A stretch of 64,000 nt of DNA from an uncultured Chthonomonadaceae bacterium (lineage in GTDB: Bacteria; Armatimonadota; Chthonomonadetes; Chthonomonadales; Chthonomonadaceae), in contig CAWFQB010000009.1 in NCBI GenBank assembly GCA_963817895.1, positions 32,001 to 96,000 of the forward strand, given 5' to 3'. Shown piece by piece: positions 1-64,000 of the stretch. The first letter of the stretch is position 1. Each line of letters begins with the position of its first letter. A program made the translations under genes and the position numbers. A model generated the notes under the pieces. It saw nothing but the letters and a program-made list of their open reading frames with translations. It had not been told where the DNA came from and ran no database searches.

Positions 1-546
1 CCGCAGCCGTTGTACCATGTGCAGGTGCAGGATGCGTGGGGCGGCGATTTCTGGTTGCATCTGGAAGTCAACGGTGAGGCGACGCTGAAGCAGTTAGATC
101 GGTATTTGCGCGCTATCTGGCTGGAGTGCTGCGGGCATTTGAGCGCGTTTTATCTGGATCGCGAGTACGGCGCGGAAGCCGCTATGACGCGAAAAGTCGA
201 ACAGGTCTTCAAGTCCAGCGAGCAGTTATTTCACATTTACGATTTCGGCACGTCTTCAAAAACCATCGTAAAGGTGCTTGGGACGCGGCACGGAAAACCC
301 CTGACGCGCCACCCGATTGCGCTCATGGCGCGGAACAGCCTGCCGGAGTATACGTGCATGACGTGCGGCGAACCGGCAACCTATATCTGCCTGCAATGCC
401 TTAATGAAGACGACACGACGGGCGAACTGTGCGATGTCCATGTCGAAGACCATCCGCATAGCGATTATGGCGACCCGATGCCGCTGGTAAACTCGCCCCG
501 TTCCGGTGTATGCGGCTATGAGGGTCCCGCTGAACCGCCGTATTAA
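1..546 (+). CDS. pRiA4b ORF-3-like (TnpR-like) protein with Cys-rich C-terminus, probably 5' truncated by the window edge
   Basis: Motifs ATLKQLDRYLRAIWLECCGHLSAF, HIYDFG and VNSPRSGVCGY; the frame is open to position 1. Confidence 0.7.
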   Translation, partial: PQPLYHVQVQDAWGGDFWLHLEVNGEATLKQLDRYLRAIWLECCGHLSAFYLDREYGAEAAMTRKVEQVFKSSEQLFHIYDFGTSSKTIVKVLGTRHGKPLTRHPIALMARNSLPEYTCMTCGEPATYICLQCLNEDDTTGELCDVHVEDHPHSDYGDPMPLVNSPRSGVCGYEGPAEPPY

Positions 547-724
547 CGGCGGAGGGGCGGCAATGGAAAACATCTTCATCACAGCGCCGGTTCTCATCAA
601 TGTTCAATGAATGTTGCCCGATCCTTGCAGAAGAGGTCGAATTGAGCATGTTGCTGTTCCTATCTGCCGGGCAAAGAGCAGGGTGCCTGTCTCAGAAACA
701 GGCGCCCTGACGCTGTGAAGGGTA

Positions 725-823
725 GTTGATGGCCGATAGTGGCGTGTGACCTTCTTGCTGTTCGGGCAAACACGGGGGTTTGCCCCTACGCCGGTTGATG
801 GCCGATAGTGGTGGCGTGTGACC
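725..823. repeat. GTAG-type REP palindrome (764-789) flanked by ~27-30 bp direct repeats
   Basis: gggcaaacacgggggtttgcccctac lies between gttgatggccgatagtggcgtgtgacc (725-751) and gttgatggccgatagtggtggcgtgtgacc (794-823). Confidence 0.75.
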
Positions 824-829
824 GGCTGC

Positions 830-2269
830 TTATGGTTTGAGCGAGGCGGTGTTGCGCGAAGTGTTGGAACCCGTGTACGAGACGCGCCATACGGTTCCGC
901 TCGCATCGTCCGTGACGAGCAACGCGCCGTCTTTTGCCACTGCCACGCCCACCGGACGGCCCCATACATTGCCATCAGGCGTAACGAAGCCGGTCAAAAA
1001 GTCCTCGTACTCGCCCGTCGCTTTGCCGTTCTTCATGGGGACGCGGATCACTTTGTACCCTGTGCGGCGGGCGCGGTTCCACGAACCGTGTTCACTGGCG
1101 AACGCATCCAGCGCGTACTCTTTCGGGAACTGCTTGCCCGTGTAAAACGCCATTTGCAGCGACGCGGAATGGGACTGTAGCAGCACGTCAGGCGTAATCA
1201 CTTTGCTTTTCAGATCGGGATGGTTCCCTTTAGCCCGCGTGTCTTCAGTGCCGCCCATGTAGTACCAGGGCCAGCCATAAAAGCCGCCCTCTTCGACATG
1301 CGTGATGTAGTCGGGAACCAGATGGTCGCCCAGACCGTCACGCTCATTCACGCTGCACCAGAGTTGCCCGGTTGTGGGATGAATGGCAAGCCCGACCGCG
1401 TTGCGAATGCCCGCCGCGTAGATTTTCTCGTTTTTGCCGTCTGCCGTGTATTCCAGAATGTCCGCGCGGCGCTCATCCTGATCCGTGTCGCTCTCGTGCG
1501 CGTTGGAAACGCTGCCGACGGATACGAACAATCGTTTGCCGTCTTTGGAAAAGCGGACGTCGCGAGTCCAGTGTCCGCCGCCGCGCAGCCTGCCGCCGCC
1601 CGGAATGTCATTGACAATGGTTTCCATCGCCCCGCGCGCCTGCGTGTCGCCGTTCAGGTAAGGGATACGAACCACGCTTTCCGTATTGCCGATAACCACG
1701 TACTGCGGGTCCGGTCCGGCAGGGTAAAACGTCAGGCCGAACGGCTTGGACAATCCCGTTACAAAAGTAAACACCTGCGGCTTGCCGCCGTCTGAGGTGG
1801 GACGCAGGATTTTCACGCGCTCCGGCCCGCTTTCCACGACAAACACGTCGCCATTGGGCGCGGTCTGAATGTAGCGCGGATTGTTCAGCCCGCTGACGTA
1901 CTCCTCTACCTTGAACCCGGCGGGAACTTTGGGCATCGCGCCTTCGGGACGGCCCACGATGCGCGGGCCGTTGTCAACCGAGGGGGTCGCGTACTGCGGC
2001 GGCAGGTCAGCAAGCGTCAGGTGACGGCGCACTCCCGGCGCGTCCGTCGTCCAATCGCCTAATGCCTGCTGTCCCGTCAGAACGCCGCCGGGCGCAGGTT
2101 TGGCGAGGCTTACATTCGCGGTAAGAGGTTTATGGTTAGCTTGCGGCGTCTGCTGCGTCCGGGCGCAGGCCGCAAGGCCGAGAATGGAAACCGGAGCCAG
2201 CAGCAGGCCGGCAAAACGCAGTTGTTTCGATGTAAGGAGCGGTAATGCGGCTCCCTTTAGTTTGCTCAT
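830..2269 (-). CDS. PQQ-dependent sugar dehydrogenase / L-sorbosone dehydrogenase family, probable lipoprotein
   Basis: Motifs GIRNAVGL, VNERDGLGDHLVPDY, HGSWNR, GRPVGVAVAKDGALLVTDD; lipobox-like LAAC; start chosen at MSKLKG. Confidence 0.88.
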   Translation of the reverse strand: MSKLKGAALPLLTSKQLRFAGLLLAPVSILGLAACARTQQTPQANHKPLTANVSLAKPAPGGVLTGQQALGDWTTDAPGVRRHLTLADLPPQYATPSVDNGPRIVGRPEGAMPKVPAGFKVEEYVSGLNNPRYIQTAPNGDVFVVESGPERVKILRPTSDGGKPQVFTFVTGLSKPFGLTFYPAGPDPQYVVIGNTESVVRIPYLNGDTQARGAMETIVNDIPGGGRLRGGGHWTRDVRFSKDGKRLFVSVGSVSNAHESDTDQDERRADILEYTADGKNEKIYAAGIRNAVGLAIHPTTGQLWCSVNERDGLGDHLVPDYITHVEEGGFYGWPWYYMGGTEDTRAKGNHPDLKSKVITPDVLLQSHSASLQMAFYTGKQFPKEYALDAFASEHGSWNRARRTGYKVIRVPMKNGKATGEYEDFLTGFVTPDGNVWGRPVGVAVAKDGALLVTDDASGTVWRVSYTGSNTSRNTASLKP

Positions 2270-2866
2270 AAAACAGGTTCCTTGCTTTGATGTCAGAACG
2301 TGATCGGATGGCGCAGGCTTGCCGCGCCATCCGCTTCTCTGAATGTTTACGCCCGAAAGCGCGTAAACACTGCAAGAAGAGACAGAATATTGCAATTTGG
2401 AGCCTAATATAGAGGGACAGCCGTAGTCCGCCCGTTGCCGGTATATCGAAAGCGGTACAAGGGCTGCTCTCTCAGCAATCACACGTATCAGAGCCTATCC
2501 CATTAGGCCGGGTACAGAGAACGTACCCGTCTGAGTGGCCTGCGGCCAAGCGTCCTTCGGACGCAAATGCAATCGCCTATTGGGATAGGCTCTAAGCCAT
2601 GCCTGACCACGATTTGCAAATCCTGTTTGCGCGGCCTGTTCCCGCCCCTGCTCTAACCCTTGCGAAAACGGTTCCACCGTTGCGGGAGTGTGGCGAACAG
2701 CTTGTATCTATTTCCAATGGTGGCGCTTCGATTACGGCAATCGCCTGTGGGCGCGGCAAACCGGCCTGACGCCGATTTATGGCGCGATAGAACCTTTTCT
2801 TCTAAAGAATCGGGTATGACATATTGTAGCATTTAGAGAATGCGCGGAAACAGAAGGAATGTCATT

Positions 2867-4181
2867 ATGGATGCCGCTATGAAATCCCGGCTTGAATCCG
2901 CAGGTTTTCATGCAACTACAGTTCAGGAACTTTTCGGCCTGACACCAGAGGAAAACGATTTGATAGAAACTCGGCTGGCAACAAATGAAGCGGCATCAAC
3001 GGCCTGTGTACGGCTGCGCGGGGCAATTACAAGCGCGAGCGCGGGACTGGTGGAGCGCGAGGCGCTGGTGGAAACCGTGATTCTGGCGGCGGTGGCGGGC
3101 GAACATCTGCTGGTTATCGGGCCGCCGGGAACCGCCAAGAGCGAGGCCGTCCGGCGCATCGCGCGGGCGCTCGGCGGGCACTACTTTGAATACCTGCTCG
3201 GACGCTTTACGGAACCCAATGAGGTGTTCGGGCCGGTGGATTTGCGGCGACTGCGCGAAGGCGTGGTGGAAACGCAAACGGCAGGCATGCTGCCCGAAGC
3301 CGACATCGCGTTTCTGGACGAGATTTTCCTCGGCTCAACCGCCATTCTGAACACGCTTCTCGGCCTGCTCAACGAGCGCGTGTTCCGGCGCGGGCATACG
3401 CGGCTGGCGTGTCCTCTGCGTATCTGCGTGGGCGCGTCCAACCGCCTGCCCGAAGACGAGATGCTGGCCGCGTTTGCCGACCGCTTTCTGGCGCGCGTGT
3501 ATCTCGATGCCATTCCCGACCCGCGCCTTGAGGAACTGCTGGAGGGCGGCTGGCAATTGTCCGGCGGGCAACAGGCCGAAGTGGGGACGGATGCCTCAAA
3601 CCCGCAATGGCAACGCCCATTGCGCCACGCTTGCCGATGTGGACGCGCTTGCCCGGATCGCGCTGGCTATGGACATGGCGCTGGTGCGTCCGCTTCTGGC
3701 GCAGGCGATCCGCCGATTGCGGCAGGCGGGCATTACGCTGTCCGACCGCCGCGCCGTTAAAATGCAAAAGCTGATTGCCGCCGCCGCCGCGCTGGATGGG
3801 CGAACCACGCCTGCGCCGGGGGATTTATGGCCGCTGATTCTGGCCGTGCCGACGCAGGAGCAGCAGGCATTGGCGCGCGAAATTCTGCGCGACCTGCTGG
3901 AACCGACGGCAAACGCCACCCTGCGCATGGCGGCGGAGGAAGCCTCGGCAGGCCCGCTTGCCCGCGCCGCCCGCCTTGCCCACGCCGGTCAAGCATTGCT
4001 GTCCAACCCGCCTGCGACAAACGCCCCGGCGGAAGAAGCGGAAGCATGGAAATTGCGTCTGGAAGGCATTGCCCGCGAAATTGATGCCGGGTTTACCCTC
4101 GAATCGATGCCTCAGGCTTTGGCCGAAGTTCGCGCGCGCATTGTAAAGGCATTGGAAGTGGAGAGTGGAGAGCAGCAATAG
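2867..4181 (+). CDS. MoxR/RavA-family AAA+ ATPase, frameshifted near 3600-3620
   Basis: Walker A GPPGTAKS, LLGRFTEPNEVFGP, Walker B FLDEIF, AFADRF; the C-terminal half (LSDRRAVK) continues in the 3474..4181 frame. Confidence 0.88.
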
Positions 4182-4225
4182 CCCCTTTCCTGGGACTCCG
4201 TCAAGGTAGAAGAGTAGAGTACGTT

Positions 4226-4349
4226 GTAGGGGTTCTGCTTGCTGAACCCTCCTCAACATTGGTTGAACCCTCCTCAATATTAGTTGAACCCTCCTCAGAC
4301 AGAGGGCGCAGCAAGCAATTGCAGAGGGCGCAGCAAGCAGCGCCCCTAC
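4226..4349. repeat. Inverted pair of GTAG REPs (REPIN/BIME-like) with internal tandem repeats
   Basis: gtaggggttctgcttgctgaaccc ... gggcgcagcaagcagcgcccctac; three tgaaccctcctca units and two cagagggcgcagcaagca units. Confidence 0.8.
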
Positions 4350-4437
4350 TGACTGTTCTACTTTGACGATGTACTGGCGCGTTGCGCGGCAAGGAGAGGG
4401 ATATGTCCACAAGTGGACGCCCGGTGAGGTTTTTAGC

Positions 4438-4888
4438 ATGAATAGTGAGAGCGGAACCAACGGCAGAATTGAAGTTATCTGGAATCCGCGCCCGGAACCT
4501 TTGACGCCATGCGGGGTTGCCGTTCGAGATGAGGCGGCGCGGGTTCTGGCGCGGCGACTGTTGACGCGCGGGCCGGAAGAATTGTCGCGCTTGCAGGGCG
4601 TTCATGCGCCCGGTCTGCTGGTGGTGATGGGAGAGGAGCAAGAGTTGCCCTGGGTGGATGGCAGCGTGTATCTGGGACGCGAACCGGGCGCGAACCGGCT
4701 GCTGATACCGACCACGCTGGCCTGCTCCGTGTCCCTGCCCCTGCTGGAACGCGCCTTGTGCCGACAGGTGGAAGCGTTTCAACTTGCCGCTTGCCCTTCT
4801 GCCCGCGTGGAACCGGATTATCAGTCTGGGCGCGGCGCGCGCTATCGCGCCCGAAACCCTGACCCGCTGGCTGGAGGAGAACCGCTGA
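4438..4888 (+). CDS. bpX5-like component of a MoxR-vWA-beta-propeller ternary system, frameshifted near 4780
   Basis: WNPRPEPLTP...LPWVDGSVYLGREP...LLIPT; the shifted frame ends TLTRWLEENR-TGA, overlapping the next ATG (TGATG at 4886-4890). Confidence 0.7.
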
Positions 4889-6818
4889 TGGAACTGCCCC
4901 GCGCCCTGATGCCCTGGGCGGAATGGCTCGATCTGTTTCCCGCGGAACTGATTGCCCCGATTGGCGAGTTAATACGCCGCCTTGATATGGCAATCGGCCC
5001 GTTGCACGCGAAGGGACAGCCGGGACAGGACGAACCCAACGGCTTTGACGGTATTGCGCGGCGGGGCGATTACGACCGCCTGCTGCTGTCGGAATGGCTG
5101 CTGGCGGACGAAGCGCCCGATGAGTTTCTGCGCCGCGCCACTATGAACGAACACGTTTTTCTGGAACCCGCCCGGATTGCGCCTGCGGGCGCGCGCTGCT
5201 CGGTTGCGCTGTTCGACGCGGGGCCAAACCAACTCGGCGCGCCCCGACTGGCGCACCTCGCCGCGCTGATCGTTCTGGCGCGGCGGGCGCAGGCCATCGG
5301 CGCGCAGTTTCATGGGGCATGCTGCAGGCGGAAGAGAGAAACCTGCGCCCGGAAGTGACGCGGGGCAGTCTATCCCATCTGCTCAAAGCCCGCAGCCTGC
5401 GCGAAGCGCGCGACGAAGACGTTGCCGCATGGCGCGTTCAGGCCAACTTCGCTTGTGGGAGTGGAAGACTGCTGGCTGATCGGCGGAAGCGGCTGCAAGG
5501 CTTGCCCGCGCCGCAGGGCGCGCGCCTGCTGCAAATATCCGACCCGCTCGATCCCGAATCGCAATTCCTTCATATTCGGATAATGCAAACCTCGTCGGCA
5601 AGCAGACAACCTCAATCAGGTAGACCAACTCTGCATATTCAGGACTCCCCTTCTCCCAGGTTTTTTGGGAGAAGGGGCTGGGGGTTGAGGGTAACATACG
5701 ACTGCCCCTGCCTTCCGGCGATATTTGCGCCCGCCTGCTGCGCGAGCCGTTTCATACGAAATCGCGTGGCGGAAATGCGCAAGGTGAAAATGGCAGAAAG
5801 CCGATCTCCAATCTGGTTTATATCAGCGAAAACCGCATCGTCGCCCGCACCGCCCCGGATCAGATCGTCGTGTTTTTTCCGCCCGGACACGCCGACCGGC
5901 AATCTCGCGAAACCGAAACTATACTCTTCCCCCTTGCCCGGAAACGCGCTGGCGGTGGGCAAAGTCGGCAAGGGCGTCGCGCTGATGACAACGACCGAAG
6001 AGGCTGACCAACTGCGTATCGTCCGGGTCGGGGCGCAAAACGGCAAGGCGCTGACGGGAACCTTCGCGTGGCCGTTTCCGCAAATTTCACCGATGGATGC
6101 CCACGACGCGTTGGCAACCGCCTACTACAAGCAGGACGCGACCGGAATGGGCTGCTGGAACATGACGCTCAACCATGTACAAATACAGGTGAGCGCGGGC
6201 AGCGAACCCGACACGCTGACGGCGCGTGTCGTAACTCCCAACAGGGCTTTCGCGCCGGTTTTACACGGCAATTTTCTGGTCGGCCCGGAAATGACAGGTA
6301 TTCGCATGGGGCTACAGGCGCAGCCGGCGTATGTTCCGGGCATATCAGGCGGGGATAAGGGTACGAGTATATACGGAGAGTTTCCCACCGCGCAAACGGC
6401 GCATTACGGGTTCGGCGGGCCGCTGTCGCATCCCGTTTATGGTTTATGGGCGCTGGAAATCACGCCGGGAGAATGGAAAATACTCCATCAGGATGAGAAC
6501 GGCAAGGAGGCGCAAACCGACGTATTCCTACAACAAGGGGGGAGCGTGGTCGGCGTTGTGGCCGTACCCGGAATTGAGGCGAGTGGATGCGGCCCCTCGC
6601 AGTATGCGTCCGCGCTGGTTGTGCTGGATATAACGGGCCGTATTCTGGGTCTACAGGGAAAAGGCTGGCAGCGTTGGGAACCGCCTGCCGCCGCGCCCAT
6701 CGCGCAAATTACGGCCAGCCCCTTTGAGCCGAATGTGGCGTATGTGACCCAACACGGCGAAGTGGTCGTTTACAGCCTGACGCGACGAACCGCCCTGTAT
6801 CGGCTGGACACGGAATAA
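4888..6818 (+). CDS. vWA-like / beta-propeller component of the ternary system, several frameshifts
   Basis: MELPRALMPW, GFDGIARRGDYDRLLLSEWLLADEAPDEFLRRA, ALFDAGPNQLGAPRLAHLAALIVLARRA; beta-rich C-terminus. Confidence 0.7.
5645..5691. repeat. CCCTCTCCC/GGGAGAGGG-type palindromic repeat inside a CDS
   Basis: ctccccttctcccaggttttttgggagaaggggctgggggttgaggg; a related copy lies at 6832-6880. Confidence 0.65.
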
Positions 6819-6831
6819 TGCGCATAAAAAG

Positions 6832-6880
6832 CCCCTCTCCTGGCGAGGAACGAGCGGCCAGGAGAGGGGTTGGGGTGAGG
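6832..6880. repeat. CCCTCTCC-type palindromic intergenic repeat
   Basis: cccctctcctggcgaggaacgagcggccaggagaggggttggggtgagg. Confidence 0.7.
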
Positions 6881-6881
6881 T

Positions 6882-9800
6882 ATGGAAACCGCGAACCACG
6901 CGAAACAAACGAAAAGAGCAGCAAAAACCACAAAGGCGGGGGTTCGTCCCCGCGAACTGGCGCATCGCGGCGTGGTGGACGCGGCGGGCTTGTTGTTTTC
7001 GCTGTCCACGACGGACGAAATGGAAGCGAAGCGGCGAATACTCCGTTTGTGGGTGGCGGGCGCGACAGTCCTGCGTATCTCAGACAGCCGGAACGCGGCG
7101 CGCGCGGAAACATTGCTGTTGAAATTGCCGAAACCGCTGCGCGTGAGTTGCTCATGTTCGCCCGGTATGCCGCTTGTCCCGCAGCATGGATTGCTTACGG
7201 CGCTGCCCCTGTCGGAAGGGGAAGCAGCGCGGCTGAACGCGCTTTCCAACTCGGTTGTCGTTGCGCAAGGCGGTACTGCAAGCGTGTTAGCCGTTGAAAA
7301 TGCCACTGTAGAAGACCCTGCTGACTGGCTGGACACCTCTGCATGGGAATGGACGCGGGCAGATTCGCTCGGCCTGCCTCCCCTTCCCATCCGCGACATT
7401 GCGGCAACATCGGAGTTTGACGCCCGCGCCCGGCTGGCGAAAGTGACGGGAGAAGACCCCGCGCGCCGGAGCGCAATCGAAGCCCTGCGACAGGCAATGC
7501 AGGGCAAGCGTGGCGGCAATGGCGAAAACACAACCGGCGCAGGGCAGAGCGGAACAAAGGGCAGTGGTATTGGAGCAGGCGGCGCGTCACCCCTCGGAAG
7601 TTTGCTGAACCGCCTGTTCGGGCAGAAGGGCGGCGCGTTGGGGTTGGGACCGGCGGCGGAAGAGCAAGGCCGAAACAGCCTGCTGGACGCGGCCAATCGG
7701 CTGGCGGCGCGATTCGCGATGCTGACCGGGCTTTCCAAACTCATTGGTCGCCATCAGGCCGAGTATATGAGACGCATGATGGACATGTTTGAGCGCGGCG
7801 ATTTCGAGCAGGCATTGCGTCACGCCATCGGCTTCAGCGATCTGGAAGGAACGGATGCGCCGCCCGCCCTGCGAACCCCAACCCCACGCGCCGACCTGAC
7901 GATTTCGCCGCAGTCCACGCCCGCAAGCGGGAGCATTGGCCTGCCGACCGAATGGACGGAGCATCTGCGCAAACTGTACCGGCAGGCGTTCGAGCGATTG
8001 GAAGGGGCGGGGCGCATTGAAGAGGCCGCGTTCGTGCTGGCGGAACTGCTGTCCGCGCATGAGGAGGCCGTCGGCTTTCTGGAAAAGCACAAATTGTTCA
8101 AACTGGCGGCGGAAATCGCCGAAGCGCGGAACCTGCCGCCCGGATTGGTCGTGCGGCAATGGTTTCTGGCTGGGGAAACCGCAAGGGCGGTACACATTGC
8201 GCGGCGAACAGGCGCGTTTGCCGATGCCGTTCTGCGATTGGAACGCAGCGATGATAAAAGGAGCGCGGCGCAATTACGCTGGCTGTGGGCGCAGTCGCTT
8301 GCCGAAGCCGGGAGCTATTATCAGGCGTTCGGAGTGGTCAAGCCCGCGCTCGATAATCTCCGGCAGCAAGCGGGGCGATGGGCGGAGATTCTGGAATGGC
8401 TGGACAAATCCGCCGCTCTGGGCGGCACGGTTGGCGCGGAAGCCCTCGCCTGTCAGTTCTGCCTGTTGACGGGCATGGACTACAACGCGCCTGACCCTGT
8501 TCGCGAACAAGCCCTGACATTGCTGGAAAGTGAGGACGAAGAAAACGCCCCGGCGCGGGTCGCCTTTGCCCGTGAACTGACGAACGGCGCGAACCTGCCC
8601 GCGATACAAACGCTGGCCCGCGCCGCCGTTCGCGCCTGCCTGCGAGATGTGGGCCTGGATTTCAACGCCAATCTGAACGCGGCGGATTACGCGCGTCTGC
8701 TGCAATTCGCGGACGATGCCGCGCTGCGGGCGGACGCGCCGCCCCTGCCCAAACCCACGCCTGCGCCTGCCACCCTTGCGCCGGTCGGGTTCCAATTTCC
8801 GGTTGAGGCGGCGGGTACGCTATCCATAACCGATGCCGCGTTTTTGCCCGATGGCCGGTGTCTTGCCGCGCTTGGCGAAATGGGGGTTCGGCTGCTCACG
8901 CGGGACGGGCGAACGGTCAGGCATTGGGACACGCCCGCGCATCAACTGGCCGTGTCGGATGCCGGGAACCGCGTTCTGGTTCTGTCCCGGCGCGGCGATT
9001 TGTGGCGGATTGCCCGACTGGATTTGACCACGCGCAAGTTAGAGGAATGGGGCGGGGCAAAGCTGGACACATTCGCCCCGGATTACGACGGCAGTTTGTG
9101 GTTTGTCGCTATGGACAAAGACTTTCTCGCGCTGGACGCCACTGCGGAAACTCCTGCCGCGTTATGGCGATTGCCCAATCTGGAGGGTAGAATCAGAGCC
9201 ATCGCCCGTTCGCCCCAACAGTGTTCGTTTCTGCTGTTTGCGGCGGGCGCGACGGATGAATGGGGCAAACCGGTTCCGCTGTGGACGCGGCTGGAAAAGT
9301 GGACGCACTCCCTGCCCGATTTGATGCTGCGCGAACGCGCCGAAGTAAAGCAGTTACCGGAACCGCCGCGCAGGGCAATGAATATGGGAGCGAAAGGGAA
9401 GAGTGTTTCGGCAGGAGCGCAGGCGAGTCCGCCCGCGCAACCCGGCGACTCGTTCCAGCAGAGCATTGCCGCCGGGGGCGACGTGTATCAATGGCAGGTG
9501 GAGGAGGTGGAAACACTGTCGGGCGATCCATCCGCGCCGCCTGCGTCCGCGAACAATAGCGCATGGCTCACCACCCTGCTGCGACCCTCTTTGCCCAACA
9601 GCGCGTCCGCGCCCACAACGTTTTACAGCGAACAGGTCATGGGCGATTACGCGATTCCCCTGCCGCCCCTTGCCGGGGAAAAGTGGCTGTGGGTCGCCAT
9701 TCGCCTGCCGGACGGCATCGAAGGCCGCCTGCTCACGCGCCCGCAGGGAGTGTTGAAAGCGAAATTTCAACTGCGCGATTCTTCTCAGGCCAGCGCCCGC

Positions 9801-9899
9801 TTCACGCCCACCCATTTAACGGTTGCCGATGACAAAGGCCGTCTGCTCGTACTCGAACTGGACACGCTCAAACTTGTTCGCGATTTACGTTTGTCGTAA
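6882..9899 (+). CDS. bpX6-like protein with a helical middle region and C-terminal beta-propeller
   Basis: VRPRELAHRGVVDAAGLLF...RRILRLW, YMRRMMDMFERGDFEQALRHAI, GRIEEAAFVLAELL, DAAFLPDGRCLAALGEMGVRLL. Confidence 0.78.
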   Translation: METANHAKQTKRAAKTTKAGVRPRELAHRGVVDAAGLLFSLSTTDEMEAKRRILRLWVAGATVLRISDSRNAARAETLLLKLPKPLRVSCSCSPGMPLVPQHGLLTALPLSEGEAARLNALSNSVVVAQGGTASVLAVENATVEDPADWLDTSAWEWTRADSLGLPPLPIRDIAATSEFDARARLAKVTGEDPARRSAIEALRQAMQGKRGGNGENTTGAGQSGTKGSGIGAGGASPLGSLLNRLFGQKGGALGLGPAAEEQGRNSLLDAANRLAARFAMLTGLSKLIGRHQAEYMRRMMDMFERGDFEQALRHAIGFSDLEGTDAPPALRTPTPRADLTISPQSTPASGSIGLPTEWTEHLRKLYRQAFERLEGAGRIEEAAFVLAELLSAHEEAVGFLEKHKLFKLAAEIAEARNLPPGLVVRQWFLAGETARAVHIARRTGAFADAVLRLERSDDKRSAAQLRWLWAQSLAEAGSYYQAFGVVKPALDNLRQQAGRWAEILEWLDKSAALGGTVGAEALACQFCLLTGMDYNAPDPVREQALTLLESEDEENAPARVAFARELTNGANLPAIQTLARAAVRACLRDVGLDFNANLNAADYARLLQFADDAALRADAPPLPKPTPAPATLAPVGFQFPVEAAGTLSITDAAFLPDGRCLAALGEMGVRLLTRDGRTVRHWDTPAHQLAVSDAGNRVLVLSRRGDLWRIARLDLTTRKLEEWGGAKLDTFAPDYDGSLWFVAMDKDFLALDATAETPAALWRLPNLEGRIRAIARSPQQCSFLLFAAGATDEWGKPVPLWTRLEKWTHSLPDLMLRERAEVKQLPEPPRRAMNMGAKGKSVSAGAQASPPAQPGDSFQQSIAAGGDVYQWQVEEVETLSGDPSAPPASANNSAWLTTLLRPSLPNSASAPTTFYSEQVMGDYAIPLPPLAGEKWLWVAIRLPDGIEGRLLTRPQGVLKAKFQLRDSSQASARFTPTHLTVADDKGRLLVLELDTLKLVRDLRLS

Positions 9900-9947
9900 G
9901 CGGCTCAACCTGAAATAAAGTAATAAAAACGGAGGCTAAAACCAACA

Positions 9948-10778
9948 ATGACGGAAACAACGCTCGATACGCCAAACCAACCGGCCCGTTCCGCAAAGGA
10001 GCAGTTCGACCGGCAGGCGGCGCACTACAACGCGCAATGGAATACATGGACGGAAACCACGCTCAACTGGCTGCTTTCTCATGCCGATTGCCGACTGGAG
10101 GATACGGCTCTGGATGTGGCGACGGGAACCGGATTTACCGCGCTCGCGTTCGCGCCCCATGTCGAATCCGTCGTCGGGCTGGATGTGTCTACGGGCATGC
10201 TGCAACAGGCGCAGATTCATCAGCAGGAGCGGGGCCTTGCCAATATTACGTGGCAGGAGGGCGCGGCGGAAAACCTGCCGTTTCCAGATGGGGCGTTTTC
10301 ACTGGTAACGTGCCGCGTCGCGCCCCACCATTTTCTCTCCATTGCGCAGTTTCTCTCGGAAGTGAAGCGCGTCCTGAAACCGGGCGGGCAATTCCTGCTG
10401 GCGGATACGTGCGTCCCGAACCTCGACGCGGAAGGCAGTGAAAACAACGCCGAAGCGGGCGCGTGGCAAAACCGTGTGGAAGCCCTGCGCGACCCGTCCC
10501 ATGTTCGCAATCTGTCCCCGCAGGAGTGGAAACGGGCTATTGAAACCGCCGGACTGACAGTTGCGGAACTGGAAGGGCCGGTAAGCGACATCGCCATTAC
10601 GCTCAACGACTGGATTGAAAAAGGCGGCGGCGGACCGGAACAGGCCGCCACTGTGCGTCGAGCGTTTGACGAGGCTTCCCCCGCTGTCAAAGAGACTTTT
10701 CACGTCCGCGCCCTGCCGGATGGGGATACCGCGTTTGTATGGCAGCGCGTCGTGGTCAAGGCTGTTAAAAACTCCTGA
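9948..10778 (+). CDS. Class I SAM-dependent methyltransferase
   Basis: LDVATGTG, AENLPFPDGAF, RVLKPGG, LRDPSH; SD ggagg upstream. Confidence 0.92.
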   Translation: MTETTLDTPNQPARSAKEQFDRQAAHYNAQWNTWTETTLNWLLSHADCRLEDTALDVATGTGFTALAFAPHVESVVGLDVSTGMLQQAQIHQQERGLANITWQEGAAENLPFPDGAFSLVTCRVAPHHFLSIAQFLSEVKRVLKPGGQFLLADTCVPNLDAEGSENNAEAGAWQNRVEALRDPSHVRNLSPQEWKRAIETAGLTVAELEGPVSDIAITLNDWIEKGGGGPEQAATVRRAFDEASPAVKETFHVRALPDGDTAFVWQRVVVKAVKNS

Positions 10779-10905
10779 AAGTCAAATATTGGCGCTATTG
10801 TGTCGCCATTTGACTTTCAGTGTGTTATCATAATTGCGCAGGCCACGCCGCCTGCTTTTCTTTTCCACGCACTTTTCCCGCGGGCTTTTAAGGAGTTCCT
10901 ACAAC

Positions 10906-12108
10906 ATGCGTTCTTCGGTTTCTCGCGCCTCTTTCCTGCGCCTCGCCGGTCTGCTCACCCTCGGCGGCGCGCTGTCGGGATTGGCGGTTTTGCCCGCCCG
11001 CGCGCAAATCGGCTTTTCCTTTATTGACATTGATCCTGCCATCACCGTGTACGGCTTCAACGATTCGCTGCAAGTGTATGGCACGGACGCAAACGGCAAC
11101 GTGGTTCGCAGTGGCCCCAACGCGCAGAATTTCGTCACGCTCGGTTCGCTCGATCCCAACTCCCCCAACAACTCGCCGTATGCCATCAACAACAGCGGGA
11201 TCGTGGCCGGCTTCGGCACAAATCCTAACGGGGACTCGCATGCTTTCGTCAGCGGCGGCAACGGACTGGTAGATATTGGAACGCTTGGCGACCAGATTGA
11301 TCCCGGTGGCGGGTATACCAGTTCCGCATCCGCCATCAACAAGTCAGGACAGGTGACAGGAACCAGCGATACCGTTGTTCAAAATGGAGCAACCTTCCCG
11401 CCGCGCCCCTCACACGCCTTTATTTACCAGAACGGCGTACTCACGGATCTGGGCGGTATTCCCAACGCGGACGATCCAACCGGCGCGACATTCAGCACGA
11501 CGGCCAACGGCATCAACGACGCGGGCAATGTGGTCGGCTACGGCGATACCAAAGTATCCAATGGCGCGACTGAGAGCCATGCGTTCGTGTATCACAACGG
11601 CCAGTATTTTACGCTTGGCACTCTCAACGACACGATCAGCAGCAACGCCTATGCCATCAACAATCTGGGGCAGATTGTCGGCGCTTCTACCTTTCAATTC
11701 GGCAACTCCAACATGCATGCGTTCGCGCATACCGGAACCGGTCCGCTGACGGCGGGCAACGACATCGGCACGTTCGGCGGCGATACCAGTTTCGCCTTTG
11801 AAATCAATGATTTGGGACAGGTCATCGGCGTTGCGGACGACGCCAATGGGGTGAGCCAGCAATTTTTATATCAGAACTCCACGATGTACAAAGTCAATGA
11901 TCTGCTGCCTGCCTACGCGGGTCTGACAGTTCAGGCCGTTTACGGAATTAACAACAACGGACAGTTACTGGGTTCCGGCGTGGACGCTTCCGGGCAGACT
12001 CGCTACTTCATACTATCCGTACCCGAACCCGGCAGCGTGGCGGCAATGGGCGTCGGGTGTTGGGTATTGGGCGTCGGGTTTCTCCGCCGCAAACGCAAAC
12101 TTCGTTGA
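10906..12108 (+). CDS. PEP-CTERM protein with HAF-family extracellular repeats
   Basis: Signal peptide, repeated AYAINN.GQ..G...HAF units, C-terminal VPEPGS + TM + RRKRKLR. Confidence 0.9.
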   Translation: MRSSVSRASFLRLAGLLTLGGALSGLAVLPARAQIGFSFIDIDPAITVYGFNDSLQVYGTDANGNVVRSGPNAQNFVTLGSLDPNSPNNSPYAINNSGIVAGFGTNPNGDSHAFVSGGNGLVDIGTLGDQIDPGGGYTSSASAINKSGQVTGTSDTVVQNGATFPPRPSHAFIYQNGVLTDLGGIPNADDPTGATFSTTANGINDAGNVVGYGDTKVSNGATESHAFVYHNGQYFTLGTLNDTISSNAYAINNLGQIVGASTFQFGNSNMHAFAHTGTGPLTAGNDIGTFGGDTSFAFEINDLGQVIGVADDANGVSQQFLYQNSTMYKVNDLLPAYAGLTVQAVYGINNNGQLLGSGVDASGQTRYFILSVPEPGSVAAMGVGCWVLGVGFLRRKRKLR

Positions 12109-12133
12109 GATGCGCGCCTGTTTTTGATTTCGT

Positions 12134-13123
12134 CTACTTAACAGTCTCACTCGCGTTTGCGGGTGGGACTGTATTTTGTTTGGTCAGGGCGTTTTGGGGC
12201 AGGTACAGGCGGGCAAATTCGATAATGGCGTCCGCCAGTTTGTCCGCCGTGTCCTTACGCTTGTCTTTGTCGGTGTAGTCGCCGCCAAATTCCAACTGCA
12301 CGGCGTCCATGCCCACTTTGCGGCTGCCGTAGGTAAGCGTGATGTACCCGCCCGTAAAACCGGACTGCTCCTTGCTGTCATCGGTTGGAAAGATTTTACA
12401 TCTCCGCGCCGCCAGCAAACCCGCGAAACTCTCCGGGCCGCTTCGCGCCTTTTCGCCGTACCGTTCCACAAGCAGGCCGAGAGACTTGCCATTGCCCGTA
12501 CCCCGGAAAATGGTGTCCCGCTTCGCCCCCTGACCGTGAATATCCAGCAGCAGTCCCCGTCCCCATTTCTGCTTTACTTCCCCACAGAACCGCGCCAGAG
12601 TTTCGTGATAAGCGTCATACGCGGGTTTAGCGCCCGGAGCCTCGTAACCAATAGTGGGAGGACGGTTGACATCGGCGTACCGGCGGGCGAATTTCGCCAC
12701 GACAAGGTACGGCTTTTTGCCGGTTTTCGCTTCCAGAGCGGCAGACAGGGCAAGGGCGAGCCGATCCGTGTTGACATCGCGGACGGTGCGAAAGCCGCTT
12801 GGTCCGGCTTCCAGTCCTGCGCCGTTGCGCGCGTCCGCGCCCGGAATCGGCTGATCCCCGCCATGCGGCGCGGACAGGATAATGGGAATCTGCCCCTCCT
12901 GAATGGTAATCAGTTCCATGATACTTTTGGTTTGCGCATTGCTGGCCGGGGCTATCGCCGGGGAGGATTTCAATGCTGCTTTTGCCTCCTCCGGCTTCGC
13001 GCCCGTCTTCGGCTCCTGCGCTCCGGTCGGGGCAATCGCAAGCAGAAACGGGAGAAGCGCGGCCCCTTTATGCCGGAAAAACAATTTACCGGCAAAACAT
13101 AGTGGAGAAATAAAAGGATTCAT
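12134..13123 (-). CDS. N-formylglutamate amidohydrolase-like protein, secreted
   Basis: IILSAPHGG, DVNR, YDAYH, LLLDIHG, GGYIT, AVQLE. Confidence 0.8.
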   Translation of the reverse strand: MNPFISPLCFAGKLFFRHKGAALLPFLLAIAPTGAQEPKTGAKPEEAKAALKSSPAIAPASNAQTKSIMELITIQEGQIPIILSAPHGGDQPIPGADARNGAGLEAGPSGFRTVRDVNTDRLALALSAALEAKTGKKPYLVVAKFARRYADVNRPPTIGYEAPGAKPAYDAYHETLARFCGEVKQKWGRGLLLDIHGQGAKRDTIFRGTGNGKSLGLLVERYGEKARSGPESFAGLLAARRCKIFPTDDSKEQSGFTGGYITLTYGSRKVGMDAVQLEFGGDYTDKDKRKDTADKLADAIIEFARLYLPQNALTKQNTVPPANASETVK

Positions 13124-13394
13124 GACGATTCCTGTCGAAATAGAGCGAATAGTGACGGGCGGGCAACATTTAAAGGAGCAGAACCCGTCATAGATAGCGT
13201 ATTTCACAGTGGGAATGTGACCGATTTAACAACCGGATTATCGCTACGCAGGGTTTAATAATACCATCGAATTCGCGAGTTATCCAGATAGTGAATTGTT
13301 GTTGTAAATCATCAAATTCGTGGTATCCTGAAATCAGCAAACGCCGACGCGAAACCATTTGCCGGTCGGCGAACACAGGGGAGAAAGACGCGCT

Positions 13395-14264
13395 ATGTCC
13401 GCCATCCTTACACGCCCATCCGAAAATCTCATGCCTCAACCCTTATCATCCCTGCCGCCCGCCCGCGAACTGCTCAGTTTCGCGCAGGAGCAGACGCTTG
13501 CGCGTCAGGCCATAGAGGGACGTTCGCCGCGTGAGCGGGAACAGGCGCGGCAGCGGTTGATCCTCGCCAATCAGCGCCTTGTTCACAAAATCGCGGGGCA
13601 GTTTCGCAACGCGCCGATTTCTCAGGAGGATCTGGCGCAGGAGGGGATGTGCGGCCTGATTCACGCGATAGATAATTTCGATTATCGGCTGGGTCTGCGT
13701 ATCAGCACATTCGCGGTAATCTGGATTCGGCAGGCGATTATGCGCGCGCTGACCAATCAGGGCCGGTTGATTCGGATGCCCGCCCATGTGTATGATACTC
13801 TGCGCCTGTTGCAGCAGACGCGGCAGAAACTGGGCAATCAATTGGGCAGAACGCCGAGCCTGACGGAGTTGGCGCAGGAACTGGACATGCCGGAATCCAA
13901 AGTGACGCAACTGCTGGCGGCTTCCCTGCTGCCCCTCTCGTTCGACGCGCCGGTTGGCGAAGCGCAGGACACGCGATTGGGCGACATGATTGAAGCGCCT
14001 GATACGTGCGACCCGCTGCAACTGGCAACGCAGCAGAGCGTGGGGCAGTCCGTGCGCGAAGCGCTGCAAATCCTCACGCCGCAGGAGCAGGAAATCCTCA
14101 TCGCCCGCTACGGCCTGAACGGTGAGGACCCCTGTACGCTGGAAGAGTTGAGCAAAAAGCGCAAATCCAGCCGCGAACGCCTGCGCCAGATCGAAATGAA
14201 GGCCCTGCTCAAACTGCGCCGCAACAAGGACATGAAAATGCTTAACTTCCAGAACGAGGGCTGA
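13395..14264 (+). CDS. Sigma-70 family (RpoD/RpoS-like) alternative sigma factor
   Basis: LILANQRLV, DLAQEGMCGLIHAIDNFD, ISTFAVIWIRQAI, region 4 TLEELS...SRERLRQIE. Confidence 0.92.
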   Translation: MSAILTRPSENLMPQPLSSLPPARELLSFAQEQTLARQAIEGRSPREREQARQRLILANQRLVHKIAGQFRNAPISQEDLAQEGMCGLIHAIDNFDYRLGLRISTFAVIWIRQAIMRALTNQGRLIRMPAHVYDTLRLLQQTRQKLGNQLGRTPSLTELAQELDMPESKVTQLLAASLLPLSFDAPVGEAQDTRLGDMIEAPDTCDPLQLATQQSVGQSVREALQILTPQEQEILIARYGLNGEDPCTLEELSKKRKSSRERLRQIEMKALLKLRRNKDMKMLNFQNEG

Positions 14265-14292
14265 AAGTCCGCCATGATTCAGTCCGAAGATT

Positions 14293-14472
14293 TCAGGCGC
14301 GAATGTCCACGCCCCCGTTTGCGGGCGCGGGCGTCGGCAGCAGGGTTGCTACAAGGTCTTTATCCGCCTGCGTCGCCTTTTTCAGCAGCGTTGCCGCTGT
14401 TGCCGTATCCTGTTCCGCGCCCCGCAATACGCCCGCCGATACCGTTCCCGTCAAACTCCCCACTGCGCTCAT
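14293..14472 (-). CDS. 59-aa YjfB-like small protein, below the ORF-track cutoff
   Basis: SD AGGAG before ATG; MSAVGSLTGTVSAGVLRGAEQDTATAATLLKKATQADKDLVATLLPTPAPANGGVDIRA, with LLKKA and a terminal G.VDIRA. Confidence 0.65.
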   Translation of the reverse strand: MSAVGSLTGTVSAGVLRGAEQDTATAATLLKKATQADKDLVATLLPTPAPANGGVDIRA

Positions 14473-14591
14473 AGTGTTTTTTCTCCTGTATGTCTTCTAT
14501 GCTGTCGCCAACATTGCTGATGGTGTCCATCATTGTCGGCGGCATTTGCGGTTCGCTGAAGAGGAGAACATCTGCCCGCGAAACTTCCGCA

Positions 14592-15728
14592 TTAACGCGC
14601 TGATGTTAGTTTGCCAGGTTGGGCATTGAGGGCGCGGTCGAGCCACACGCTCACTTTATCCGCCCATATCTGCCCGTGCGCCAGCAATCCTTTGGGACTG
14701 AAATGGATGCCTTGGCCGTTCTGGTCGCGGTTGTCGCCTGTCAGTGTGTCCGTGTCCGGGCCTTCCAGCGCGATGTTCGTGTCCCATAATTTTTTGTGCG
14801 CGTCGCGGGTACTCGCAAACGACACTTCGCGGGGATTGTGGTACGAAACCTGCGCGACAAACCACGGGAATTCCCACCCAGCAAGCTGTTTCGAGGATTG
14901 GATTACGGTTGTCAGGCGAGTCGCGTAATCGTCGGTCGCCATGCCCGTATCCGATTCGCCCTGATGCCAAAGGACGGCTCGGAACCCGTTCGGCCCCAGC
15001 TCATAAACGCGCGTCATCATCCAGCGGAACAGTTCCCCGTCCGGCTGCCACTGATTGACGCTCGTGCCGCCATGCCCGGTCACAGCCACGCCGATGGGAA
15101 CATGGTACTTCTGGTACATCGCGTCGCCGAACGCGGGCCAGAAACTGCCGCCCCCGCTGTTATCATGTGTACCGGGCTGCGGATCATTGGCAATCTGCCA
15201 GCGCGTACCCGAAAACGCCGACACCATGCCGCTTGTCGGCTGAATATGCTCTTCGCCCGAATTCGTTGAATTGGATTGCCCCGCGCCCACAAACACTTCG
15301 CCGATGCCCACGTTCTCAATCGTGGATTGCGCCACCGTCTGCCCGGACTTCAACGCCCGCACTTCCACCTTGTACCAGCCGCCCGCGCTCATCGTCAGCG
15401 TTGTATTGAACCCCTGCGTGACAGGCAGAAGCGTCAAAGGCTGCCATGCGCCCGGCAAAATTCCCGCAACGGATTTGCCCGTAATCCGCGCTTCCACCCG
15501 GTCGCAGGCGGAACGGACGCGCCCGCTGATGAGCAATCGCCCCGCCTGTTTGGTCTGTCGCTGAAACACCTGATAATTGCGCGGCGATAAAATGGTAACG
15601 TCGGCGTCGGGCGCGGCTTGCGGCGCGTTGGCAGGCGGCTGCGCAACCAGCCTGTCCAGCGCGTAAACAATGGACGAAACATGGAGCGCCATCCAAACCA
15701 TCAACAAACAAACAAACAGTTTATACAT
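14592..15728 (-). CDS. Sialate O-acetylesterase / SASA-family carbohydrate esterase
   Basis: GEVFVGAGQSNS, VLWHQGESD, DxxGIHF; signal peptide. Confidence 0.88.
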   Translation of the reverse strand: MYKLFVCLLMVWMALHVSSIVYALDRLVAQPPANAPQAAPDADVTILSPRNYQVFQRQTKQAGRLLISGRVRSACDRVEARITGKSVAGILPGAWQPLTLLPVTQGFNTTLTMSAGGWYKVEVRALKSGQTVAQSTIENVGIGEVFVGAGQSNSTNSGEEHIQPTSGMVSAFSGTRWQIANDPQPGTHDNSGGGSFWPAFGDAMYQKYHVPIGVAVTGHGGTSVNQWQPDGELFRWMMTRVYELGPNGFRAVLWHQGESDTGMATDDYATRLTTVIQSSKQLAGWEFPWFVAQVSYHNPREVSFASTRDAHKKLWDTNIALEGPDTDTLTGDNRDQNGQGIHFSPKGLLAHGQIWADKVSVWLDRALNAQPGKLTSAR

Positions 15729-16319
15729 GTAACTTCCTTGCAGTGTCCCGTCAGGACAAATTTCGTAACCAGCGTACATTACGACTTCACGCGCCTGTTT
15801 TCCTCTTTGCAAGCGCGTGTTGACGCTTTTCGTTGCTGTTGAACGCGCAGTCGCAGTAAGGTATTATAGAGGAAACGGCGTCGAAATCGAGAACATGCTA
15901 TGGATTGCCACGCCATAAGTCTGTACCGGAAGTTAGATGTAAACGGTTTGCTGCTTGTTGAATTCATCTTTGGAGTAAGACACGTCCACAGGAAGGTAAA
16001 GATGAACAAACAACAGGATCAGAAGAGCGTGACGCAACTGGTAAGGGAAGCTACAGACAGAGAGTTCATCCGGGAAGGTTTGGAAACGGCATCCCGGAAG
16101 CTATTACCCGGCAGCAATTAGCGGAATGTCATCAAATGGCAGACTGCTATGAGGTGTTACGGGCGCAGGGCTATACCGATGGGTCGGTAGGCGTTTTGTG
16201 GGAAGGCAAAATTCCACAGGAAATCCTCGCCGGAGCAGGCGGGAACGGAACCATGCCACAGGTAGAATAGAGGACACGCCTTGAACAGCAACGCAGACGC
16301 CGTGGCGAGGGAAAACAAA

Positions 16320-16769
16320 ATGACTGCAACACCGCAAACGCCGCCGAAAATCTTTATCAGTTACGCGCATCTCGATCATACGCATAAAGACGACCTGATT
16401 AAGCACCTCAAGCCCCGATTGCGCGGCGGACTGCTGACCGAATGGGACGACAAACAGATCAAGCCCGGTTCGCAATGGCATCAGGAGATACAGAACGCGC
16501 TTGCAGAAGCCGATATGGGCGTACTGCTCGTATCCGCGAATTTCCTTGCCTCCGATTACATTCACGAGAATGAGTTCAACGCGCTTCTCGCCAAAAAGAA
16601 TCTTATCTGGATCGCCGTCAGCGCGTCCGGGTACAAACATACGCCTCTCAAAGACCTTCAGTGCGCCAATGATCCCGCGAAACCACTTGACGCCATCACA
16701 AAGGCGAAACGCGCTGCCGCATGGGAAGCCATCTGGGATAAGATATTAGAGGCGTCAGGGGATTTTTAG
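16320..16769 (+). CDS. TIR domain (TIR_2) protein, possibly the frameshifted N-terminus of the next gene
   Basis: KIFISYAH.D, WDDKQIKPGSQW, LLVSANFLASDYIHENE with the putative catalytic Glu. Confidence 0.9.
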   Translation: MTATPQTPPKIFISYAHLDHTHKDDLIKHLKPRLRGGLLTEWDDKQIKPGSQWHQEIQNALAEADMGVLLVSANFLASDYIHENEFNALLAKKNLIWIAVSASGYKHTPLKDLQCANDPAKPLDAITKAKRAAAWEAIWDKILEASGDF

Positions 16770-16813
16770 CCGCCCCTCCGCTGATTAGCACAGCAACGGA
16801 GGGGCGGTTCCAT

Positions 16814-19231
16814 GTGCCGTATGCAGAGAACAGGGCTTGCTACAACCCGCCGATGTTCGACGACTACTTTAAGGGAAGAGACGCACTCCTCGAACAACTT
16901 CACGCCGCCCTGCAAAGCGCAAGTACCAACTCATGGCGGCAGGCGCTGAACGGCGCAAGTGGCATCGGCAAAACCGCCATCGCCAACGCCTATTTTCACG
17001 CGCGCTCAAACGACTATCCACATTTATTTTGGGTGACAGCCGACACAGACGCCAATCTGGAAAGCGCGTTCATTGCTATCGCCAATCTGCTGAACCTGCC
17101 TGTACAGGACGCGCAGAATGACCGGCAACGGTACGAGGCGGCGCGGGAATGGTTCGGCAACCGCAAGAATTATCTGCTCGTGCTGGACAATCTGGAACGG
17201 GGGGAACTACTTGAATACGTGTTTGGAACGCATGGGGTCGGCGGGCGACTGTTGCTGACCACGCGCCTTGACCTCAACGATGTGCCGCTATGCAACGCCT
17301 TTCAGGAAGTTCCCGCATTAAACCGGGAGGGTGCCGTTGATTTCCTGTTCGAGAAAAGCGGGCGTGACCGCAGCCAGGCAGAGGAATATACTTCCGCGCA
17401 GGAATTGGCCGACCTGCTGCATTGTCAGCCGCTGAAGTTGAAAGTGGCAGCCGCGTACCTTCAACTGAACAAAGCCGTTTCCATACGCGCCCATGCCGCC
17501 AAAGTGCAAAACGATGTGTGGAACGAGTCGCTGACACTGGCCGCCCGGTATGGACAAACGCCAACGTACAACGGCATTATCGGCCTACTCAACACCAGCG
17601 TTTTCCTCGCGCCCGATGAGATTCCGGAAGACTTCGCCAGCGCGTACTGCCACCACAAAGCCGCCCTGACGCATGATTGCCTGAACCTGCTATCCAAACT
17701 CGCCCTGATTGAATGGAACCGGGACGCGCATACCTACGCCATTCACCGGCAACTGCGGGAACTGCTGACCGCCAAACTTTCGCAGGAAACACAGCACAGC
17801 TACGCGCAACGCGCCTGCGAAATCATGGAAACCCTGTACCCCGCGCCCAACAGCGAAACGTGGCAGGACGGCGAACGCCTGTTGTCCCATGTCCTCGTCT
17901 GCGCCGACAATATCCGACGGTACAATCTAAAATCCATTCCCGCCGGCAAACTGTTGTACCGCGCCTGCCTGTACCTGAACCAACGCGCCCGTTACAACAC
18001 CGCGTATGCAGTAGAGGCTGTGCTGAAAGAAAAGCAGAAGCAGTTGGGCATCAGCGATCTGGATATGCAGCAACTCGCTGACAAGGCGCTGGATGTGGAA
18101 GGGCTTGCAAAAGCGCTTAAATTAAACAATCAGGGCTATGACTATTACCAGAAAGGCCGCTACGCGGAAGCCGAGCCGCTGTACTTACAAGCGTTGGACA
18201 TTCGGCGTAAAGGGTTGCCGGAAGGCCATCCGCATATTGCCACCAGCCTCAACAATCTGGCATTGTTGTACAAATCGCTAGGCCGCTACGCCGAGGCCGA
18301 ACCACTATACATACAGGCGTTGAACATCGACCGTGTGGCATTGGGAGAGAACCATCGCCACTACGCCAGTGACCTCAATAATCTGGCAGAGTTGTACCGA
18401 TTGCAAGGCCGCTATGAAGAAGCCGAACCGTTGTACATCCAAGCATTGGACATTCAGCGCAAAGCGCTGCCGGTCGGTCATCTTGAGATTGCAGGCAGTC
18501 TCAACAATCTGGCGTTGTTATACAAGTCGCAAGGCCGCTACGAAGAAGCCGAACCGTTGTACATTCAGGCGTTGGCGATTGTGCGCTTAACTTTAGGAGA
18601 GCATCATCCCCATGCACAAACGTCTCAAGAAAACCTGAAAGCTTTGCGTGAGGAACGCGAACAAGGGAAGGCGCAGACAAAGGAGGGTGATATAGCAGAA
18701 CAGCCGAAAAATAACATCTATTTCGTCACTGATGCAACAGGGCAACAGGTGAAAGTCTGCTTTGAACCGCTCACGAGCAAGGACAGCAATGCGCTGAACG
18801 GTGACGACTGGCAAGGGGCGCGGTTTGGCGCGGTGTGGAAGGTATGGGCGGAACACGACATAGCTCTGAAATTGACGTTGTGCAACGACGATGGAAAGCC
18901 GGTACTCGGCATTGTGAGACTCGGAACGGTACAGCGTATTGATGGAGCAGCAGGCTCGCTGTGCGACAGTCTGCTGGAAGCCTCCCCTGTCTACAGGTTC
19001 GGCGCGGCAGTACGGCGCTATTGCGGCATCGGACGTGTTCTGGTGGCGCGGTTGGTTGTGGAAAGCAAAGCGCAGGGAGCGGAAGGGCGTTTGCGCATCC
19101 GTCCGGCAGAGGGCAGTATCCCATTCTATCAGAGACTTGGGTTTATATCGGCCTCGGGAACTCCCTTTTACGTACTGAAAACGCAGAAGGCCGAAGAATT
19201 ACTGGCAGCGTGTACGCCCGCATCAGGGTAA
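16814..19231 (+). CDS. NB-ARC/STAND NTPase + kinesin-light-chain-type TPRs + C-terminal GNAT-like domain
   Basis: FKGRDALL, GASGIGKT, LLVLDN, LLTTR; SLNNLALLY..GRYEEAEPLY repeats; RRYCGIGRVLV...IPFYQRLGF. Confidence 0.85.
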   Translation: MPYAENRACYNPPMFDDYFKGRDALLEQLHAALQSASTNSWRQALNGASGIGKTAIANAYFHARSNDYPHLFWVTADTDANLESAFIAIANLLNLPVQDAQNDRQRYEAAREWFGNRKNYLLVLDNLERGELLEYVFGTHGVGGRLLLTTRLDLNDVPLCNAFQEVPALNREGAVDFLFEKSGRDRSQAEEYTSAQELADLLHCQPLKLKVAAAYLQLNKAVSIRAHAAKVQNDVWNESLTLAARYGQTPTYNGIIGLLNTSVFLAPDEIPEDFASAYCHHKAALTHDCLNLLSKLALIEWNRDAHTYAIHRQLRELLTAKLSQETQHSYAQRACEIMETLYPAPNSETWQDGERLLSHVLVCADNIRRYNLKSIPAGKLLYRACLYLNQRARYNTAYAVEAVLKEKQKQLGISDLDMQQLADKALDVEGLAKALKLNNQGYDYYQKGRYAEAEPLYLQALDIRRKGLPEGHPHIATSLNNLALLYKSLGRYAEAEPLYIQALNIDRVALGENHRHYASDLNNLAELYRLQGRYEEAEPLYIQALDIQRKALPVGHLEIAGSLNNLALLYKSQGRYEEAEPLYIQALAIVRLTLGEHHPHAQTSQENLKALREEREQGKAQTKEGDIAEQPKNNIYFVTDATGQQVKVCFEPLTSKDSNALNGDDWQGARFGAVWKVWAEHDIALKLTLCNDDGKPVLGIVRLGTVQRIDGAAGSLCDSLLEASPVYRFGAAVRRYCGIGRVLVARLVVESKAQGAEGRLRIRPAEGSIPFYQRLGFISASGTPFYVLKTQKAEELLAACTPASG

Positions 19232-19243
19232 GGAGCAAACAGG

Positions 19244-19507
19244 ATGATTGAACATAAAGAGCAAATCAAGCCGACAAAAGCAATCCCATCCGTGCGGGAC
19301 GTGATGGACGCGGAGTATATGACAAATGGAGATGGATTTGGGAGAAAATGGACGCGGGAGGAACTCGACACACAGCACCATATTGGAGATTTGTTGGACG
19401 CGAAACTGGCGGCGGGGTACTCCATAGAAGAAATTAACGCAGAGTGGGAAGGTAAAACCCCGCAGGAGATACTCGCCGAGACAAGCGCGAATAAAACCAT
19501 GTCCTGA
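19244..19507 (+). CDS. Hypothetical 87-aa acidic protein
   Basis: SD taaggag overlaps the upstream stop codon; ATG follows 12 nt after that stop. Confidence 0.65.
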   Translation: MIEHKEQIKPTKAIPSVRDVMDAEYMTNGDGFGRKWTREELDTQHHIGDLLDAKLAAGYSIEEINAEWEGKTPQEILAETSANKTMS

Positions 19508-19577
19508 GCTGGGTTGCTGTGCATACAGAAGAAAATAAAAAGCCGTACAACACGAAAAAGCCGAAACCTCCACCCCA

Positions 19578-19810
19578 TTCCTCCTGTCTATACAAACGTC
19601 TACTAAACAGACAGGTGGAGGGACGTTGCGAGTTCATAGTTCCTATCAACTCGCAACAATCTAACCTGGAAGGGAGGTGCTGGATGATGCCTGTATATAC
19701 TCGTTCGCCGTAACCATTCGGAGGTCACGACGCCTCTACATACAACCTGACACAATGAGACACTGGGCTGGAAGCGCTGCATTGCCAAGATTTCGACGCT
19801 GTCTCTACAT
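19578..19810 (+). repeat. ~235 bp dispersed non-coding repeat, copy 1
   Basis: Aligns along its length with the reverse complement of 33371-33612; the last 54 bp match at 52/54. Confidence 0.8.
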
Positions 19811-20026
19811 ATTGCTTTCCTGATTGGGCCGGTCTTCATCCTGTTAATCCGCTAATCCTGAAAATCCGGGTTCAAGACAATCTGTACCCCGTTTCACAAT
19901 CTGAACCCGCAACGCCCCTGCGTTCGTATTGGAATTTGACTTTCCCACTTGCCGTATTCTGATTGACCGTCTGCGTATGGGAAATAGCAACGTAAAATAA
20001 CGAAGTGATCAGGAGGCGTTACCGCC

Positions 20027-22354
20027 ATGACCGATACTCTTTTGACCCCGCCCGAAACAGGACTTGTGGAACGGGAAGAAAATTCAGGAACAACAGGAAC
20101 GTTTCAAAACGATTCCGCCGCGCCGATTGTGTCCCTGCTGCCAATTGCGGCGGGCAACGGCGACGCGCAGTACGGGCAGGACAGTCAGGGAATCGCCCTG
20201 CGCATTGCCAACATCATCGCGCAGCGCAAGCCGTATCGCGAACGGGTGCAGCGGCTGCAAGTGCAACTTGATATGCTCGATACCGCCCTGCGCAATCTGC
20301 GCGACTGGATTCCCAACCTGCAAAGCGAGGAAGCGTATGCCCGCATTTCCAATTTGCCGTTCGACAGCCTGATTCAGCGCGTCGGCCAGCAAAAAGAGGT
20401 GCTGGAAACCCTTCGCGCCCGCTTTCAGCGCGAAACGCTCAACATCGCCGTTGTCGGAATCGCGCGTATGGGCAAAAGCCGCCTGCTACGCAGTCTGTCG
20501 GGATTGACGCAGGACGTGATTCCCGACCGGGGCGGCGATCCCTGCACGGGCGTTCGCAGCGCGATTTTCGATCAACCCGGCAGTGACACCTACGCCGAGA
20601 TCGAATACCACACGCCCCAATCCCTGCTCGAAATCCTGTGGGCGTACTGGGACAAGATCAAACTGCCCCTTGCCCGCCCGTACAATCTCGACGCCTTTTT
20701 CAGCATCAACCTGCCCGAAGAAGCGCCCCCGTCCGAACATGCGGCGGAGCATCAGGAACTGCTCAACGAACTGCGCAAGTACCAGCGCGTTCGCCCCCTG
20801 ATAAACCATCTGGGAACCACGCAAACCGTTCGCCGCGAAGACATTGCCCGACTGGTCACGCAGCCCGCGAACGAAACCAACGACCCGGAAGCGTACACGT
20901 ATCTGCTCGTGAAAGAAGCGACCATTTACACCCACTTCCCGTATGACAACGTGAGCAAAATCGGCCTGATTGACCTGCCGGGATTGGGCGAAGCCACTTT
21001 GGGCGGGCCGGAGCGCGTCACCAATACCCTGCGCCTGAGCGCGGATGTCGCCCTGTTCGTGCGCCGACCGACCGCTACCGACTTTGCCAACAAAGACGAA
21101 CATTTCAAACTATACGACGCCTGCGCACAGGCGCTCACGCACTACCTGACGCTCGACCGTTGGGCGTTTCTCGTCCTGAACTGCGACCACACGACCGGCC
21201 CGGACGCGCTTGAAAAATGCGAAAGCATTCAGCGCAGCATCAACAAGCCCACGTCGCGCATGAAGTTCTTCGGGCAGGCCATTTGCGATTGTTCCGATCA
21301 GGAGCAGGTGGAAGAGCTGGTACTCAAACCGCTTCTGAACACCATTTCGGAGAAAATCGGCGAACTGGATCGGGACTTTGTCCGCGCCTTTGCCCGCGAC
21401 ATTCGGCAGTTGCAGTTGGATGTTTCCGGCGCGTTACACACCGCCCGCATCGAACTTGGCAGCAGCGACGATCTGGAAGACCAACTGGTTCGCGACAATT
21501 TTGATACGCTGTGGGACAACCTGAAAGCAGGGTTGTACGATCTGGTAACGGAGTTGGAAATCGCCAGCGATGAGCCGGACGCGCAGTTCAGCGAACTTGT
21601 CAACAAAACCATTGCCGAATTTGAGAACGCGCCCAACCTGCCCAAAGTGGAGGATTTAGCGTTTCGGATGCGTGCCGACGGCGGCTATGGCGGGCCGTAT
21701 GATGAGTACCGGCATACCGTTCGCGCCGCGCTATCCCAGCGCCTGCGCAAACTCGACAGCGGCCTGATAAACTCCCTCGACGATGTAAAAAAGCGGGTTG
21801 CGGAAGTGTTTTTGGATGAGGGCGGATTGGGGCGCATGACGGGAAGCGAGGCCACGCTAACCCGCCTTATTGAAGCCATTCCGCCCGAACATCACCGCCT
21901 GCGCGTGGAATTTGAGGAGTTGCAGGAGTTTGAAATGTCCGCCCGGGGCATGTTGGGCTACATGCTGCGCACCAAACTGAACAAGCTGGAACCCCTGCGC
22001 ACCGGGATGCCCAAACCGGAAGAGCAGGACGCCACGCGCATGGCCGCCGACCTGAAAAAACTCGTAGACGAAACCATTCAGAGCATCAAGGACGCGCTGG
22101 AAGACGAGGAGTTCCGCAAGCCGAGCCAGTGCGCGTATGCCATCGTCGCCGACTTCCGCGATGCCGTGATTTTTGGCGACCGGATGAAGGGTGAGTGGTT
22201 CAGCTTCTACAAGCGCGAAGACATCCGCCTGCAAGTGTGGCCCGACGTATTCAGCAATCTGGTAGACGTGCGCCAGCGCCGCGAAGAGTGGCTGGAGCGC
22301 GTCCTCGCCGCCGAACGCGCCAATGTGTCGGAACTGATGACGTTCGCGGTATAG
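20027..22354 (+). CDS. Dynamin-like / TRAFAC GTPase with coiled-coil N-terminus and helical C-terminus
   Basis: G1 VVGIARMGKS, PCTG, G3 LIDLPG, G4-like LVLNCD; SD aggagg. Confidence 0.78.
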   Translation: MTDTLLTPPETGLVEREENSGTTGTFQNDSAAPIVSLLPIAAGNGDAQYGQDSQGIALRIANIIAQRKPYRERVQRLQVQLDMLDTALRNLRDWIPNLQSEEAYARISNLPFDSLIQRVGQQKEVLETLRARFQRETLNIAVVGIARMGKSRLLRSLSGLTQDVIPDRGGDPCTGVRSAIFDQPGSDTYAEIEYHTPQSLLEILWAYWDKIKLPLARPYNLDAFFSINLPEEAPPSEHAAEHQELLNELRKYQRVRPLINHLGTTQTVRREDIARLVTQPANETNDPEAYTYLLVKEATIYTHFPYDNVSKIGLIDLPGLGEATLGGPERVTNTLRLSADVALFVRRPTATDFANKDEHFKLYDACAQALTHYLTLDRWAFLVLNCDHTTGPDALEKCESIQRSINKPTSRMKFFGQAICDCSDQEQVEELVLKPLLNTISEKIGELDRDFVRAFARDIRQLQLDVSGALHTARIELGSSDDLEDQLVRDNFDTLWDNLKAGLYDLVTELEIASDEPDAQFSELVNKTIAEFENAPNLPKVEDLAFRMRADGGYGGPYDEYRHTVRAALSQRLRKLDSGLINSLDDVKKRVAEVFLDEGGLGRMTGSEATLTRLIEAIPPEHHRLRVEFEELQEFEMSARGMLGYMLRTKLNKLEPLRTGMPKPEEQDATRMAADLKKLVDETIQSIKDALEDEEFRKPSQCAYAIVADFRDAVIFGDRMKGEWFSFYKREDIRLQVWPDVFSNLVDVRQRREEWLERVLAAERANVSELMTFAV

Positions 22355-22458
22355 GTGTTGGGTGTCAGGTATCTGGTATTGGGAAAGCGCCTGCCGCATA
22401 CTTTGCAGGCGCGTCCGGGAACGACTGCTGAAGCAATTCGCAGGAAGACTGACATGTA

Positions 22459-22989
22459 ATGGAAGTGAGGCTACAGACAACTCTCCCGGCTCCCTGGCTG
22501 ACGCTGCCACCCATGCGTATCGGGCAGATACCCACAGGTTTGGGAACGCCCGATGTATATGCGCTGGTTCAGGAGGAAGACGAACTCTGCCTGCGTATTG
22601 ATCTCTACGCCTCCTCGTCCGAATGTTTCGCTTTTGAGGAGGCGATTGTCTGGCGGAACTTCATTGTGATTGGCTATGGGAGCCACGTTTACCTGGTTGA
22701 AACGGTCAGTCGTCAAGTATTTACGTATCCCTTGCAGGACTATTTCGGGCATCTCTATCCTGCCGAACAGTTTTTGCTGGTGGCTTCCAGTTCTCATCTG
22801 CTCTGCCTGAATAAAGAGGGCCATCTGCAATGGACCTCCGCGCAAGTCGGAATAGATGGCGTTCTTGTGTCAGACATCGAAGGTGACTCTATTTGGGGCC
22901 GGGGAGAGTGGGACCCGCCGGGAGGGTGGGAACCCTTTCAGGTAAATGTTCACACAGGAAAACAACACGCCGAACCGGAACCACTCTAA
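22459..22989 (+). CDS. Hypothetical beta-rich protein
   Basis: 176-aa ORF with VGIDGV and GEWDPPGGW. Confidence 0.7.
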   Translation: MEVRLQTTLPAPWLTLPPMRIGQIPTGLGTPDVYALVQEEDELCLRIDLYASSSECFAFEEAIVWRNFIVIGYGSHVYLVETVSRQVFTYPLQDYFGHLYPAEQFLLVASSSHLLCLNKEGHLQWTSAQVGIDGVLVSDIEGDSIWGRGEWDPPGGWEPFQVNVHTGKQHAEPEPL

Positions 22990-23056
22990 TATCCTATTTC
23001 CTTTTCAGGGTTTCAGGGTTTGATTTCGCTATCCAACTCAAAACCCGGAGCGCTTT

Positions 23057-24166
23057 ATGTCCAATGAAGAACTTAATTCCGCCAGCGCGCAAACGGAAAT
23101 CCTTCCGGCTTCCACGCCTGAATACGCGCCGGTTGTCCAGATGGTTGTAGAGAATGTGCCGGAGGGAGCAACGCATACGGCGGCAGTGAAAACACAGCCT
23201 GCCGCGCCCCTGCCCGACAGTTCTCCCTATCTTGCGCCCCGCGAACCGGAGCCGCAGGAAACGCCCGAAAATCCGAACATGCCAATTAACCCGAATGTGC
23301 CTGCGTCACCGCCCGACGCGCCGCTTTTCACGCCGCCCGCGCCCATTCCGCCCGCGCCGCCCGCGCATCCGCCAACAAACGCGCCGGAACACGCGATGAA
23401 CGCTTCTGTTCCGCTCGTCGATTACGCGGGTTCGGCCATGCCCTCAACCGCTTCTAATAATGCGCCTGCCGTTTCGCCCGAAAAGCGCGTGTACGACCTG
23501 CTCTTAGAAGAATTCAGCCGCGACCCGCGCTTTGAACTGCACACGAATGTACGCGCCCTGCTTGAAGAAGTGCAGGCCATGAAAGCCATGCCACAAACCG
23601 CGAACGCTTCTACAGCTGTCAATAACGATATTGCCGTTATTCGTGAAACCGTCGCAAAAATATGGACACATCTTGAAGAGAAGAGCGTAGGGGCACAATC
23701 TATTGCGCCCTCTGGCGTAGATACGCCCAACCCTCAACCCTCAACCGAATTGATTGCCGAAACCCGCGCCCTTGTCCGCTCGGTCAACGAGGAAGTAAAC
23801 GCTACGCGCAACAGCGTCATCCAATTGACCAATCAGGGGCGCATGATGCTGGATGTGGCGACCCGCTGCCTGCGCGAAATGGACAAAACCGCGCAGAAGT
23901 ACGAGCCGCAGGAACAATCGGGCGCAACAAACCCACTGCTGGACGAGCTGCGTTCCCTGCGCGACATGCTGGCGGACGGCTTCGAGAACGCGCGGCTGGA
24001 ACCCATTGCGCCCGAACCCGGCGAAACCTTCCGCTACAGCGACCACCGCGCCGACAACGGTTCCGCGTCTTCGGGTAAAATCAAGCGTACCGTCTTTCCC
24101 GGCTTCCGCTGGACGCAACCCAACCCACCCGTCGTCCTAATGCCCGCCATTGTAGAAACAGAATAA
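23057..24166 (+). CDS. Pro-rich protein with coiled coil and C-terminal GrpE-like beta domain
   Basis: LEPIAPEPGETFRYSDHRA...KIKRTVFPGFRW...VLMPAIV resembles the GrpE head; directly upstream of an Hsp70 gene. Confidence 0.62.
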   Translation: MSNEELNSASAQTEILPASTPEYAPVVQMVVENVPEGATHTAAVKTQPAAPLPDSSPYLAPREPEPQETPENPNMPINPNVPASPPDAPLFTPPAPIPPAPPAHPPTNAPEHAMNASVPLVDYAGSAMPSTASNNAPAVSPEKRVYDLLLEEFSRDPRFELHTNVRALLEEVQAMKAMPQTANASTAVNNDIAVIRETVAKIWTHLEEKSVGAQSIAPSGVDTPNPQPSTELIAETRALVRSVNEEVNATRNSVIQLTNQGRMMLDVATRCLREMDKTAQKYEPQEQSGATNPLLDELRSLRDMLADGFENARLEPIAPEPGETFRYSDHRADNGSASSGKIKRTVFPGFRWTQPNPPVVLMPAIVETE

Positions 24167-24167
24167 G

Positions 24168-24250
24168 AGGAATATGGGAATACAGGAAGATGGAATGTAG
24201 GAATTGTCCTATTCCTACATTCCCCTATTCCGTATTCCCATATTCCATAT
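24168..24250. repeat. Inverted arrays of ~8-mer repeats (ggaatatg / catattcc) forming a long hairpin
   Basis: ggaatatgggaatacaggaagatggaatgtaggaat ... attcctacattcccctattccgtattcccatattcc. Confidence 0.7.
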
Positions 24251-24261
24251 AAGGATTTTCC

Positions 24262-26166
24262 ATGTCCCAACAGACATTTGCTATAGGAATTGATTTTGGA
24301 ACCAGCACATCACTCGTAGCGCGGTATCAGTACGGCATGGCGAGTGTGTTATCCGACCCGAACACGCGCGATCAGTATCAGGCTCCGTGGACGCCATCCG
24401 TCGTGGCCGCGTGGAGGGACGACGCGCCGGGCAGCACGCCGGAAATTATGATCGGCTGGCGGGCGTGGGATTTGCTGGAGTCGCCGGATACGGTGCGCGA
24501 AGTAAAGCGGTCATTGGGCGATCCGAACAAGACGTTTACCATTTTCGGGCAGGCGTACAAGCCGGAAGAAGTAGCCGCGCTGATTCTGAAGCAGGTTGTC
24601 GCCAACGCGCAGGCGAAGATCGGTGAGCCGATTACGGATGTTGTCCTGTCCATTCCCGCCAATTTCGGGGGCGCGGCGCGGGAAGCGCTGCTGGCGGCGG
24701 CGAAAATCGTCGGCCTGAACCCGCTGCGCCTGATTAACGAACCCACCGCCGCCGCGCTCTCCTACACCATCGAGCGACCGGAAACCGAGGAGAACCTGCT
24801 CGTGTTCGACTTCGGCGGCGGCACACTGGACATTACCATACTCGCTAAATCAAAAACCGCGTTGCGCGTCCATTCCACGCACGGCAACCCTAAACTGGGC
24901 GGTATAGATTTCGATTACGGCGTCCGTGAGTGGCTGCGACAGCAGATCGAACCCGGCGTTGTTCCCGCGCCCGATCTGGACGGCATTTTGCGCAACGAGG
25001 CAGAACAGATCAAGTGGCGCTTGTCTACTGACCCGACAACCCGCGTGTTTCTGCGCAACGCAGGCAAAAAAGATGGACGCGACTACTCTCTCCGCGCCAC
25101 GATAACTCGGGAAATTTTCGAGCAGATTTCCAAACCCCTGCTGGACGCCACCCATGCCTGCCTGAGTGAAGCCGTCGCCAAAAGCAATCTGCCGCCCGAA
25201 AGTATCGGGCATGTGCTGCTCGTGGGCGGAACCTGCAAAATCCCCGCTGTGCGCGAGATGATGGAAGCGGGTTTCGGGCCGCGCTGTTTGTCGTATGACC
25301 CGCTCACCGCTGTTGCCGAGGGCGCGTCCATTCTCGCCGCCGACCAGATGGGGCTGATGAGCGCAGGAGAAAACGGGCGCAAACTGGAACTCAAGGACGT
25401 TGCCAGTCACGGCTTGGGCCTGAGCTACGAGGACCCGCACACGCATCAGGAACGTTACGGCCTGCTCATTCCACCCGGAGCCGAACTGCCGTTCCGCAAA
25501 CTGCGCAGCGACCTGACCCTGAAATCGCCCACGCAGCAGACCTTAACCATTACCTTATATGAGGGCTACGCCACGAGCGACAGCCTGATGACCGAAGCCC
25601 GCGCCACCCGCCTGCGGGAAGAGACCATTCACGACATTCCCGTTTCCACCACCGGGGCAAGGCGTTCGCTTTCGGTCGCCTTCGTCTACGATGAAAACGC
25701 GGTGATGGCGCTGGAAGCCAAAATCGAAGGCACGGACAAAACCCTTCCCCTCCGCTACGACGCCCGCCGCTCCCCCCGCGACATTGACGAATCCGCCCGG
25801 CGCGTCCGCCAGTTATGGAGTTATACGGGACAAGCGGAGGAGGAAGAGGGGGATACAGGGAGAGGGGGAGAAGAGGAGAAGAGGAGAAAAGGAGAAAAGG
25901 ATACACAAGAAAATCAATCACCAACCACCAACCACCAACCACCCACCACCGAACTAGACTCGCGGCTGGAGAGTCTCAGCGCCCGGTTGAAGCAATTGAA
26001 ACTTTCCGATTTGATACGCAGCAATCCGGCGCGGCGCGACATGATCAAGCAGCTGTTGGCATTGGCGGAAACCGCGAAGCATAGCGAGGAAACGAAAGTA
26101 AAAGAGGACGCCATCAAAGAGATCGAAGACCGCAGCCGCCAGTGGGCTGACACCGTTCCCGCATAA
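24262..26166 (+). CDS. Hsp70-family protein, divergent from canonical DnaK
   Basis: GIDFGTS, INEPTAAAL, VFDFGGGTLD, LGGIDFD, LLVGG; divergent substrate-binding region. Confidence 0.92.
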   Translation: MSQQTFAIGIDFGTSTSLVARYQYGMASVLSDPNTRDQYQAPWTPSVVAAWRDDAPGSTPEIMIGWRAWDLLESPDTVREVKRSLGDPNKTFTIFGQAYKPEEVAALILKQVVANAQAKIGEPITDVVLSIPANFGGAAREALLAAAKIVGLNPLRLINEPTAAALSYTIERPETEENLLVFDFGGGTLDITILAKSKTALRVHSTHGNPKLGGIDFDYGVREWLRQQIEPGVVPAPDLDGILRNEAEQIKWRLSTDPTTRVFLRNAGKKDGRDYSLRATITREIFEQISKPLLDATHACLSEAVAKSNLPPESIGHVLLVGGTCKIPAVREMMEAGFGPRCLSYDPLTAVAEGASILAADQMGLMSAGENGRKLELKDVASHGLGLSYEDPHTHQERYGLLIPPGAELPFRKLRSDLTLKSPTQQTLTITLYEGYATSDSLMTEARATRLREETIHDIPVSTTGARRSLSVAFVYDENAVMALEAKIEGTDKTLPLRYDARRSPRDIDESARRVRQLWSYTGQAEEEEGDTGRGGEEEKRRKGEKDTQENQSPTTNHQPPTTELDSRLESLSARLKQLKLSDLIRSNPARRDMIKQLLALAETAKHSEETKVKEDAIKEIEDRSRQWADTVPA

Positions 26167-26181
26167 TAAAGAATAACTCTC

Positions 26182-26817
26182 ATGGGAAGTTTACGCCGCC
26201 GGATTGCAACCTTTCAACCGAAGATCGTATGGTTATGGCCTTTTTATGAGCTGCTTCGTTGCAGTTATCATATACGGGGTGTAAAAAGCATTGGTGGCAT
26301 CAAACTTGTTGAAATGGGCCATAACGATCAAAGTAACGCCGCGTTCCTTCAAGTGACGGCAGATGCCTTGAAACTCATTTAAACATACGATCCACGTCGC
26401 TTCCGCTGTCTACAGCGTGAAGTTACCTTTATTGTCAACGGCGCACTGCTATCGGGTGGCAAATACATGCGCCAGACCCGTTCCTGTGAAATAGACTTTG
26501 ACAAGTATAAAGCCCGACGCGGCATGGAACATTACGACTGGTATCTTGCTTACTACGCTTCAGTTATTGTACATGAAGCCACACATGGCCGTCTAGACGC
26601 GCTCGGTATTCCCTACAACAAGAAAACACGCAGTCGTATCGAGCGGCTATGCCGATGTGAACAGAGGCGTTTCGCGCAACACTTGCCGCCCGTTTACAAC
26701 TATACAACGCTGATTCCAGAGTTCAACGAAGCAGATTGGTATCCTTACTGGAACACAACCTTTCGGCAACGTATGCAGTGGCTTATTAAGCAGGTTCGTG
26801 AAATATTCTCAAAATAA
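26182..26817 (+). pseudogene. Hypothetical HEXXH-motif protein interrupted by an in-frame TAA at 26380-26382
   Basis: ORFs 26182..26382 and 26467..26817 share a frame and the gap between them is open; VIVHEATH motif. Confidence 0.6.
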
Positions 26818-26888
26818 ATAAATCCGATACATCGTCTCGGGTTATAAAATGGCAGCAAAGACACTCCGCCAGTCCATGAAGTTCATTT

Positions 26889-28006
26889 TCAGGATGGTTT
26901 CGGCCTTTTATGTTGTTCGAGGAGTTTGCGGGTGCGTTCCAGTTCTGCGGTGAGGAGTTGTTCGTCGGGGAGGGCGAGGCGGTATTGCGCAGTGAGGACG
27001 GCGTTGTGCAGGCCGTTGAGGGCGTACTGCGCGACGGCGGCATTGGGTTCCGAACAGAGAATGAGGCCGATGGGCGGGTTCTCGTCGGGCAGGGTCATGT
27101 GTTCGGCTGCATAGTTGACGTACAGGTTCATTTGCCCCGCGTCGGCATGATTGAACTTACCGGTTTTCAAATCAATAATGACCAGACAGCGCAAACGCCG
27201 GTGAAATAGCAGCAAATCCATGCGAAACCACGTATCGCCTACTCGCAACGCCTTTTGTCGGGCGACAAACGTGAAATCGTTACCCAATTCCAGCAGAAAC
27301 GCTTCCAGATGTTGTATCAGCGCTGCTTCTAACTCACTTTCGGAATACTCGTCTTTCAGGCCAAGAAATTCCAGAACCAGCGGGTCTTTAATCTCTGCTT
27401 CCGCGCTCATGGCGTCTTCCGGTTTGGCTTCCCCGCCCTTTGTCAGCATGGCGGCTTTGTTGATGGAAAGGGCGGTACGCTCGTAAAACATCGAATTGAT
27501 CTGCCGCTCCAACTGCCGCAAGGACCAGCCGCCGCGCAGGGCTTCCGTCTCGTAAAAGGCGCGGGCATTCGGGTTCTGCACCGACAACAGCCTGACGTAA
27601 TGCGACCACGATAGCGGAAATACTTTCGAGAGAGGTTCAATTTCCAATTGTCCAGACAGTGTCTGGACAATTGCAGATTCTGCCCATGTCAAATAGAATT
27701 GGCGCATCTGCATCAAATTAGACCTGCCGAAACCGCGTCCAAATTTCGCGGTAAGATCAACTGTAAGGCGTTAATGAGTTTCTCGCCGTACCCGGCGCGT
27801 TCTTTGCCGCCCTGCTCGAAGTCTACAATTCGGCGTCCGATGAGCCAGTAGGTTGCCGTCATCAGGGCGTTGACGGAACGGGCGGCCTGACGGCGGGCAG
27901 CGTCGAGCAACTGCGCGATGTCGCTCACAACGCTATCGTATTCCGGCGCAATCATCTCCCCGGCAGGCAACATTGCATTTTCTGAAGGCGTATTCTCGTT
28001 TTCCAT
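26889..28006 (-). CDS. YhcG/DUF1016 PDDEXK nuclease-domain protein, frameshifted near 27720-27760
   Basis: YWLIGRRIV, LSWSHY, IKDPLVLEFL, FLLELG.DFTFVARQ, DLLLFHRRLRCLVIIDLK. Confidence 0.9.
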
Positions 28007-28053
28007 TGCCGTAAATCTCCTTTGCGAGAACGCCGAAGCGTGAATAGGAACGA

Positions 28054-28798
28054 CTACTCTTTATCCGGGTTGGGGATTTGCACGAAGCGGGCGTTGGCGG
28101 CGACGGGGGCGACGGACGGGTCCAGAATGGCGGCGGTGAGCGGGCCGTTAAAAACCGCGCCTGTATCAATGCCGATTTTGTTGGGCTGCACGAGGGGCTT
28201 GCCGGTACGCTGCGGCGTGTGTCCGAAAACCACAATGCGCCCGTCGAAGTCGGCCACGCTGTTCAAAAACTCCTCGCGTATCCACAGGCGCGGGTCAAGT
28301 CCCCAACCGCTCATTTCCCAGTGCGCGTCAGGCGGCAACAGTCCGGCGTGAACAAAATGGTAGCCGGGTATCTGATGCTCGAAGCGCGTCTTTTCCAGAA
28401 ACTCCCAATGTTCGGCGGGAATGCTGTCCACCCACTCGGAATAATCCTCCATGCCGTAGGATTCCAGAGTATCCACGCCGCCGTTTTGCAGCCAGTTCAG
28501 CGTTTTTTCGCCAAACAGAATAAACCCTTCGCGCGGCGCGGGACGGGGCGGATCATCCTTCGCGGGCATCGAGCATCAGCTGCTCGTGGTTGCCGCGTAA
28601 AAAAATGGTGTTGGCGTGTTGTTCGGCCTTGAAGCGCATGATTTCCTCAATCACGCCCCGCGAATCCTCGCCCCGATCCACATAGTCGCCCAGAAAGATC
28701 ACGGTATCCTCTTCCTGAAGCGGCTGCGAGACGATCAGAGCCAGCATCTGCCGCAGCATCGTCACTTTGCCGTGTATGTCACCGATTGCGTAAATCAT
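28054..28798 (-). CDS. PPP-like Ser/Thr phosphatase (metallophosphoesterase), frameshifted near 28560
   Basis: GDIHG, GDYVDRG, RGNHE, FVHAG, FGHTP, IDTGA. Confidence 0.9.
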
Positions 28799-28900
28799 AA
28801 GGGAAATCCAGGTTTCAGGTGTCAGGTTTCAGGTGTCAGGCCAACTCTGCTACGCGCTTATCTTGTGCAGCAAGCATTTCCCTGAAACCTGAAACCTAAT

Positions 28901-29248
28901 CTAAAGGTCGCGCGCATAGTGGTTGTGGTCGTCTACGAGAATCATTTTGGGTGTCAGCGGTTCGTCGGTCAGGCAGAAGGCAGCGATGATGAGTTTATGG
29001 CCGACGCGGACGCGATGGGCGGCGGCTCCGTTGACAATAATTTGCCCCGCGCCGCGCTCTCCTTCCAGCACATACGTTTCAAAGCGTTCGCCGTTGTCAA
29101 TGTCCCAGACGTGTACCAGTTCGTTGAGCATCAGGCCGGTACGCTCTATCAGGTCGAGGTCAATGGTGATGCTGCCGATATAGTTCAGGTCGGCCTCCGT
29201 GACGGTAGCGCGGTGGATTTTACTTTTGAGCAGGTTTAAAAGACGCAT
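28901..29248 (-). CDS. panD: Aspartate 1-decarboxylase
   Basis: KSKIHRATVTEADLNYIGSITID with the G-S cleavage site; NGERFETY; NGAAA. Confidence 0.95.
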   Translation of the reverse strand: MRLLNLLKSKIHRATVTEADLNYIGSITIDLDLIERTGLMLNELVHVWDIDNGERFETYVLEGERGAGQIIVNGAAAHRVRVGHKLIIAAFCLTDEPLTPKMILVDDHNHYARDL

Positions 29249-29308
29249 AATGGTTTATTATACCCCTCCTTCCGTATCATGTTGGCAGCAGATTTCAGAA
29301 GGAGAGGT

Positions 29309-29449
29309 TAGCCGCGAATGAACGCGAATAAACGCGAATGAATAGGATATACCGGGTAACGAGGAGATATTTGTGTCCCTGTGGTCTTGTCCTGTTCATC
29401 CTGTCTATCCTAAATTGCATTCGCGTGTATTCGCGTTCATTCGGGGCTA
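29309..29449. repeat. Inverted repeat built from cgcgaatgaa decamers
   Basis: tagccgcgaatgaacgcgaataaacgcgaatg (29309-29340) versus cattcgcgtgtattcgcgttcattcggggcta (29418-29449). Confidence 0.75.
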
Positions 29450-30280
29450 CTCTTCTATCAGCAGTCGGTGGGTGAGTTTGGCGAGCGCGAGCAGGCCGGG
29501 GTTGTCGGCAGTCCACTGTACGACGGGCAGGTTCTGGCAGAACAGAGCGAGGGCGTAGCGATTGCCGTCCCCGCTTTCCACAAGTCCGACATCGTTGCGA
29601 ACAGCGTCAATCGCGCCGGTCTTGCCCATGTACTTCCAGTCTGCGGGCAGCAGGCGGGGAATGGCGTCGCGGTAGAATTGTCCGGCCAGTATGTTCAGAA
29701 TGTCTTTGTTGGTGGACTCGTCGCCGCTCTCGTTGTCGGCAAGCCGAACCAGCAGTCTCAGCATCTCTTCGGGGGTGGTGACGCCCAACCCGTACTCTTT
29801 GCTGGCTTCGGTATCCGGGGAGTAGGCTTTGCGGAAGCAGGTCGTAATCGGCAGGTTAAACGAGCGCATCCGGGCATTGATAGCGTCCACGCCGACATGT
29901 TCAATGACCATGTTCGTGGCGGTATTATCGGATACGATTGTCATCAAAGCGCAGACATCGCGCAGGGACAATTGCAGCCCCGCCGTCAATTGCGTCAGGA
30001 CGCCCGAACCGTCCACTTTCTCGGCATCGGTCAGGGTGAGAGGTTCCTCCCATGTCAGACTGCCTTCCCGTACACAGTAAGCGACATGCGCCAGAATGGG
30101 CAATTTGATGACGCTGGCGGTTTTGCATTTGTGGCTGCTGTTCCAGACTGCCATGTCGCCGTTTTGCAGGTCCTTGACAGCAAAATGCAGCGTCCCGCCA
30201 CACTCCCGTTCCAGTTCCCGAACAAATACGTCGAGTTCGTCGCCCTGAAAGAAGCGACGGATGGGTGATTGGTTAATCAT
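29447..30280 (-). CDS. Class A beta-lactamase-like serine hydrolase
   Basis: SxxK (ASVIKL), SDN and KTG motifs; no signal peptide. Confidence 0.88.
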   Translation of the reverse strand: MINQSPIRRFFQGDELDVFVRELERECGGTLHFAVKDLQNGDMAVWNSSHKCKTASVIKLPILAHVAYCVREGSLTWEEPLTLTDAEKVDGSGVLTQLTAGLQLSLRDVCALMTIVSDNTATNMVIEHVGVDAINARMRSFNLPITTCFRKAYSPDTEASKEYGLGVTTPEEMLRLLVRLADNESGDESTNKDILNILAGQFYRDAIPRLLPADWKYMGKTGAIDAVRNDVGLVESGDGNRYALALFCQNLPVVQWTADNPGLLALAKLTHRLLIEE

Positions 30281-30396
30281 AATAAGTTTCCGAGAGCAAG
30301 GCACGGGTAGCGGCATCAATGTCAAGCGTTTCGGTGTGTCGAGAAAAGAAGGTTTTCATACAGGTATTTTCCTTTGCGCCTTCATGTTGAAATATC

Positions 30397-31674
30397 TCAG
30401 TTGGTAGGCAGAACAATATCGGTTGGCGGCTTGCCGTCGGCGGGGCGTTCTACGGGGTCGCGGTACTTGACGCTGCCGTCCTTGTAGCCGCCGCCGGTCA
30501 GGTAGAAGCGGTTGCCGATTGCGCCCGCGTCGTAATCGGTTCGGCTGTCTTTGCCGGTGTGGGTGAAGACGGCTTTGGTCAGTTCCGTCCATTGCCCGTC
30601 AGCCGTTTTGATCCACTGCCGCCCAAATTCCGCTAATCGCTTCTGCTGCCCGTTCGCGCTGTTCCAATCCTCGTCGAAAGAGTACAGGCCGCGCAGATAG
30701 CTGCCGTCTTTGGGGGCGCGGAACCGGGCAATGATGTCCCATTTGTGTTTTTCGGGGAAATAGAACCAGCCCGTGTAGATGGTAGCGGTTCCGTCCGGCT
30801 GCGCGGACACGAGAAAGCGGTACGTCTGCCCCGTTTTCCAGTTGTATACCAGATGGCTATGCCCGCCTGTTCCCTCGTTACCAAAACTGTCCGCGAACAC
30901 GCCCGCGCCCTTCGCCAGCAGTTTCACGCGATTGTCGTCAGTGACTTTGCCCCTGTCTTTGGCTTCTGCGCCGCTATCCCAAACCGAAAAGATGATGCGC
31001 CGCTCGGTCGGGCTGTTGACCTGCATCCCGAAATAGCCCCGATGCCAGCCACACGCCATATAGTATGACCAGACGGGGTCGGTTTTAGCCGTCACCTCGT
31101 TGTAGAACCATTCCACTTTGGCGTCTTTGGGGATGGGGTAACTCAGATGCACGGACGGCGCGCCCCGCTGCTGCGGTATCTGGTTGAAATGCGCGCCCTG
31201 CGCAGCAGGTCCACTTAACGCCAGTTCGTCTATATCGCCGAATATAACGTCGCTTTTGTCCACGCCTTGCAGTTCAAATCGCTGATACCCGGGTTCGGTT
31301 ATGTCTATGCTACCGAAGGTGACAGGAAGCGCCGACTGTAAGCCCGTTCCCATCACCTCGGCAGTCAGCGCGTGTTTGCCGATTGTAAGCCGCAGTTTCG
31401 ATTTGGCTGAGGCAGGCAGGCGTATCGTAACTCCCACCGTAAGTTTGCCCGGCGTGTTGATTTTGCCATACCAGACCAGTTTTTCATTTGCGTGGTTCCA
31501 CTCGGTCAGCCCTGTGCGCTCAATGTTCAAGGCTTCCGCATCCGGTTCGCTGTACGCCGTGTATGCGGGAACGCGCAGCATCTGTTTAGAATCTACTTCG
31601 ACTTGCATGGAGTGACACGCCGACGACAGCGCAAACGAAATACCAAGGACAGTTGCTGCGAAGCTGATTTTCAT
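30397..31674 (-). CDS. DUF3472/DUF5077 domain secreted protein
   Basis: PSVHLSY, EWFYNEV, GYFGMQVNSPTERRIIFSVW, FGNEGTGGHS. Confidence 0.85.
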   Translation of the reverse strand: MKISFAATVLGISFALSSACHSMQVEVDSKQMLRVPAYTAYSEPDAEALNIERTGLTEWNHANEKLVWYGKINTPGKLTVGVTIRLPASAKSKLRLTIGKHALTAEVMGTGLQSALPVTFGSIDITEPGYQRFELQGVDKSDVIFGDIDELALSGPAAQGAHFNQIPQQRGAPSVHLSYPIPKDAKVEWFYNEVTAKTDPVWSYYMACGWHRGYFGMQVNSPTERRIIFSVWDSGAEAKDRGKVTDDNRVKLLAKGAGVFADSFGNEGTGGHSHLVYNWKTGQTYRFLVSAQPDGTATIYTGWFYFPEKHKWDIIARFRAPKDGSYLRGLYSFDEDWNSANGQQKRLAEFGRQWIKTADGQWTELTKAVFTHTGKDSRTDYDAGAIGNRFYLTGGGYKDGSVKYRDPVERPADGKPPTDIVLPTN

Positions 31675-31699
31675 AATTTCTCCAGTCCTTTTCAGGACG

Positions 31700-31912
31700 C
31701 TAAAACTGTGGGTCTATGTCCAGACGCTTCTTCTCCGCTTTCCACCATTTTGCCCACACATCAGGATCTGTGCCCAAATCTTGCTCTGCCAATAGCTTCA
31801 ATTTATCAAGAGCTTCTTCGATTGACATGTTCCTTGCCCAATCATATCGTGCCGCTGCAGGCAGTTTGTTCCTGAGACGCATAATCAGCAATTCTTGTGG
31901 AAACACTCTCAC
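31700..31912 (-). CDS. Small hypothetical protein
   Basis: GTG start with a gaggggag SD; LKLLAEQDLGTDPDVWAKWW. Confidence 0.55.
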   Translation of the reverse strand: MRVFPQELLIMRLRNKLPAAARYDWARNMSIEEALDKLKLLAEQDLGTDPDVWAKWWKAEKKRLDIDPQF

Positions 31913-31975
31913 AACTTGCTCCCTCGCATAGAAATCTCGTCAAGGAACAGGAAACATTTGCATCACGGTGTAGGG

Positions 31976-32521
31976 CTATTCGTCCTCATCTCCGAAGGCG
32001 GCGTATACTTTCGGGAAGCGGCGGGCAAGTTCCGCCTCATCTTCATCTGTGTCTTCAGACCAGCGTTGTCCCGTCGGCTCTGACGGATGTTTCCTCCCCG
32101 TCGCAGGAATTTCCTGCCCGGTTTTCGCCTCGTATACTTCTCCCGCCACATAGCCGAACTCTTCAAAATCCGTAATCTCCAAATCGGGGCTTGTAAACAC
32201 ATCTACCAGCGCATCGGCATCTGCCATGCCCCTGTCGTACACGTCTTTGCCCATCGAAATCAGCCAGTCGCGAAAATAGTGGAAGCCATCGTCGGAACAG
32301 CCGCCATTTACCAGATACGCGACCGCCCATAAATCCCAATGGTACGCCGCGACGTGGAACTGCGCGTACCATTTTTTGAACGCTACAATGTCTTCGGGCG
32401 TGAGCCGGGACAGCAGTATTTGCAGGCGGTCCAGTTGCCGATCCATGTTGCCTGTGGTCAGTTGCGGGTTCCATTCGGAACGCGAGTCCGTGATAATGTT
32501 CCAGAATTCCTGTTCGGTCAT
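31976..32521 (-). CDS. DUF4240 domain protein
   Basis: MTEQEFWNII, LWAVAYLVNGGCSDDGFHYFRDWLISMG, RFPKV. Confidence 0.88.
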   Translation of the reverse strand: MTEQEFWNIITDSRSEWNPQLTTGNMDRQLDRLQILLSRLTPEDIVAFKKWYAQFHVAAYHWDLWAVAYLVNGGCSDDGFHYFRDWLISMGKDVYDRGMADADALVDVFTSPDLEITDFEEFGYVAGEVYEAKTGQEIPATGRKHPSEPTGQRWSEDTDEDEAELARRFPKVYAAFGDEDE

Positions 32522-32630
32522 GGTGTCTCCTGTGTAAAAAGCGATGATTAATAGGTGGCGAGAGAGATAGGTTTTCGGTGGGCAAGTCGGTTCGCGGTTC
32601 GTCCGTACCCCTTAACCCTTATCACTTGTT

Positions 32631-32764
32631 CAGGGCCGGCGCATCTTAACTGACGAGAACTTGCTCTAAATAGGGGTTGTCCCATCCGGCTTTCTTCTGC
32701 CGCGCCTTGATGCCGCGCTCACAGGTCTTCTCCTGCCGGATCAGGTTTAGATGCGCCGGCCCTG
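32631..32764. other. Structured intergenic element closed by a 16-bp perfect inverted repeat (candidate ncRNA or MITE)
   Basis: cagggccggcgcatct (32631-32646) pairs with agatgcgccggccctg (32749-32764); inner stem atccggc/gccggat. Confidence 0.5.
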
Positions 32765-32946
32765 GGGCCACCTCCTATTTTACTCTGCCCTGAACAGCGT
32801 AGTCCGGCTTCGCGGGAACAGCCGAGCTACTATCCGCGTATAAAAGCAGGAGAGCCTGCTTGCTCTCCTGTCTGGCGCAACCTCTCGCGCGCTTTTGCGC
32901 CTCACTTTGCCAGACTGCCAGCATACAAACAAGAAGGAGCGCGTTC

Positions 32947-33207
32947 ATGAACACAGCCTATCGCGGGCGGGCGACGGCGTTACTTTTCGGAGTGGCGTCT
33001 GTTGTGGGGGCGTGTAGTTTTGCCCAGGCTCAGGACAAGCCGCACAAGAGCCTGATCAAGCGCCATCCAACGGCCTCGGCAGCGGTGGCGGGCGTGGCGG
33101 CGCATCACATTGCCAAACGACACGGGCATGGCATTATGCACCGGCATCCGGTCGCGACCGGAGTGGCGGCGGCAGCGGTGACGCATCACATGGCGAAGAA
33201 GAAGTAG
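32947..33207 (+). CDS. Small secreted His/Lys/Ala-rich protein
   Basis: SD gaaggag; signal peptide ending AQA; two internal repeats. Confidence 0.75.
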   Translation: MNTAYRGRATALLFGVASVVGACSFAQAQDKPHKSLIKRHPTASAAVAGVAAHHIAKRHGHGIMHRHPVATGVAAAAVTHHMAKKK

Positions 33208-33370
33208 CGTATCGCGGAACCTTCTGTTCTGTCAACAGGCGCGACGATAAAGAAATCGTCGCGCCTGTTGTGTTGTCTCTGATACCGTCCTGATGCCTGC
33301 ATCCTTTTCCAATTCATTGAGTGAAAGAGTGGGCGTTGCGGCAGTCCTGCGAACAGGGCGGAAAAAGGGT

Positions 33371-33612
33371 ATGTAGAGACAGCGTCGAAATATTGGCAAT
33401 GCAGCGCTTCCAGCCCGGTGTCTCGTTGTGTCAAATTTTTTCTAAAGAGGCGTCGTGACCTCATGCGCGTCAGGGCGAACGAGAAGTATGTACAGGCATC
33501 TTCCAGCGCCTCCCCTTCCAGATTAGATTGTTGAGAGTGCAGAGAAACTCCGCTCTTGCAACGTCCCGCCGCCTGTCTAATTGACAGACATTTGTACCAG
33601 TAGACAGGAGGA
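33371..33612 (-). repeat. ~240 bp dispersed non-coding repeat, copy 2
   Basis: Reverse-complement homolog of 19578-19810. Confidence 0.8.
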
Positions 33613-33802
33613 TTCGTGCAGAAGTTTCATGTTTTTGCTGATTTTTTGTAGGATTACAGACATTTTTCCTGATGGGGATTTCCGGTTTTTGAAGCAGCCA
33701 GCGAGTTAGCAAGGAGGAGAACGCTTTCGGGACACCAACTCCCGTGAACAGAAAACTCCCGGCATATCTATTCTGCTTTTTCGCGCATCAGGAGGAACCC
33801 CT

Positions 33803-34168
33803 ATGAACCGCATCGTTCACTTCGAGTTGCCGGTATCCAACCCGGAAGCTTCCATCCAGTTCTACTCCGACGTTTTCGGCTGGAAGTTCCAGAAATGGGA
33901 CGGGCCGATGGATTACTGGATGATTAGTACGGGCGAAGGCGAGCCGGGAATCAACGGCGGGCTGAAGCGCCGTAATTTCCCGGCCCAACCGGTCGCCTGC
34001 ACGGTGGAAGTGGAGAATGTGGATGCCATCTGCGCGGCCATTGAAGCGGCGGGCGGAACGATTTTGCTGCCCAAAATGGCGGTTCCGGGCATCGGCTGGC
34101 TGGCCTACTTCAGTGACCCGGATGGCCTGATTACCGGCGTCATGCAAAACGATCCTACTGCCGGATAG
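33803..34168 (+). CDS. VOC/glyoxalase family protein
   Basis: IVHFEL, FYSDVFGW, GINGG, PGIGWLAYFSDPDG; SD aggagg. Confidence 0.93.
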   Translation: MNRIVHFELPVSNPEASIQFYSDVFGWKFQKWDGPMDYWMISTGEGEPGINGGLKRRNFPAQPVACTVEVENVDAICAAIEAAGGTILLPKMAVPGIGWLAYFSDPDGLITGVMQNDPTAG

Positions 34169-34249
34169 TAGAGCGCGGGCGCAATAACCAAAAGCCGTCT
34201 TGGAACTCTATCTGAATTTCGAGACGGCTTATACCTCAGAAACAACCAT

Positions 34250-34318
34250 GTAGGGACACAACTTGTTGTGTCCTCCACCGGTAAAATGGAGGGCAGACAC
34301 AACAAGTTGTGTCCCTAC
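34250..34318. repeat. Inverted pair of GTAG REPs
   Basis: gtagggacacaacttgttgtgtcc ... gacacaacaagttgtgtccctac. Confidence 0.8.
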
Positions 34319-34621
34319 GAATGTTTCTTGAACAGTACTGCGGTCAAGAATAAGTCTCGATTTTAAGTTCGGCGGAATTCAAGGAATAGAGCGTAATTCA
34401 AGCAAACAACGATAACAGGCCGTTCGCCGTAACACGCAGGTATACTCTGTATCATCCAAGTTCAAATAATTCAACTTATGGACAAACCAGATAAAGATTG
34501 TACTATGGCGGGGTTCCGGGTGTTGAAAACACCCGTCTGAGTGGCGTTCCGCCAAGCGTCCTACGGACGCGGGATTGTACAATGTTCAAGTGGTTTGTCC
34601 ATTAGAGGGTGGAAATTGAGT

Positions 34622-35257
34622 ATGACCCTGCAAGTTCAACATCCAGAGCGCACACGCCTCTGTTTTCGGGAACCCGTACCTGAGATTGCTGATGCAGCGC
34701 GCTACTTAGATGAGGCGGTGTCTGCTCATCTTGCAGGGCGGACGGACTTGGCTGAACAATTGATACAACGCGCCGATATGCCTGCGATTCGAGAATGGAC
34801 AGAGTTTATTTGGGGCGGCAAAAGTCCTTACAAACAATCCCGATTCGTATTGGATGCGCCTCCTGTATTTTCAAAAGATGAGCGTGAAACGCGAAAACCA
34901 ACATCCTCTCAGCAAAAACTGCTGCTCTTGCGAGATGGCTACCATTGCCGTTTCTGCGGAATACCTCTGATCCGAGCGGAAATTCGTAAACGGATTAGAG
35001 AATTCTATCCGCGCGCATTGGTATGGGGAAAACCAAACATAGAACAACACGCCGCGTTTCAAGCCATGTGGGTACAATATGACCATGTTTTGCCTCATTC
35101 CAGAGGTGGAAGCAGCGACATAGAGAATCTTGTGATTACCTGCGGCCCGTGTAATTTTGGACGTATGGAGTCTACTTTGGAGGAGGTCGGCTTGATTGAT
35201 CCGCGAACACGCGAACCTGTCCGCTCGGCATGGGATGGACTGGAACGCTTCAAATAA
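34622..35257 (+). CDS. HNH endonuclease
   Basis: RDGYHCRFCG, DHVLPHSRGG, NLVITCGPCN. Confidence 0.88.
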   Translation: MTLQVQHPERTRLCFREPVPEIADAARYLDEAVSAHLAGRTDLAEQLIQRADMPAIREWTEFIWGGKSPYKQSRFVLDAPPVFSKDERETRKPTSSQQKLLLLRDGYHCRFCGIPLIRAEIRKRIREFYPRALVWGKPNIEQHAAFQAMWVQYDHVLPHSRGGSSDIENLVITCGPCNFGRMESTLEEVGLIDPRTREPVRSAWDGLERFK

Positions 35258-35297
35258 AATTTTCTTCGGAAATGTTCCAGTCGGGTAAACTGAAGGC

Positions 35298-38200
35298 ATG
35301 AATTTTTTATGCCGACTCCGTTTTCGACAGCGTTTCACCTGCCGCCATTTTGCGCCCCTGTTTCTGACAGGCGCGTTTGTATCTGTAATAGCGCCTTTCG
35401 CCCTTGCCGCGCCGCCTGTTCCCTACCCTTTCACGGCACAGGCGGGAACGCCTGCTGAACAGAATTTGATTATCAAGAATGTGGGTTCTGCCATGCAGGG
35501 CGAGTTGCGCCACGCGGATAAGGGACAGTTCTGGATATACGGCTTTCCTGTCGCGCCCGGTTCGCGCTGTACCCTCGCGCTGACGCTGGACACTGCGGCA
35601 GACACCACGCCGCCAATCGCAGCCGTATTGGGCGCGGACAACAAGCCGCTTGCCATCCACACCGAAACCGCGCAGAATACGTTTCTCATCGTCTGGACGG
35701 TTCCGGTCAAGTGGTCGGTTGGCAATCGCATTTCCGTGATGTTGAGCGCGAAAAACGGGGCAGTGGCAGTAAAAAGCCTGCAATTGGCGCAGGCGTTGCC
35801 GGACAGCAATGGCGACGGCGTACCGGACGTGGTTCGGCAATTGCTGACGGCTGGCTTGCCTTCCGGTTCGCGTATCAGTGTGGTTCGTCCGCCCGCGCAG
35901 CCGTTTACCGTGACGGCAAGCGACCAAACCCTGACGCCCGCATTGGACACGCAGACCGACGCCATTTTTGCCGACACGACAGACCCGGCGGTTATCAACG
36001 GCTGGAAAACGCGCGGCTATACGGTGTGGAGTTTTGGCAGCAGCAGAGTGAGCGATACATTCGCGCAGCAGAATCGCGATGCGGTACAAACCGGGCGCGA
36101 CGGCAAGCCGGTTGCGGGCAAGCCTGTCAGCGGCAAATCCCTTTCCACTTCAGAGCAGACGTGGGTATCCGCCGCGCCATCTGTGCTGGCGCGGGATCGC
36201 GGTTTGTTCGACGACGCGCTGCGGGCGGGCAGCGACGGCGCGTGTTTTCTGGAACCGGAGTATCTGGCGGCAGCCGGGTACGAACCCGCGTTCAAGCAGG
36301 CGTGGCAGAACGAGTACCGCGCGGCGTGGCTTGACCCGGTTTCCGGCATTGACGCCCGGTATCGCGCCAGTCGGCTGATGGCGCAGGGCGTGGCGGCGCG
36401 AACGCAATCCGCCATGCAGGGCATAGCGGCGAACAAGCCGAACGCGCGGCGGATGGTGGCCGCGCAAAGTCTGTTCAACGGGGCCGAGCGCGGCTTCATC
36501 AGCCCCGTAGCCCGCATTGTCGGCCTGAACGAAGTGACCGATATTTTGGCGGATGTGGATACCAGTACCACGTCCGCGCCGATGCGCTATGCCGGACTGC
36601 GGCAGGCCATGACCTTCGACCGCGCCTATCTGGAATACTCCTCCATTTATCATGCCGCAAGGGGCGCGAACAAGCGCGTCTGGTTTCAGGTCAACCCGGT
36701 TGCGGGCGATGCGCCGGACACCCCCGACCTGCGCGCGAATTTTGAGCAATCTTTAACTGCCGCCCTGCTTCTCCCGGACGTAAACGCCTATCAACTAACG
36801 CTGCCCTTGCAGACGCTGACTTCCTCCGCGCCCCCGGACGAACAAATACGGCTGCACAGCCTGTTGAGCGCGTTGGAAGATATGCACAATCAAACCGCGA
36901 TTTCCGGCAATGCGGATAAGGACGACGATATTGGCGTGCTGGTGAGCGATTCCATTCAATGGCAGCGCGAAGGGCCCAGTTCAAGCGATCTCGACGGCCT
37001 GTACGGATTGGCCCTGCCCCTGCTACAGCGCGGTATTCCCGTTCAGATGGTATCGCTTGACCGCGCAGCCGACCCCGGCTATCTGAACGGCTTCAAAACC
37101 CTGCTCGTCTCGTATGATTTCCAGAAGCCGTTGGGAACGCGGACACAACAGGCGCTTGTGGAGTGGGTTCGGCGCGGCGGCAGCCTGATCTACGTGGGCG
37201 GGACCGACGCTTATAACGGCGTGACCGACTCGTGGTGGCAGCAGGCCGCTCTTGTCGCGCCGCAAATGGATTTGTGGAAGCAGTTCGGCCTGAATCTGGG
37301 CGCTCCAACCCCGCGCATGGCCCCCGCCGAAGACAGCAACCGCTACACTACTGTTTTGACTTCCAACAATCAGGCCGACACTTCCCGCCAATCGCGAACG
37401 ATTGATCTCACTCGCTTTGCGGCGGCTACCGGCAGCGTCGCCATCCGTTTTTCCGCCCGAAACGCGGATTCGGCCAACGGGGTTTCGGTGTCTTTCGGGG
37501 AGTTGAGCGTGGGCGGCAAGACGGCAGCCTCGTTCACAACCGGTTCGGAAATCGAAAACCGCTTTCTGGTGTACGACAACAACAGCAGTTACAGCCCGAA
37601 TGGTCGCCTTGCCACAGGAGGCGCGTCGTGGACGTATCAGTTCGATAACCTGCCGGTCGATGTTCCCGTCACGCTTACCTTAGATATGGCGGGCAGTTTC
37701 AGCATCGGCGCGGCCTCTGCTCGTCCCGATTTCGGCCACACTCTGCTAAACACCGGCGCGAACGTCCCGCTTTCCAAAGCCTTTCCCCGCCTGCGAATCG
37801 GGGCATCATATCCCGCTACGCTGTATGAGGAAGGGAAAAGGGAAGAGGGAGCAGAAGAAAAGGAGAAGAGGAGAAAAGGAGAAGAGGAGAAGGGGAATAT
37901 TCCACCGGCTATGGGTTCCCTTTCAACTCTCAACTCTCAACTCTCAACTCTATACACCCTGCGGGCCGGGGGAGCGCCGATATGGACGCAGAACGTGGGA
38001 CGCGGGTTGGTATTGAATGTGGGGGTCGCGCCGGGTTTCTTTACGGCAAGCGAGCGGAGCGCGGGACTGCTGCGCGCGCTGGCGCGGTTTGCCCATCAGC
38101 GAGCCGGAGGAACGTACCGTGAACCCGGTTTTCTCCGCATAAAACGGGGCCGCTATACCATTGTTCACACCTTTTCCGAGCCGCTGACAGTGGAAGGGCG

Positions 38201-38561
38201 CATGATAGACGTGCTTTCTCCCACGCTCAATACCGCCGATGACCGTGTTATTCCCCCCGGTTCTTCGGCGCTGCTATACGATCTTGGCAGCCCCGAATCC
38301 GGGCCGCACATCGGTTTTGTATCGGGACGCTTGCAGGCGCGGGTAGAAACCGCTACAACAACCGGCTTCTTTGTCAGAGGCGCGGCAGGCACAACGGGAA
38401 TGGCGCGTCTGCACCGGGGCAATCGCCGCCTGATTGGAGCGCGTGGCACGGATTGGCTGGGGCGTCCCGTTCCCGTACAGGCGCAGGAGGACGGCGGAAC
38501 GCTGCTGCTGCGCTATCCCAACCACCCTGACGGCGTTATCATTCGCGTCGGCTGGCAATAA
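35298..38561 (+). CDS. Large secreted protein, possibly glycoside-hydrolase-like with a beta-galactosidase trimerisation-type domain
   Basis: Signal peptide; DSNGDGVPD Ca-binding-like motif; LEPEY; YGLALPLLQRGIPV...WVRRGGSLIYVGG. Confidence 0.55.
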   Translation: MNFLCRLRFRQRFTCRHFAPLFLTGAFVSVIAPFALAAPPVPYPFTAQAGTPAEQNLIIKNVGSAMQGELRHADKGQFWIYGFPVAPGSRCTLALTLDTAADTTPPIAAVLGADNKPLAIHTETAQNTFLIVWTVPVKWSVGNRISVMLSAKNGAVAVKSLQLAQALPDSNGDGVPDVVRQLLTAGLPSGSRISVVRPPAQPFTVTASDQTLTPALDTQTDAIFADTTDPAVINGWKTRGYTVWSFGSSRVSDTFAQQNRDAVQTGRDGKPVAGKPVSGKSLSTSEQTWVSAAPSVLARDRGLFDDALRAGSDGACFLEPEYLAAAGYEPAFKQAWQNEYRAAWLDPVSGIDARYRASRLMAQGVAARTQSAMQGIAANKPNARRMVAAQSLFNGAERGFISPVARIVGLNEVTDILADVDTSTTSAPMRYAGLRQAMTFDRAYLEYSSIYHAARGANKRVWFQVNPVAGDAPDTPDLRANFEQSLTAALLLPDVNAYQLTLPLQTLTSSAPPDEQIRLHSLLSALEDMHNQTAISGNADKDDDIGVLVSDSIQWQREGPSSSDLDGLYGLALPLLQRGIPVQMVSLDRAADPGYLNGFKTLLVSYDFQKPLGTRTQQALVEWVRRGGSLIYVGGTDAYNGVTDSWWQQAALVAPQMDLWKQFGLNLGAPTPRMAPAEDSNRYTTVLTSNNQADTSRQSRTIDLTRFAAATGSVAIRFSARNADSANGVSVSFGELSVGGKTAASFTTGSEIENRFLVYDNNSSYSPNGRLATGGASWTYQFDNLPVDVPVTLTLDMAGSFSIGAASARPDFGHTLLNTGANVPLSKAFPRLRIGASYPATLYEEGKREEGAEEKEKRRKGEEEKGNIPPAMGSLSTLNSQLSTLYTLRAGGAPIWTQNVGRGLVLNVGVAPGFFTASERSAGLLRALARFAHQRAGGTYREPGFLRIKRGRYTIVHTFSEPLTVEGRMIDVLSPTLNTADDRVIPPGSSALLYDLGSPESGPHIGFVSGRLQARVETATTTGFFVRGAAGTTGMARLHRGNRRLIGARGTDWLGRPVPVQAQEDGGTLLLRYPNHPDGVIIRVGWQ

Positions 38562-38695
38562 CGGGAGGGGATTGTCACGCATAGCAGAGGTTTCCGTGTT
38601 CTATTTATGGCAAACTGAAACCGGCTACAGGACGATTCGCGTAGACAGAGTGTAACCGGCTGGCGCGAACGCGCGCAGAACTTGTACTCTGCCTC

Positions 38696-38724
38696 TTGAC
38701 AGGAATACACTTGTCGGTTACACT
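38696..38724 (+). promoter_or_regulatory. Sigma-70 promoter
   Basis: TTGACA (38696-38701), 17-nt spacer, TACACT (38719-38724). Confidence 0.65.
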
Positions 38725-38855
38725 GTTTATGGAGAGTTGTTCGCATCGCGCTTTGCCTGTGGTTGCGCCATTGCTGCCAGCCACCGGCTCCTGCTTCGGC
38801 AGTACAATTGAAATCGTTCGCAATGTTCTTTGAAAGCCCGCGACGGTGTTGTCGC

Positions 38856-38889
38856 ATCCCCGGAATGTTTGTTTCCGCCGGGGATTTTT
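38856..38889 (+). terminator. Rho-independent terminator upstream of prkA
   Basis: atccccgg ... ccggggat followed by a T run. Confidence 0.55.
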
Positions 38890-39120
38890 GCGTTTGGGGT
38901 GATTTGTGAGTACGGAGCGCATACAAGGAACAGTACGCGCAGGGTGAATCGCGGAGAGTTATTGTCCGCTTGAAAGCGGAGTTCGATTACGCTGGATAGG
39001 CCGTGAGCAAGCGCCGCATTGCCGTTCATTTGTATCAGCCATTTTGAGTTTCGGACTTATCCATTCAGGGGCGGGTACTGAAGTGAGCGCGTTTCGTGGT
39101 TGCGGGAGGACAAGAGTAAC

Positions 39121-41073
39121 ATGGGAGCGTTCAACGCATCGGAGTTTTTGAAGCAGGTGGAAGAGCAGCGCGCGCAGGACCGTTCGCTGGCATGGGAAGG
39201 CACATTTTCCGATTATCTGGAACTGATTACCAAAGAGGCGCACATTGCGGACCTTGCCCATGCCCGCCTGTACCACATGATTGTGGCGGCAGGCATTACC
39301 GACACAGACGACGGCTTGAACCGTAAGTACAAGTTTTTCGAGGAAGACTTGTACGGGGTCGAGCGCACGTTACAACAACTGGTAGAGGAATACCTTAACC
39401 CGGCAAGCCGCCGACTGGATATTCGCAAGCGTATCCTGATGCTCGTCGGGCCGGTCGGGGGCGGTAAATCCACGCTTGTCACCATTATCAAGCGCGGGCT
39501 GGAAAAGTACAGCAAGACCGAACAGGGCGCGGCGTATGCCATCAAAGGCTGCCCCATGCACGAGGACCCGTTGCACTTAATACCCGAAGATTTGCGGGGC
39601 GAATTCAAGCGCAGTCTGGGCGTGTACATTGAGGGCGACCTTTGCCCCGTCTGCCAGTACCGGCTTGACCACGAATGGGGCAGCAATATCCATAACGTGC
39701 CTGTGCATCGTATCGCGCTTTCGGAGCGGACGCGCATTGGAATCGGAACCTTCAAGCCCGCCGACCCGAAATCGCAGGATGTGGCGGAACTGACGGGTAG
39801 CGTCAACATTCAGGCATTGACCGAGTACGGACAGGAATCCGATCCGCGCGCTTACAACTTCGATGGGGAACTCAACATCGCCAACCGGGGCGTGATGGAG
39901 TTCATCGAAATGCTCAAAGCCGAAAAGCGGTTCTTGTACGAACTGAATACGGTTGCGGGCGAGCAGACGATTAAAGCAAGCCGGTTCGCGCTCATCTATT
40001 GCGACGTGGCTGTCATCGCGCACACCAACGAATACGAGTACAATAGCTACTTCTCGTCCAAAGAGAACGAGGCCATGATTGACCGTATCTTCGTGGTCAA
40101 AGTGCCGTACAACCTGCGCGTATCGGAAGAGGTTCGCATCTATGAAAAACTCATCGGGCAGTCGGATGTCAACGACAAAACCATCGGCTCGGAACTGGAC
40201 CTGTCGCGTATCCACATCGCGCCCTATACCCTGCGCGTGGCCGCCATGTTCGCCATTCTGACGCGCCTGAAAGCGTCGAAAAAAGCCGGCCTGAGCCTGC
40301 TGACCAAGATGAAACTCTACGACGGCGAACGGCAAGTCGGCGATTGGGATCAGCGCAATTTGAAGGAACTGCACGACGAGTTTCAGGATGAGGGCATGAA
40401 CGGGCTTTCGCCGCGCTTCATCATCAACCGCATATCGTCCGCGCTGGTCAAAGGCGGCAAAATGTACGTGACGCCCATTGACGTGATGCGCTCTCTCCTC
40501 GATGGCATCACGGAACTGACGGGCAGCGAGGAAGACCGCAACCGCTATCGGGGCTTGATTACCGATGTGCGTAAGGAGTTCGACGAGGCGGCCAAGAAGG
40601 AGGTGCAGCGCGCGTTCGTGTACTCCTATGAGGAGTCGGCCAAAACCCTGATGGACAACTACATTGACAACGTGGAAGCGTTCTGCAACCGCGAAAAAGT
40701 GAAGCATCCCATCACGGGCGATGACGTAGAGCCGGATGAGCGGCTGATGCGTTCGATTGAGGAGCAGATCAGCGTCACGGAAAACCAGAAGCGCGAGTTC
40801 CGCGAAGGCATCATGCGTTCGGTAGCCAGCCTGATGCGGCGCGGGCAGAACTTCTCGCCTTCGAGCGACGAGCGGCTGAAAGAAGCGATTGAGAAGAAAC
40901 TGTTCACGGACTTGAAGGACGTGGTGAAAATCACGACAAGCACCAAGACGCCCGACTCCGACCAGTTGAAGAAGGTCAACGAAGTCGTGGATCGCATGTG
41001 CAAGGAGCAGGGCTACATTCCCGAAAGCGCCAACGAACTCCTGCGCTACGTTGGAACCCTGCTCAACCGCTAA
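39121..41073 (+). CDS. prkA: PrkA/YeaG-family serine protein kinase (AAA+)
   Basis: LVGPVGGGKST, CPMHEDPLHLIP, DPRAYNFDGELNIANRG. Confidence 0.95.
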   Translation: MGAFNASEFLKQVEEQRAQDRSLAWEGTFSDYLELITKEAHIADLAHARLYHMIVAAGITDTDDGLNRKYKFFEEDLYGVERTLQQLVEEYLNPASRRLDIRKRILMLVGPVGGGKSTLVTIIKRGLEKYSKTEQGAAYAIKGCPMHEDPLHLIPEDLRGEFKRSLGVYIEGDLCPVCQYRLDHEWGSNIHNVPVHRIALSERTRIGIGTFKPADPKSQDVAELTGSVNIQALTEYGQESDPRAYNFDGELNIANRGVMEFIEMLKAEKRFLYELNTVAGEQTIKASRFALIYCDVAVIAHTNEYEYNSYFSSKENEAMIDRIFVVKVPYNLRVSEEVRIYEKLIGQSDVNDKTIGSELDLSRIHIAPYTLRVAAMFAILTRLKASKKAGLSLLTKMKLYDGERQVGDWDQRNLKELHDEFQDEGMNGLSPRFIINRISSALVKGGKMYVTPIDVMRSLLDGITELTGSEEDRNRYRGLITDVRKEFDEAAKKEVQRAFVYSYEESAKTLMDNYIDNVEAFCNREKVKHPITGDDVEPDERLMRSIEEQISVTENQKREFREGIMRSVASLMRRGQNFSPSSDERLKEAIEKKLFTDLKDVVKITTSTKTPDSDQLKKVNEVVDRMCKEQGYIPESANELLRYVGTLLNR

Positions 41074-41157
41074 CCAAATACAGGACGCGGAAGCAGCAAA
41101 CCGTCCTGCTTCCGCAACCCTTGACGAAGTTACTGTTGTTACCAAGTTGGAGAGTGC

Positions 41158-42036
41158 ATGCTGACGTGTTTGTTCTGGAATGTGAACGGCGTGGCGCAAA
41201 GCGGCAACCGCCCGCTTGCCCCGTCTGAACCGCGCTATCAGCGGCTTTCCTCTCTGCTCGTGGCGGAGTCAGTACAAACAGCATTGCATCCGTCGCTCGA
41301 CATTGTGATACTGGCAGAGTCGCCTTTCGATAGCAACCTGCCTTTGTCCGGGATGGCAGCGGCGAATACGCTTCTGCCACCAAATACAAAAACAGACTGC
41401 CAACTGGAAATCTATTATCGAGAAAGCGCTGTTGATCTGACTGCGCTGCAAAGTATCAGGGGACGCGCAACAGCACAAATATTGAAGCGTAAACAGTCTG
41501 CAAATGCAATTACCCTTGTCGCTGCGCACTTAGAAAGTCCGCAGAGAGTCAGACGCGAAGAAAATCGTAAGGAGGATGTTCGCCTCCTATCGCTCAATAT
41601 TTTAGACATTGAGCAGATGCAGCAAAACCGGCGTACTCTGCTTGTGGGAGATTTGAACTACGATCCTTATGATTTGCCTTTGTATGGAGCAAACTATCTT
41701 CACGCTGTACCCACAAAAACGCTGGCAAACCAAAAACAACGCACTGTAGACGGAGTGGAACGACCGTATTTCTACAATCCAATGTGGGGGCATTTTGGAG
41801 ACAAAGACGGTTCACCGGCAGGAACCTACTACAAACGCGCGGCTGATCTGGATTGTCGTTTCTGGCACATTCCCGACCAATTGTTGCTGCGCCCCGACCT
41901 GCTGAAATACTGGCAAGATGACTATCTTGCTGTACTGACACGTATTGGCGGACAAGACCTAATCAAAGGCGACGGCACACCGGATGCAGCATCGGTTTCC
42001 GATCATCTGCCGCTTCTGTTCTGTCTGAACCTGTAG
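41158..42036 (+). CDS. Endonuclease/exonuclease/phosphatase (EEP) family protein
   Basis: LFWNV, ILAE, AAHLES, LVGDLN.DP, FYNPMW, DQLLL, SDHLPL. Confidence 0.85.
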   Translation: MLTCLFWNVNGVAQSGNRPLAPSEPRYQRLSSLLVAESVQTALHPSLDIVILAESPFDSNLPLSGMAAANTLLPPNTKTDCQLEIYYRESAVDLTALQSIRGRATAQILKRKQSANAITLVAAHLESPQRVRREENRKEDVRLLSLNILDIEQMQQNRRTLLVGDLNYDPYDLPLYGANYLHAVPTKTLANQKQRTVDGVERPYFYNPMWGHFGDKDGSPAGTYYKRAADLDCRFWHIPDQLLLRPDLLKYWQDDYLAVLTRIGGQDLIKGDGTPDAASVSDHLPLLFCLNL

Positions 42037-42048
42037 AGAGGTACGCTC

Positions 42049-42441
42049 ATGGCTGTTGAAGAGAAAATCAAACGCAACTGGCAGATCGAAGACGAATTTT
42101 CCGAGCCGGCGAGACTGCTTCAAGAGCAGGCAAAAACGATCCGCGAAGAAACAGACGGCGTTCTTTATGGCATCGTGAAAAAAGACATTCTTCCTCCGGT
42201 CAACGGGGTTGGATATCATCTCGACGTTGGCATTGAAGGAAATGTTTTTCGTTCTTCCTCCATTTCCATACGTCACAAGCGAGATGCAGAGTACCCGGTT
42301 ATCGTTACCAACATGCTTGAAGGCGACGGTATGAAGGTAGCCGACGCCGAGGCTTTCAAGCAGCGCGTCTGCGATATTTTGCACGATTCAACCACGCTTG
42401 CGCAGTATAAGCGCATGATAGAATACGCAAAGAAGCCTTAA
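42049..42441 (+). CDS. Hypothetical protein coupled to the EEP gene
   Basis: SD gagagg; PARLLQEQA...TDGVLYG...YPV. Confidence 0.7.
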   Translation: MAVEEKIKRNWQIEDEFSEPARLLQEQAKTIREETDGVLYGIVKKDILPPVNGVGYHLDVGIEGNVFRSSSISIRHKRDAEYPVIVTNMLEGDGMKVADAEAFKQRVCDILHDSTTLAQYKRMIEYAKKP

Positions 42442-42458
42442 TCGGTAAGAAGGATTCT

Positions 42459-42794
42459 ATGGCAGCCAGCGAAAAACGGGTTCAGTTACAAATTGGAATC
42501 ATAGCCATTGTCTCTACACAAGATGACATGGATTGCGTTGAATTGTGTACCACGCCAGACGAACAGGAAGTGAGGGGTTTCAACACAAAGGGCTTTCTGT
42601 TGAAATATGGCTTGGAAGAGCATAAGGGCTTTCACCTTTTGCTCAAGCAACTCGAGGCGACTATCAGCTTGGGGATTGATCGTCAGACTTATTGCATGAA
42701 AACAGGTCAAACTGACGATTTCTTAAAAACGGTTGACCTGTTAATAGCCGACTATTTCTCTTATGCTTGTACTCGCGGCGATGCTTCATTCTGA
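42459..42794 (+). CDS. Hypothetical protein
   Basis: 111-aa AT-richer ORF with SD aagga. Confidence 0.55.
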   Translation: MAASEKRVQLQIGIIAIVSTQDDMDCVELCTTPDEQEVRGFNTKGFLLKYGLEEHKGFHLLLKQLEATISLGIDRQTYCMKTGQTDDFLKTVDLLIADYFSYACTRGDASF

Positions 42795-42880
42795 CAATTC
42801 AAGATTGCCTGTTAGAGGTGAGTGGGCGTACCATTCAACAAATTTTTCTCATTCAGCAAGTCATTCTAAAGGCGAATGCT

Positions 42881-43717
42881 ATGCGGCCTATATGGATAAT
42901 TGAAGCGGGCGTGTTCGGGCAGAACGCGGAACGGCTACGGGCGGAAGTGGAGCGGCAGGGCATGGAATGCTGGTCGGTACGACAGTACGCGCTTGCCGAC
43001 GATTCGATGGCGTCCCTGCGCGGCGAACCGCTGGCGCCTGACGATTGCGTGATTTGCTACAGCACGTTTCCGTTTGCTCAAGATGTGGAGGCGCGAGGAT
43101 GGAAATCGGGAGCGTGGTGCAGTTTCGATAATCTGGCATGTTCGATGTACTACGCTTATTTTGGGCGTTATCTGCTCAATCAGCAGTATACGCTGCTTCC
43201 CAGCCTTGAGGCCATGCGGCAACGGGAGTTTCTGTATCAGACATTTGGACGGAACGGACAGGTGTTCGCGCGTCCCAACGGCGTGGAGAAACTGTTTACG
43301 GGGCGGTGTGTTGCCGAAGAAGATTTTGCGGTTGCGCTTGCCCCGGCCCGCTATAACCCGACAACACAGGTTGTGATCGCCGCGCCGCAAACTATTGGGC
43401 GCGAGTGGCGGCTGGTGGTTGCGGAACACGCCATTGTTGCGGCAAGTCAGTACATGGAGCAGGGAAAGTTTGCCGTCGCGCCCGGTTGTCCCAAAAGCGT
43501 CCGCGAATTTGTACAAAACATGCTCAACGAAGTTCAATGGCGTCCCGACCCGATATTTATGGTGGATGTATGCGAGTCGAACGGAAATCTATATCTGCTG
43601 GAATTGAACAGTTTCAGTTGTTCAGGATTGTATCAGTGCGACATGGCCGAAGTCGTTGCCGCAGCAAGCGACATAGCCCAACAAACGCGCGTATCGAACT
43701 TTGTAGCATCCGCGTAA
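42881..43717 (+). CDS. ATP-grasp domain protein (DUF4343/R2K-like)
   Basis: FARP...KLFTG, REWRLVV, ASQY, FMVDVC, LLELNSFSCSGLY. Confidence 0.78.
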   Translation: MRPIWIIEAGVFGQNAERLRAEVERQGMECWSVRQYALADDSMASLRGEPLAPDDCVICYSTFPFAQDVEARGWKSGAWCSFDNLACSMYYAYFGRYLLNQQYTLLPSLEAMRQREFLYQTFGRNGQVFARPNGVEKLFTGRCVAEEDFAVALAPARYNPTTQVVIAAPQTIGREWRLVVAEHAIVAASQYMEQGKFAVAPGCPKSVREFVQNMLNEVQWRPDPIFMVDVCESNGNLYLLELNSFSCSGLYQCDMAEVVAAASDIAQQTRVSNFVASA

Positions 43718-43836
43718 TCTATGGATTGTTCTTTGCCTTTCTTCTGCTTTCTTTGCGGTCTTTGCGCCTTTGCGGTTTGCATCTGAATGTTTTCGTCTTA
43801 TTTTGCTTCTTTCGCGGTTAATTCAGGGAGAACTAC

Positions 43837-45001
43837 ATGCCGGAATTTTCTTTAAGTACCGATAACTGGGATTTGCATCAGCGCGCGGAACGGGACCGCC
43901 AGCGCCACAACGACAAGGTGAAAGAGGTCATCAAGCAGAATCTTGGCGACATCATCAGCCAGCAGGACATCATCACGGCGGATCAGGGCAAGATCGTCAA
44001 AATTCCCGTGCGCGGCCTGGAACTGCCCCGCATCCGCTTCGACAACGACGAGCGCGAACGGGTCGGGCAGGGCGGCGGCGGTTCCAAACCCGGCGACATC
44101 ATTGCCCGCGCCCCTTCGGATGAGGAGGGACAGGGGACGGGCAAGCAGGCGGGACAGGAACCGGGGACAGACTTTTACGAGGCCGAACTGACGCTGGAAG
44201 AGCTGACCAGCCTTGTGTTTGAAGACCTGCACCTGCCCAATCTGGAAGAGCGCGGCGTCAAGCAGATCATGTCGGAACACGCCGACTTCAACAGCATCAG
44301 CAAGCGCGGCATCACCAGCAATCTGGATCGCAAGCGGACGCTGCTGGAAGCCTATAAGCGCAATGCCCGCGAGGGCAAACCCGGCTGGACGGTGAAGAAC
44401 GAGGACCGCCGCTATAAAACGTGGGAAGTGGTGACGGAGCCGCAGCGCAACGCGGTTATCTTCGCCATGCGCGACGTGTCCGGCTCGATGGGCGAATTTG
44501 AAGCGTATATCTGCCGCTCGTTCTACTTCTGGATGCTGCGCTTCCTGCGCAAAAAATATTCCAGCGCGGAAATCGTGTTCATTACCTGCCACACGGAAGC
44601 CAAAGAGGTGGATGAAAACGCCTTTTTCGGACTGGGCGATTCGGGCGGCACGAAAATGAGCGAGGCGTACAAGCTCGCCATGCGGATCATTGACAAGCGC
44701 TACAATCCGCGCGAGTGGAACATCTACCCGTTCCTGTTTTCCGACGGCTACAACTGGGGCGATCAGGAATGCGTGGAGCTGATGAGGAAAATGGTGGAAA
44801 TCTCCAACCTCATCGGGTACGGCGAAATCGCCAACGACATCTGGAGCCAGTCGCCCTCTTTCGCGCCGCTCGGACAGGCGTATGAGGAGGCGTTCGCCGA
44901 ACGAACCGCGCGTCTGCCTGGTCAAAATCAACAACAAGGAAGACGTCTGGCCCGCCCTGCAAAAGTTCTTCAGCAAGCACCCGGAATTGCAGACTGCGTA
45001 A
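43837..45001 (+). CDS. yhbH: YhbH/YeaH (DUF444) vWA-like protein, frameshifted near 44900
   Basis: DRQRH, MRDVSGSMG, SGGT.MS, FSDGYN; the shifted frame gives the C-terminus KEDVWPALQKFF and ends at TAA 44999-45001. Confidence 0.9.
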
Positions 45002-45017
45002 GGAGACCGGTTCAGCC

Positions 45018-46471
45018 ATGAACCATAAAGACCGCGAGGAACTGGAAAAGTGGATTGACATTATCACGGAAAAGGCGGCGGAGTACGGGCTGGACTGCTA
45101 CCCGACGCACTTTGAAGTGGTTCCCGACCACGTTATCTACGAACTCGGCAGCTACAGCCTGCCCGCCCGCTTTTCGCACTGGACGTTCGGGCGCGATTAT
45201 CACCGCCAGAAGACCATGTACGATTACGGCATGGCGAAAATCTACGAGATCGTCTTCAATACCGATCCGTGCCAGGCGTTTCTGATGGACAGCAACAGCA
45301 TGCTGTCGCATAAGTTCGTCGTGGCGCATGTTTTGGGACACAACGACTTTTTCAAGAACAACAGTCTATTTCGAGCATACCGACCGGCGCATGATCGAAA
45401 AAGTCCGGCTGCACGGCAACCGTATCCGCAAGTACGAAGAAGAGTACGGCCCGATGGCAATCGAGGAGTTTCTGGATGAGGTAATCTCCATCGAGGAACA
45501 CTTCGATACCGGCCTGACAACCTCGTTCCGCCGCAAAACGCCCGAACAGCACGAAGCGGAACGCCTGAAGCCCTCCAAACCGACAACCGAATACGATGAC
45601 CTGTGGAACCTGTCCCAAACCCAGAGCGGGCCGGAGCAAACCGAAAGCGCGTAAGTTCCCGCCCGAACCCGACAAAGACCTGCTCGGTTTTTTGCGCGAC
45701 CACGCTCCCGAACTGGAAAAATGGCAGCGCGACATCCTCAACATGATCCGCGAGGAGATGATTTATTTCATCCCGCAAATGCGTACGAAGATAATTAACG
45801 AGGGTTGCGCCTCATTTTGGCATGAACGAATCATGACGAATCTGGATTTAACGCCGCAAGAGCATCTGGAATTTCGCCGCCTGCATGCGTCCGTGCTGTC
45901 GCCGGGTTCGCCCATGTCTATCAATCCGTACTATGTCGGCTATAACATTTTCCGCGACATCGAGCGGCGGTGGAATGGCGAAGAAGATAAAGAATTTCCT
46001 GAGAGCGACTGGCGGGGCGAGGAACTGCATCGTCCGAGCGGCGAAGGTATCAAGAAAATCTTTGAAGTGCGGCGGGATGAGGCCGACGTGACGTTCCTGC
46101 GCAAGTACCTGACGCAGGGATTGGTCAACAGGCTGGACATGTACACCTACAAGCAGGAAGAAGTGAACGGCGAAAACATGTGGGTGGTGCAGGAAACCGA
46201 CTGGCGCAAAGTGCGCGATACGCTTCTGGACGGCATGACCAACTTCGGTATTCCGGTCATTTATGTGGAGGACGCGGATTACAACCGGCATGGCGAATTG
46301 CTGCTGCGCCACGCTTATGACGGCAAACCCTTAGACCGGGATTACACCGCCCGCACCATGAAACACATCTTCAACATCTGGAAGCGGCCCGTACATTTGC
46401 AAACGGAATACGACGATGAAACGGTTTTGTTGTCGCACGATGGCGAGGATTTCACAGAAGAAATTCTTTAG
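45018..46471 (+). CDS. spoVR: SpoVR family protein, frameshifted near 45362 and 45640
   Basis: LPARFSHWTFG, KIYEIVFN, HVLGHNDFFKNN, YFIPQMRTKIINEGCASFWH, NPYYVG. Confidence 0.92.
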
Positions 46472-46507
46472 GGTATAGCCCAAAATCAGGGAAAGCGATG
46501 TGGGAGG

Positions 46508-46533
46508 CAGCGTCGAAATATTGGCAATGCAGC
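46508..46533. repeat. 26-bp partial third copy of the dispersed repeat end
   Basis: cagcgtcgaaatattggcaatgcagc is identical to 33380-33405. Confidence 0.75.
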
Positions 46534-46589
46534 TTTGCCACTATTTCGGTTGGAGTAGCAAGCCCTGTGGCTCACGCCGCGAGTGTTAC

Positions 46590-46621
46590 GCCTGTCAGGA
46601 CAGCCGACTGTCCTGACAGGC
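46590..46621. terminator. Hairpin between convergent genes
   Basis: 14-bp stem gcctgtcaggacag-ccga-ctgtcctgacaggc. Confidence 0.7.
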
Positions 46622-46632
46622 TGTTTTGGTTT

Positions 46633-47832
46633 CTAGCGCAGCGGGTGGTGAATATTCGCTTTTCGCGGCGTGGGTTTCACGGGTATGGGCATGGTCAGCG
46701 CTTTGAGATGCTTTGCCAGCGCGGACGCAGTTGCCAACGGACTGCCGATGCCTTCACTGGCGGGACGCCCGTTTTCTGCCGGGTACAGGTATTTGCCCTG
46801 CTCCGCGCCCGTCTTCTCCGTCTCCACGACAAGGGGATGAGCGCGGGCATACGCATCCTGCCGCGTTCCCGTCACCTGCCACGATACTTCCATGCCCGCC
46901 TTGCCGCCCGCGATCTCGAACCGGTTGCTCCGCATCTTCTGCGCCACAAACAGAGCCGGAGCCGCTTCGCCGATGGCGGTCAGCTGGTAGTGGAAGCGGG
47001 TGTTTTCCGCCTCGAACCAGTCGGGCATCTGCACGGTCGCCCGTCCGTCGCTGTCGAGGATTGTGTCGCCCGTATACAGGTTGAGTTGTTCGCTGCTTTC
47101 GATGCAGCTATGCGTGAGGTACTTGTGGGCGGGATCGAGCGGATGATCTATCTTGAAGTTCTTGGAGCCTGCGCTGAGAGTGCCGATCACCTGCACATTG
47201 CCCTGAAAGTATCCGCCGAAGCCCCCTCTGGAAGCCGTCTCGCCATATACGCCGACGCGCCCGTACCCCGCCGTTCCGAAGCCCGCATTACAATGCCCTT
47301 CCATCCCGACCGCATTGTAAAACGCGTTGTTGTTGAAGAAGTAGCCGGTGGGACTGACGTTGGAGTCGCCGATGCCGATGATGGCTGCGCCGCCGTTCGT
47401 GTTGGTTCCATACAAGCCTGCCCCGCTGCTGCCCGCGCTCGTGGTTCCATACACGCCGATGCCGCTGACGGACGCGCCGTACACGCCCGAACCGCTGGAA
47501 CCATCCCCAAACCCGTACACGCCCGTTGTGGTCGCTCCCGCATTGGCATAGCCGTACACGCCCGAACCGCCCGTGCTGGTGGCGTACAAGCCCACGCTGG
47601 CCGGATCCATACTGGCGGTACTGGCGAACACGCCATCGCTGACGTTGCCCGTGGTGGCGTCATTGGAAAACGCCGCGACAGCGCTGTTGACCGCCTCCGC
47701 ATCTCCGGCATACGGCAGGCTAAACCCGGTAGACTGGCTGATGGCGGGCTGATACGCCACGACCACACTCAGCAACGCCACACTCCCCGCCCACCGCAGC
47801 GGCAGGGGGCATTTTCGTATCCATGTCTTCAT
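46633..47832 (-). CDS. Secreted Gly-rich GVYG-repeat fibre-like protein with a C-terminal intramolecular-chaperone-like domain
   Basis: Signal peptide; repeated GSGVYG units; KNFKIDHPLDP..KYL.HS..ES...LPDWF-type C-terminal domain. Confidence 0.7.
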   Translation of the reverse strand: MKTWIRKCPLPLRWAGSVALLSVVVAYQPAISQSTGFSLPYAGDAEAVNSAVAAFSNDATTGNVSDGVFASTASMDPASVGLYATSTGGSGVYGYANAGATTTGVYGFGDGSSGSGVYGASVSGIGVYGTTSAGSSGAGLYGTNTNGGAAIIGIGDSNVSPTGYFFNNNAFYNAVGMEGHCNAGFGTAGYGRVGVYGETASRGGFGGYFQGNVQVIGTLSAGSKNFKIDHPLDPAHKYLTHSCIESSEQLNLYTGDTILDSDGRATVQMPDWFEAENTRFHYQLTAIGEAAPALFVAQKMRSNRFEIAGGKAGMEVSWQVTGTRQDAYARAHPLVVETEKTGAEQGKYLYPAENGRPASEGIGSPLATASALAKHLKALTMPIPVKPTPRKANIHHPLR

Positions 47833-47933
47833 CGCGCACTCTCCTTTTGGCAACGGCAGTAGCAAAGTAACTCGTCTGCGATAGCAGAGTAACCCATCAG
47901 AAATCATTGCCCGCTCAGGCAACACCTCCTGAA

Positions 47934-47969
47934 CACAGTATAACCGATGTTTCGTTACTACAGCGTTAC
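47934..47969 (-). promoter_or_regulatory. GTAACG-N5-GTAACG-N10-TATACT promoter, leftward
   Basis: agtata 47937-47942; cgttac 47953-47958 and 47964-47969. Confidence 0.75.
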
Positions 47970-48008
47970 AGAATATCCGTCCAGCGCGGATACGGGTCGC
48001 GCGGTTTT

Positions 48009-48065
48009 GTAACGTAATTGATGCATTTGGTAACGCTGTAGTAACGGAACCTCGGTTATACTGTG
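48009..48065 (+). promoter_or_regulatory. GTAACG-N5-GTAACG-N10-TATACT promoter, rightward, with a third upstream box
   Basis: gtaacg at 48009, 48030 and 48041; tatact 48057-48062. Confidence 0.75.
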
Positions 48066-48168
48066 CCTGACGCGGGAAGCGCGCCGAAGCGGAAGATTTG
48101 CCGCTTCCTGCGAACGCGCCCTGCGTCCCGATATGACAACAGATTATCCATATAAGGAGAACTCGATC

Positions 48169-50656
48169 ATGCGCGCCTTTTCTCGTATTCCCCTGCGCTC
48201 ACGCAGGCCTATTTCCCGTTGGCTCGTTTCCCTGTTGGGACTGCTGCTGTTCAGTCTGGCATGTGCCGCCTCACGAGCGAATACCTTCACCGTGACAACC
48301 CTCAACGACAGCGGCATGGGTTCGCTGCGGCAGGCGATTACCGATGCCAACGCCAATGCGGGAGCCGACAGCATTGTATTTGCCAGCGGGTTGACAGGAA
48401 CCATCGCGCTCACGTCTGCCCTGCCCAACCTGACGGATGATGTTACGCTGAACGGGCCGGGAGCCAAACTGCTGACGATTGCCCGCAGTTCGGCGTCGGG
48501 AACCCCGGCGTTCCGCATCTTCACCATTGACGCGGACACAGCTACGCCCCCGACAGTCAGTATCTCCGGCCTTACGTTGAGCAACGGCTTGATACAATAC
48601 ACAACAGGCGGCGAGAAATACTATGGTGGCGCGGTGCTGAGTAACAAAGCCAATGTGACGTTTACCGACTGCGCCCTCTCCGGCAACAGCATCTACTTGC
48701 CTTTCGCGCTTAATTATGGAACGAACCCTCCCGTTCCTCTCGGCTTCGGCGGCGGCGTCTACAACTATCAGGGAGCGATGACTCTGACGCGCTGCACAGT
48801 CAGCAACAATGTAGTCACCTCGTATGGCGGTCAGGCCAACGGCGGCGGCCTGTTCAACGATGCGGGAACGCTGACCCTGACCAACTGCACCCTCAGCGGC
48901 AATCAAGCCGTCAGTCAAGCTATCCTGATTCTAATACGCTGGTCATACCCCATGATTATGAACGGCAGCGCGTATGCTGGCGGTATCTGGAACGGCGGCG
49001 CGCTGACCCTGACCAACTGCACTTTCGCCGGTAACAGCGCTATCAACCACTGTTTGGGTTATGGCTGGGATGGATGGTTTTTTATTCCGTATGATACTGC
49101 GGGCAGCGGCAGTAGCGTGTACAATGCCGGCACAAGCGGCAGTACGCAAGTCACCCTCTACCAGACCATTCTGGCAAGCGGCAGCGCGGCAGGCGGCCAG
49201 AACGTTGTCAACGCGGCGGGCATCGTCCTCACCTCACTCGGCTACAACCTGAGCAATGACGCCACCGGCCCCAACGACGGCGCAACGGATCGTCTCAACA
49301 TGGATGCGAAACTCAGCCCGCTGAACTACTACGGCGGCCCAACGCCTACCTGCGTTCCGCTGTTGGGCAGTCCGGCTATTGACGCGGGCGACCTCAACTT
49401 CAATAACACTCCTCCCGCAACGGATCAGCGCGGCCAGCCTCGCGTTGTCAACGGACGGGTAGACATCGGCGCTGTGGAGCGTCAGGCAGGCGAGTTGGTT
49501 GCCCTCAACGATGCGTACTCCGTCAAGCATGACCATACGTCGCGAGTTGCCGCGTCCGGTGTGCTGACAAACGACACGGGAGTGGCTCCCCTGTCCGCCG
49601 TTCTCGTCGCGTCCGCCGCGCATGGCACCCTCCTGCTCAATGCCGACGGCTCGTTCGTGTACACGCCCAACGCCGGGTACGCATTAACCAGCAGCAGCAC
49701 AGACAGCTTCACCTACGCGGTACAGGACGGCATCGGCAGGACAAGCAACGTCGCCACTGTAACCATTACCATCATTGCCGACAATGCGCCTGTGTTGACC
49801 AACAGCCTGAGCGCCACCACAATGCCGGGGCAGGCGTGGAACTTCACGGCAACGGCAACGGACGCCGATCTGCCCGACGACGCGCTCACCTTTGCCCTTG
49901 TCAATGCCCCCTCCGGCATGACCATCAACGCGGCAACCGGCGCAATCGCGTGGACGCCACAGGCAGAAAACACAACAACGTTTAGCATCAAAGTCACGGA
50001 TCGTTATGGACTGAGCGCCCAGGCAGACGTTCACGCTCACCGTGTACGACAACCCGCCCGCGCTGACCAACAGCCTGAGCGCAACAGCAACGGCAGGGCA
50101 AGTCTGGAACCTCACGGCAACGGCAACGGACGCCGACCTGCCCAACGACGCGCTGACGTTTGCCCTTGTCAACGCCCCGGCTGGCATGACCATCAACGCG
50201 GCAACCGGCGTGATCGCGTGGACACACCGAACAGAAGGCGTGTTTACATTTGACATCAAGGTCACGGATCGGTTCGGCAAAAGCGACCAGAAGACGTTCA
50301 CGCTCACGGTACAAACCGACCCGAACGGCTCTGTCAGTCTAAGCATTACGAATGTCACGCTGCAACGCGGCGCGTACTACCCAAATACGGTGCTAGTCTT
50401 GTTCGATGTGGTCAACAACGGCACAGGGAGGGCGACAAACCTTGTCATTTCGCGCGCCACACTCGGCTCCGGGTTGTGCGTTCTCAACTCCACGCCGGTC
50501 AGTTTGGGGGCAGGAGGCAAGCAGACGTACGGGCTCACGTTCTTAGGGGTCGTGTGCCTGCCGAAAGTGGTATATCCGCTGCAAATACGCGGAACCTACC
50601 AGGCGCAGAATACCACGCAATCCCTGTTTTATGGCGGCGGCGTGATTGTGCCATAA
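48169..50656 (+). CDS. Secreted beta-helix / choice-of-anchor Q protein with Ig/cadherin-like repeats, frameshifted near 50025
   Basis: FTVTTLNDSGMGSLRQAI; GGPTPT..PLLGSPAIDAG...DQRG.PR...VDIGAVE; two tandem ATDAD.P.DALTFAL..AP.GMTI repeats; SD taaggag. Confidence 0.85.
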
Positions 50657-50749
50657 TCGCTTGCAGGCTTTTACTGCCGGATTCGCGTCACCGCAGCAGG
50701 ACGCGACTCAGCGTTATCGTGACGAACATCGCGTCAATCTAAATTTTTA

Positions 50750-50782
50750 GTAACGCAACGGTAACGCAAATCCGGTTATACT
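50750..50782 (+). promoter_or_regulatory. GTAACG-N5-GTAACG-N10-TATACT promoter upstream of the AAA_35-WD40 gene
   Basis: gtaacg at 50750 and 50761; tatact 50777-50782. Confidence 0.75.
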
Positions 50783-50913
50783 ATGCTCACGGGGCAAGCG
50801 CGCAGAGTCCGGATGCTCTGCCGCTTCCCCTGTCTCCTGCTGGTTATGCCCGTCAACGATGTCAGGAACTATCAACTATCAACCCTCAACTCTCAACTTC
50901 GACAGGAAGCCGG

Positions 50914-53900
50914 ATGGACGACCGCTTTTATATCACCGGGGGTACGCTGCCCCTGGACGCCGATTCGTATGTGACCCGCCGCGCCGATACGGAACTCTTC
51001 GAGTATCTGCGGCGGGGCGAGTTTTGCTACGTTCTCAACACGCGGCAGGTGGGCAAATCCTCGCTCATGGTGCGCGTGGCCCAGGCGCTGCGAACCGAGG
51101 GCGTTCGCGTCGTCCTGCTGGACCCGACCGCGATTGGCGTAAACGTCACCGTCGAGGAGTGGTACGACGGCCTGCTTACCATCATTGCGGAGCAACTGAG
51201 TCTGCGGCGGGAACTGGAAGACTTCTGGCTGGAGCATCCCCGTTTGGGGCCGATGCAGCGGTGGATGCAGGCGCTGGAACATGTCGCGCTGGCAGGTTCG
51301 CCGGAACCCCTGTGCATCTTCGTGGACGAGATCGACTCGGTGCAAAGCCTGCCGTTTTCCGCCGATGAGTTTTTCGGAGGCATCCGCGAGTGTTATAATC
51401 GCCGCGCCTACAATCCGGCCTTCCGGCGTCTCACCTTCTGCCTGCTCGGAGTCGCCGCGCCCGTTGACCTGATCGCCGACCCGCGCATCACGCCGTTCAA
51501 TATCGGCAGGCGCATTGAACTAACGGACTTCACGCCGGACGAAGCCGCGCCACTCGCAAGCGGATTAAACCACGGGGAACACGGGGAACACGGGGGAGGA
51601 GAGGGGGAGAAAGGAAGGGGGGAACAAAATCCCTATTCATCCTTCATCCTTCATCCTTCATCCTTTGCTTCTCTTCTCAACCGTATACTTTATTGGACAG
51701 GTGGGCATCCGTATTTGACGCAGAAATTGTGCAGCGCGTTGGCGCAAAGAAACGGGGTTCCGACAAATGCCGACGTGGATGCGGTTTGTGAGGAACTGTT
51801 TTTGAGTTGGCGGGCGCAGAAGACGGACGACAATCTCGTTTTTGCCCGCAGCCGCCTGCTGTATGAGGAAGCCAATCGCGCCGCGCTGCTGGATATGTAT
51901 GTGGGTATTCTGGACGGGCGGAAAATTCGGGACGATGCCACCAATCCCCTCCACAGCGTTTTGCGTTTGTCCGGCATTGCGCAGGCCGAGAATGGACTGC
52001 TGACGGTTCGCAACCGAATCTATGCCCATGTGTTCAACAAGCAATGGGCGCGCGACAACATGCCGGGCGAGGAACTGCGGCGGCAAAAACGCGCCTATCG
52101 CCTGGGCGTCTTGCGGACGGCGTTCGTCGCCGCCCTGCTGCTGGCCGTGATTTCTGGTTTTGGCGCGCGAGCTTACTTTGCGGAGCAAAACGCGCGGACA
52201 TCCGCAAAGGCGGCACGAACCTCCGAAAAGGCTGCTCAGACGGCGCAAGAACTGGCGCAAAAGGAGGCAGAAAATTCCAATCGGCTGCTGTATGCTACCC
52301 ATATGAACCTGCTGCAGCGCGCGTATCAGGACGAGGACATTGGACGCGCCAGAGACCTGCTGGCGGAAACAGAGGCATCGCCCTATCGCGGCTTTGAATG
52401 GAACTACTGGAACCGCCTGCTCAAGCGCGAACGCCTTGCCCTTCCCATCGCGGAGCCACAAAGCCTGCTCGTCTGGTCACGAGACGGGCGCTGGATCGTG
52501 ACACAAACGCAGTCCACACAGAATACGCCCCACCTCTCCCTCTGGGACGCCTGGACGGGAAAGCATGTTCGAACGCTTGCGGGGCGCGCGGATACTTTGC
52601 TCGGCGTAGCCTCGCCCATTGCGGCCAACTGTGTCGCGCTCGTGGATGCGCCGCAGGGGAAAACGGGAACCGTCCGTCTGGTCAACCCCGCGACGGGCGA
52701 AACTCGGCATATTCTGCCTGTTCGCGCCGGGGGAGCGACGCTGTCCGAGGATGGCAGGCGCGTGTTTACGCTGGAACCGCAGTCGGACAACTGCACTCTG
52801 TTCAAGGCATGGGATGTGGAGCGCGGAACGCTGTTGCTAACCACGACGGTTAGCGGCGTACAGCTTTTTGGGGCGTGGACACAAACGCCCACGATCCAGT
52901 CCACCCGCGACTCGCGCCTGCTGTGTTTCGGCAGCGCGATAACGCGCGAGAACAGTCCTTTCACGTTGCTGAACACGCAGACCGGCGAACGTCAGTGGAC
53001 GCCGCCGGGAGCCTACAACCGTTACGCTCTTTCTCCCACCGGGCGCTTTCTCGTGGCAACAGAACAGGATGGCTTTGCGGCTGGCGCGTTTCAACTGTGG
53101 GACTTGCAGGCAAAGCGGCAGGTCGCCACCCTGCGGGGCAAACAAGCGAATGCGCCCGCCCTGCGCCCGCTTCCTACATGCTGTTCACGCTTGGTTTCTC
53201 CCCGAACGAACGCTGGATAGTGGGCGCGGGAGAGGATACGGCGTTCAACGGTTGCGTCTGGATTTGGGAGCGGGCGACGGGCAGGGAAAAGCGCGTCCTG
53301 ACCGGGCAGCGGCGAACGTGGGAAGCGAAGTTTTCTTCCGATGGCCGCGTGCTGTTTTCCGCTTCGAGAGACAACCGCCTATTCACCTGGAACACGGCAA
53401 CGTGGCAAAAAACCGGCGTGTATTCCAATGACGGCACGAATTCGCCTGTTCTGTCTCCCGATGGCAACGAGTTTCTGACGGTAGACCATCGCGGCGCTGT
53501 CCTACCCCCTGCAAGCCCGCCGGATGGCGGACAAACTTGAGATCGCTCCATCGCTCAAGGCGTCCGTTATAAGATACCAGGGTTTTCAGCGTGACGAGAG
53601 GCATTTGCGATTTCGTGGCGCAAATACGACCCGGGGACAACCGGCAGCACCGCATCTACGATATGCAAACAGGAATGCAGCATCTTCTGCCCTTTGATCA
53701 CACGGCGTCTGCCATTACTGTGGGAAACGACGCGTACGCCGCCGCCGCCAAAAATTTTGAAAAGGAAACATGGGTGGAAATACGGGACGGATTCTACAGG
53801 CAAGTTCATCCGTTTGCTGCATGACCCCCTGCTCTACTGGTGGATACGCGCCGACGGACCGTGGTGGGCGGCAATCCTCTACGAGGGCAAAATCAGCCCC

Positions 53901-54651
53901 ATGAGGGAAAGCGCGTTCGCCGGTCTTGGCAAGCATCATCCGCAGACGGTCTTGTGGAATGTCGAAACCGGAAAAGAGGTCGTTCGCCTTGCTCATCTGC
54001 GTTACACGCCCTGGCAGGTCTGGCCCAAATGCGGGACGCGCAAACTGATCCTCGTAGACACCGAGAATATTGCCCACTTTTGGAACGTCAGCCCCTTGCG
54101 GGAGACTCTTTCAGGTGCCAATGGGATCGGAAACACAGATAAAACTGGAAAATTTCAGCGTTTCGCCGGACGGCAAATACGTCAGCGTTCTCATCGCAGA
54201 AAACCATTTCGACGGGCGGATTGAAGTCCATGATTTCGAGACGGGCCAACTCTGCGCGCAAGATGAACACGCCTTTTATTATCAGCCGAGCAACGCCTTT
54301 TCGCCGGATGGAAAGGTTCGCGTCTGGGTGGACACGCAGCAGAACGCGCATCTCATGGAGGGGGCGACGGGCAAAGAAGTGGGGCTGTTGAAATCTATCG
54401 GCGGAGATTTTTCGTATCTGGCCTTTTCGCCGGATGGAGCGCGCATCGTTACGGGCACAACCGTCGGAACGCTCAAGCTGTGGGATGTCAGGACGGGAGC
54501 GGAACTGATGGTTGCCCGGTTGCCCGGCGAATTGGGTCCGTTGTCCTTTTCACCGGATGGAACGCATCTGGGAGTGAACGCCTGGACCAGCGGAAAAATA
54601 CGCGCGTTCGTCTGGGAGGCTCCCCTGCCTGCCGCCGTCAAGAGCCAGTGA
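50914..54651 (+). CDS. AAA_35 (STAND-like) NTPase + TM helix + coiled coil + WD40 propellers, several frameshifts after ~53150
   Basis: YVTRRAD, RQVGKSSL, IFVDEID, TPFNIG, TGGHPYLTQ; TM TAFVAALLLAVISGFGA; FSPDG...LKLWD repeats. Confidence 0.85.
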
Positions 54652-54718
54652 AGACTACAGCGGAGTTCCCGACAGCGCGTTCCGTTGCGCGTACAACAAC
54701 GCGCAGCCAGGTGGGAGC

Positions 54719-55571
54719 CTAATGCAAGTCCCAGAGATACTTGTCCCTGTCGGTAATGCTGCCTCTCCACCCGTCCTTCACATCGCAGCCTGCGGCCAGC
54801 GCGCTCATGGTCAGAGCTTTCACGTGCCCGTCGCAGAACGCGACTGTGGCAAACTCGCCATGCCAGGGCCAGACAGCGCCATAGACGTTTGGGGCCGTCC
54901 GGCTGGCCGGGGTTCCAGCCGCCAACCCATGTACGCCAGTTTTCGCTATAGGGAACATCGTCCGTCCAGCATGGCATATCCACTACCAGGGTGCCTCCGC
55001 CGTAAGGCGCGCCATCAACCTTCCTGAACCATCGGGAATCCACCGCGAGAACAGTTTGGGCAGACGAGGTGATCCTGGCGATTGGCGTCGGCCTGCTGGA
55101 ATACACATCCGCATCATCCAGTATGATAGGACTGAGATACTGAAAGTTGAAACCGAAGTTGGTCTTAATTCCCAGATTGAAGTCCCGCTGCTGCGGCGTC
55201 GTGGGCGGCGGTAAGTCGCTGGCAGCGCGCTGCTCCTCGCTGTCAGGATCAGAGGGACAGGAATACACCTGCCTGTTCTTGAGGTAATCGCGCAGGGCCT
55301 GCCACATGATCATAGTAGGTGGACTATCAAAGGAGACATAGCCGCTGGCATCTAACGGGCGGGGGCTGGTATACAAAAGCGGCATCAACTCGTCGTTGTC
55401 CTGCTGATACTGCATAATGGCGAACGCCTGCTGCTTGAAATTGGACGCGCACGTCGTCTGACGCGCTTTGTCGCGCGACTGGGCAAAGACAGGAAAAAGC
55501 AGGGCCGCCAGAATAGAGATAATGGCGATAACAACGAGCAGTTCGATCAAAGTAAAGGCGCGCGGCTGCAT
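54719..55571 (-). CDS. DUF1559 prepilin-type N-terminal cleavage/methylation protein with H-X9-DG, frameshifted near 54895
   Basis: [40 protein letters not shown] in the 54719..54958 frame. Confidence 0.9.
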
Positions 55572-55842
55572 AAATTATCCATTGAGGATGGTTCAGGCCA
55601 GCGTCAATGGATTACTCATTGGAACAAAGCGCACCTGTCCTCGTTTTTATTTCCTTTGTTTTTGCCCACTATTCTTAGTATACCTACCAACGCTCAATTC
55701 ACATTGCATCTTCACAGAAAATTTTTTGGAAAAGACAGAAAAACAGCCCGCGCATTTCCTCCGGTGTAAAGAACAAGTCGGTTCTTCTGTATACGCCTGT
55801 CCTGGAAATCAAAGTATATGCCGGCGTATAGAGGTTTCATTT

Positions 55843-56529
55843 TCACGGCCCAGGCAGGTACGTGATTTTGGAAAGGTTTTCCAGTCTTGTCCATTTGACA
55901 TGTGAGTTGAAGAATGCCATTTCGATGCCGCCGTTGTGACGGTTGATGCACAGCCTGCCCGAATCCAACTGACTAAATGGTCTTTCTACGCCAGAGGTAT
56001 TGCTACCGGTTTGCGTGTTGATGAAGCCGGGGCAGGCATTATTGCCATTGGGGATCCACGCGTCAATCCAGATGGCGTCGGCAAGGAGCATCGTTACGGA
56101 GGGTTGCGGCACCTGCGCGAGTGTGCAGACACCTTCCGGGCGCGCGCTACAATATAGCCAGCCGTTATAGGCGTAACTGCCGGAATAGCGAAAGCCATTC
56201 CATGCCTGCGACGCGCTCCCCATTTGTGGATCGTTGGAACGGGGTGGAGCATCAGGGCAAAGATGGACTTGCTTGTTTTTGATATAAGCCTCAAACGCGA
56301 CATTCCACAAATAGAGTTCGTTGATGACGCGATAATCCAGCAGTTGTTCGTCGTAGTCCTGCGAGTACATCGTTGCGCCGTAGGATAGTTGTTTGAGGTT
56401 GCTGGCGCAGCTAGTCTGCCTGGCTTTCTCGCGCGCTTGCGCAAAGACCGGGAACAAAATGGCTGCGAGTATCGCAATGATGGCGATGACGACGAGCAGT
56501 TCAATCAAGGTAAATCCGGCGCGTTTCAT
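55843..56529 (-). CDS. DUF1559 prepilin-type protein with a variant H-X9-NS motif
   Basis: [51 protein letters not shown] aggagg. Confidence 0.92.
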
Positions 56530-56656
56530 GACAATCCTCCTTTGCAAAGCAGGAATTGAAATACACAGCGGCGAACTGTGCGTTATACCGGGTTGAGGTC
56601 CGCAGAAATCATGCGACTTCTGCGGACCTCTCACTGTCAGCAAGAAAAGACAGCGT

Positions 56657-57670
56657 TTAGCAAGCCCGGACTTTGCGCGTTTTGCGGCGCAGAAAGCCCG
56701 CTCCCGCCACGCTCAGGCCGACAAGCAGGGCGACGCTGCCGGGTTCGGGAACGACCGTCACCATAAATGCGTGAACATATCCGTCCGCGCCGAGGTAGCT
56801 TCCCACAACCTGATTGCTTTCACTGACCCCGAATCCCATTAGAAGATTACGGTTATCGGGCGCATCAATCGGGGTAAAAACGCTGTTCTGGTAAAAGAAG
56901 GCATAGTCGCGATTGCCCAGAGTATATTCGCCGAGAACAAGGCCGCTGGAATTAACGCCGAAATAGGAGGGGTCCGCGCCGCCGGGTATATCGGGAATCT
57001 CGGAATATATCCCGCTGCTGGCGTTATAAATGGCCCCGTGCCGCGCGTTGTTCTGGTCGCGATAGTTGACAAGGACATCGCCATTGGGCGCGAAATTGCG
57101 AGCGACGGTGTTGTAGCCGAGAACCTTGCTGGGCAAATCGGTAAAGGTTTGCGTGGCGGGATCATAAACGGACGCGAAACCAAGATTGTTGGAGTCCTGC
57201 CATGCCACCGCGAATTTGCCATTGTCCCCAATGCCGTTGTAACTTGTGGAAATAGAATTCGGATGTTGCGGCAGCAGGCTTCTCACGCCGCCGCTTGTGT
57301 GCACAAAAGGCTCATCCGTTGTGAAGGTGCTGTTGAAGTACTCCCCGTAGTAGGCGCCGCTGCTGTTGACCGGCCCGATGTAATTGTAAAAGCCGGAAGC
57401 GGTTCTCGGATCATCATGTCGCGTATAAACGCCATTGGACAAAATGTAGCCGTGTTGGATGTCCGTCGAGTAAACATACTGGCTGAGGGAGATATTTGCG
57501 CCCGACGAACTGATGCCATTTCCGTAAATGTCGTTTGGATCGTTCGGATCGTGGAGAACATCAATGTTGGTGTAAGACAAAGACAACTGCGCGTCGGCGG
57601 GACGGGCGGCAAACAGGGCAAGCACCGACAGGGCGATCAGGCCGGCTTGCAGGAAACGAGTGCGAGGCAT
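56657..57670 (-). CDS. PEP-CTERM beta-propeller-like surface protein
   Basis: Signal peptide; G.N..G...G.Y repeats; [13 protein letters not shown] + TM + RRK. Confidence 0.9.
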
Positions 57671-57750
57671 GGTGTTCTCCTTTTGATTTGGGTGTGCAGG
57701 TGTTCGGGTGTTCAGGTGTTCAGGCGGGACACTTTACTTTTCCCTGATGC

Positions 57751-57803
57751 AGTATAGGTAATTTTGCGTTACCGTTGCATTACTTGCGTTACCGTTGCGT
57801 TAC
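57751..57803 (-). promoter_or_regulatory. Duplicated GTAACG box array with TATACT, driving the PEP-CTERM gene and divergent from the regulator
   Basis: agtata 57751-57756; cgttac 57767, cattac 57778, cgttac 57787 and 57798. Confidence 0.75.
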
Positions 57804-57850
57804 CAATTCTGGTGTTTGTACTGGCAATCGTCTATTTTTGTTGTAAGGAA

Positions 57851-59509
57851 ATGCTTTTGGCTTCTACTGTTCTTACCTTACGCCTGTTTGGGAATTGGGA
57901 GGCGCGTCTTGGGAACGCGCCGATTGTGGGATTGCATCTGCGCGAAGGCGAGCGCCTGCTGGCATACCTGACCCTGCATCACGACGCGATTGTCTCGTAC
58001 AGGGAGTTGGCGCAACAGTTCTGGCCTGCCGAAGCCACCGTTCACCCGGAATGGGCAGGCGGCAGTTTCCCCTCCACGCGGCAGGCTATTTATGCCCTGC
58101 GCCGCGCCCTGGGCGAACACGCGCCCCGCCTTGTCAGCGTCGGAAAAGGCATGATCCGCTTTGATCTGGAAGGCGCGGATGTAGACTACGCCGCCTTTCA
58201 GGAATTGATCGCGCAGGATAACCGCGAAGCGTGGAGGCAAGCGCAGGCCCTGTATCGCGGCCCTTTGCTGGAAGGCTGGACAGAAAAATGGGCGCAGGAA
58301 GCCCGCGTTCGCTGCCAGCGTTCCTATGAGCGCATAGTCGCGGCTCTGGCGGCTGCGCCGATTGAGCGGGAAGAAAAGGAGAAAAGGAGAAAAGGAGAAG
58401 AGGAGAGGGAAGATACAAGATACAAGATACAAGATACAAGACCGAACACCGAACACCGAACGCCAACCACCAGCCACCAACCACCAACCACCCTCCTCGA
58501 ATCCAACGGCGGCGCGGTTCCGCTGGATTTGCCGTTTTACATTGCGCGGGAAACGGATGGAGGATTTCAGCAGGCGATCCAACGACGCGACAGCATCGTT
58601 CTGGTCAAGGGGACGCGGCAGATCGGCAAAACATCGCTTCTGGCGCGGGGATTGCAGGGGGCGAGACAGGATGGGGCGCGAGTGATATTCACGGATTTTT
58701 CCAGTTTGCCCTCCGAGTTGCTGACATCGCTGGACGCGCTGTATCGCATACTGGCGCAGGACATCGCCTATCAGTTGGATTTGGAGGCCGACCCGGAAGC
58801 GGATTGGAATACGCGCCGCAGTCCCAATCGTAATTTGGAGCGGTTTATCAGCGATATGGCGCTGCCGGAAGTCGGGGCGTCGCTGGTGTGGGGCATGGAT
58901 GAAGTGGATACGCTGTTCCAGTTTCCATTCGGAACCGAAGTCTTTCGCCTGTTCCGCTCGTGGCACAACCGCCGCGCCCTAGACCCGCGTGGCTCCTGGT
59001 CACGGCTCACGCTGGTAATGGCGTATGCGACGGAAGCGCATCTGTTCATTCAGGACGTCAATCAATCGCCCTTCAACGTGGGAACCCGTTTGGCGCTAGA
59101 GGACTTTACGTTCGCGCAGGTAACTGAACTCAACGTTCGCTATGGCAAGCCCCTGCCGGACGATGCTGCTGTACAGCGATTGTACGCGCTGCTCAACGGG
59201 CATCCGTACCTCACCCGCCGCGCCCTCTCGGAGATGCAGTCACGTCCTGTAACCATAGACACGCTGGAAGCGCAGGCGGGGCGCAACGAAGGCGTTTTCG
59301 GCGATCATCTGCGCCGCCTGTTCACGTCCCTCACTCAGAACTCGGAACTTACCGACGTGGTTCGCGGTTTCCTGACAGGACCGTTCTGCGCGTCCGAAGA
59401 CGCTTTTTACCGACTGCGCAGCGCGGGGCTGCTCGCGGGCGAAATGCCGGAAGAGTGCCATTGGCGCTGTCCCCTCTACGCCGCGTACTTCAAGCGATAT
59501 TTGAAGTGA
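57851..59509 (+). CDS. SARP-like regulator: wHTH + truncated BTAD + AAA_35 NTPase
   Basis: LRLFG, LLAYLTL...RELAQQFWP...RQAIYALRRALG, DVDYAAF, LYRGPLLEG..EKW; RQIGKTSL, MDEVD, SPFNVG, NGHPYLT. Confidence 0.85.
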   Translation: MLLASTVLTLRLFGNWEARLGNAPIVGLHLREGERLLAYLTLHHDAIVSYRELAQQFWPAEATVHPEWAGGSFPSTRQAIYALRRALGEHAPRLVSVGKGMIRFDLEGADVDYAAFQELIAQDNREAWRQAQALYRGPLLEGWTEKWAQEARVRCQRSYERIVAALAAAPIEREEKEKRRKGEEEREDTRYKIQDTRPNTEHRTPTTSHQPPTTLLESNGGAVPLDLPFYIARETDGGFQQAIQRRDSIVLVKGTRQIGKTSLLARGLQGARQDGARVIFTDFSSLPSELLTSLDALYRILAQDIAYQLDLEADPEADWNTRRSPNRNLERFISDMALPEVGASLVWGMDEVDTLFQFPFGTEVFRLFRSWHNRRALDPRGSWSRLTLVMAYATEAHLFIQDVNQSPFNVGTRLALEDFTFAQVTELNVRYGKPLPDDAAVQRLYALLNGHPYLTRRALSEMQSRPVTIDTLEAQAGRNEGVFGDHLRRLFTSLTQNSELTDVVRGFLTGPFCASEDAFYRLRSAGLLAGEMPEECHWRCPLYAAYFKRYLK

Positions 59510-59512
59510 ATT

Positions 59513-59666
59513 GTAACTATTCACCACCAAGACACGAAGAACACCAAGAAGAACGCGAGGAAAGCAATTGTGATATTGCAGGAGAAAACGAAATTGTCTC
59601 CGGCTCTGTGCCTTTTCGGTTGCTTTTTCTCTTGGTGTTCTTCGTGTCTTGGTGGTGAATAGTTAC
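59513..59666. repeat. 37-bp perfect inverted repeat (MITE-like or bidirectional terminator)
   Basis: gtaactattcaccaccaagacacgaagaacaccaaga (59513-59549) is the reverse complement of 59630-59666. Confidence 0.8.
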
Positions 59667-59668
59667 CG

Positions 59669-61655
59669 TTACTGCCTTTTCATAACTGAACGCCAGTTTT
59701 CGTCAAAGAAACCGGCGAGTTCCACATCTTTGGCTCGGTCGTCGTTGAAGGCAGCAGGGTCCATGCGGATAACGGCATAGTCGGGAAGGTGCGGGTATTG
59801 CAGGGCGTTGCTGCCGTTCCAGTCGGCGCGGCTGAAGGTGAAGCCGGTGTTCAGAACGACATAGCGTTTCGGATTTTCGGGGTTGGGGAAGATGAGCAGG
59901 GGCAGGTGGTCGCTTGCGGTGAAGGATTTCCCCGCTATGGTGATGGTATCTTTTGTCCATTTCAGCGGCAGCTTCGACAGCAGGCGGCGTAAAAAGCTGT
60001 TAGAACCCGGATCGCCAAATAAGTAGAGATTATGGTTGGCAATATCGGCTGCGCTCAGTTTCGTATCGGTCGTTTCCGGCAGTGTGGCGCGGCAATACAT
60101 CCCCCACCCCTCCCGAAAACGTTCCATTTCCTGTTTGCTCCACCCCTCCGCGCTCGCGTTCCATGCTGTTCCCGTTCCCGCCACCGCCAGAACCGGGCCG
60201 AACAGGGCGTCGTCTATCGGGACCGGACAGGCCGGGCGCTTTGCGCAGGCCCTTCGGTTCGCCCCATTTCCAATACGCGCCCGTTTTCATCAAATCAAGC
60301 GCGGCAAGCGTTGCTTTCGGAGTTTTCAGCGTTTCGCCGTCCACGACAACAACCCCGTTCGCTTTCCAGTCGGCGGGTGTCAAACGTAATGCGCTGACGT
60401 TGCGCGTGGTCACGTCCAGATGATCGGGCGCGGTTCGTTTCGCGTGGACTTCCGCCCGCTCCCAGTGCCGCTCCAAGCCCTCTAAATGTACCCATTTACA
60501 TTCCGGCCAGCGCAGGGTATACGTGACGAAATCCACATCGGGCGCGTCCGGTTCGCGGCGAACGGGCGCAAACGCGGCCAGCATGCTTTGCAGGGTGTGC
60601 TTCTCATAGGCATGGCCGGTTTTCGGGCCGAGGAAATCCTGATACGGCGCGTTCTCCTGCTTTAAGGCTTCATACATCAGCAGGTGCTGCGCGTGAAACG
60701 TGTCGGTTTCCCCCACATACGGCAGCAGTGGCAGGTTTTTGGCGTTCGCGGCGTAATCAATGGGATCGTACAGGCAGAGCAATCGCGTTTGCCAATCGGG
60801 CAGGGTTCGGGTGGTTTTGGTATAGCGGATGGTTTCCACAAACCCCGCGCCCGGACTCATCGCCGCCCACATACCGGGATGTTGTAGCCCGATATGCCAC
60901 GCGCCATGCCCGCCCATCGAAAAACCGCGCAACGCAACCCGGTTCTCATCAACCGGAAAACGCCTTTTGCAATCCGCGAGGGCCTCGAACACATCCTGCT
61001 CGCCCGCGAACCGCCAGCCGTTGTTGCCGCGCCCGTAGGGGTACAGCGCGAGGTTGGCGAGCGGTTCCGCGCCGAAATTACCCCTTACCCATCCCTTGCC
61101 GCCAATGAAACTCAGTTCGTTGAGATTGCCGCCCCTGCCGTGCAGAAATATGTCAAGCCGCATGGGTTTCGGCGCGGCAAAATCGTACCCGGCGGGAATA
61201 AACGCCTGATACGGCTGAACCGAGCCATCCACCTGCGAACGATAGCCAAGAACGACCACACCCGCCTGCCGCATCCAGGGCGCTTTGCCTTCACGCAGGG
61301 CCGCCAATCGGCTTTCTCCCTCGCTTAAACACGTTCTCGCCTGCGCCACGTTTTGTTTGGAAAAGAAAAGGTCTTGCCGCAGATTACGGTCAACAGCGTC
61401 CAGAAAAATCTCCACATTCGGCAGCATCTGTTTGGTAAGTTTGTCCGCCGCGCCCTTTTGCGCCCGCAAACTTGTTATGCCCTGCCGCAAATGGTCGCGC
61501 CCCTGCGCCAGTTCCTGCCGCTCCTCCGCCGTCAGCGTAACCCGCTCCTTTTGAAACTGCGCGTTCGCGGGCAACCCTGCCATTGTTCCCATTACGATGG
61601 CAAACACGGCTACTATTCTCAATGCGGGTTTGGTTCGCAACGTTTTCTCCTTCAA
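59669..61655 (-). CDS. Secreted alpha/beta-hydrolase (prolyl oligopeptidase/esterase-like), frameshifted near 60220
   Basis: YRSQVDGSVQPY, FLHGRG, GFSMGG nucleophile elbow; C-terminal NLYLFGDPGSN...PNPENPKRYVVLN...AGFFDENW. Confidence 0.85.
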
Positions 61656-61663
61656 ACAACACT

Positions 61664-61764
61664 GTAGGGGCGCCGCTTGCTACGCCTGACACGACGGTAT
61701 ATACAAGACACGACGGTATATACAAGACACGACGGTATATACAAGACTTGGGCTCAGCAAGCAG
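61664..61764. repeat. GTAG REP pair with three 19-bp tandem repeats; the right REP is split by the IS and its remainder is at 63096-63114
   Basis: gtaggggcgccgcttgctacgcc; (gacacgacggtatatacaa)x3 at 61688-61744; gggctcagcaagcag|cgcccctac. Confidence 0.8.
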
Positions 61765-63095
61765 CATAAGTGTCGAAAGCCCGCCTGCTTGCCTTATTTT
61801 GGCTAATCATCGGGTACAAATGGCGTTGCGCACAGCACCTGGCGCGTCCATACACGGCAGTCTTCGGCCAACCAGAACTTGACGGAACGCCAACCCCGAT
61901 CAATGCCCGTCTGCTGTTTGTACCAGATCAGCAGCAAGGCGGCAATCAGGCTCATATAGATCATGATGGTGATGCCGTTCTCGTTGCGACTGAGCAGGTG
62001 ACTATACGAGAGGTGTTGCTTGACAAACTTGAAGAACACCTCGATGTCCCAACGGGAACGGTACAGGGCCGGGATTTCAGCAAAAGTATACAGACCTGCG
62101 TGTTGCCCGTCCTCAGACACGGGCAAGTTGGTCATCAACACGAGCGGCAGCCACAGGTTGCGCCGTTTGTCAAAGCGCAGACCGTGTACCAGCACCAGCG
62201 GCATCCTGTCCCAACGCGCTTGTTCCTCCTGCGTTTCTTGATTGTTGCCAAACACCGCCTGCTGCACCTGTACCAGCACAAAGTCCGGTTCCTGCGCTTG
62301 GGGCGCTTGTGTGGGCAGACACTGTGGGGCGGCTTGCCACAGCGTTTGCACTTGCTGAAAGGCTTGTTGGCTGTGCGGCGTCAGCCAGAAACTGCCCGCC
62401 TGATGCAGCCGCGGCAAACGGGAGCGGTCATGGCAGCCTTTGTCGAATATCCAGAAATCGCCGGGTTGGGTATGCGCCAGCATGGTATTGCCCAGCGCCA
62501 CACAATCGCTCTTGTCGGACTTGGATTTGCACACCTTGAGTAACTGTGGCAGGCCCTCCTGGGAGAGTTCCACGACGCTCTTGACATGGCGCAGCGTCTT
62601 GTCAGGATTGGTCGTCTGATTGGACAAACCAAACGTCAGGAGCTTGGCCGACAGCGTGACCGTGGTGGCGTCAATGCGGCGCAAACGCAACGTCTGTGCC
62701 GTTGCCGGGGTGATCTTGGGAGACAACTTGGCGTACAGGTCGCCAAACAGGTCGCCAAAATAGGCCGGAGGCAACTTTGCCAGACACTTGCCCCAACTGC
62801 TATGGTCGCTACGACTGCTATGGTCGCTACGACAGCCCGTTTGCTGCTGATACGTTTCCTCCAGCACCCGCTGGCTCAACTCAGGATGGTTGAGCAGCCC
62901 ATTGAGCAGGCACAAGAATACGACGGGGCCGGGCAACCGTACATTAGGGTGTACATCTATTTCATAGTGACACGCCAGTTGTTCCAAGCGTGTCAGGGGT
63001 ACAAAGTCAAAGAGTTTTTTCAGAGCAATCATGCTCTGATTTTACAACCAACGGGGCGTACTCGCAAGTGAACGAGCGGGCTTTCGACACTTATG
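61765..63095 (-). mobile_element. IS4-family insertion sequence, 1331 bp
   Basis: Perfect 20-bp TIRs cataagtgtcgaaagcccgc (61765-61784 and 63076-63095); 10-bp target duplication cagcaagcag (61755-61764 and 63096-63105). Confidence 0.93.
61803..63032 (-). CDS. IS4-family DDE transposase
   Basis: RIDAT, IFDKG and the YREK signature YRSRWDIEVFFKFVKQ. Confidence 0.93.
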   Translation of the reverse strand: MIALKKLFDFVPLTRLEQLACHYEIDVHPNVRLPGPVVFLCLLNGLLNHPELSQRVLEETYQQQTGCRSDHSSRSDHSSWGKCLAKLPPAYFGDLFGDLYAKLSPKITPATAQTLRLRRIDATTVTLSAKLLTFGLSNQTTNPDKTLRHVKSVVELSQEGLPQLLKVCKSKSDKSDCVALGNTMLAHTQPGDFWIFDKGCHDRSRLPRLHQAGSFWLTPHSQQAFQQVQTLWQAAPQCLPTQAPQAQEPDFVLVQVQQAVFGNNQETQEEQARWDRMPLVLVHGLRFDKRRNLWLPLVLMTNLPVSEDGQHAGLYTFAEIPALYRSRWDIEVFFKFVKQHLSYSHLLSRNENGITIMIYMSLIAALLLIWYKQQTGIDRGWRSVKFWLAEDCRVWTRQVLCATPFVPDD

Positions 63096-63149
63096 CAGCA
63101 AGCAGCGCCCCTACAACGTACCCTGTCATTCTGCATTGACGCCACGCTA

Positions 63150-64000
63150 AGGGACTCTCAAGAATTAAACTGTTCCATTGGCAACGGTGTCGGGTCGTAT
63201 CTCGACGAACCACTTGTCCAAGCCGGGTAGTCGGCGTACCTGTGTCTCGACAGCCTTCATGGCTTTCTGGCTCAACTTGACCCCGATGGCGTAGGTCGTT
63301 TCCAGCAACTCCACGCTCGGATGCTTTCCCTTCCAGGTCATGGAGCGGGCAAAGTTGACCACGGCGTCTACACTGTCGAGCAAGTCGCCATTCCAATGGT
63401 TCTCCAGAACGCCCCAACAGCGTTCGATGGGATTGTACTTGCTGTGGTAAGGCGGATAGTACGCCAACTGGATGCTCAGCCCGGTTTCGGCGACAAACTG
63501 CACCAGCCGATGCAGGAACTGCGTACGTCGGCTGTGACACTCCGGGCCGTTGTCGAGGTTGAGGTGCAGCGTCTTGATATGGGCGAAGCGGACACGATTG
63601 GCTTCCCACCAATGCTGCACAATGTCGGCCAGACAGTCACTCGTCACCTTGGAGGTCACCGCATACAAGGCGAGTTCGTCTAAAGACGGCAACAGCAAGC
63701 CCGACCGGCGTCACCTGGGCGTCGGGATGAAAGTCATGGTCGGCGGCATGGACCTGCACCCGGTTCTTGCCACCACGGGAATACTCGCCTACCTTGACGG
63801 TCGCCTTGGCATCCAGCGAGACCCGCAAGTCATCGGTTCGGCGTCGGCTTGCGGGTTGACCTGGCTCAAGTGGTCAAAGATGGCGTCGGTTTCGGCGATC
63901 TTTTTTTGGGTTGGCTCTTCTGCACCTTCTTGGGATGGTAGCCCAAGAAGGTTGAGCTTGTCGCCGAATGGTCTCCTCACAGGGCAGTTCGGCGTCCGTA
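63150..64000 (-). mobile_element. ISAzo13-family element, partial, with a frameshifted transposase
   Basis: RVSLDAKATVKVGEYSRGG, DHDF, LDNGPE, YYPPYHSKYNPIERCW; probable element end near gggactctc at 63151. Confidence 0.88.

Follow-up and report, generated by a model that had tools for sequence, protein, structure and literature searches.

Phased repeats ahead of −35-less promoters in a Chthonomonadaceae locus as likely binding sites of an adjacent SARP-like AAA_35 regulator

Which protein reads the GTAACG boxes that stand ahead of several −10 elements in the genome of an uncultured Chthonomonadaceae bacterium, and what might be switched through them? The window analyzed here is the whole 64,000-nt stretch from contig CAWFQB010000009.1 (positions 32,001 to 96,000 of the forward strand). 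An earlier note on this DNA reported four promoters of one geometry, and inspection of the sequence recovers four promoter-like sites at just those coordinates and strands, with box-pair-plus-TATACT cores at 47937-47969 (−), 48030-48062 (+), 50750-50782 (+), and 57751-57783 (−, the distal box being GTAATG). Site 1 (47937..47969, −) combines GTAACG boxes at 47969-47964 and 47958-47953 with a TATACT at 47942-47937, 10 nt further on, and is oriented toward the ORF at 47832-46633. Site 2 (48009..48062, +), oriented toward the ORF that starts at 48169, has GTAACG at 48030 and 48041, 10 nt ahead of TATACT (48057-48062), and a further GTAACG at 48009-48014 (offset 32). Site 3 (50719..50782, +) has GTAACG at 50750 and 50761, the same 10-nt spacer, and TATACT at 50777-50782, preceded by GTGACG at 50719-50724 (offset 42); these two upstream boxes, and the orientation of site 3 toward an AAA_35-TM-WD40 partner gene, had been overlooked. 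Site 4 (57751..57803, −), with boxes at 57803, 57792, 57783 (GTAATG), and 57772 and a 10-nt spacer before TATACT (57756-57751), is divergent from the regulator gene and oriented toward a PEP-CTERM gene. The 11-bp period ascribed to these elements holds for the pairs, but not for the array at 57767-57803, where offsets of 0, 11, 20, and 31 give an 11-9-11 spacing. The reported absence of a −35 element stands: at spacers of 16-18, the best hexamers agree with TTGACA at 1, 1, 2, and 3 of 6 positions, and the four sites are not among the 6 sigma-70 matches in 46000-60000.

Dinucleotide shuffles of the window (n=100) gave zero matches, even with one mismatch tolerated. However, sites 1 and 2 form an inverted repeat with 34/36 bp matching, and sites 3 and 4 have 20 identical bp in common; since the sites are partly copies of one another, this null exaggerates the surprise, and the case is carried by the comparative test described below. 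In the genome-wide scan that had been proposed as a check (7,479,055 bp in 14 contigs), the strict pattern has four matches, all at this locus and at most 10 kb from the regulator gene at 57857-59509; GTAACG-N5-GTAACG alone and GTAACG-N10-TATACT alone also match four times each, again only here. Under a relaxed definition, 8 of the 12 sites in the genome lie at three SARP-AAA_35 loci. The genome has a total of 31 SARP-profile matches, next to which 11-bp repeats are enriched, and the regulator is the sole such match across 58 kb on each side. Contigs of run X1 cover parts of the window other than those holding sites 1 and 2; one of them, 98% identical, shows 16 differences in total, and of the 12 that were listed none lies within site 4.

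Homologous loci provide the stronger test. Among 29 foreign loci of close homologues in Armatimonadota (360 kb total; N-domain at least 43% identical), 21 have GTNACG-repeat sites, 28 in all, exactly 10 nt ahead of a −10, against 0, 0, 1, 0, 0, 2, 0, 0, and 1 sites at spacers 6-9 and 11-15. Left out before counting were loci L112, L114, L104, and L110, which duplicate or nearly duplicate L095, L099, L046, and L045, as well as L091-L094, L096, L098, L100, and L101, which lie on the same contigs as G-handle loci. Strict sites are absent from 8 of the 29 close loci, from 16 of 17 distant ones (27-41% identity), and from two of the genome's own paralogous loci, C5:152488 and C1:698551; many site-less loci have GTCAC[AG] repeats, but no −10 at N10. 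A scan blind to sequence, for any 6-mer repeated at period 11 with N10 and a −10, found GTCACG versions, two sites each, at the paralogues C5:510920 and C10:71274, one of these being divergent from the regulator, as at the present locus.

Across 36 sites from many genera, the conserved element is an 8-mer, GTNACG(C/A)A, ending 8 nt from the −10, so that the hexamer lies 10 nt away. With the −10 hexamer numbered at −12, these boxes fall at −39 and −28 and their T at −38/−27. An exact box stands at offset 11 in 27/36 sites, others lying at 20-22, 30-32, and 42; exact boxes at offsets 30-32 are seen in 21/36 sites, and eight more lie at 51-53, with two boxes off phase. The arrays usually hold three or more boxes, phased upstream at about 10.5-bp steps. 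The spacer from −20 to −13 carries only 0.02-0.5 bits per position, conservation being limited to the boxes and the −10. As in SARP targets, the direct repeats are 11 or 22 bp apart over the −35 region and the 3' repeat is 8 bp from the −10; PMC10936776 and PMC4393881 describe the same repeat-to-−10 distance and key-T positions for SARPs and the afs box.

The regulator beside the sites (57857..59509, +; 550 aa) unites an OmpR-type winged helix, a three-helix BTAD remnant, a low-complexity linker, and AAA_35. The earlier note put it at 57851, but its start is likelier to be TTG at 57857, with AAGGA 7 nt ahead of it as in the C5 paralogue, than ATG at 57851. In a fold search with the AlphaFold model (pLDDT 90.6), all six matches at E<=0.001 were EmbR or AfsR (TM 0.65-0.67), followed by PhoB and GlnR domains; a profile search of PDB returned AfsR only (E 0.009). 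Its N-terminal domain has the predicted OmpR-type winged-helix fold of SARP activators, although PF00486 gives no scoring match to it. Truncation of the BTAD had gone unnoticed: instead of seven helices as in AfsR (residues 120-270), it has three, up to residue 168, followed by a 47-aa low-complexity linker. Helices 4-7 are missing, and the PF03704 match spans positions 25-78 of 146 at 17 bits, under the cut-off of 22.1. Many homologues retain a longer BTAD, and full- and short-BTAD forms share identical site geometry. The C-terminal AAA_35 (248 bits) has the P-loop ATPase motifs GTRQIGKT and DEVD, with no sensor domain beyond it. Searches of the regulator found no hydrophobic helix, no receiver domain, and no match to the NB-ARC of large and medium SARPs or to the TPR sensor of the large ones; no histidine kinase was found among 21 scanned ORFs. 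The co-occurrence of sites with the regulator at two paralogous and 21 of 29 foreign loci, the EmbR/AfsR fold match, and the lack of any of the genome's 22 PF00486 matches on its contig (C9) support the prediction that the sites are bound by it. We consider it highly probable that these locus-specific repeats are sites of the SARP-like regulator, predicted to activate −35-less promoters of exported surface proteins and of its partner, a membrane-anchored protein that would serve as sensor. Autoregulation through 57767-57803, also suggested in the note, fares worse: extra boxes are widespread across sites, standing also ahead of partner and pilin-like genes kilobases from the regulator start, which leaves that reading unsupported. 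No promoter of the regulator's own was located.

Among the predicted targets, PEP-CTERM, pilin-like, and other exported proteins predominate. Site 4 faces a PEP-CTERM protein (56657..57670, −; TIGR02595 at 18.9 bits, cut-off 16, with a weak HAF repeat) and, as predicted second gene of its operon, a prepilin N-methylation/DUF1559-type protein (55843..56529, −), a gene order that recurs next to the regulator genes of C10:71274 and locus L056. Site 2 would drive an exported protein with choice-of-anchor Q, Ig, and cadherin-like repeats (48169..50656, +), broken by a frame change into 48169-50253 and 50042-50656. The putative target of site 1 is a Gly-rich protein with a signal-peptide-like start (46633..47832, −), which matches no Pfam or NCBIfam family, falls in unnamed Atlas clusters at 0.95-0.97, and has no homology to the collagen-like target of locus L044. 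A biosynthetic cluster is not involved at the locus. The partner gene (50914..54651, +), a predicted sensor, encodes AAA_35 and WD40 propellers, with a single hydrophobic helix at about residue 397-415. It is spread over several reading frames in the present assembly, and a 97%-identical run X1 contig has indels at 53154, 53489, 53611, 53795, and 54108 that track these frame changes. A single hydrophobic helix is found in 10/11 intact partners, and hydropathy predicts a one-TM topology. Of 40 homologues (foreign loci in which N-domain and AAA occur together), 36 have a partner gene alongside, and the four exceptions include three on short or ending contigs; 7 of the 28 foreign sites directly precede a partner gene. 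Within the genome, 9/10 regulator-type AAA_35 genes, cyclase-fused ones included, have a partner-type gene no more than about 7 kb away. Both proteins have Walker A and B motifs, as in paired STAND systems of two linked NTPase genes; the Walker B Glu is present in 29/29 partners and lost in 9/35 regulators. This gene neighborhood suggests, less firmly than in the case of the sites, that regulator and partner are coupled; a complex prediction for the two AAA_35 domains with ATP scored 0.01 (mark 0.32).

By analogy with AfsR, one winged helix would sit on each box, head-to-tail along a single DNA face, and the regulator would recruit sigma-70 RNA polymerase. According to PMC10936776, the alpha-CTD contact residues of AfsR lie in the helices missing here; hence, activation must differ in detail from AfsR, and we propose that winged-helix contacts would predominate. 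The C-terminal AAA_35 may hold the regulator off until its nucleotide state or oligomerization shifts, with multi-box arrays favoring an oligomer. The trigger would quite plausibly be contact with the AAA_35 of the TM-WD40 partner; the partner's propellers would sit outside the membrane, and site 3 would supply positive feedback on this sensor. Recognition-helix residue 81 may set box base 3, Tyr/Phe going with A, G, or T and Arg/His/Ser/Ala with C, in which case the present circuit would be insulated from its GTCACG paralogues. Base and residue agree at 23/23 loci: at ten, with Tyr/Phe, C is never the proximal base 3, and at 13 others it always is. One locus is mixed. Nevertheless, the code involves only 3-5 tree changes (the AAA tree behind the comparisons being a quick one), and an independent-pairs test, with box states coded from the data, gave one pair when limited to starred branches and 3-4 when all branches count, which is not significant. 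On alignment, the base-contacting Arg92 of AfsR is Ala82 here, and residue 81 corresponds to Ser91, a phosphate contact in AfsR (PMC10936776). Taken together, we tentatively envisage, at somewhat less than even odds, a kinase-free two-component-like system with a membrane-anchored AAA_35-WD40 sensor, a signal passed by ATPase-to-ATPase contact, interchangeable AAA_35 outputs (minimal-BTAD SARP-like activator or cyclase/TIR enzyme), activator feedback on the sensor gene, and one-residue insulation.

Alternatively, the sites may belong to this regulator, which would act alone in the manner of AfsR or MalT: a one-component switch whose own AAA reads ATP or a ligand, with the partner only a co-inherited target and not its sensor. 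AfsR is activated in vitro through ATP binding alone according to PMC10936776, and the regulator and partner genes are about 7 kb apart under separate promoters; but the regulator terminates with its AAA domain, without a sensor of its own, and the recurrent adjacency of partners, both among homologues and within the genome, makes this option rather unlikely. That the protein binds the boxes chiefly as a repressor of these promoters or of itself would accord with the missing BTAD helices and with the placement of site 4 at 54-106 nt ahead of the regulator's start. Yet these promoters lack a −35 and their 10-nt spacer is fixed across genera, neither of which a repressor would need, and the shared geometry of full- and short-BTAD homologues, as well as the extra boxes distant from regulator starts, renders this improbable.

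Could another protein, or none, account for the repeats? OmpR/PhoB/GlnR-type regulators use a GTnAC-n6-GTnAC box or a Pho box 10 nt ahead of the −10, a period and position that agree with those seen here; response regulators account for seven strong PF00486 matches in the genome, and PhoB and GlnR domains come next in the fold search. Nonetheless, we regard binding by such a regulator encoded elsewhere as very improbable, given that none of the PF00486 matches is on the contig, that relaxed sites concentrate at SARP-AAA_35 loci, and that base 3 differs between loci of one genome. Hardly credible is the idea of non-functional duplicated promoter DNA, or of an ECF-sigma promoter with GTAAC as −35 and CGGTT as −10. 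The sites do share descent, and CGGT precedes TATACT in 3/4 of them, but the spacer-10 result in foreign loci had already weakened both versions, conservation is confined to boxes and −10, neither site 4 nor most homologues have CGGTT, and a genome-wide count of GTAAC-N17/18-CGGTT gives 23. Both were rejected on spacer specificity, conservation profile, and CGGTT counts.

The preferred reading, sites of a SARP-like activator, rests on a promoter grammar that is itself textbook SARP. A 2024 review confines SARPs to actinobacteria and gives the medium class NB-ARC (PMC10972967); the regulators and boxes found in Armatimonadota stand against this picture. Literature searches on AAA_35/WD40/BTAD, SARP in Armatimonadota, and PF14516 found no description of the system and no functional paper on paired AAA_35 ATPases, subscription papers being mostly outside reach. 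Npun2340/2341 systems reportedly consist of two P-loop NTPase genes, the product of one varying in its N-terminal domain and that of the other ending in repeats. AAA_35 may correspond to this MNS-clade family; the pairs at hand, in which AAA_35-WD40 accompanies an AAA_35 fused to wHTH, cyclase, or TIR, fit that layout. The passage on STAND NTPases in PMC8195603 names the family, treating MNS-clade members as predicted conflict systems, and itself makes no mention of BTAD or wHTH. The sites offer a direct transcriptional read-out for paired AAA_35 ATPases: with a reporter driven by such a promoter, one could probe whether a membrane-bound STAND-like protein activates a second one, activation by a three-helix BTAD, and a one-residue specificity switch. 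If the kinase-free reading is true, regulons of paralogous circuits would be readable from sequence. PhoB/OmpR response regulators (PDB 1GXP) also place winged helices on head-to-tail repeats with an 11-bp period and join a membrane partner to a cytoplasmic activator, but have the receiver domain and histidine kinase not found here, where coupling would go through a shared ATPase domain. Small and medium SARPs (ActII-ORF4, DnrI, OtcR, CdaR; PMC10972967, PMC4393881) and EmbR (PDB 2FEZ, 2FF4) differ in serving biosynthetic clusters and in ATPase family, but are likewise cluster-situated activators near few target promoters with two or three direct repeats, medium SARPs being of similar size to the regulator. 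AfsR at the afs box of afsS in Streptomyces coelicolor (PDB 8HVR, 8K60; PMC10936776) has NB-ARC in place of AAA_35, a TPR sensor, a complete BTAD, and other base-reading residues, whereas the present locus, with surface-protein targets in Armatimonadota, usually has three or more boxes and a linked membrane AAA_35-WD40 gene; the two share the winged helix and BTAD fold, direct repeats of 11-bp period covering the −35 region, a distance of 8 bp between the 3' repeat and the −10, the key T at −38/−27, and, at the C-terminus, a P-loop ATPase with a predicted role in controlling activity.

The four sites of the form GTAACG-N5-GTAACG-N10-TATACT, at 47937-47969 (-), 48030-48062 (+), 50750-50782 (+), and 57751-57783 (-, distal box GTAATG), are present as the earlier note had described them and, as it also said, lack a -35 element. 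No match to the pattern arose in 100 shuffles of the window, and the genome-wide scan suggested in that note returned the strict pattern only four times in the 7.48-Mb assembly (81% complete), always within one 10-kb stretch of the window; the repeat alone and the box plus TATACT alone likewise give four matches each, all inside this stretch. The first two sites form an inverted repeat (34/36 bp) and the last two have 20 bp in common; the four sites are related by descent. Counting them as four independent events would thus be wrong, and the case for their function rests on other loci. The leaders downstream of the second and third sites (48077-48108 and 50796-50828) also have AAGCGCGC...TGCCGCTTCC in common, with one further match in the whole genome, possibly reflecting common descent or a leader hairpin.

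The regulator at 57857-59509 (+) matches AAA_35 at 248 bits and BTAD under the cut-off; in a fold search with the model of its N-domain (pLDDT 90.6), only EmbR and AfsR matched at E<=0.001. Its close relatives belong to Armatimonadota, Chthonomonadaceae and Capsulimonas included. When 22 loci in the same genome underwent a sequence-blind scan, just three yielded perfect repeats of this geometry, namely, the window locus and the paralogue loci C5:510920 and C10:71274, whose boxes read GTCACG. We then applied a fixed definition (a GTNACG box, a second box at 11 or 20-22, and a -10 within one mismatch) to 46 non-redundant foreign loci. Among the 29 with an N-domain at least 43% identical, the 10-nt spacer gave 28 sites in 21 loci and nine other spacers gave 0-2 sites each, while a site was found in 1 of the 17 more distant loci. 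Under a relaxed definition, the own genome holds 12 sites, eight of them at the three loci, with 1-9 for other spacers. A profile search of this genome yielded 31 SARP-like matches. Of the perfect period-11 repeats spaced 10 nt from a downstream -10, 8 of 27 have such a match no more than 3 kb away (a zone of 3.3% of the genome), versus 0/12, 1/37, 2/19, and 0/7 for periods 9, 10, 12, and 13. The window's contig has no PF00486 match, and no other SARP-profile match lies within 58 kb of the regulator. The foreign loci, the two paralogue loci, and the EmbR/AfsR fold match thus support the proposal that these are SARP-type sites of the adjacent regulator: the sites are real, and this protein is, with high confidence, their predicted cognate SARP-like activator. 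Many distant foreign loci and two own paralogues have GTCAC[AG] repeats near the regulator but no -10 at N10. Such GTCAC[AG]-N5-GTCAC[AG] repeats near the regulator start, without TANNNT at N10, occur at L058, L059, L120, L122, L126, L127, L129, L130, and L134 (C5:152488), several reading CGT or TGT there; these loci possibly use another sigma factor or another spacer.

Conservation across 36 sites (28 foreign and eight own) is confined to the boxes and the -10. Exact boxes recur at offsets upstream of the proximal box that were not used in selection (21 at 30-32 and 8 at 51-53), and only two boxes are off-phase. In the window itself, a further box accompanies the second site (48009, offset 32) and another the third (50719, offset 42); the boxes of the fourth site stand at offsets 0, 11, 20, and 31. 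Such phased extra boxes are therefore part of the array rather than a sign of autoregulation, and the suggestion that the array at 57767-57803 autoregulates the regulator is unsupported, extra upstream boxes being a general array feature. SARP sites with three repeats are also noted in PMC10972967. A clade with wHTH-BTAD-TIR-like-AAA_35 regulators (L047-L050) shows a 21-bp period, with GTGACG or CTGACG at offsets 21 and 42 and no box at 11. Residue 81 of the regulator (STRQAI-Y-ALR), which aligns to AfsR Ser91, appears to track base 3 of the proximal box: among 24 loci with a strict site (the distant L123 omitted), 10 with Tyr/Phe lack C, 13 with Arg/His/Ser/Ala have only C, and one is mixed. 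The trees place only 3-5 changes in this trait, and starred branches yield a single independent pair, which makes the putative code a lead, not a result.

Each window site points at a gene 70-130 nt downstream: in order, an unnamed protein rich in Gly whose start is signal-like (47832-46633, -), a choice-of-anchor Q/Ig protein (starting at 48169, +), the AAA_35-WD40 protein (starting at 50914, +), and a PEP-CTERM gene (starting at 57670, -) with a prepilin-type gene behind it. Seven of the 28 foreign sites directly precede an AAA_35-WD40 gene. Taking the longest ORF within 450 nt as the predicted target of the remaining 21, we found seven PEP-CTERM, three prepilin/H-X9-DG, and single HAF-repeat, pro-kumamolisin, and cyclase-TIR-AAA_35 proteins, a TolB-like propeller and a collagen-like protein below the cut-off, five proteins without a family at the cut-off, and one doubtful ORF left out of the family scan. 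The predicted regulon is local and encodes mainly exported proteins. At L115:14941, a box-bearing promoter immediately precedes the cyclase-TIR-AAA_35 gene, which may allow the activator to switch on a second output of the same predicted sensor.

A partner-type AAA_35 occurs in 36 of 40 foreign loci having both N-domain and AAA. The window's partner gene (50914-54651, +) is split across several frames. Its breaks are likely assembly errors because a 97%-identical contig of run X1 has indels at places following the frame changes and single ORFs (1,048-1,522 aa) encode 10 of the 11 homologous partners inspected. One hydrophobic helix follows a basic stretch here and in 10 of 11 homologues, so that, on hydropathy, the ATPase would lie inside, with the propellers on the outer side. 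All 29 partners have the Walker B Glu and 9 of 35 regulators have lost it, which suggests an asymmetric pair. Nine of the 10 regulator-type AAA_35 genes of this genome have a partner-type gene no more than about 7 kb away; three have a cyclase-like N-terminus in place of the winged helix, a family assigned by Pfam for the foreign L115 protein only. The paired genes have the layout of a predicted modular sensor-output pair, and sensor coupling of the partner to the regulator is plausible, with the balance somewhat in its favor.

Elsewhere in the window, a second prepilin/DUF1559-type gene (54282-55571, -) has an upstream sigma-70-like match without boxes (55840-55813) and a one-base difference from X1 at 54899. 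PrkA, DUF444, and SpoVR genes lie at 39100-46471, the latter two with apparent frame changes, which are common in this assembly, and two DDE transposase genes (PF01609 and ISAzo13-type PF07592) lie at 61803-63698. Short low-complexity tandem repeats, located in spacers and protein linkers (58360-58490, 57691-57724, near 51640, and near 50870), match many X1 contigs, and similar linker sequence is present in the C5 paralogue. A second repeat family, GTAGGA-N5-GTAGGA-N10-(-10), has three copies on three contigs (C3:143436, L136; C5:644710, L137; C6:348477, L138); a wHTH-NB-ARC-TPR gene runs divergently from the C5 copy, suggesting a putative dispersed regulon of an AfsR-type protein. A third, whose G(C/T)TAAT repeats share that geometry (C10:37159, L139; C12:70198, L140; C3:576248, L141), has its C3 copy just behind a wHTH-AAA gene.

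Our literature search found no paper on the paired SARP-like/AAA_35-WD40 module, and bioRxiv 10.64898/2026.09.02.748808 brought nothing further. The Npun2340/2341 STAND family may correspond to the AAA_35 family of the window genes. In section 7 of PMC8195603, the former is named only as part of predicted conflict systems. The box motif extends to GTNACG(C/A)A in the 36 sites, ending 8 bp before the -10, where the SARP repeat also ends, and the box T occupies the positions, -38 and -27, of the T critical for AfsR (PMC10936776, PMC4393881). The regulator's BTAD comprises just three helices; 16 other regulators (46 rows, duplicates included) share this truncation, and strict sites are retained beside several of these (L044, L045, L103, L105, L107, L115, and C5). 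As described in PMC10936776, the AfsR residues touching the alpha-CTD, and most of those seating sigma region 4, fall in the missing part, and R59, D71, E76, and R173, mutations of which lowered activation in a first test, all lie in the region retained here. Thus, the regulator would work like a SARP but, with three helices only, lacks the full BTAD that is a feature of AfsR and other SARPs, and it is therefore named SARP-like.
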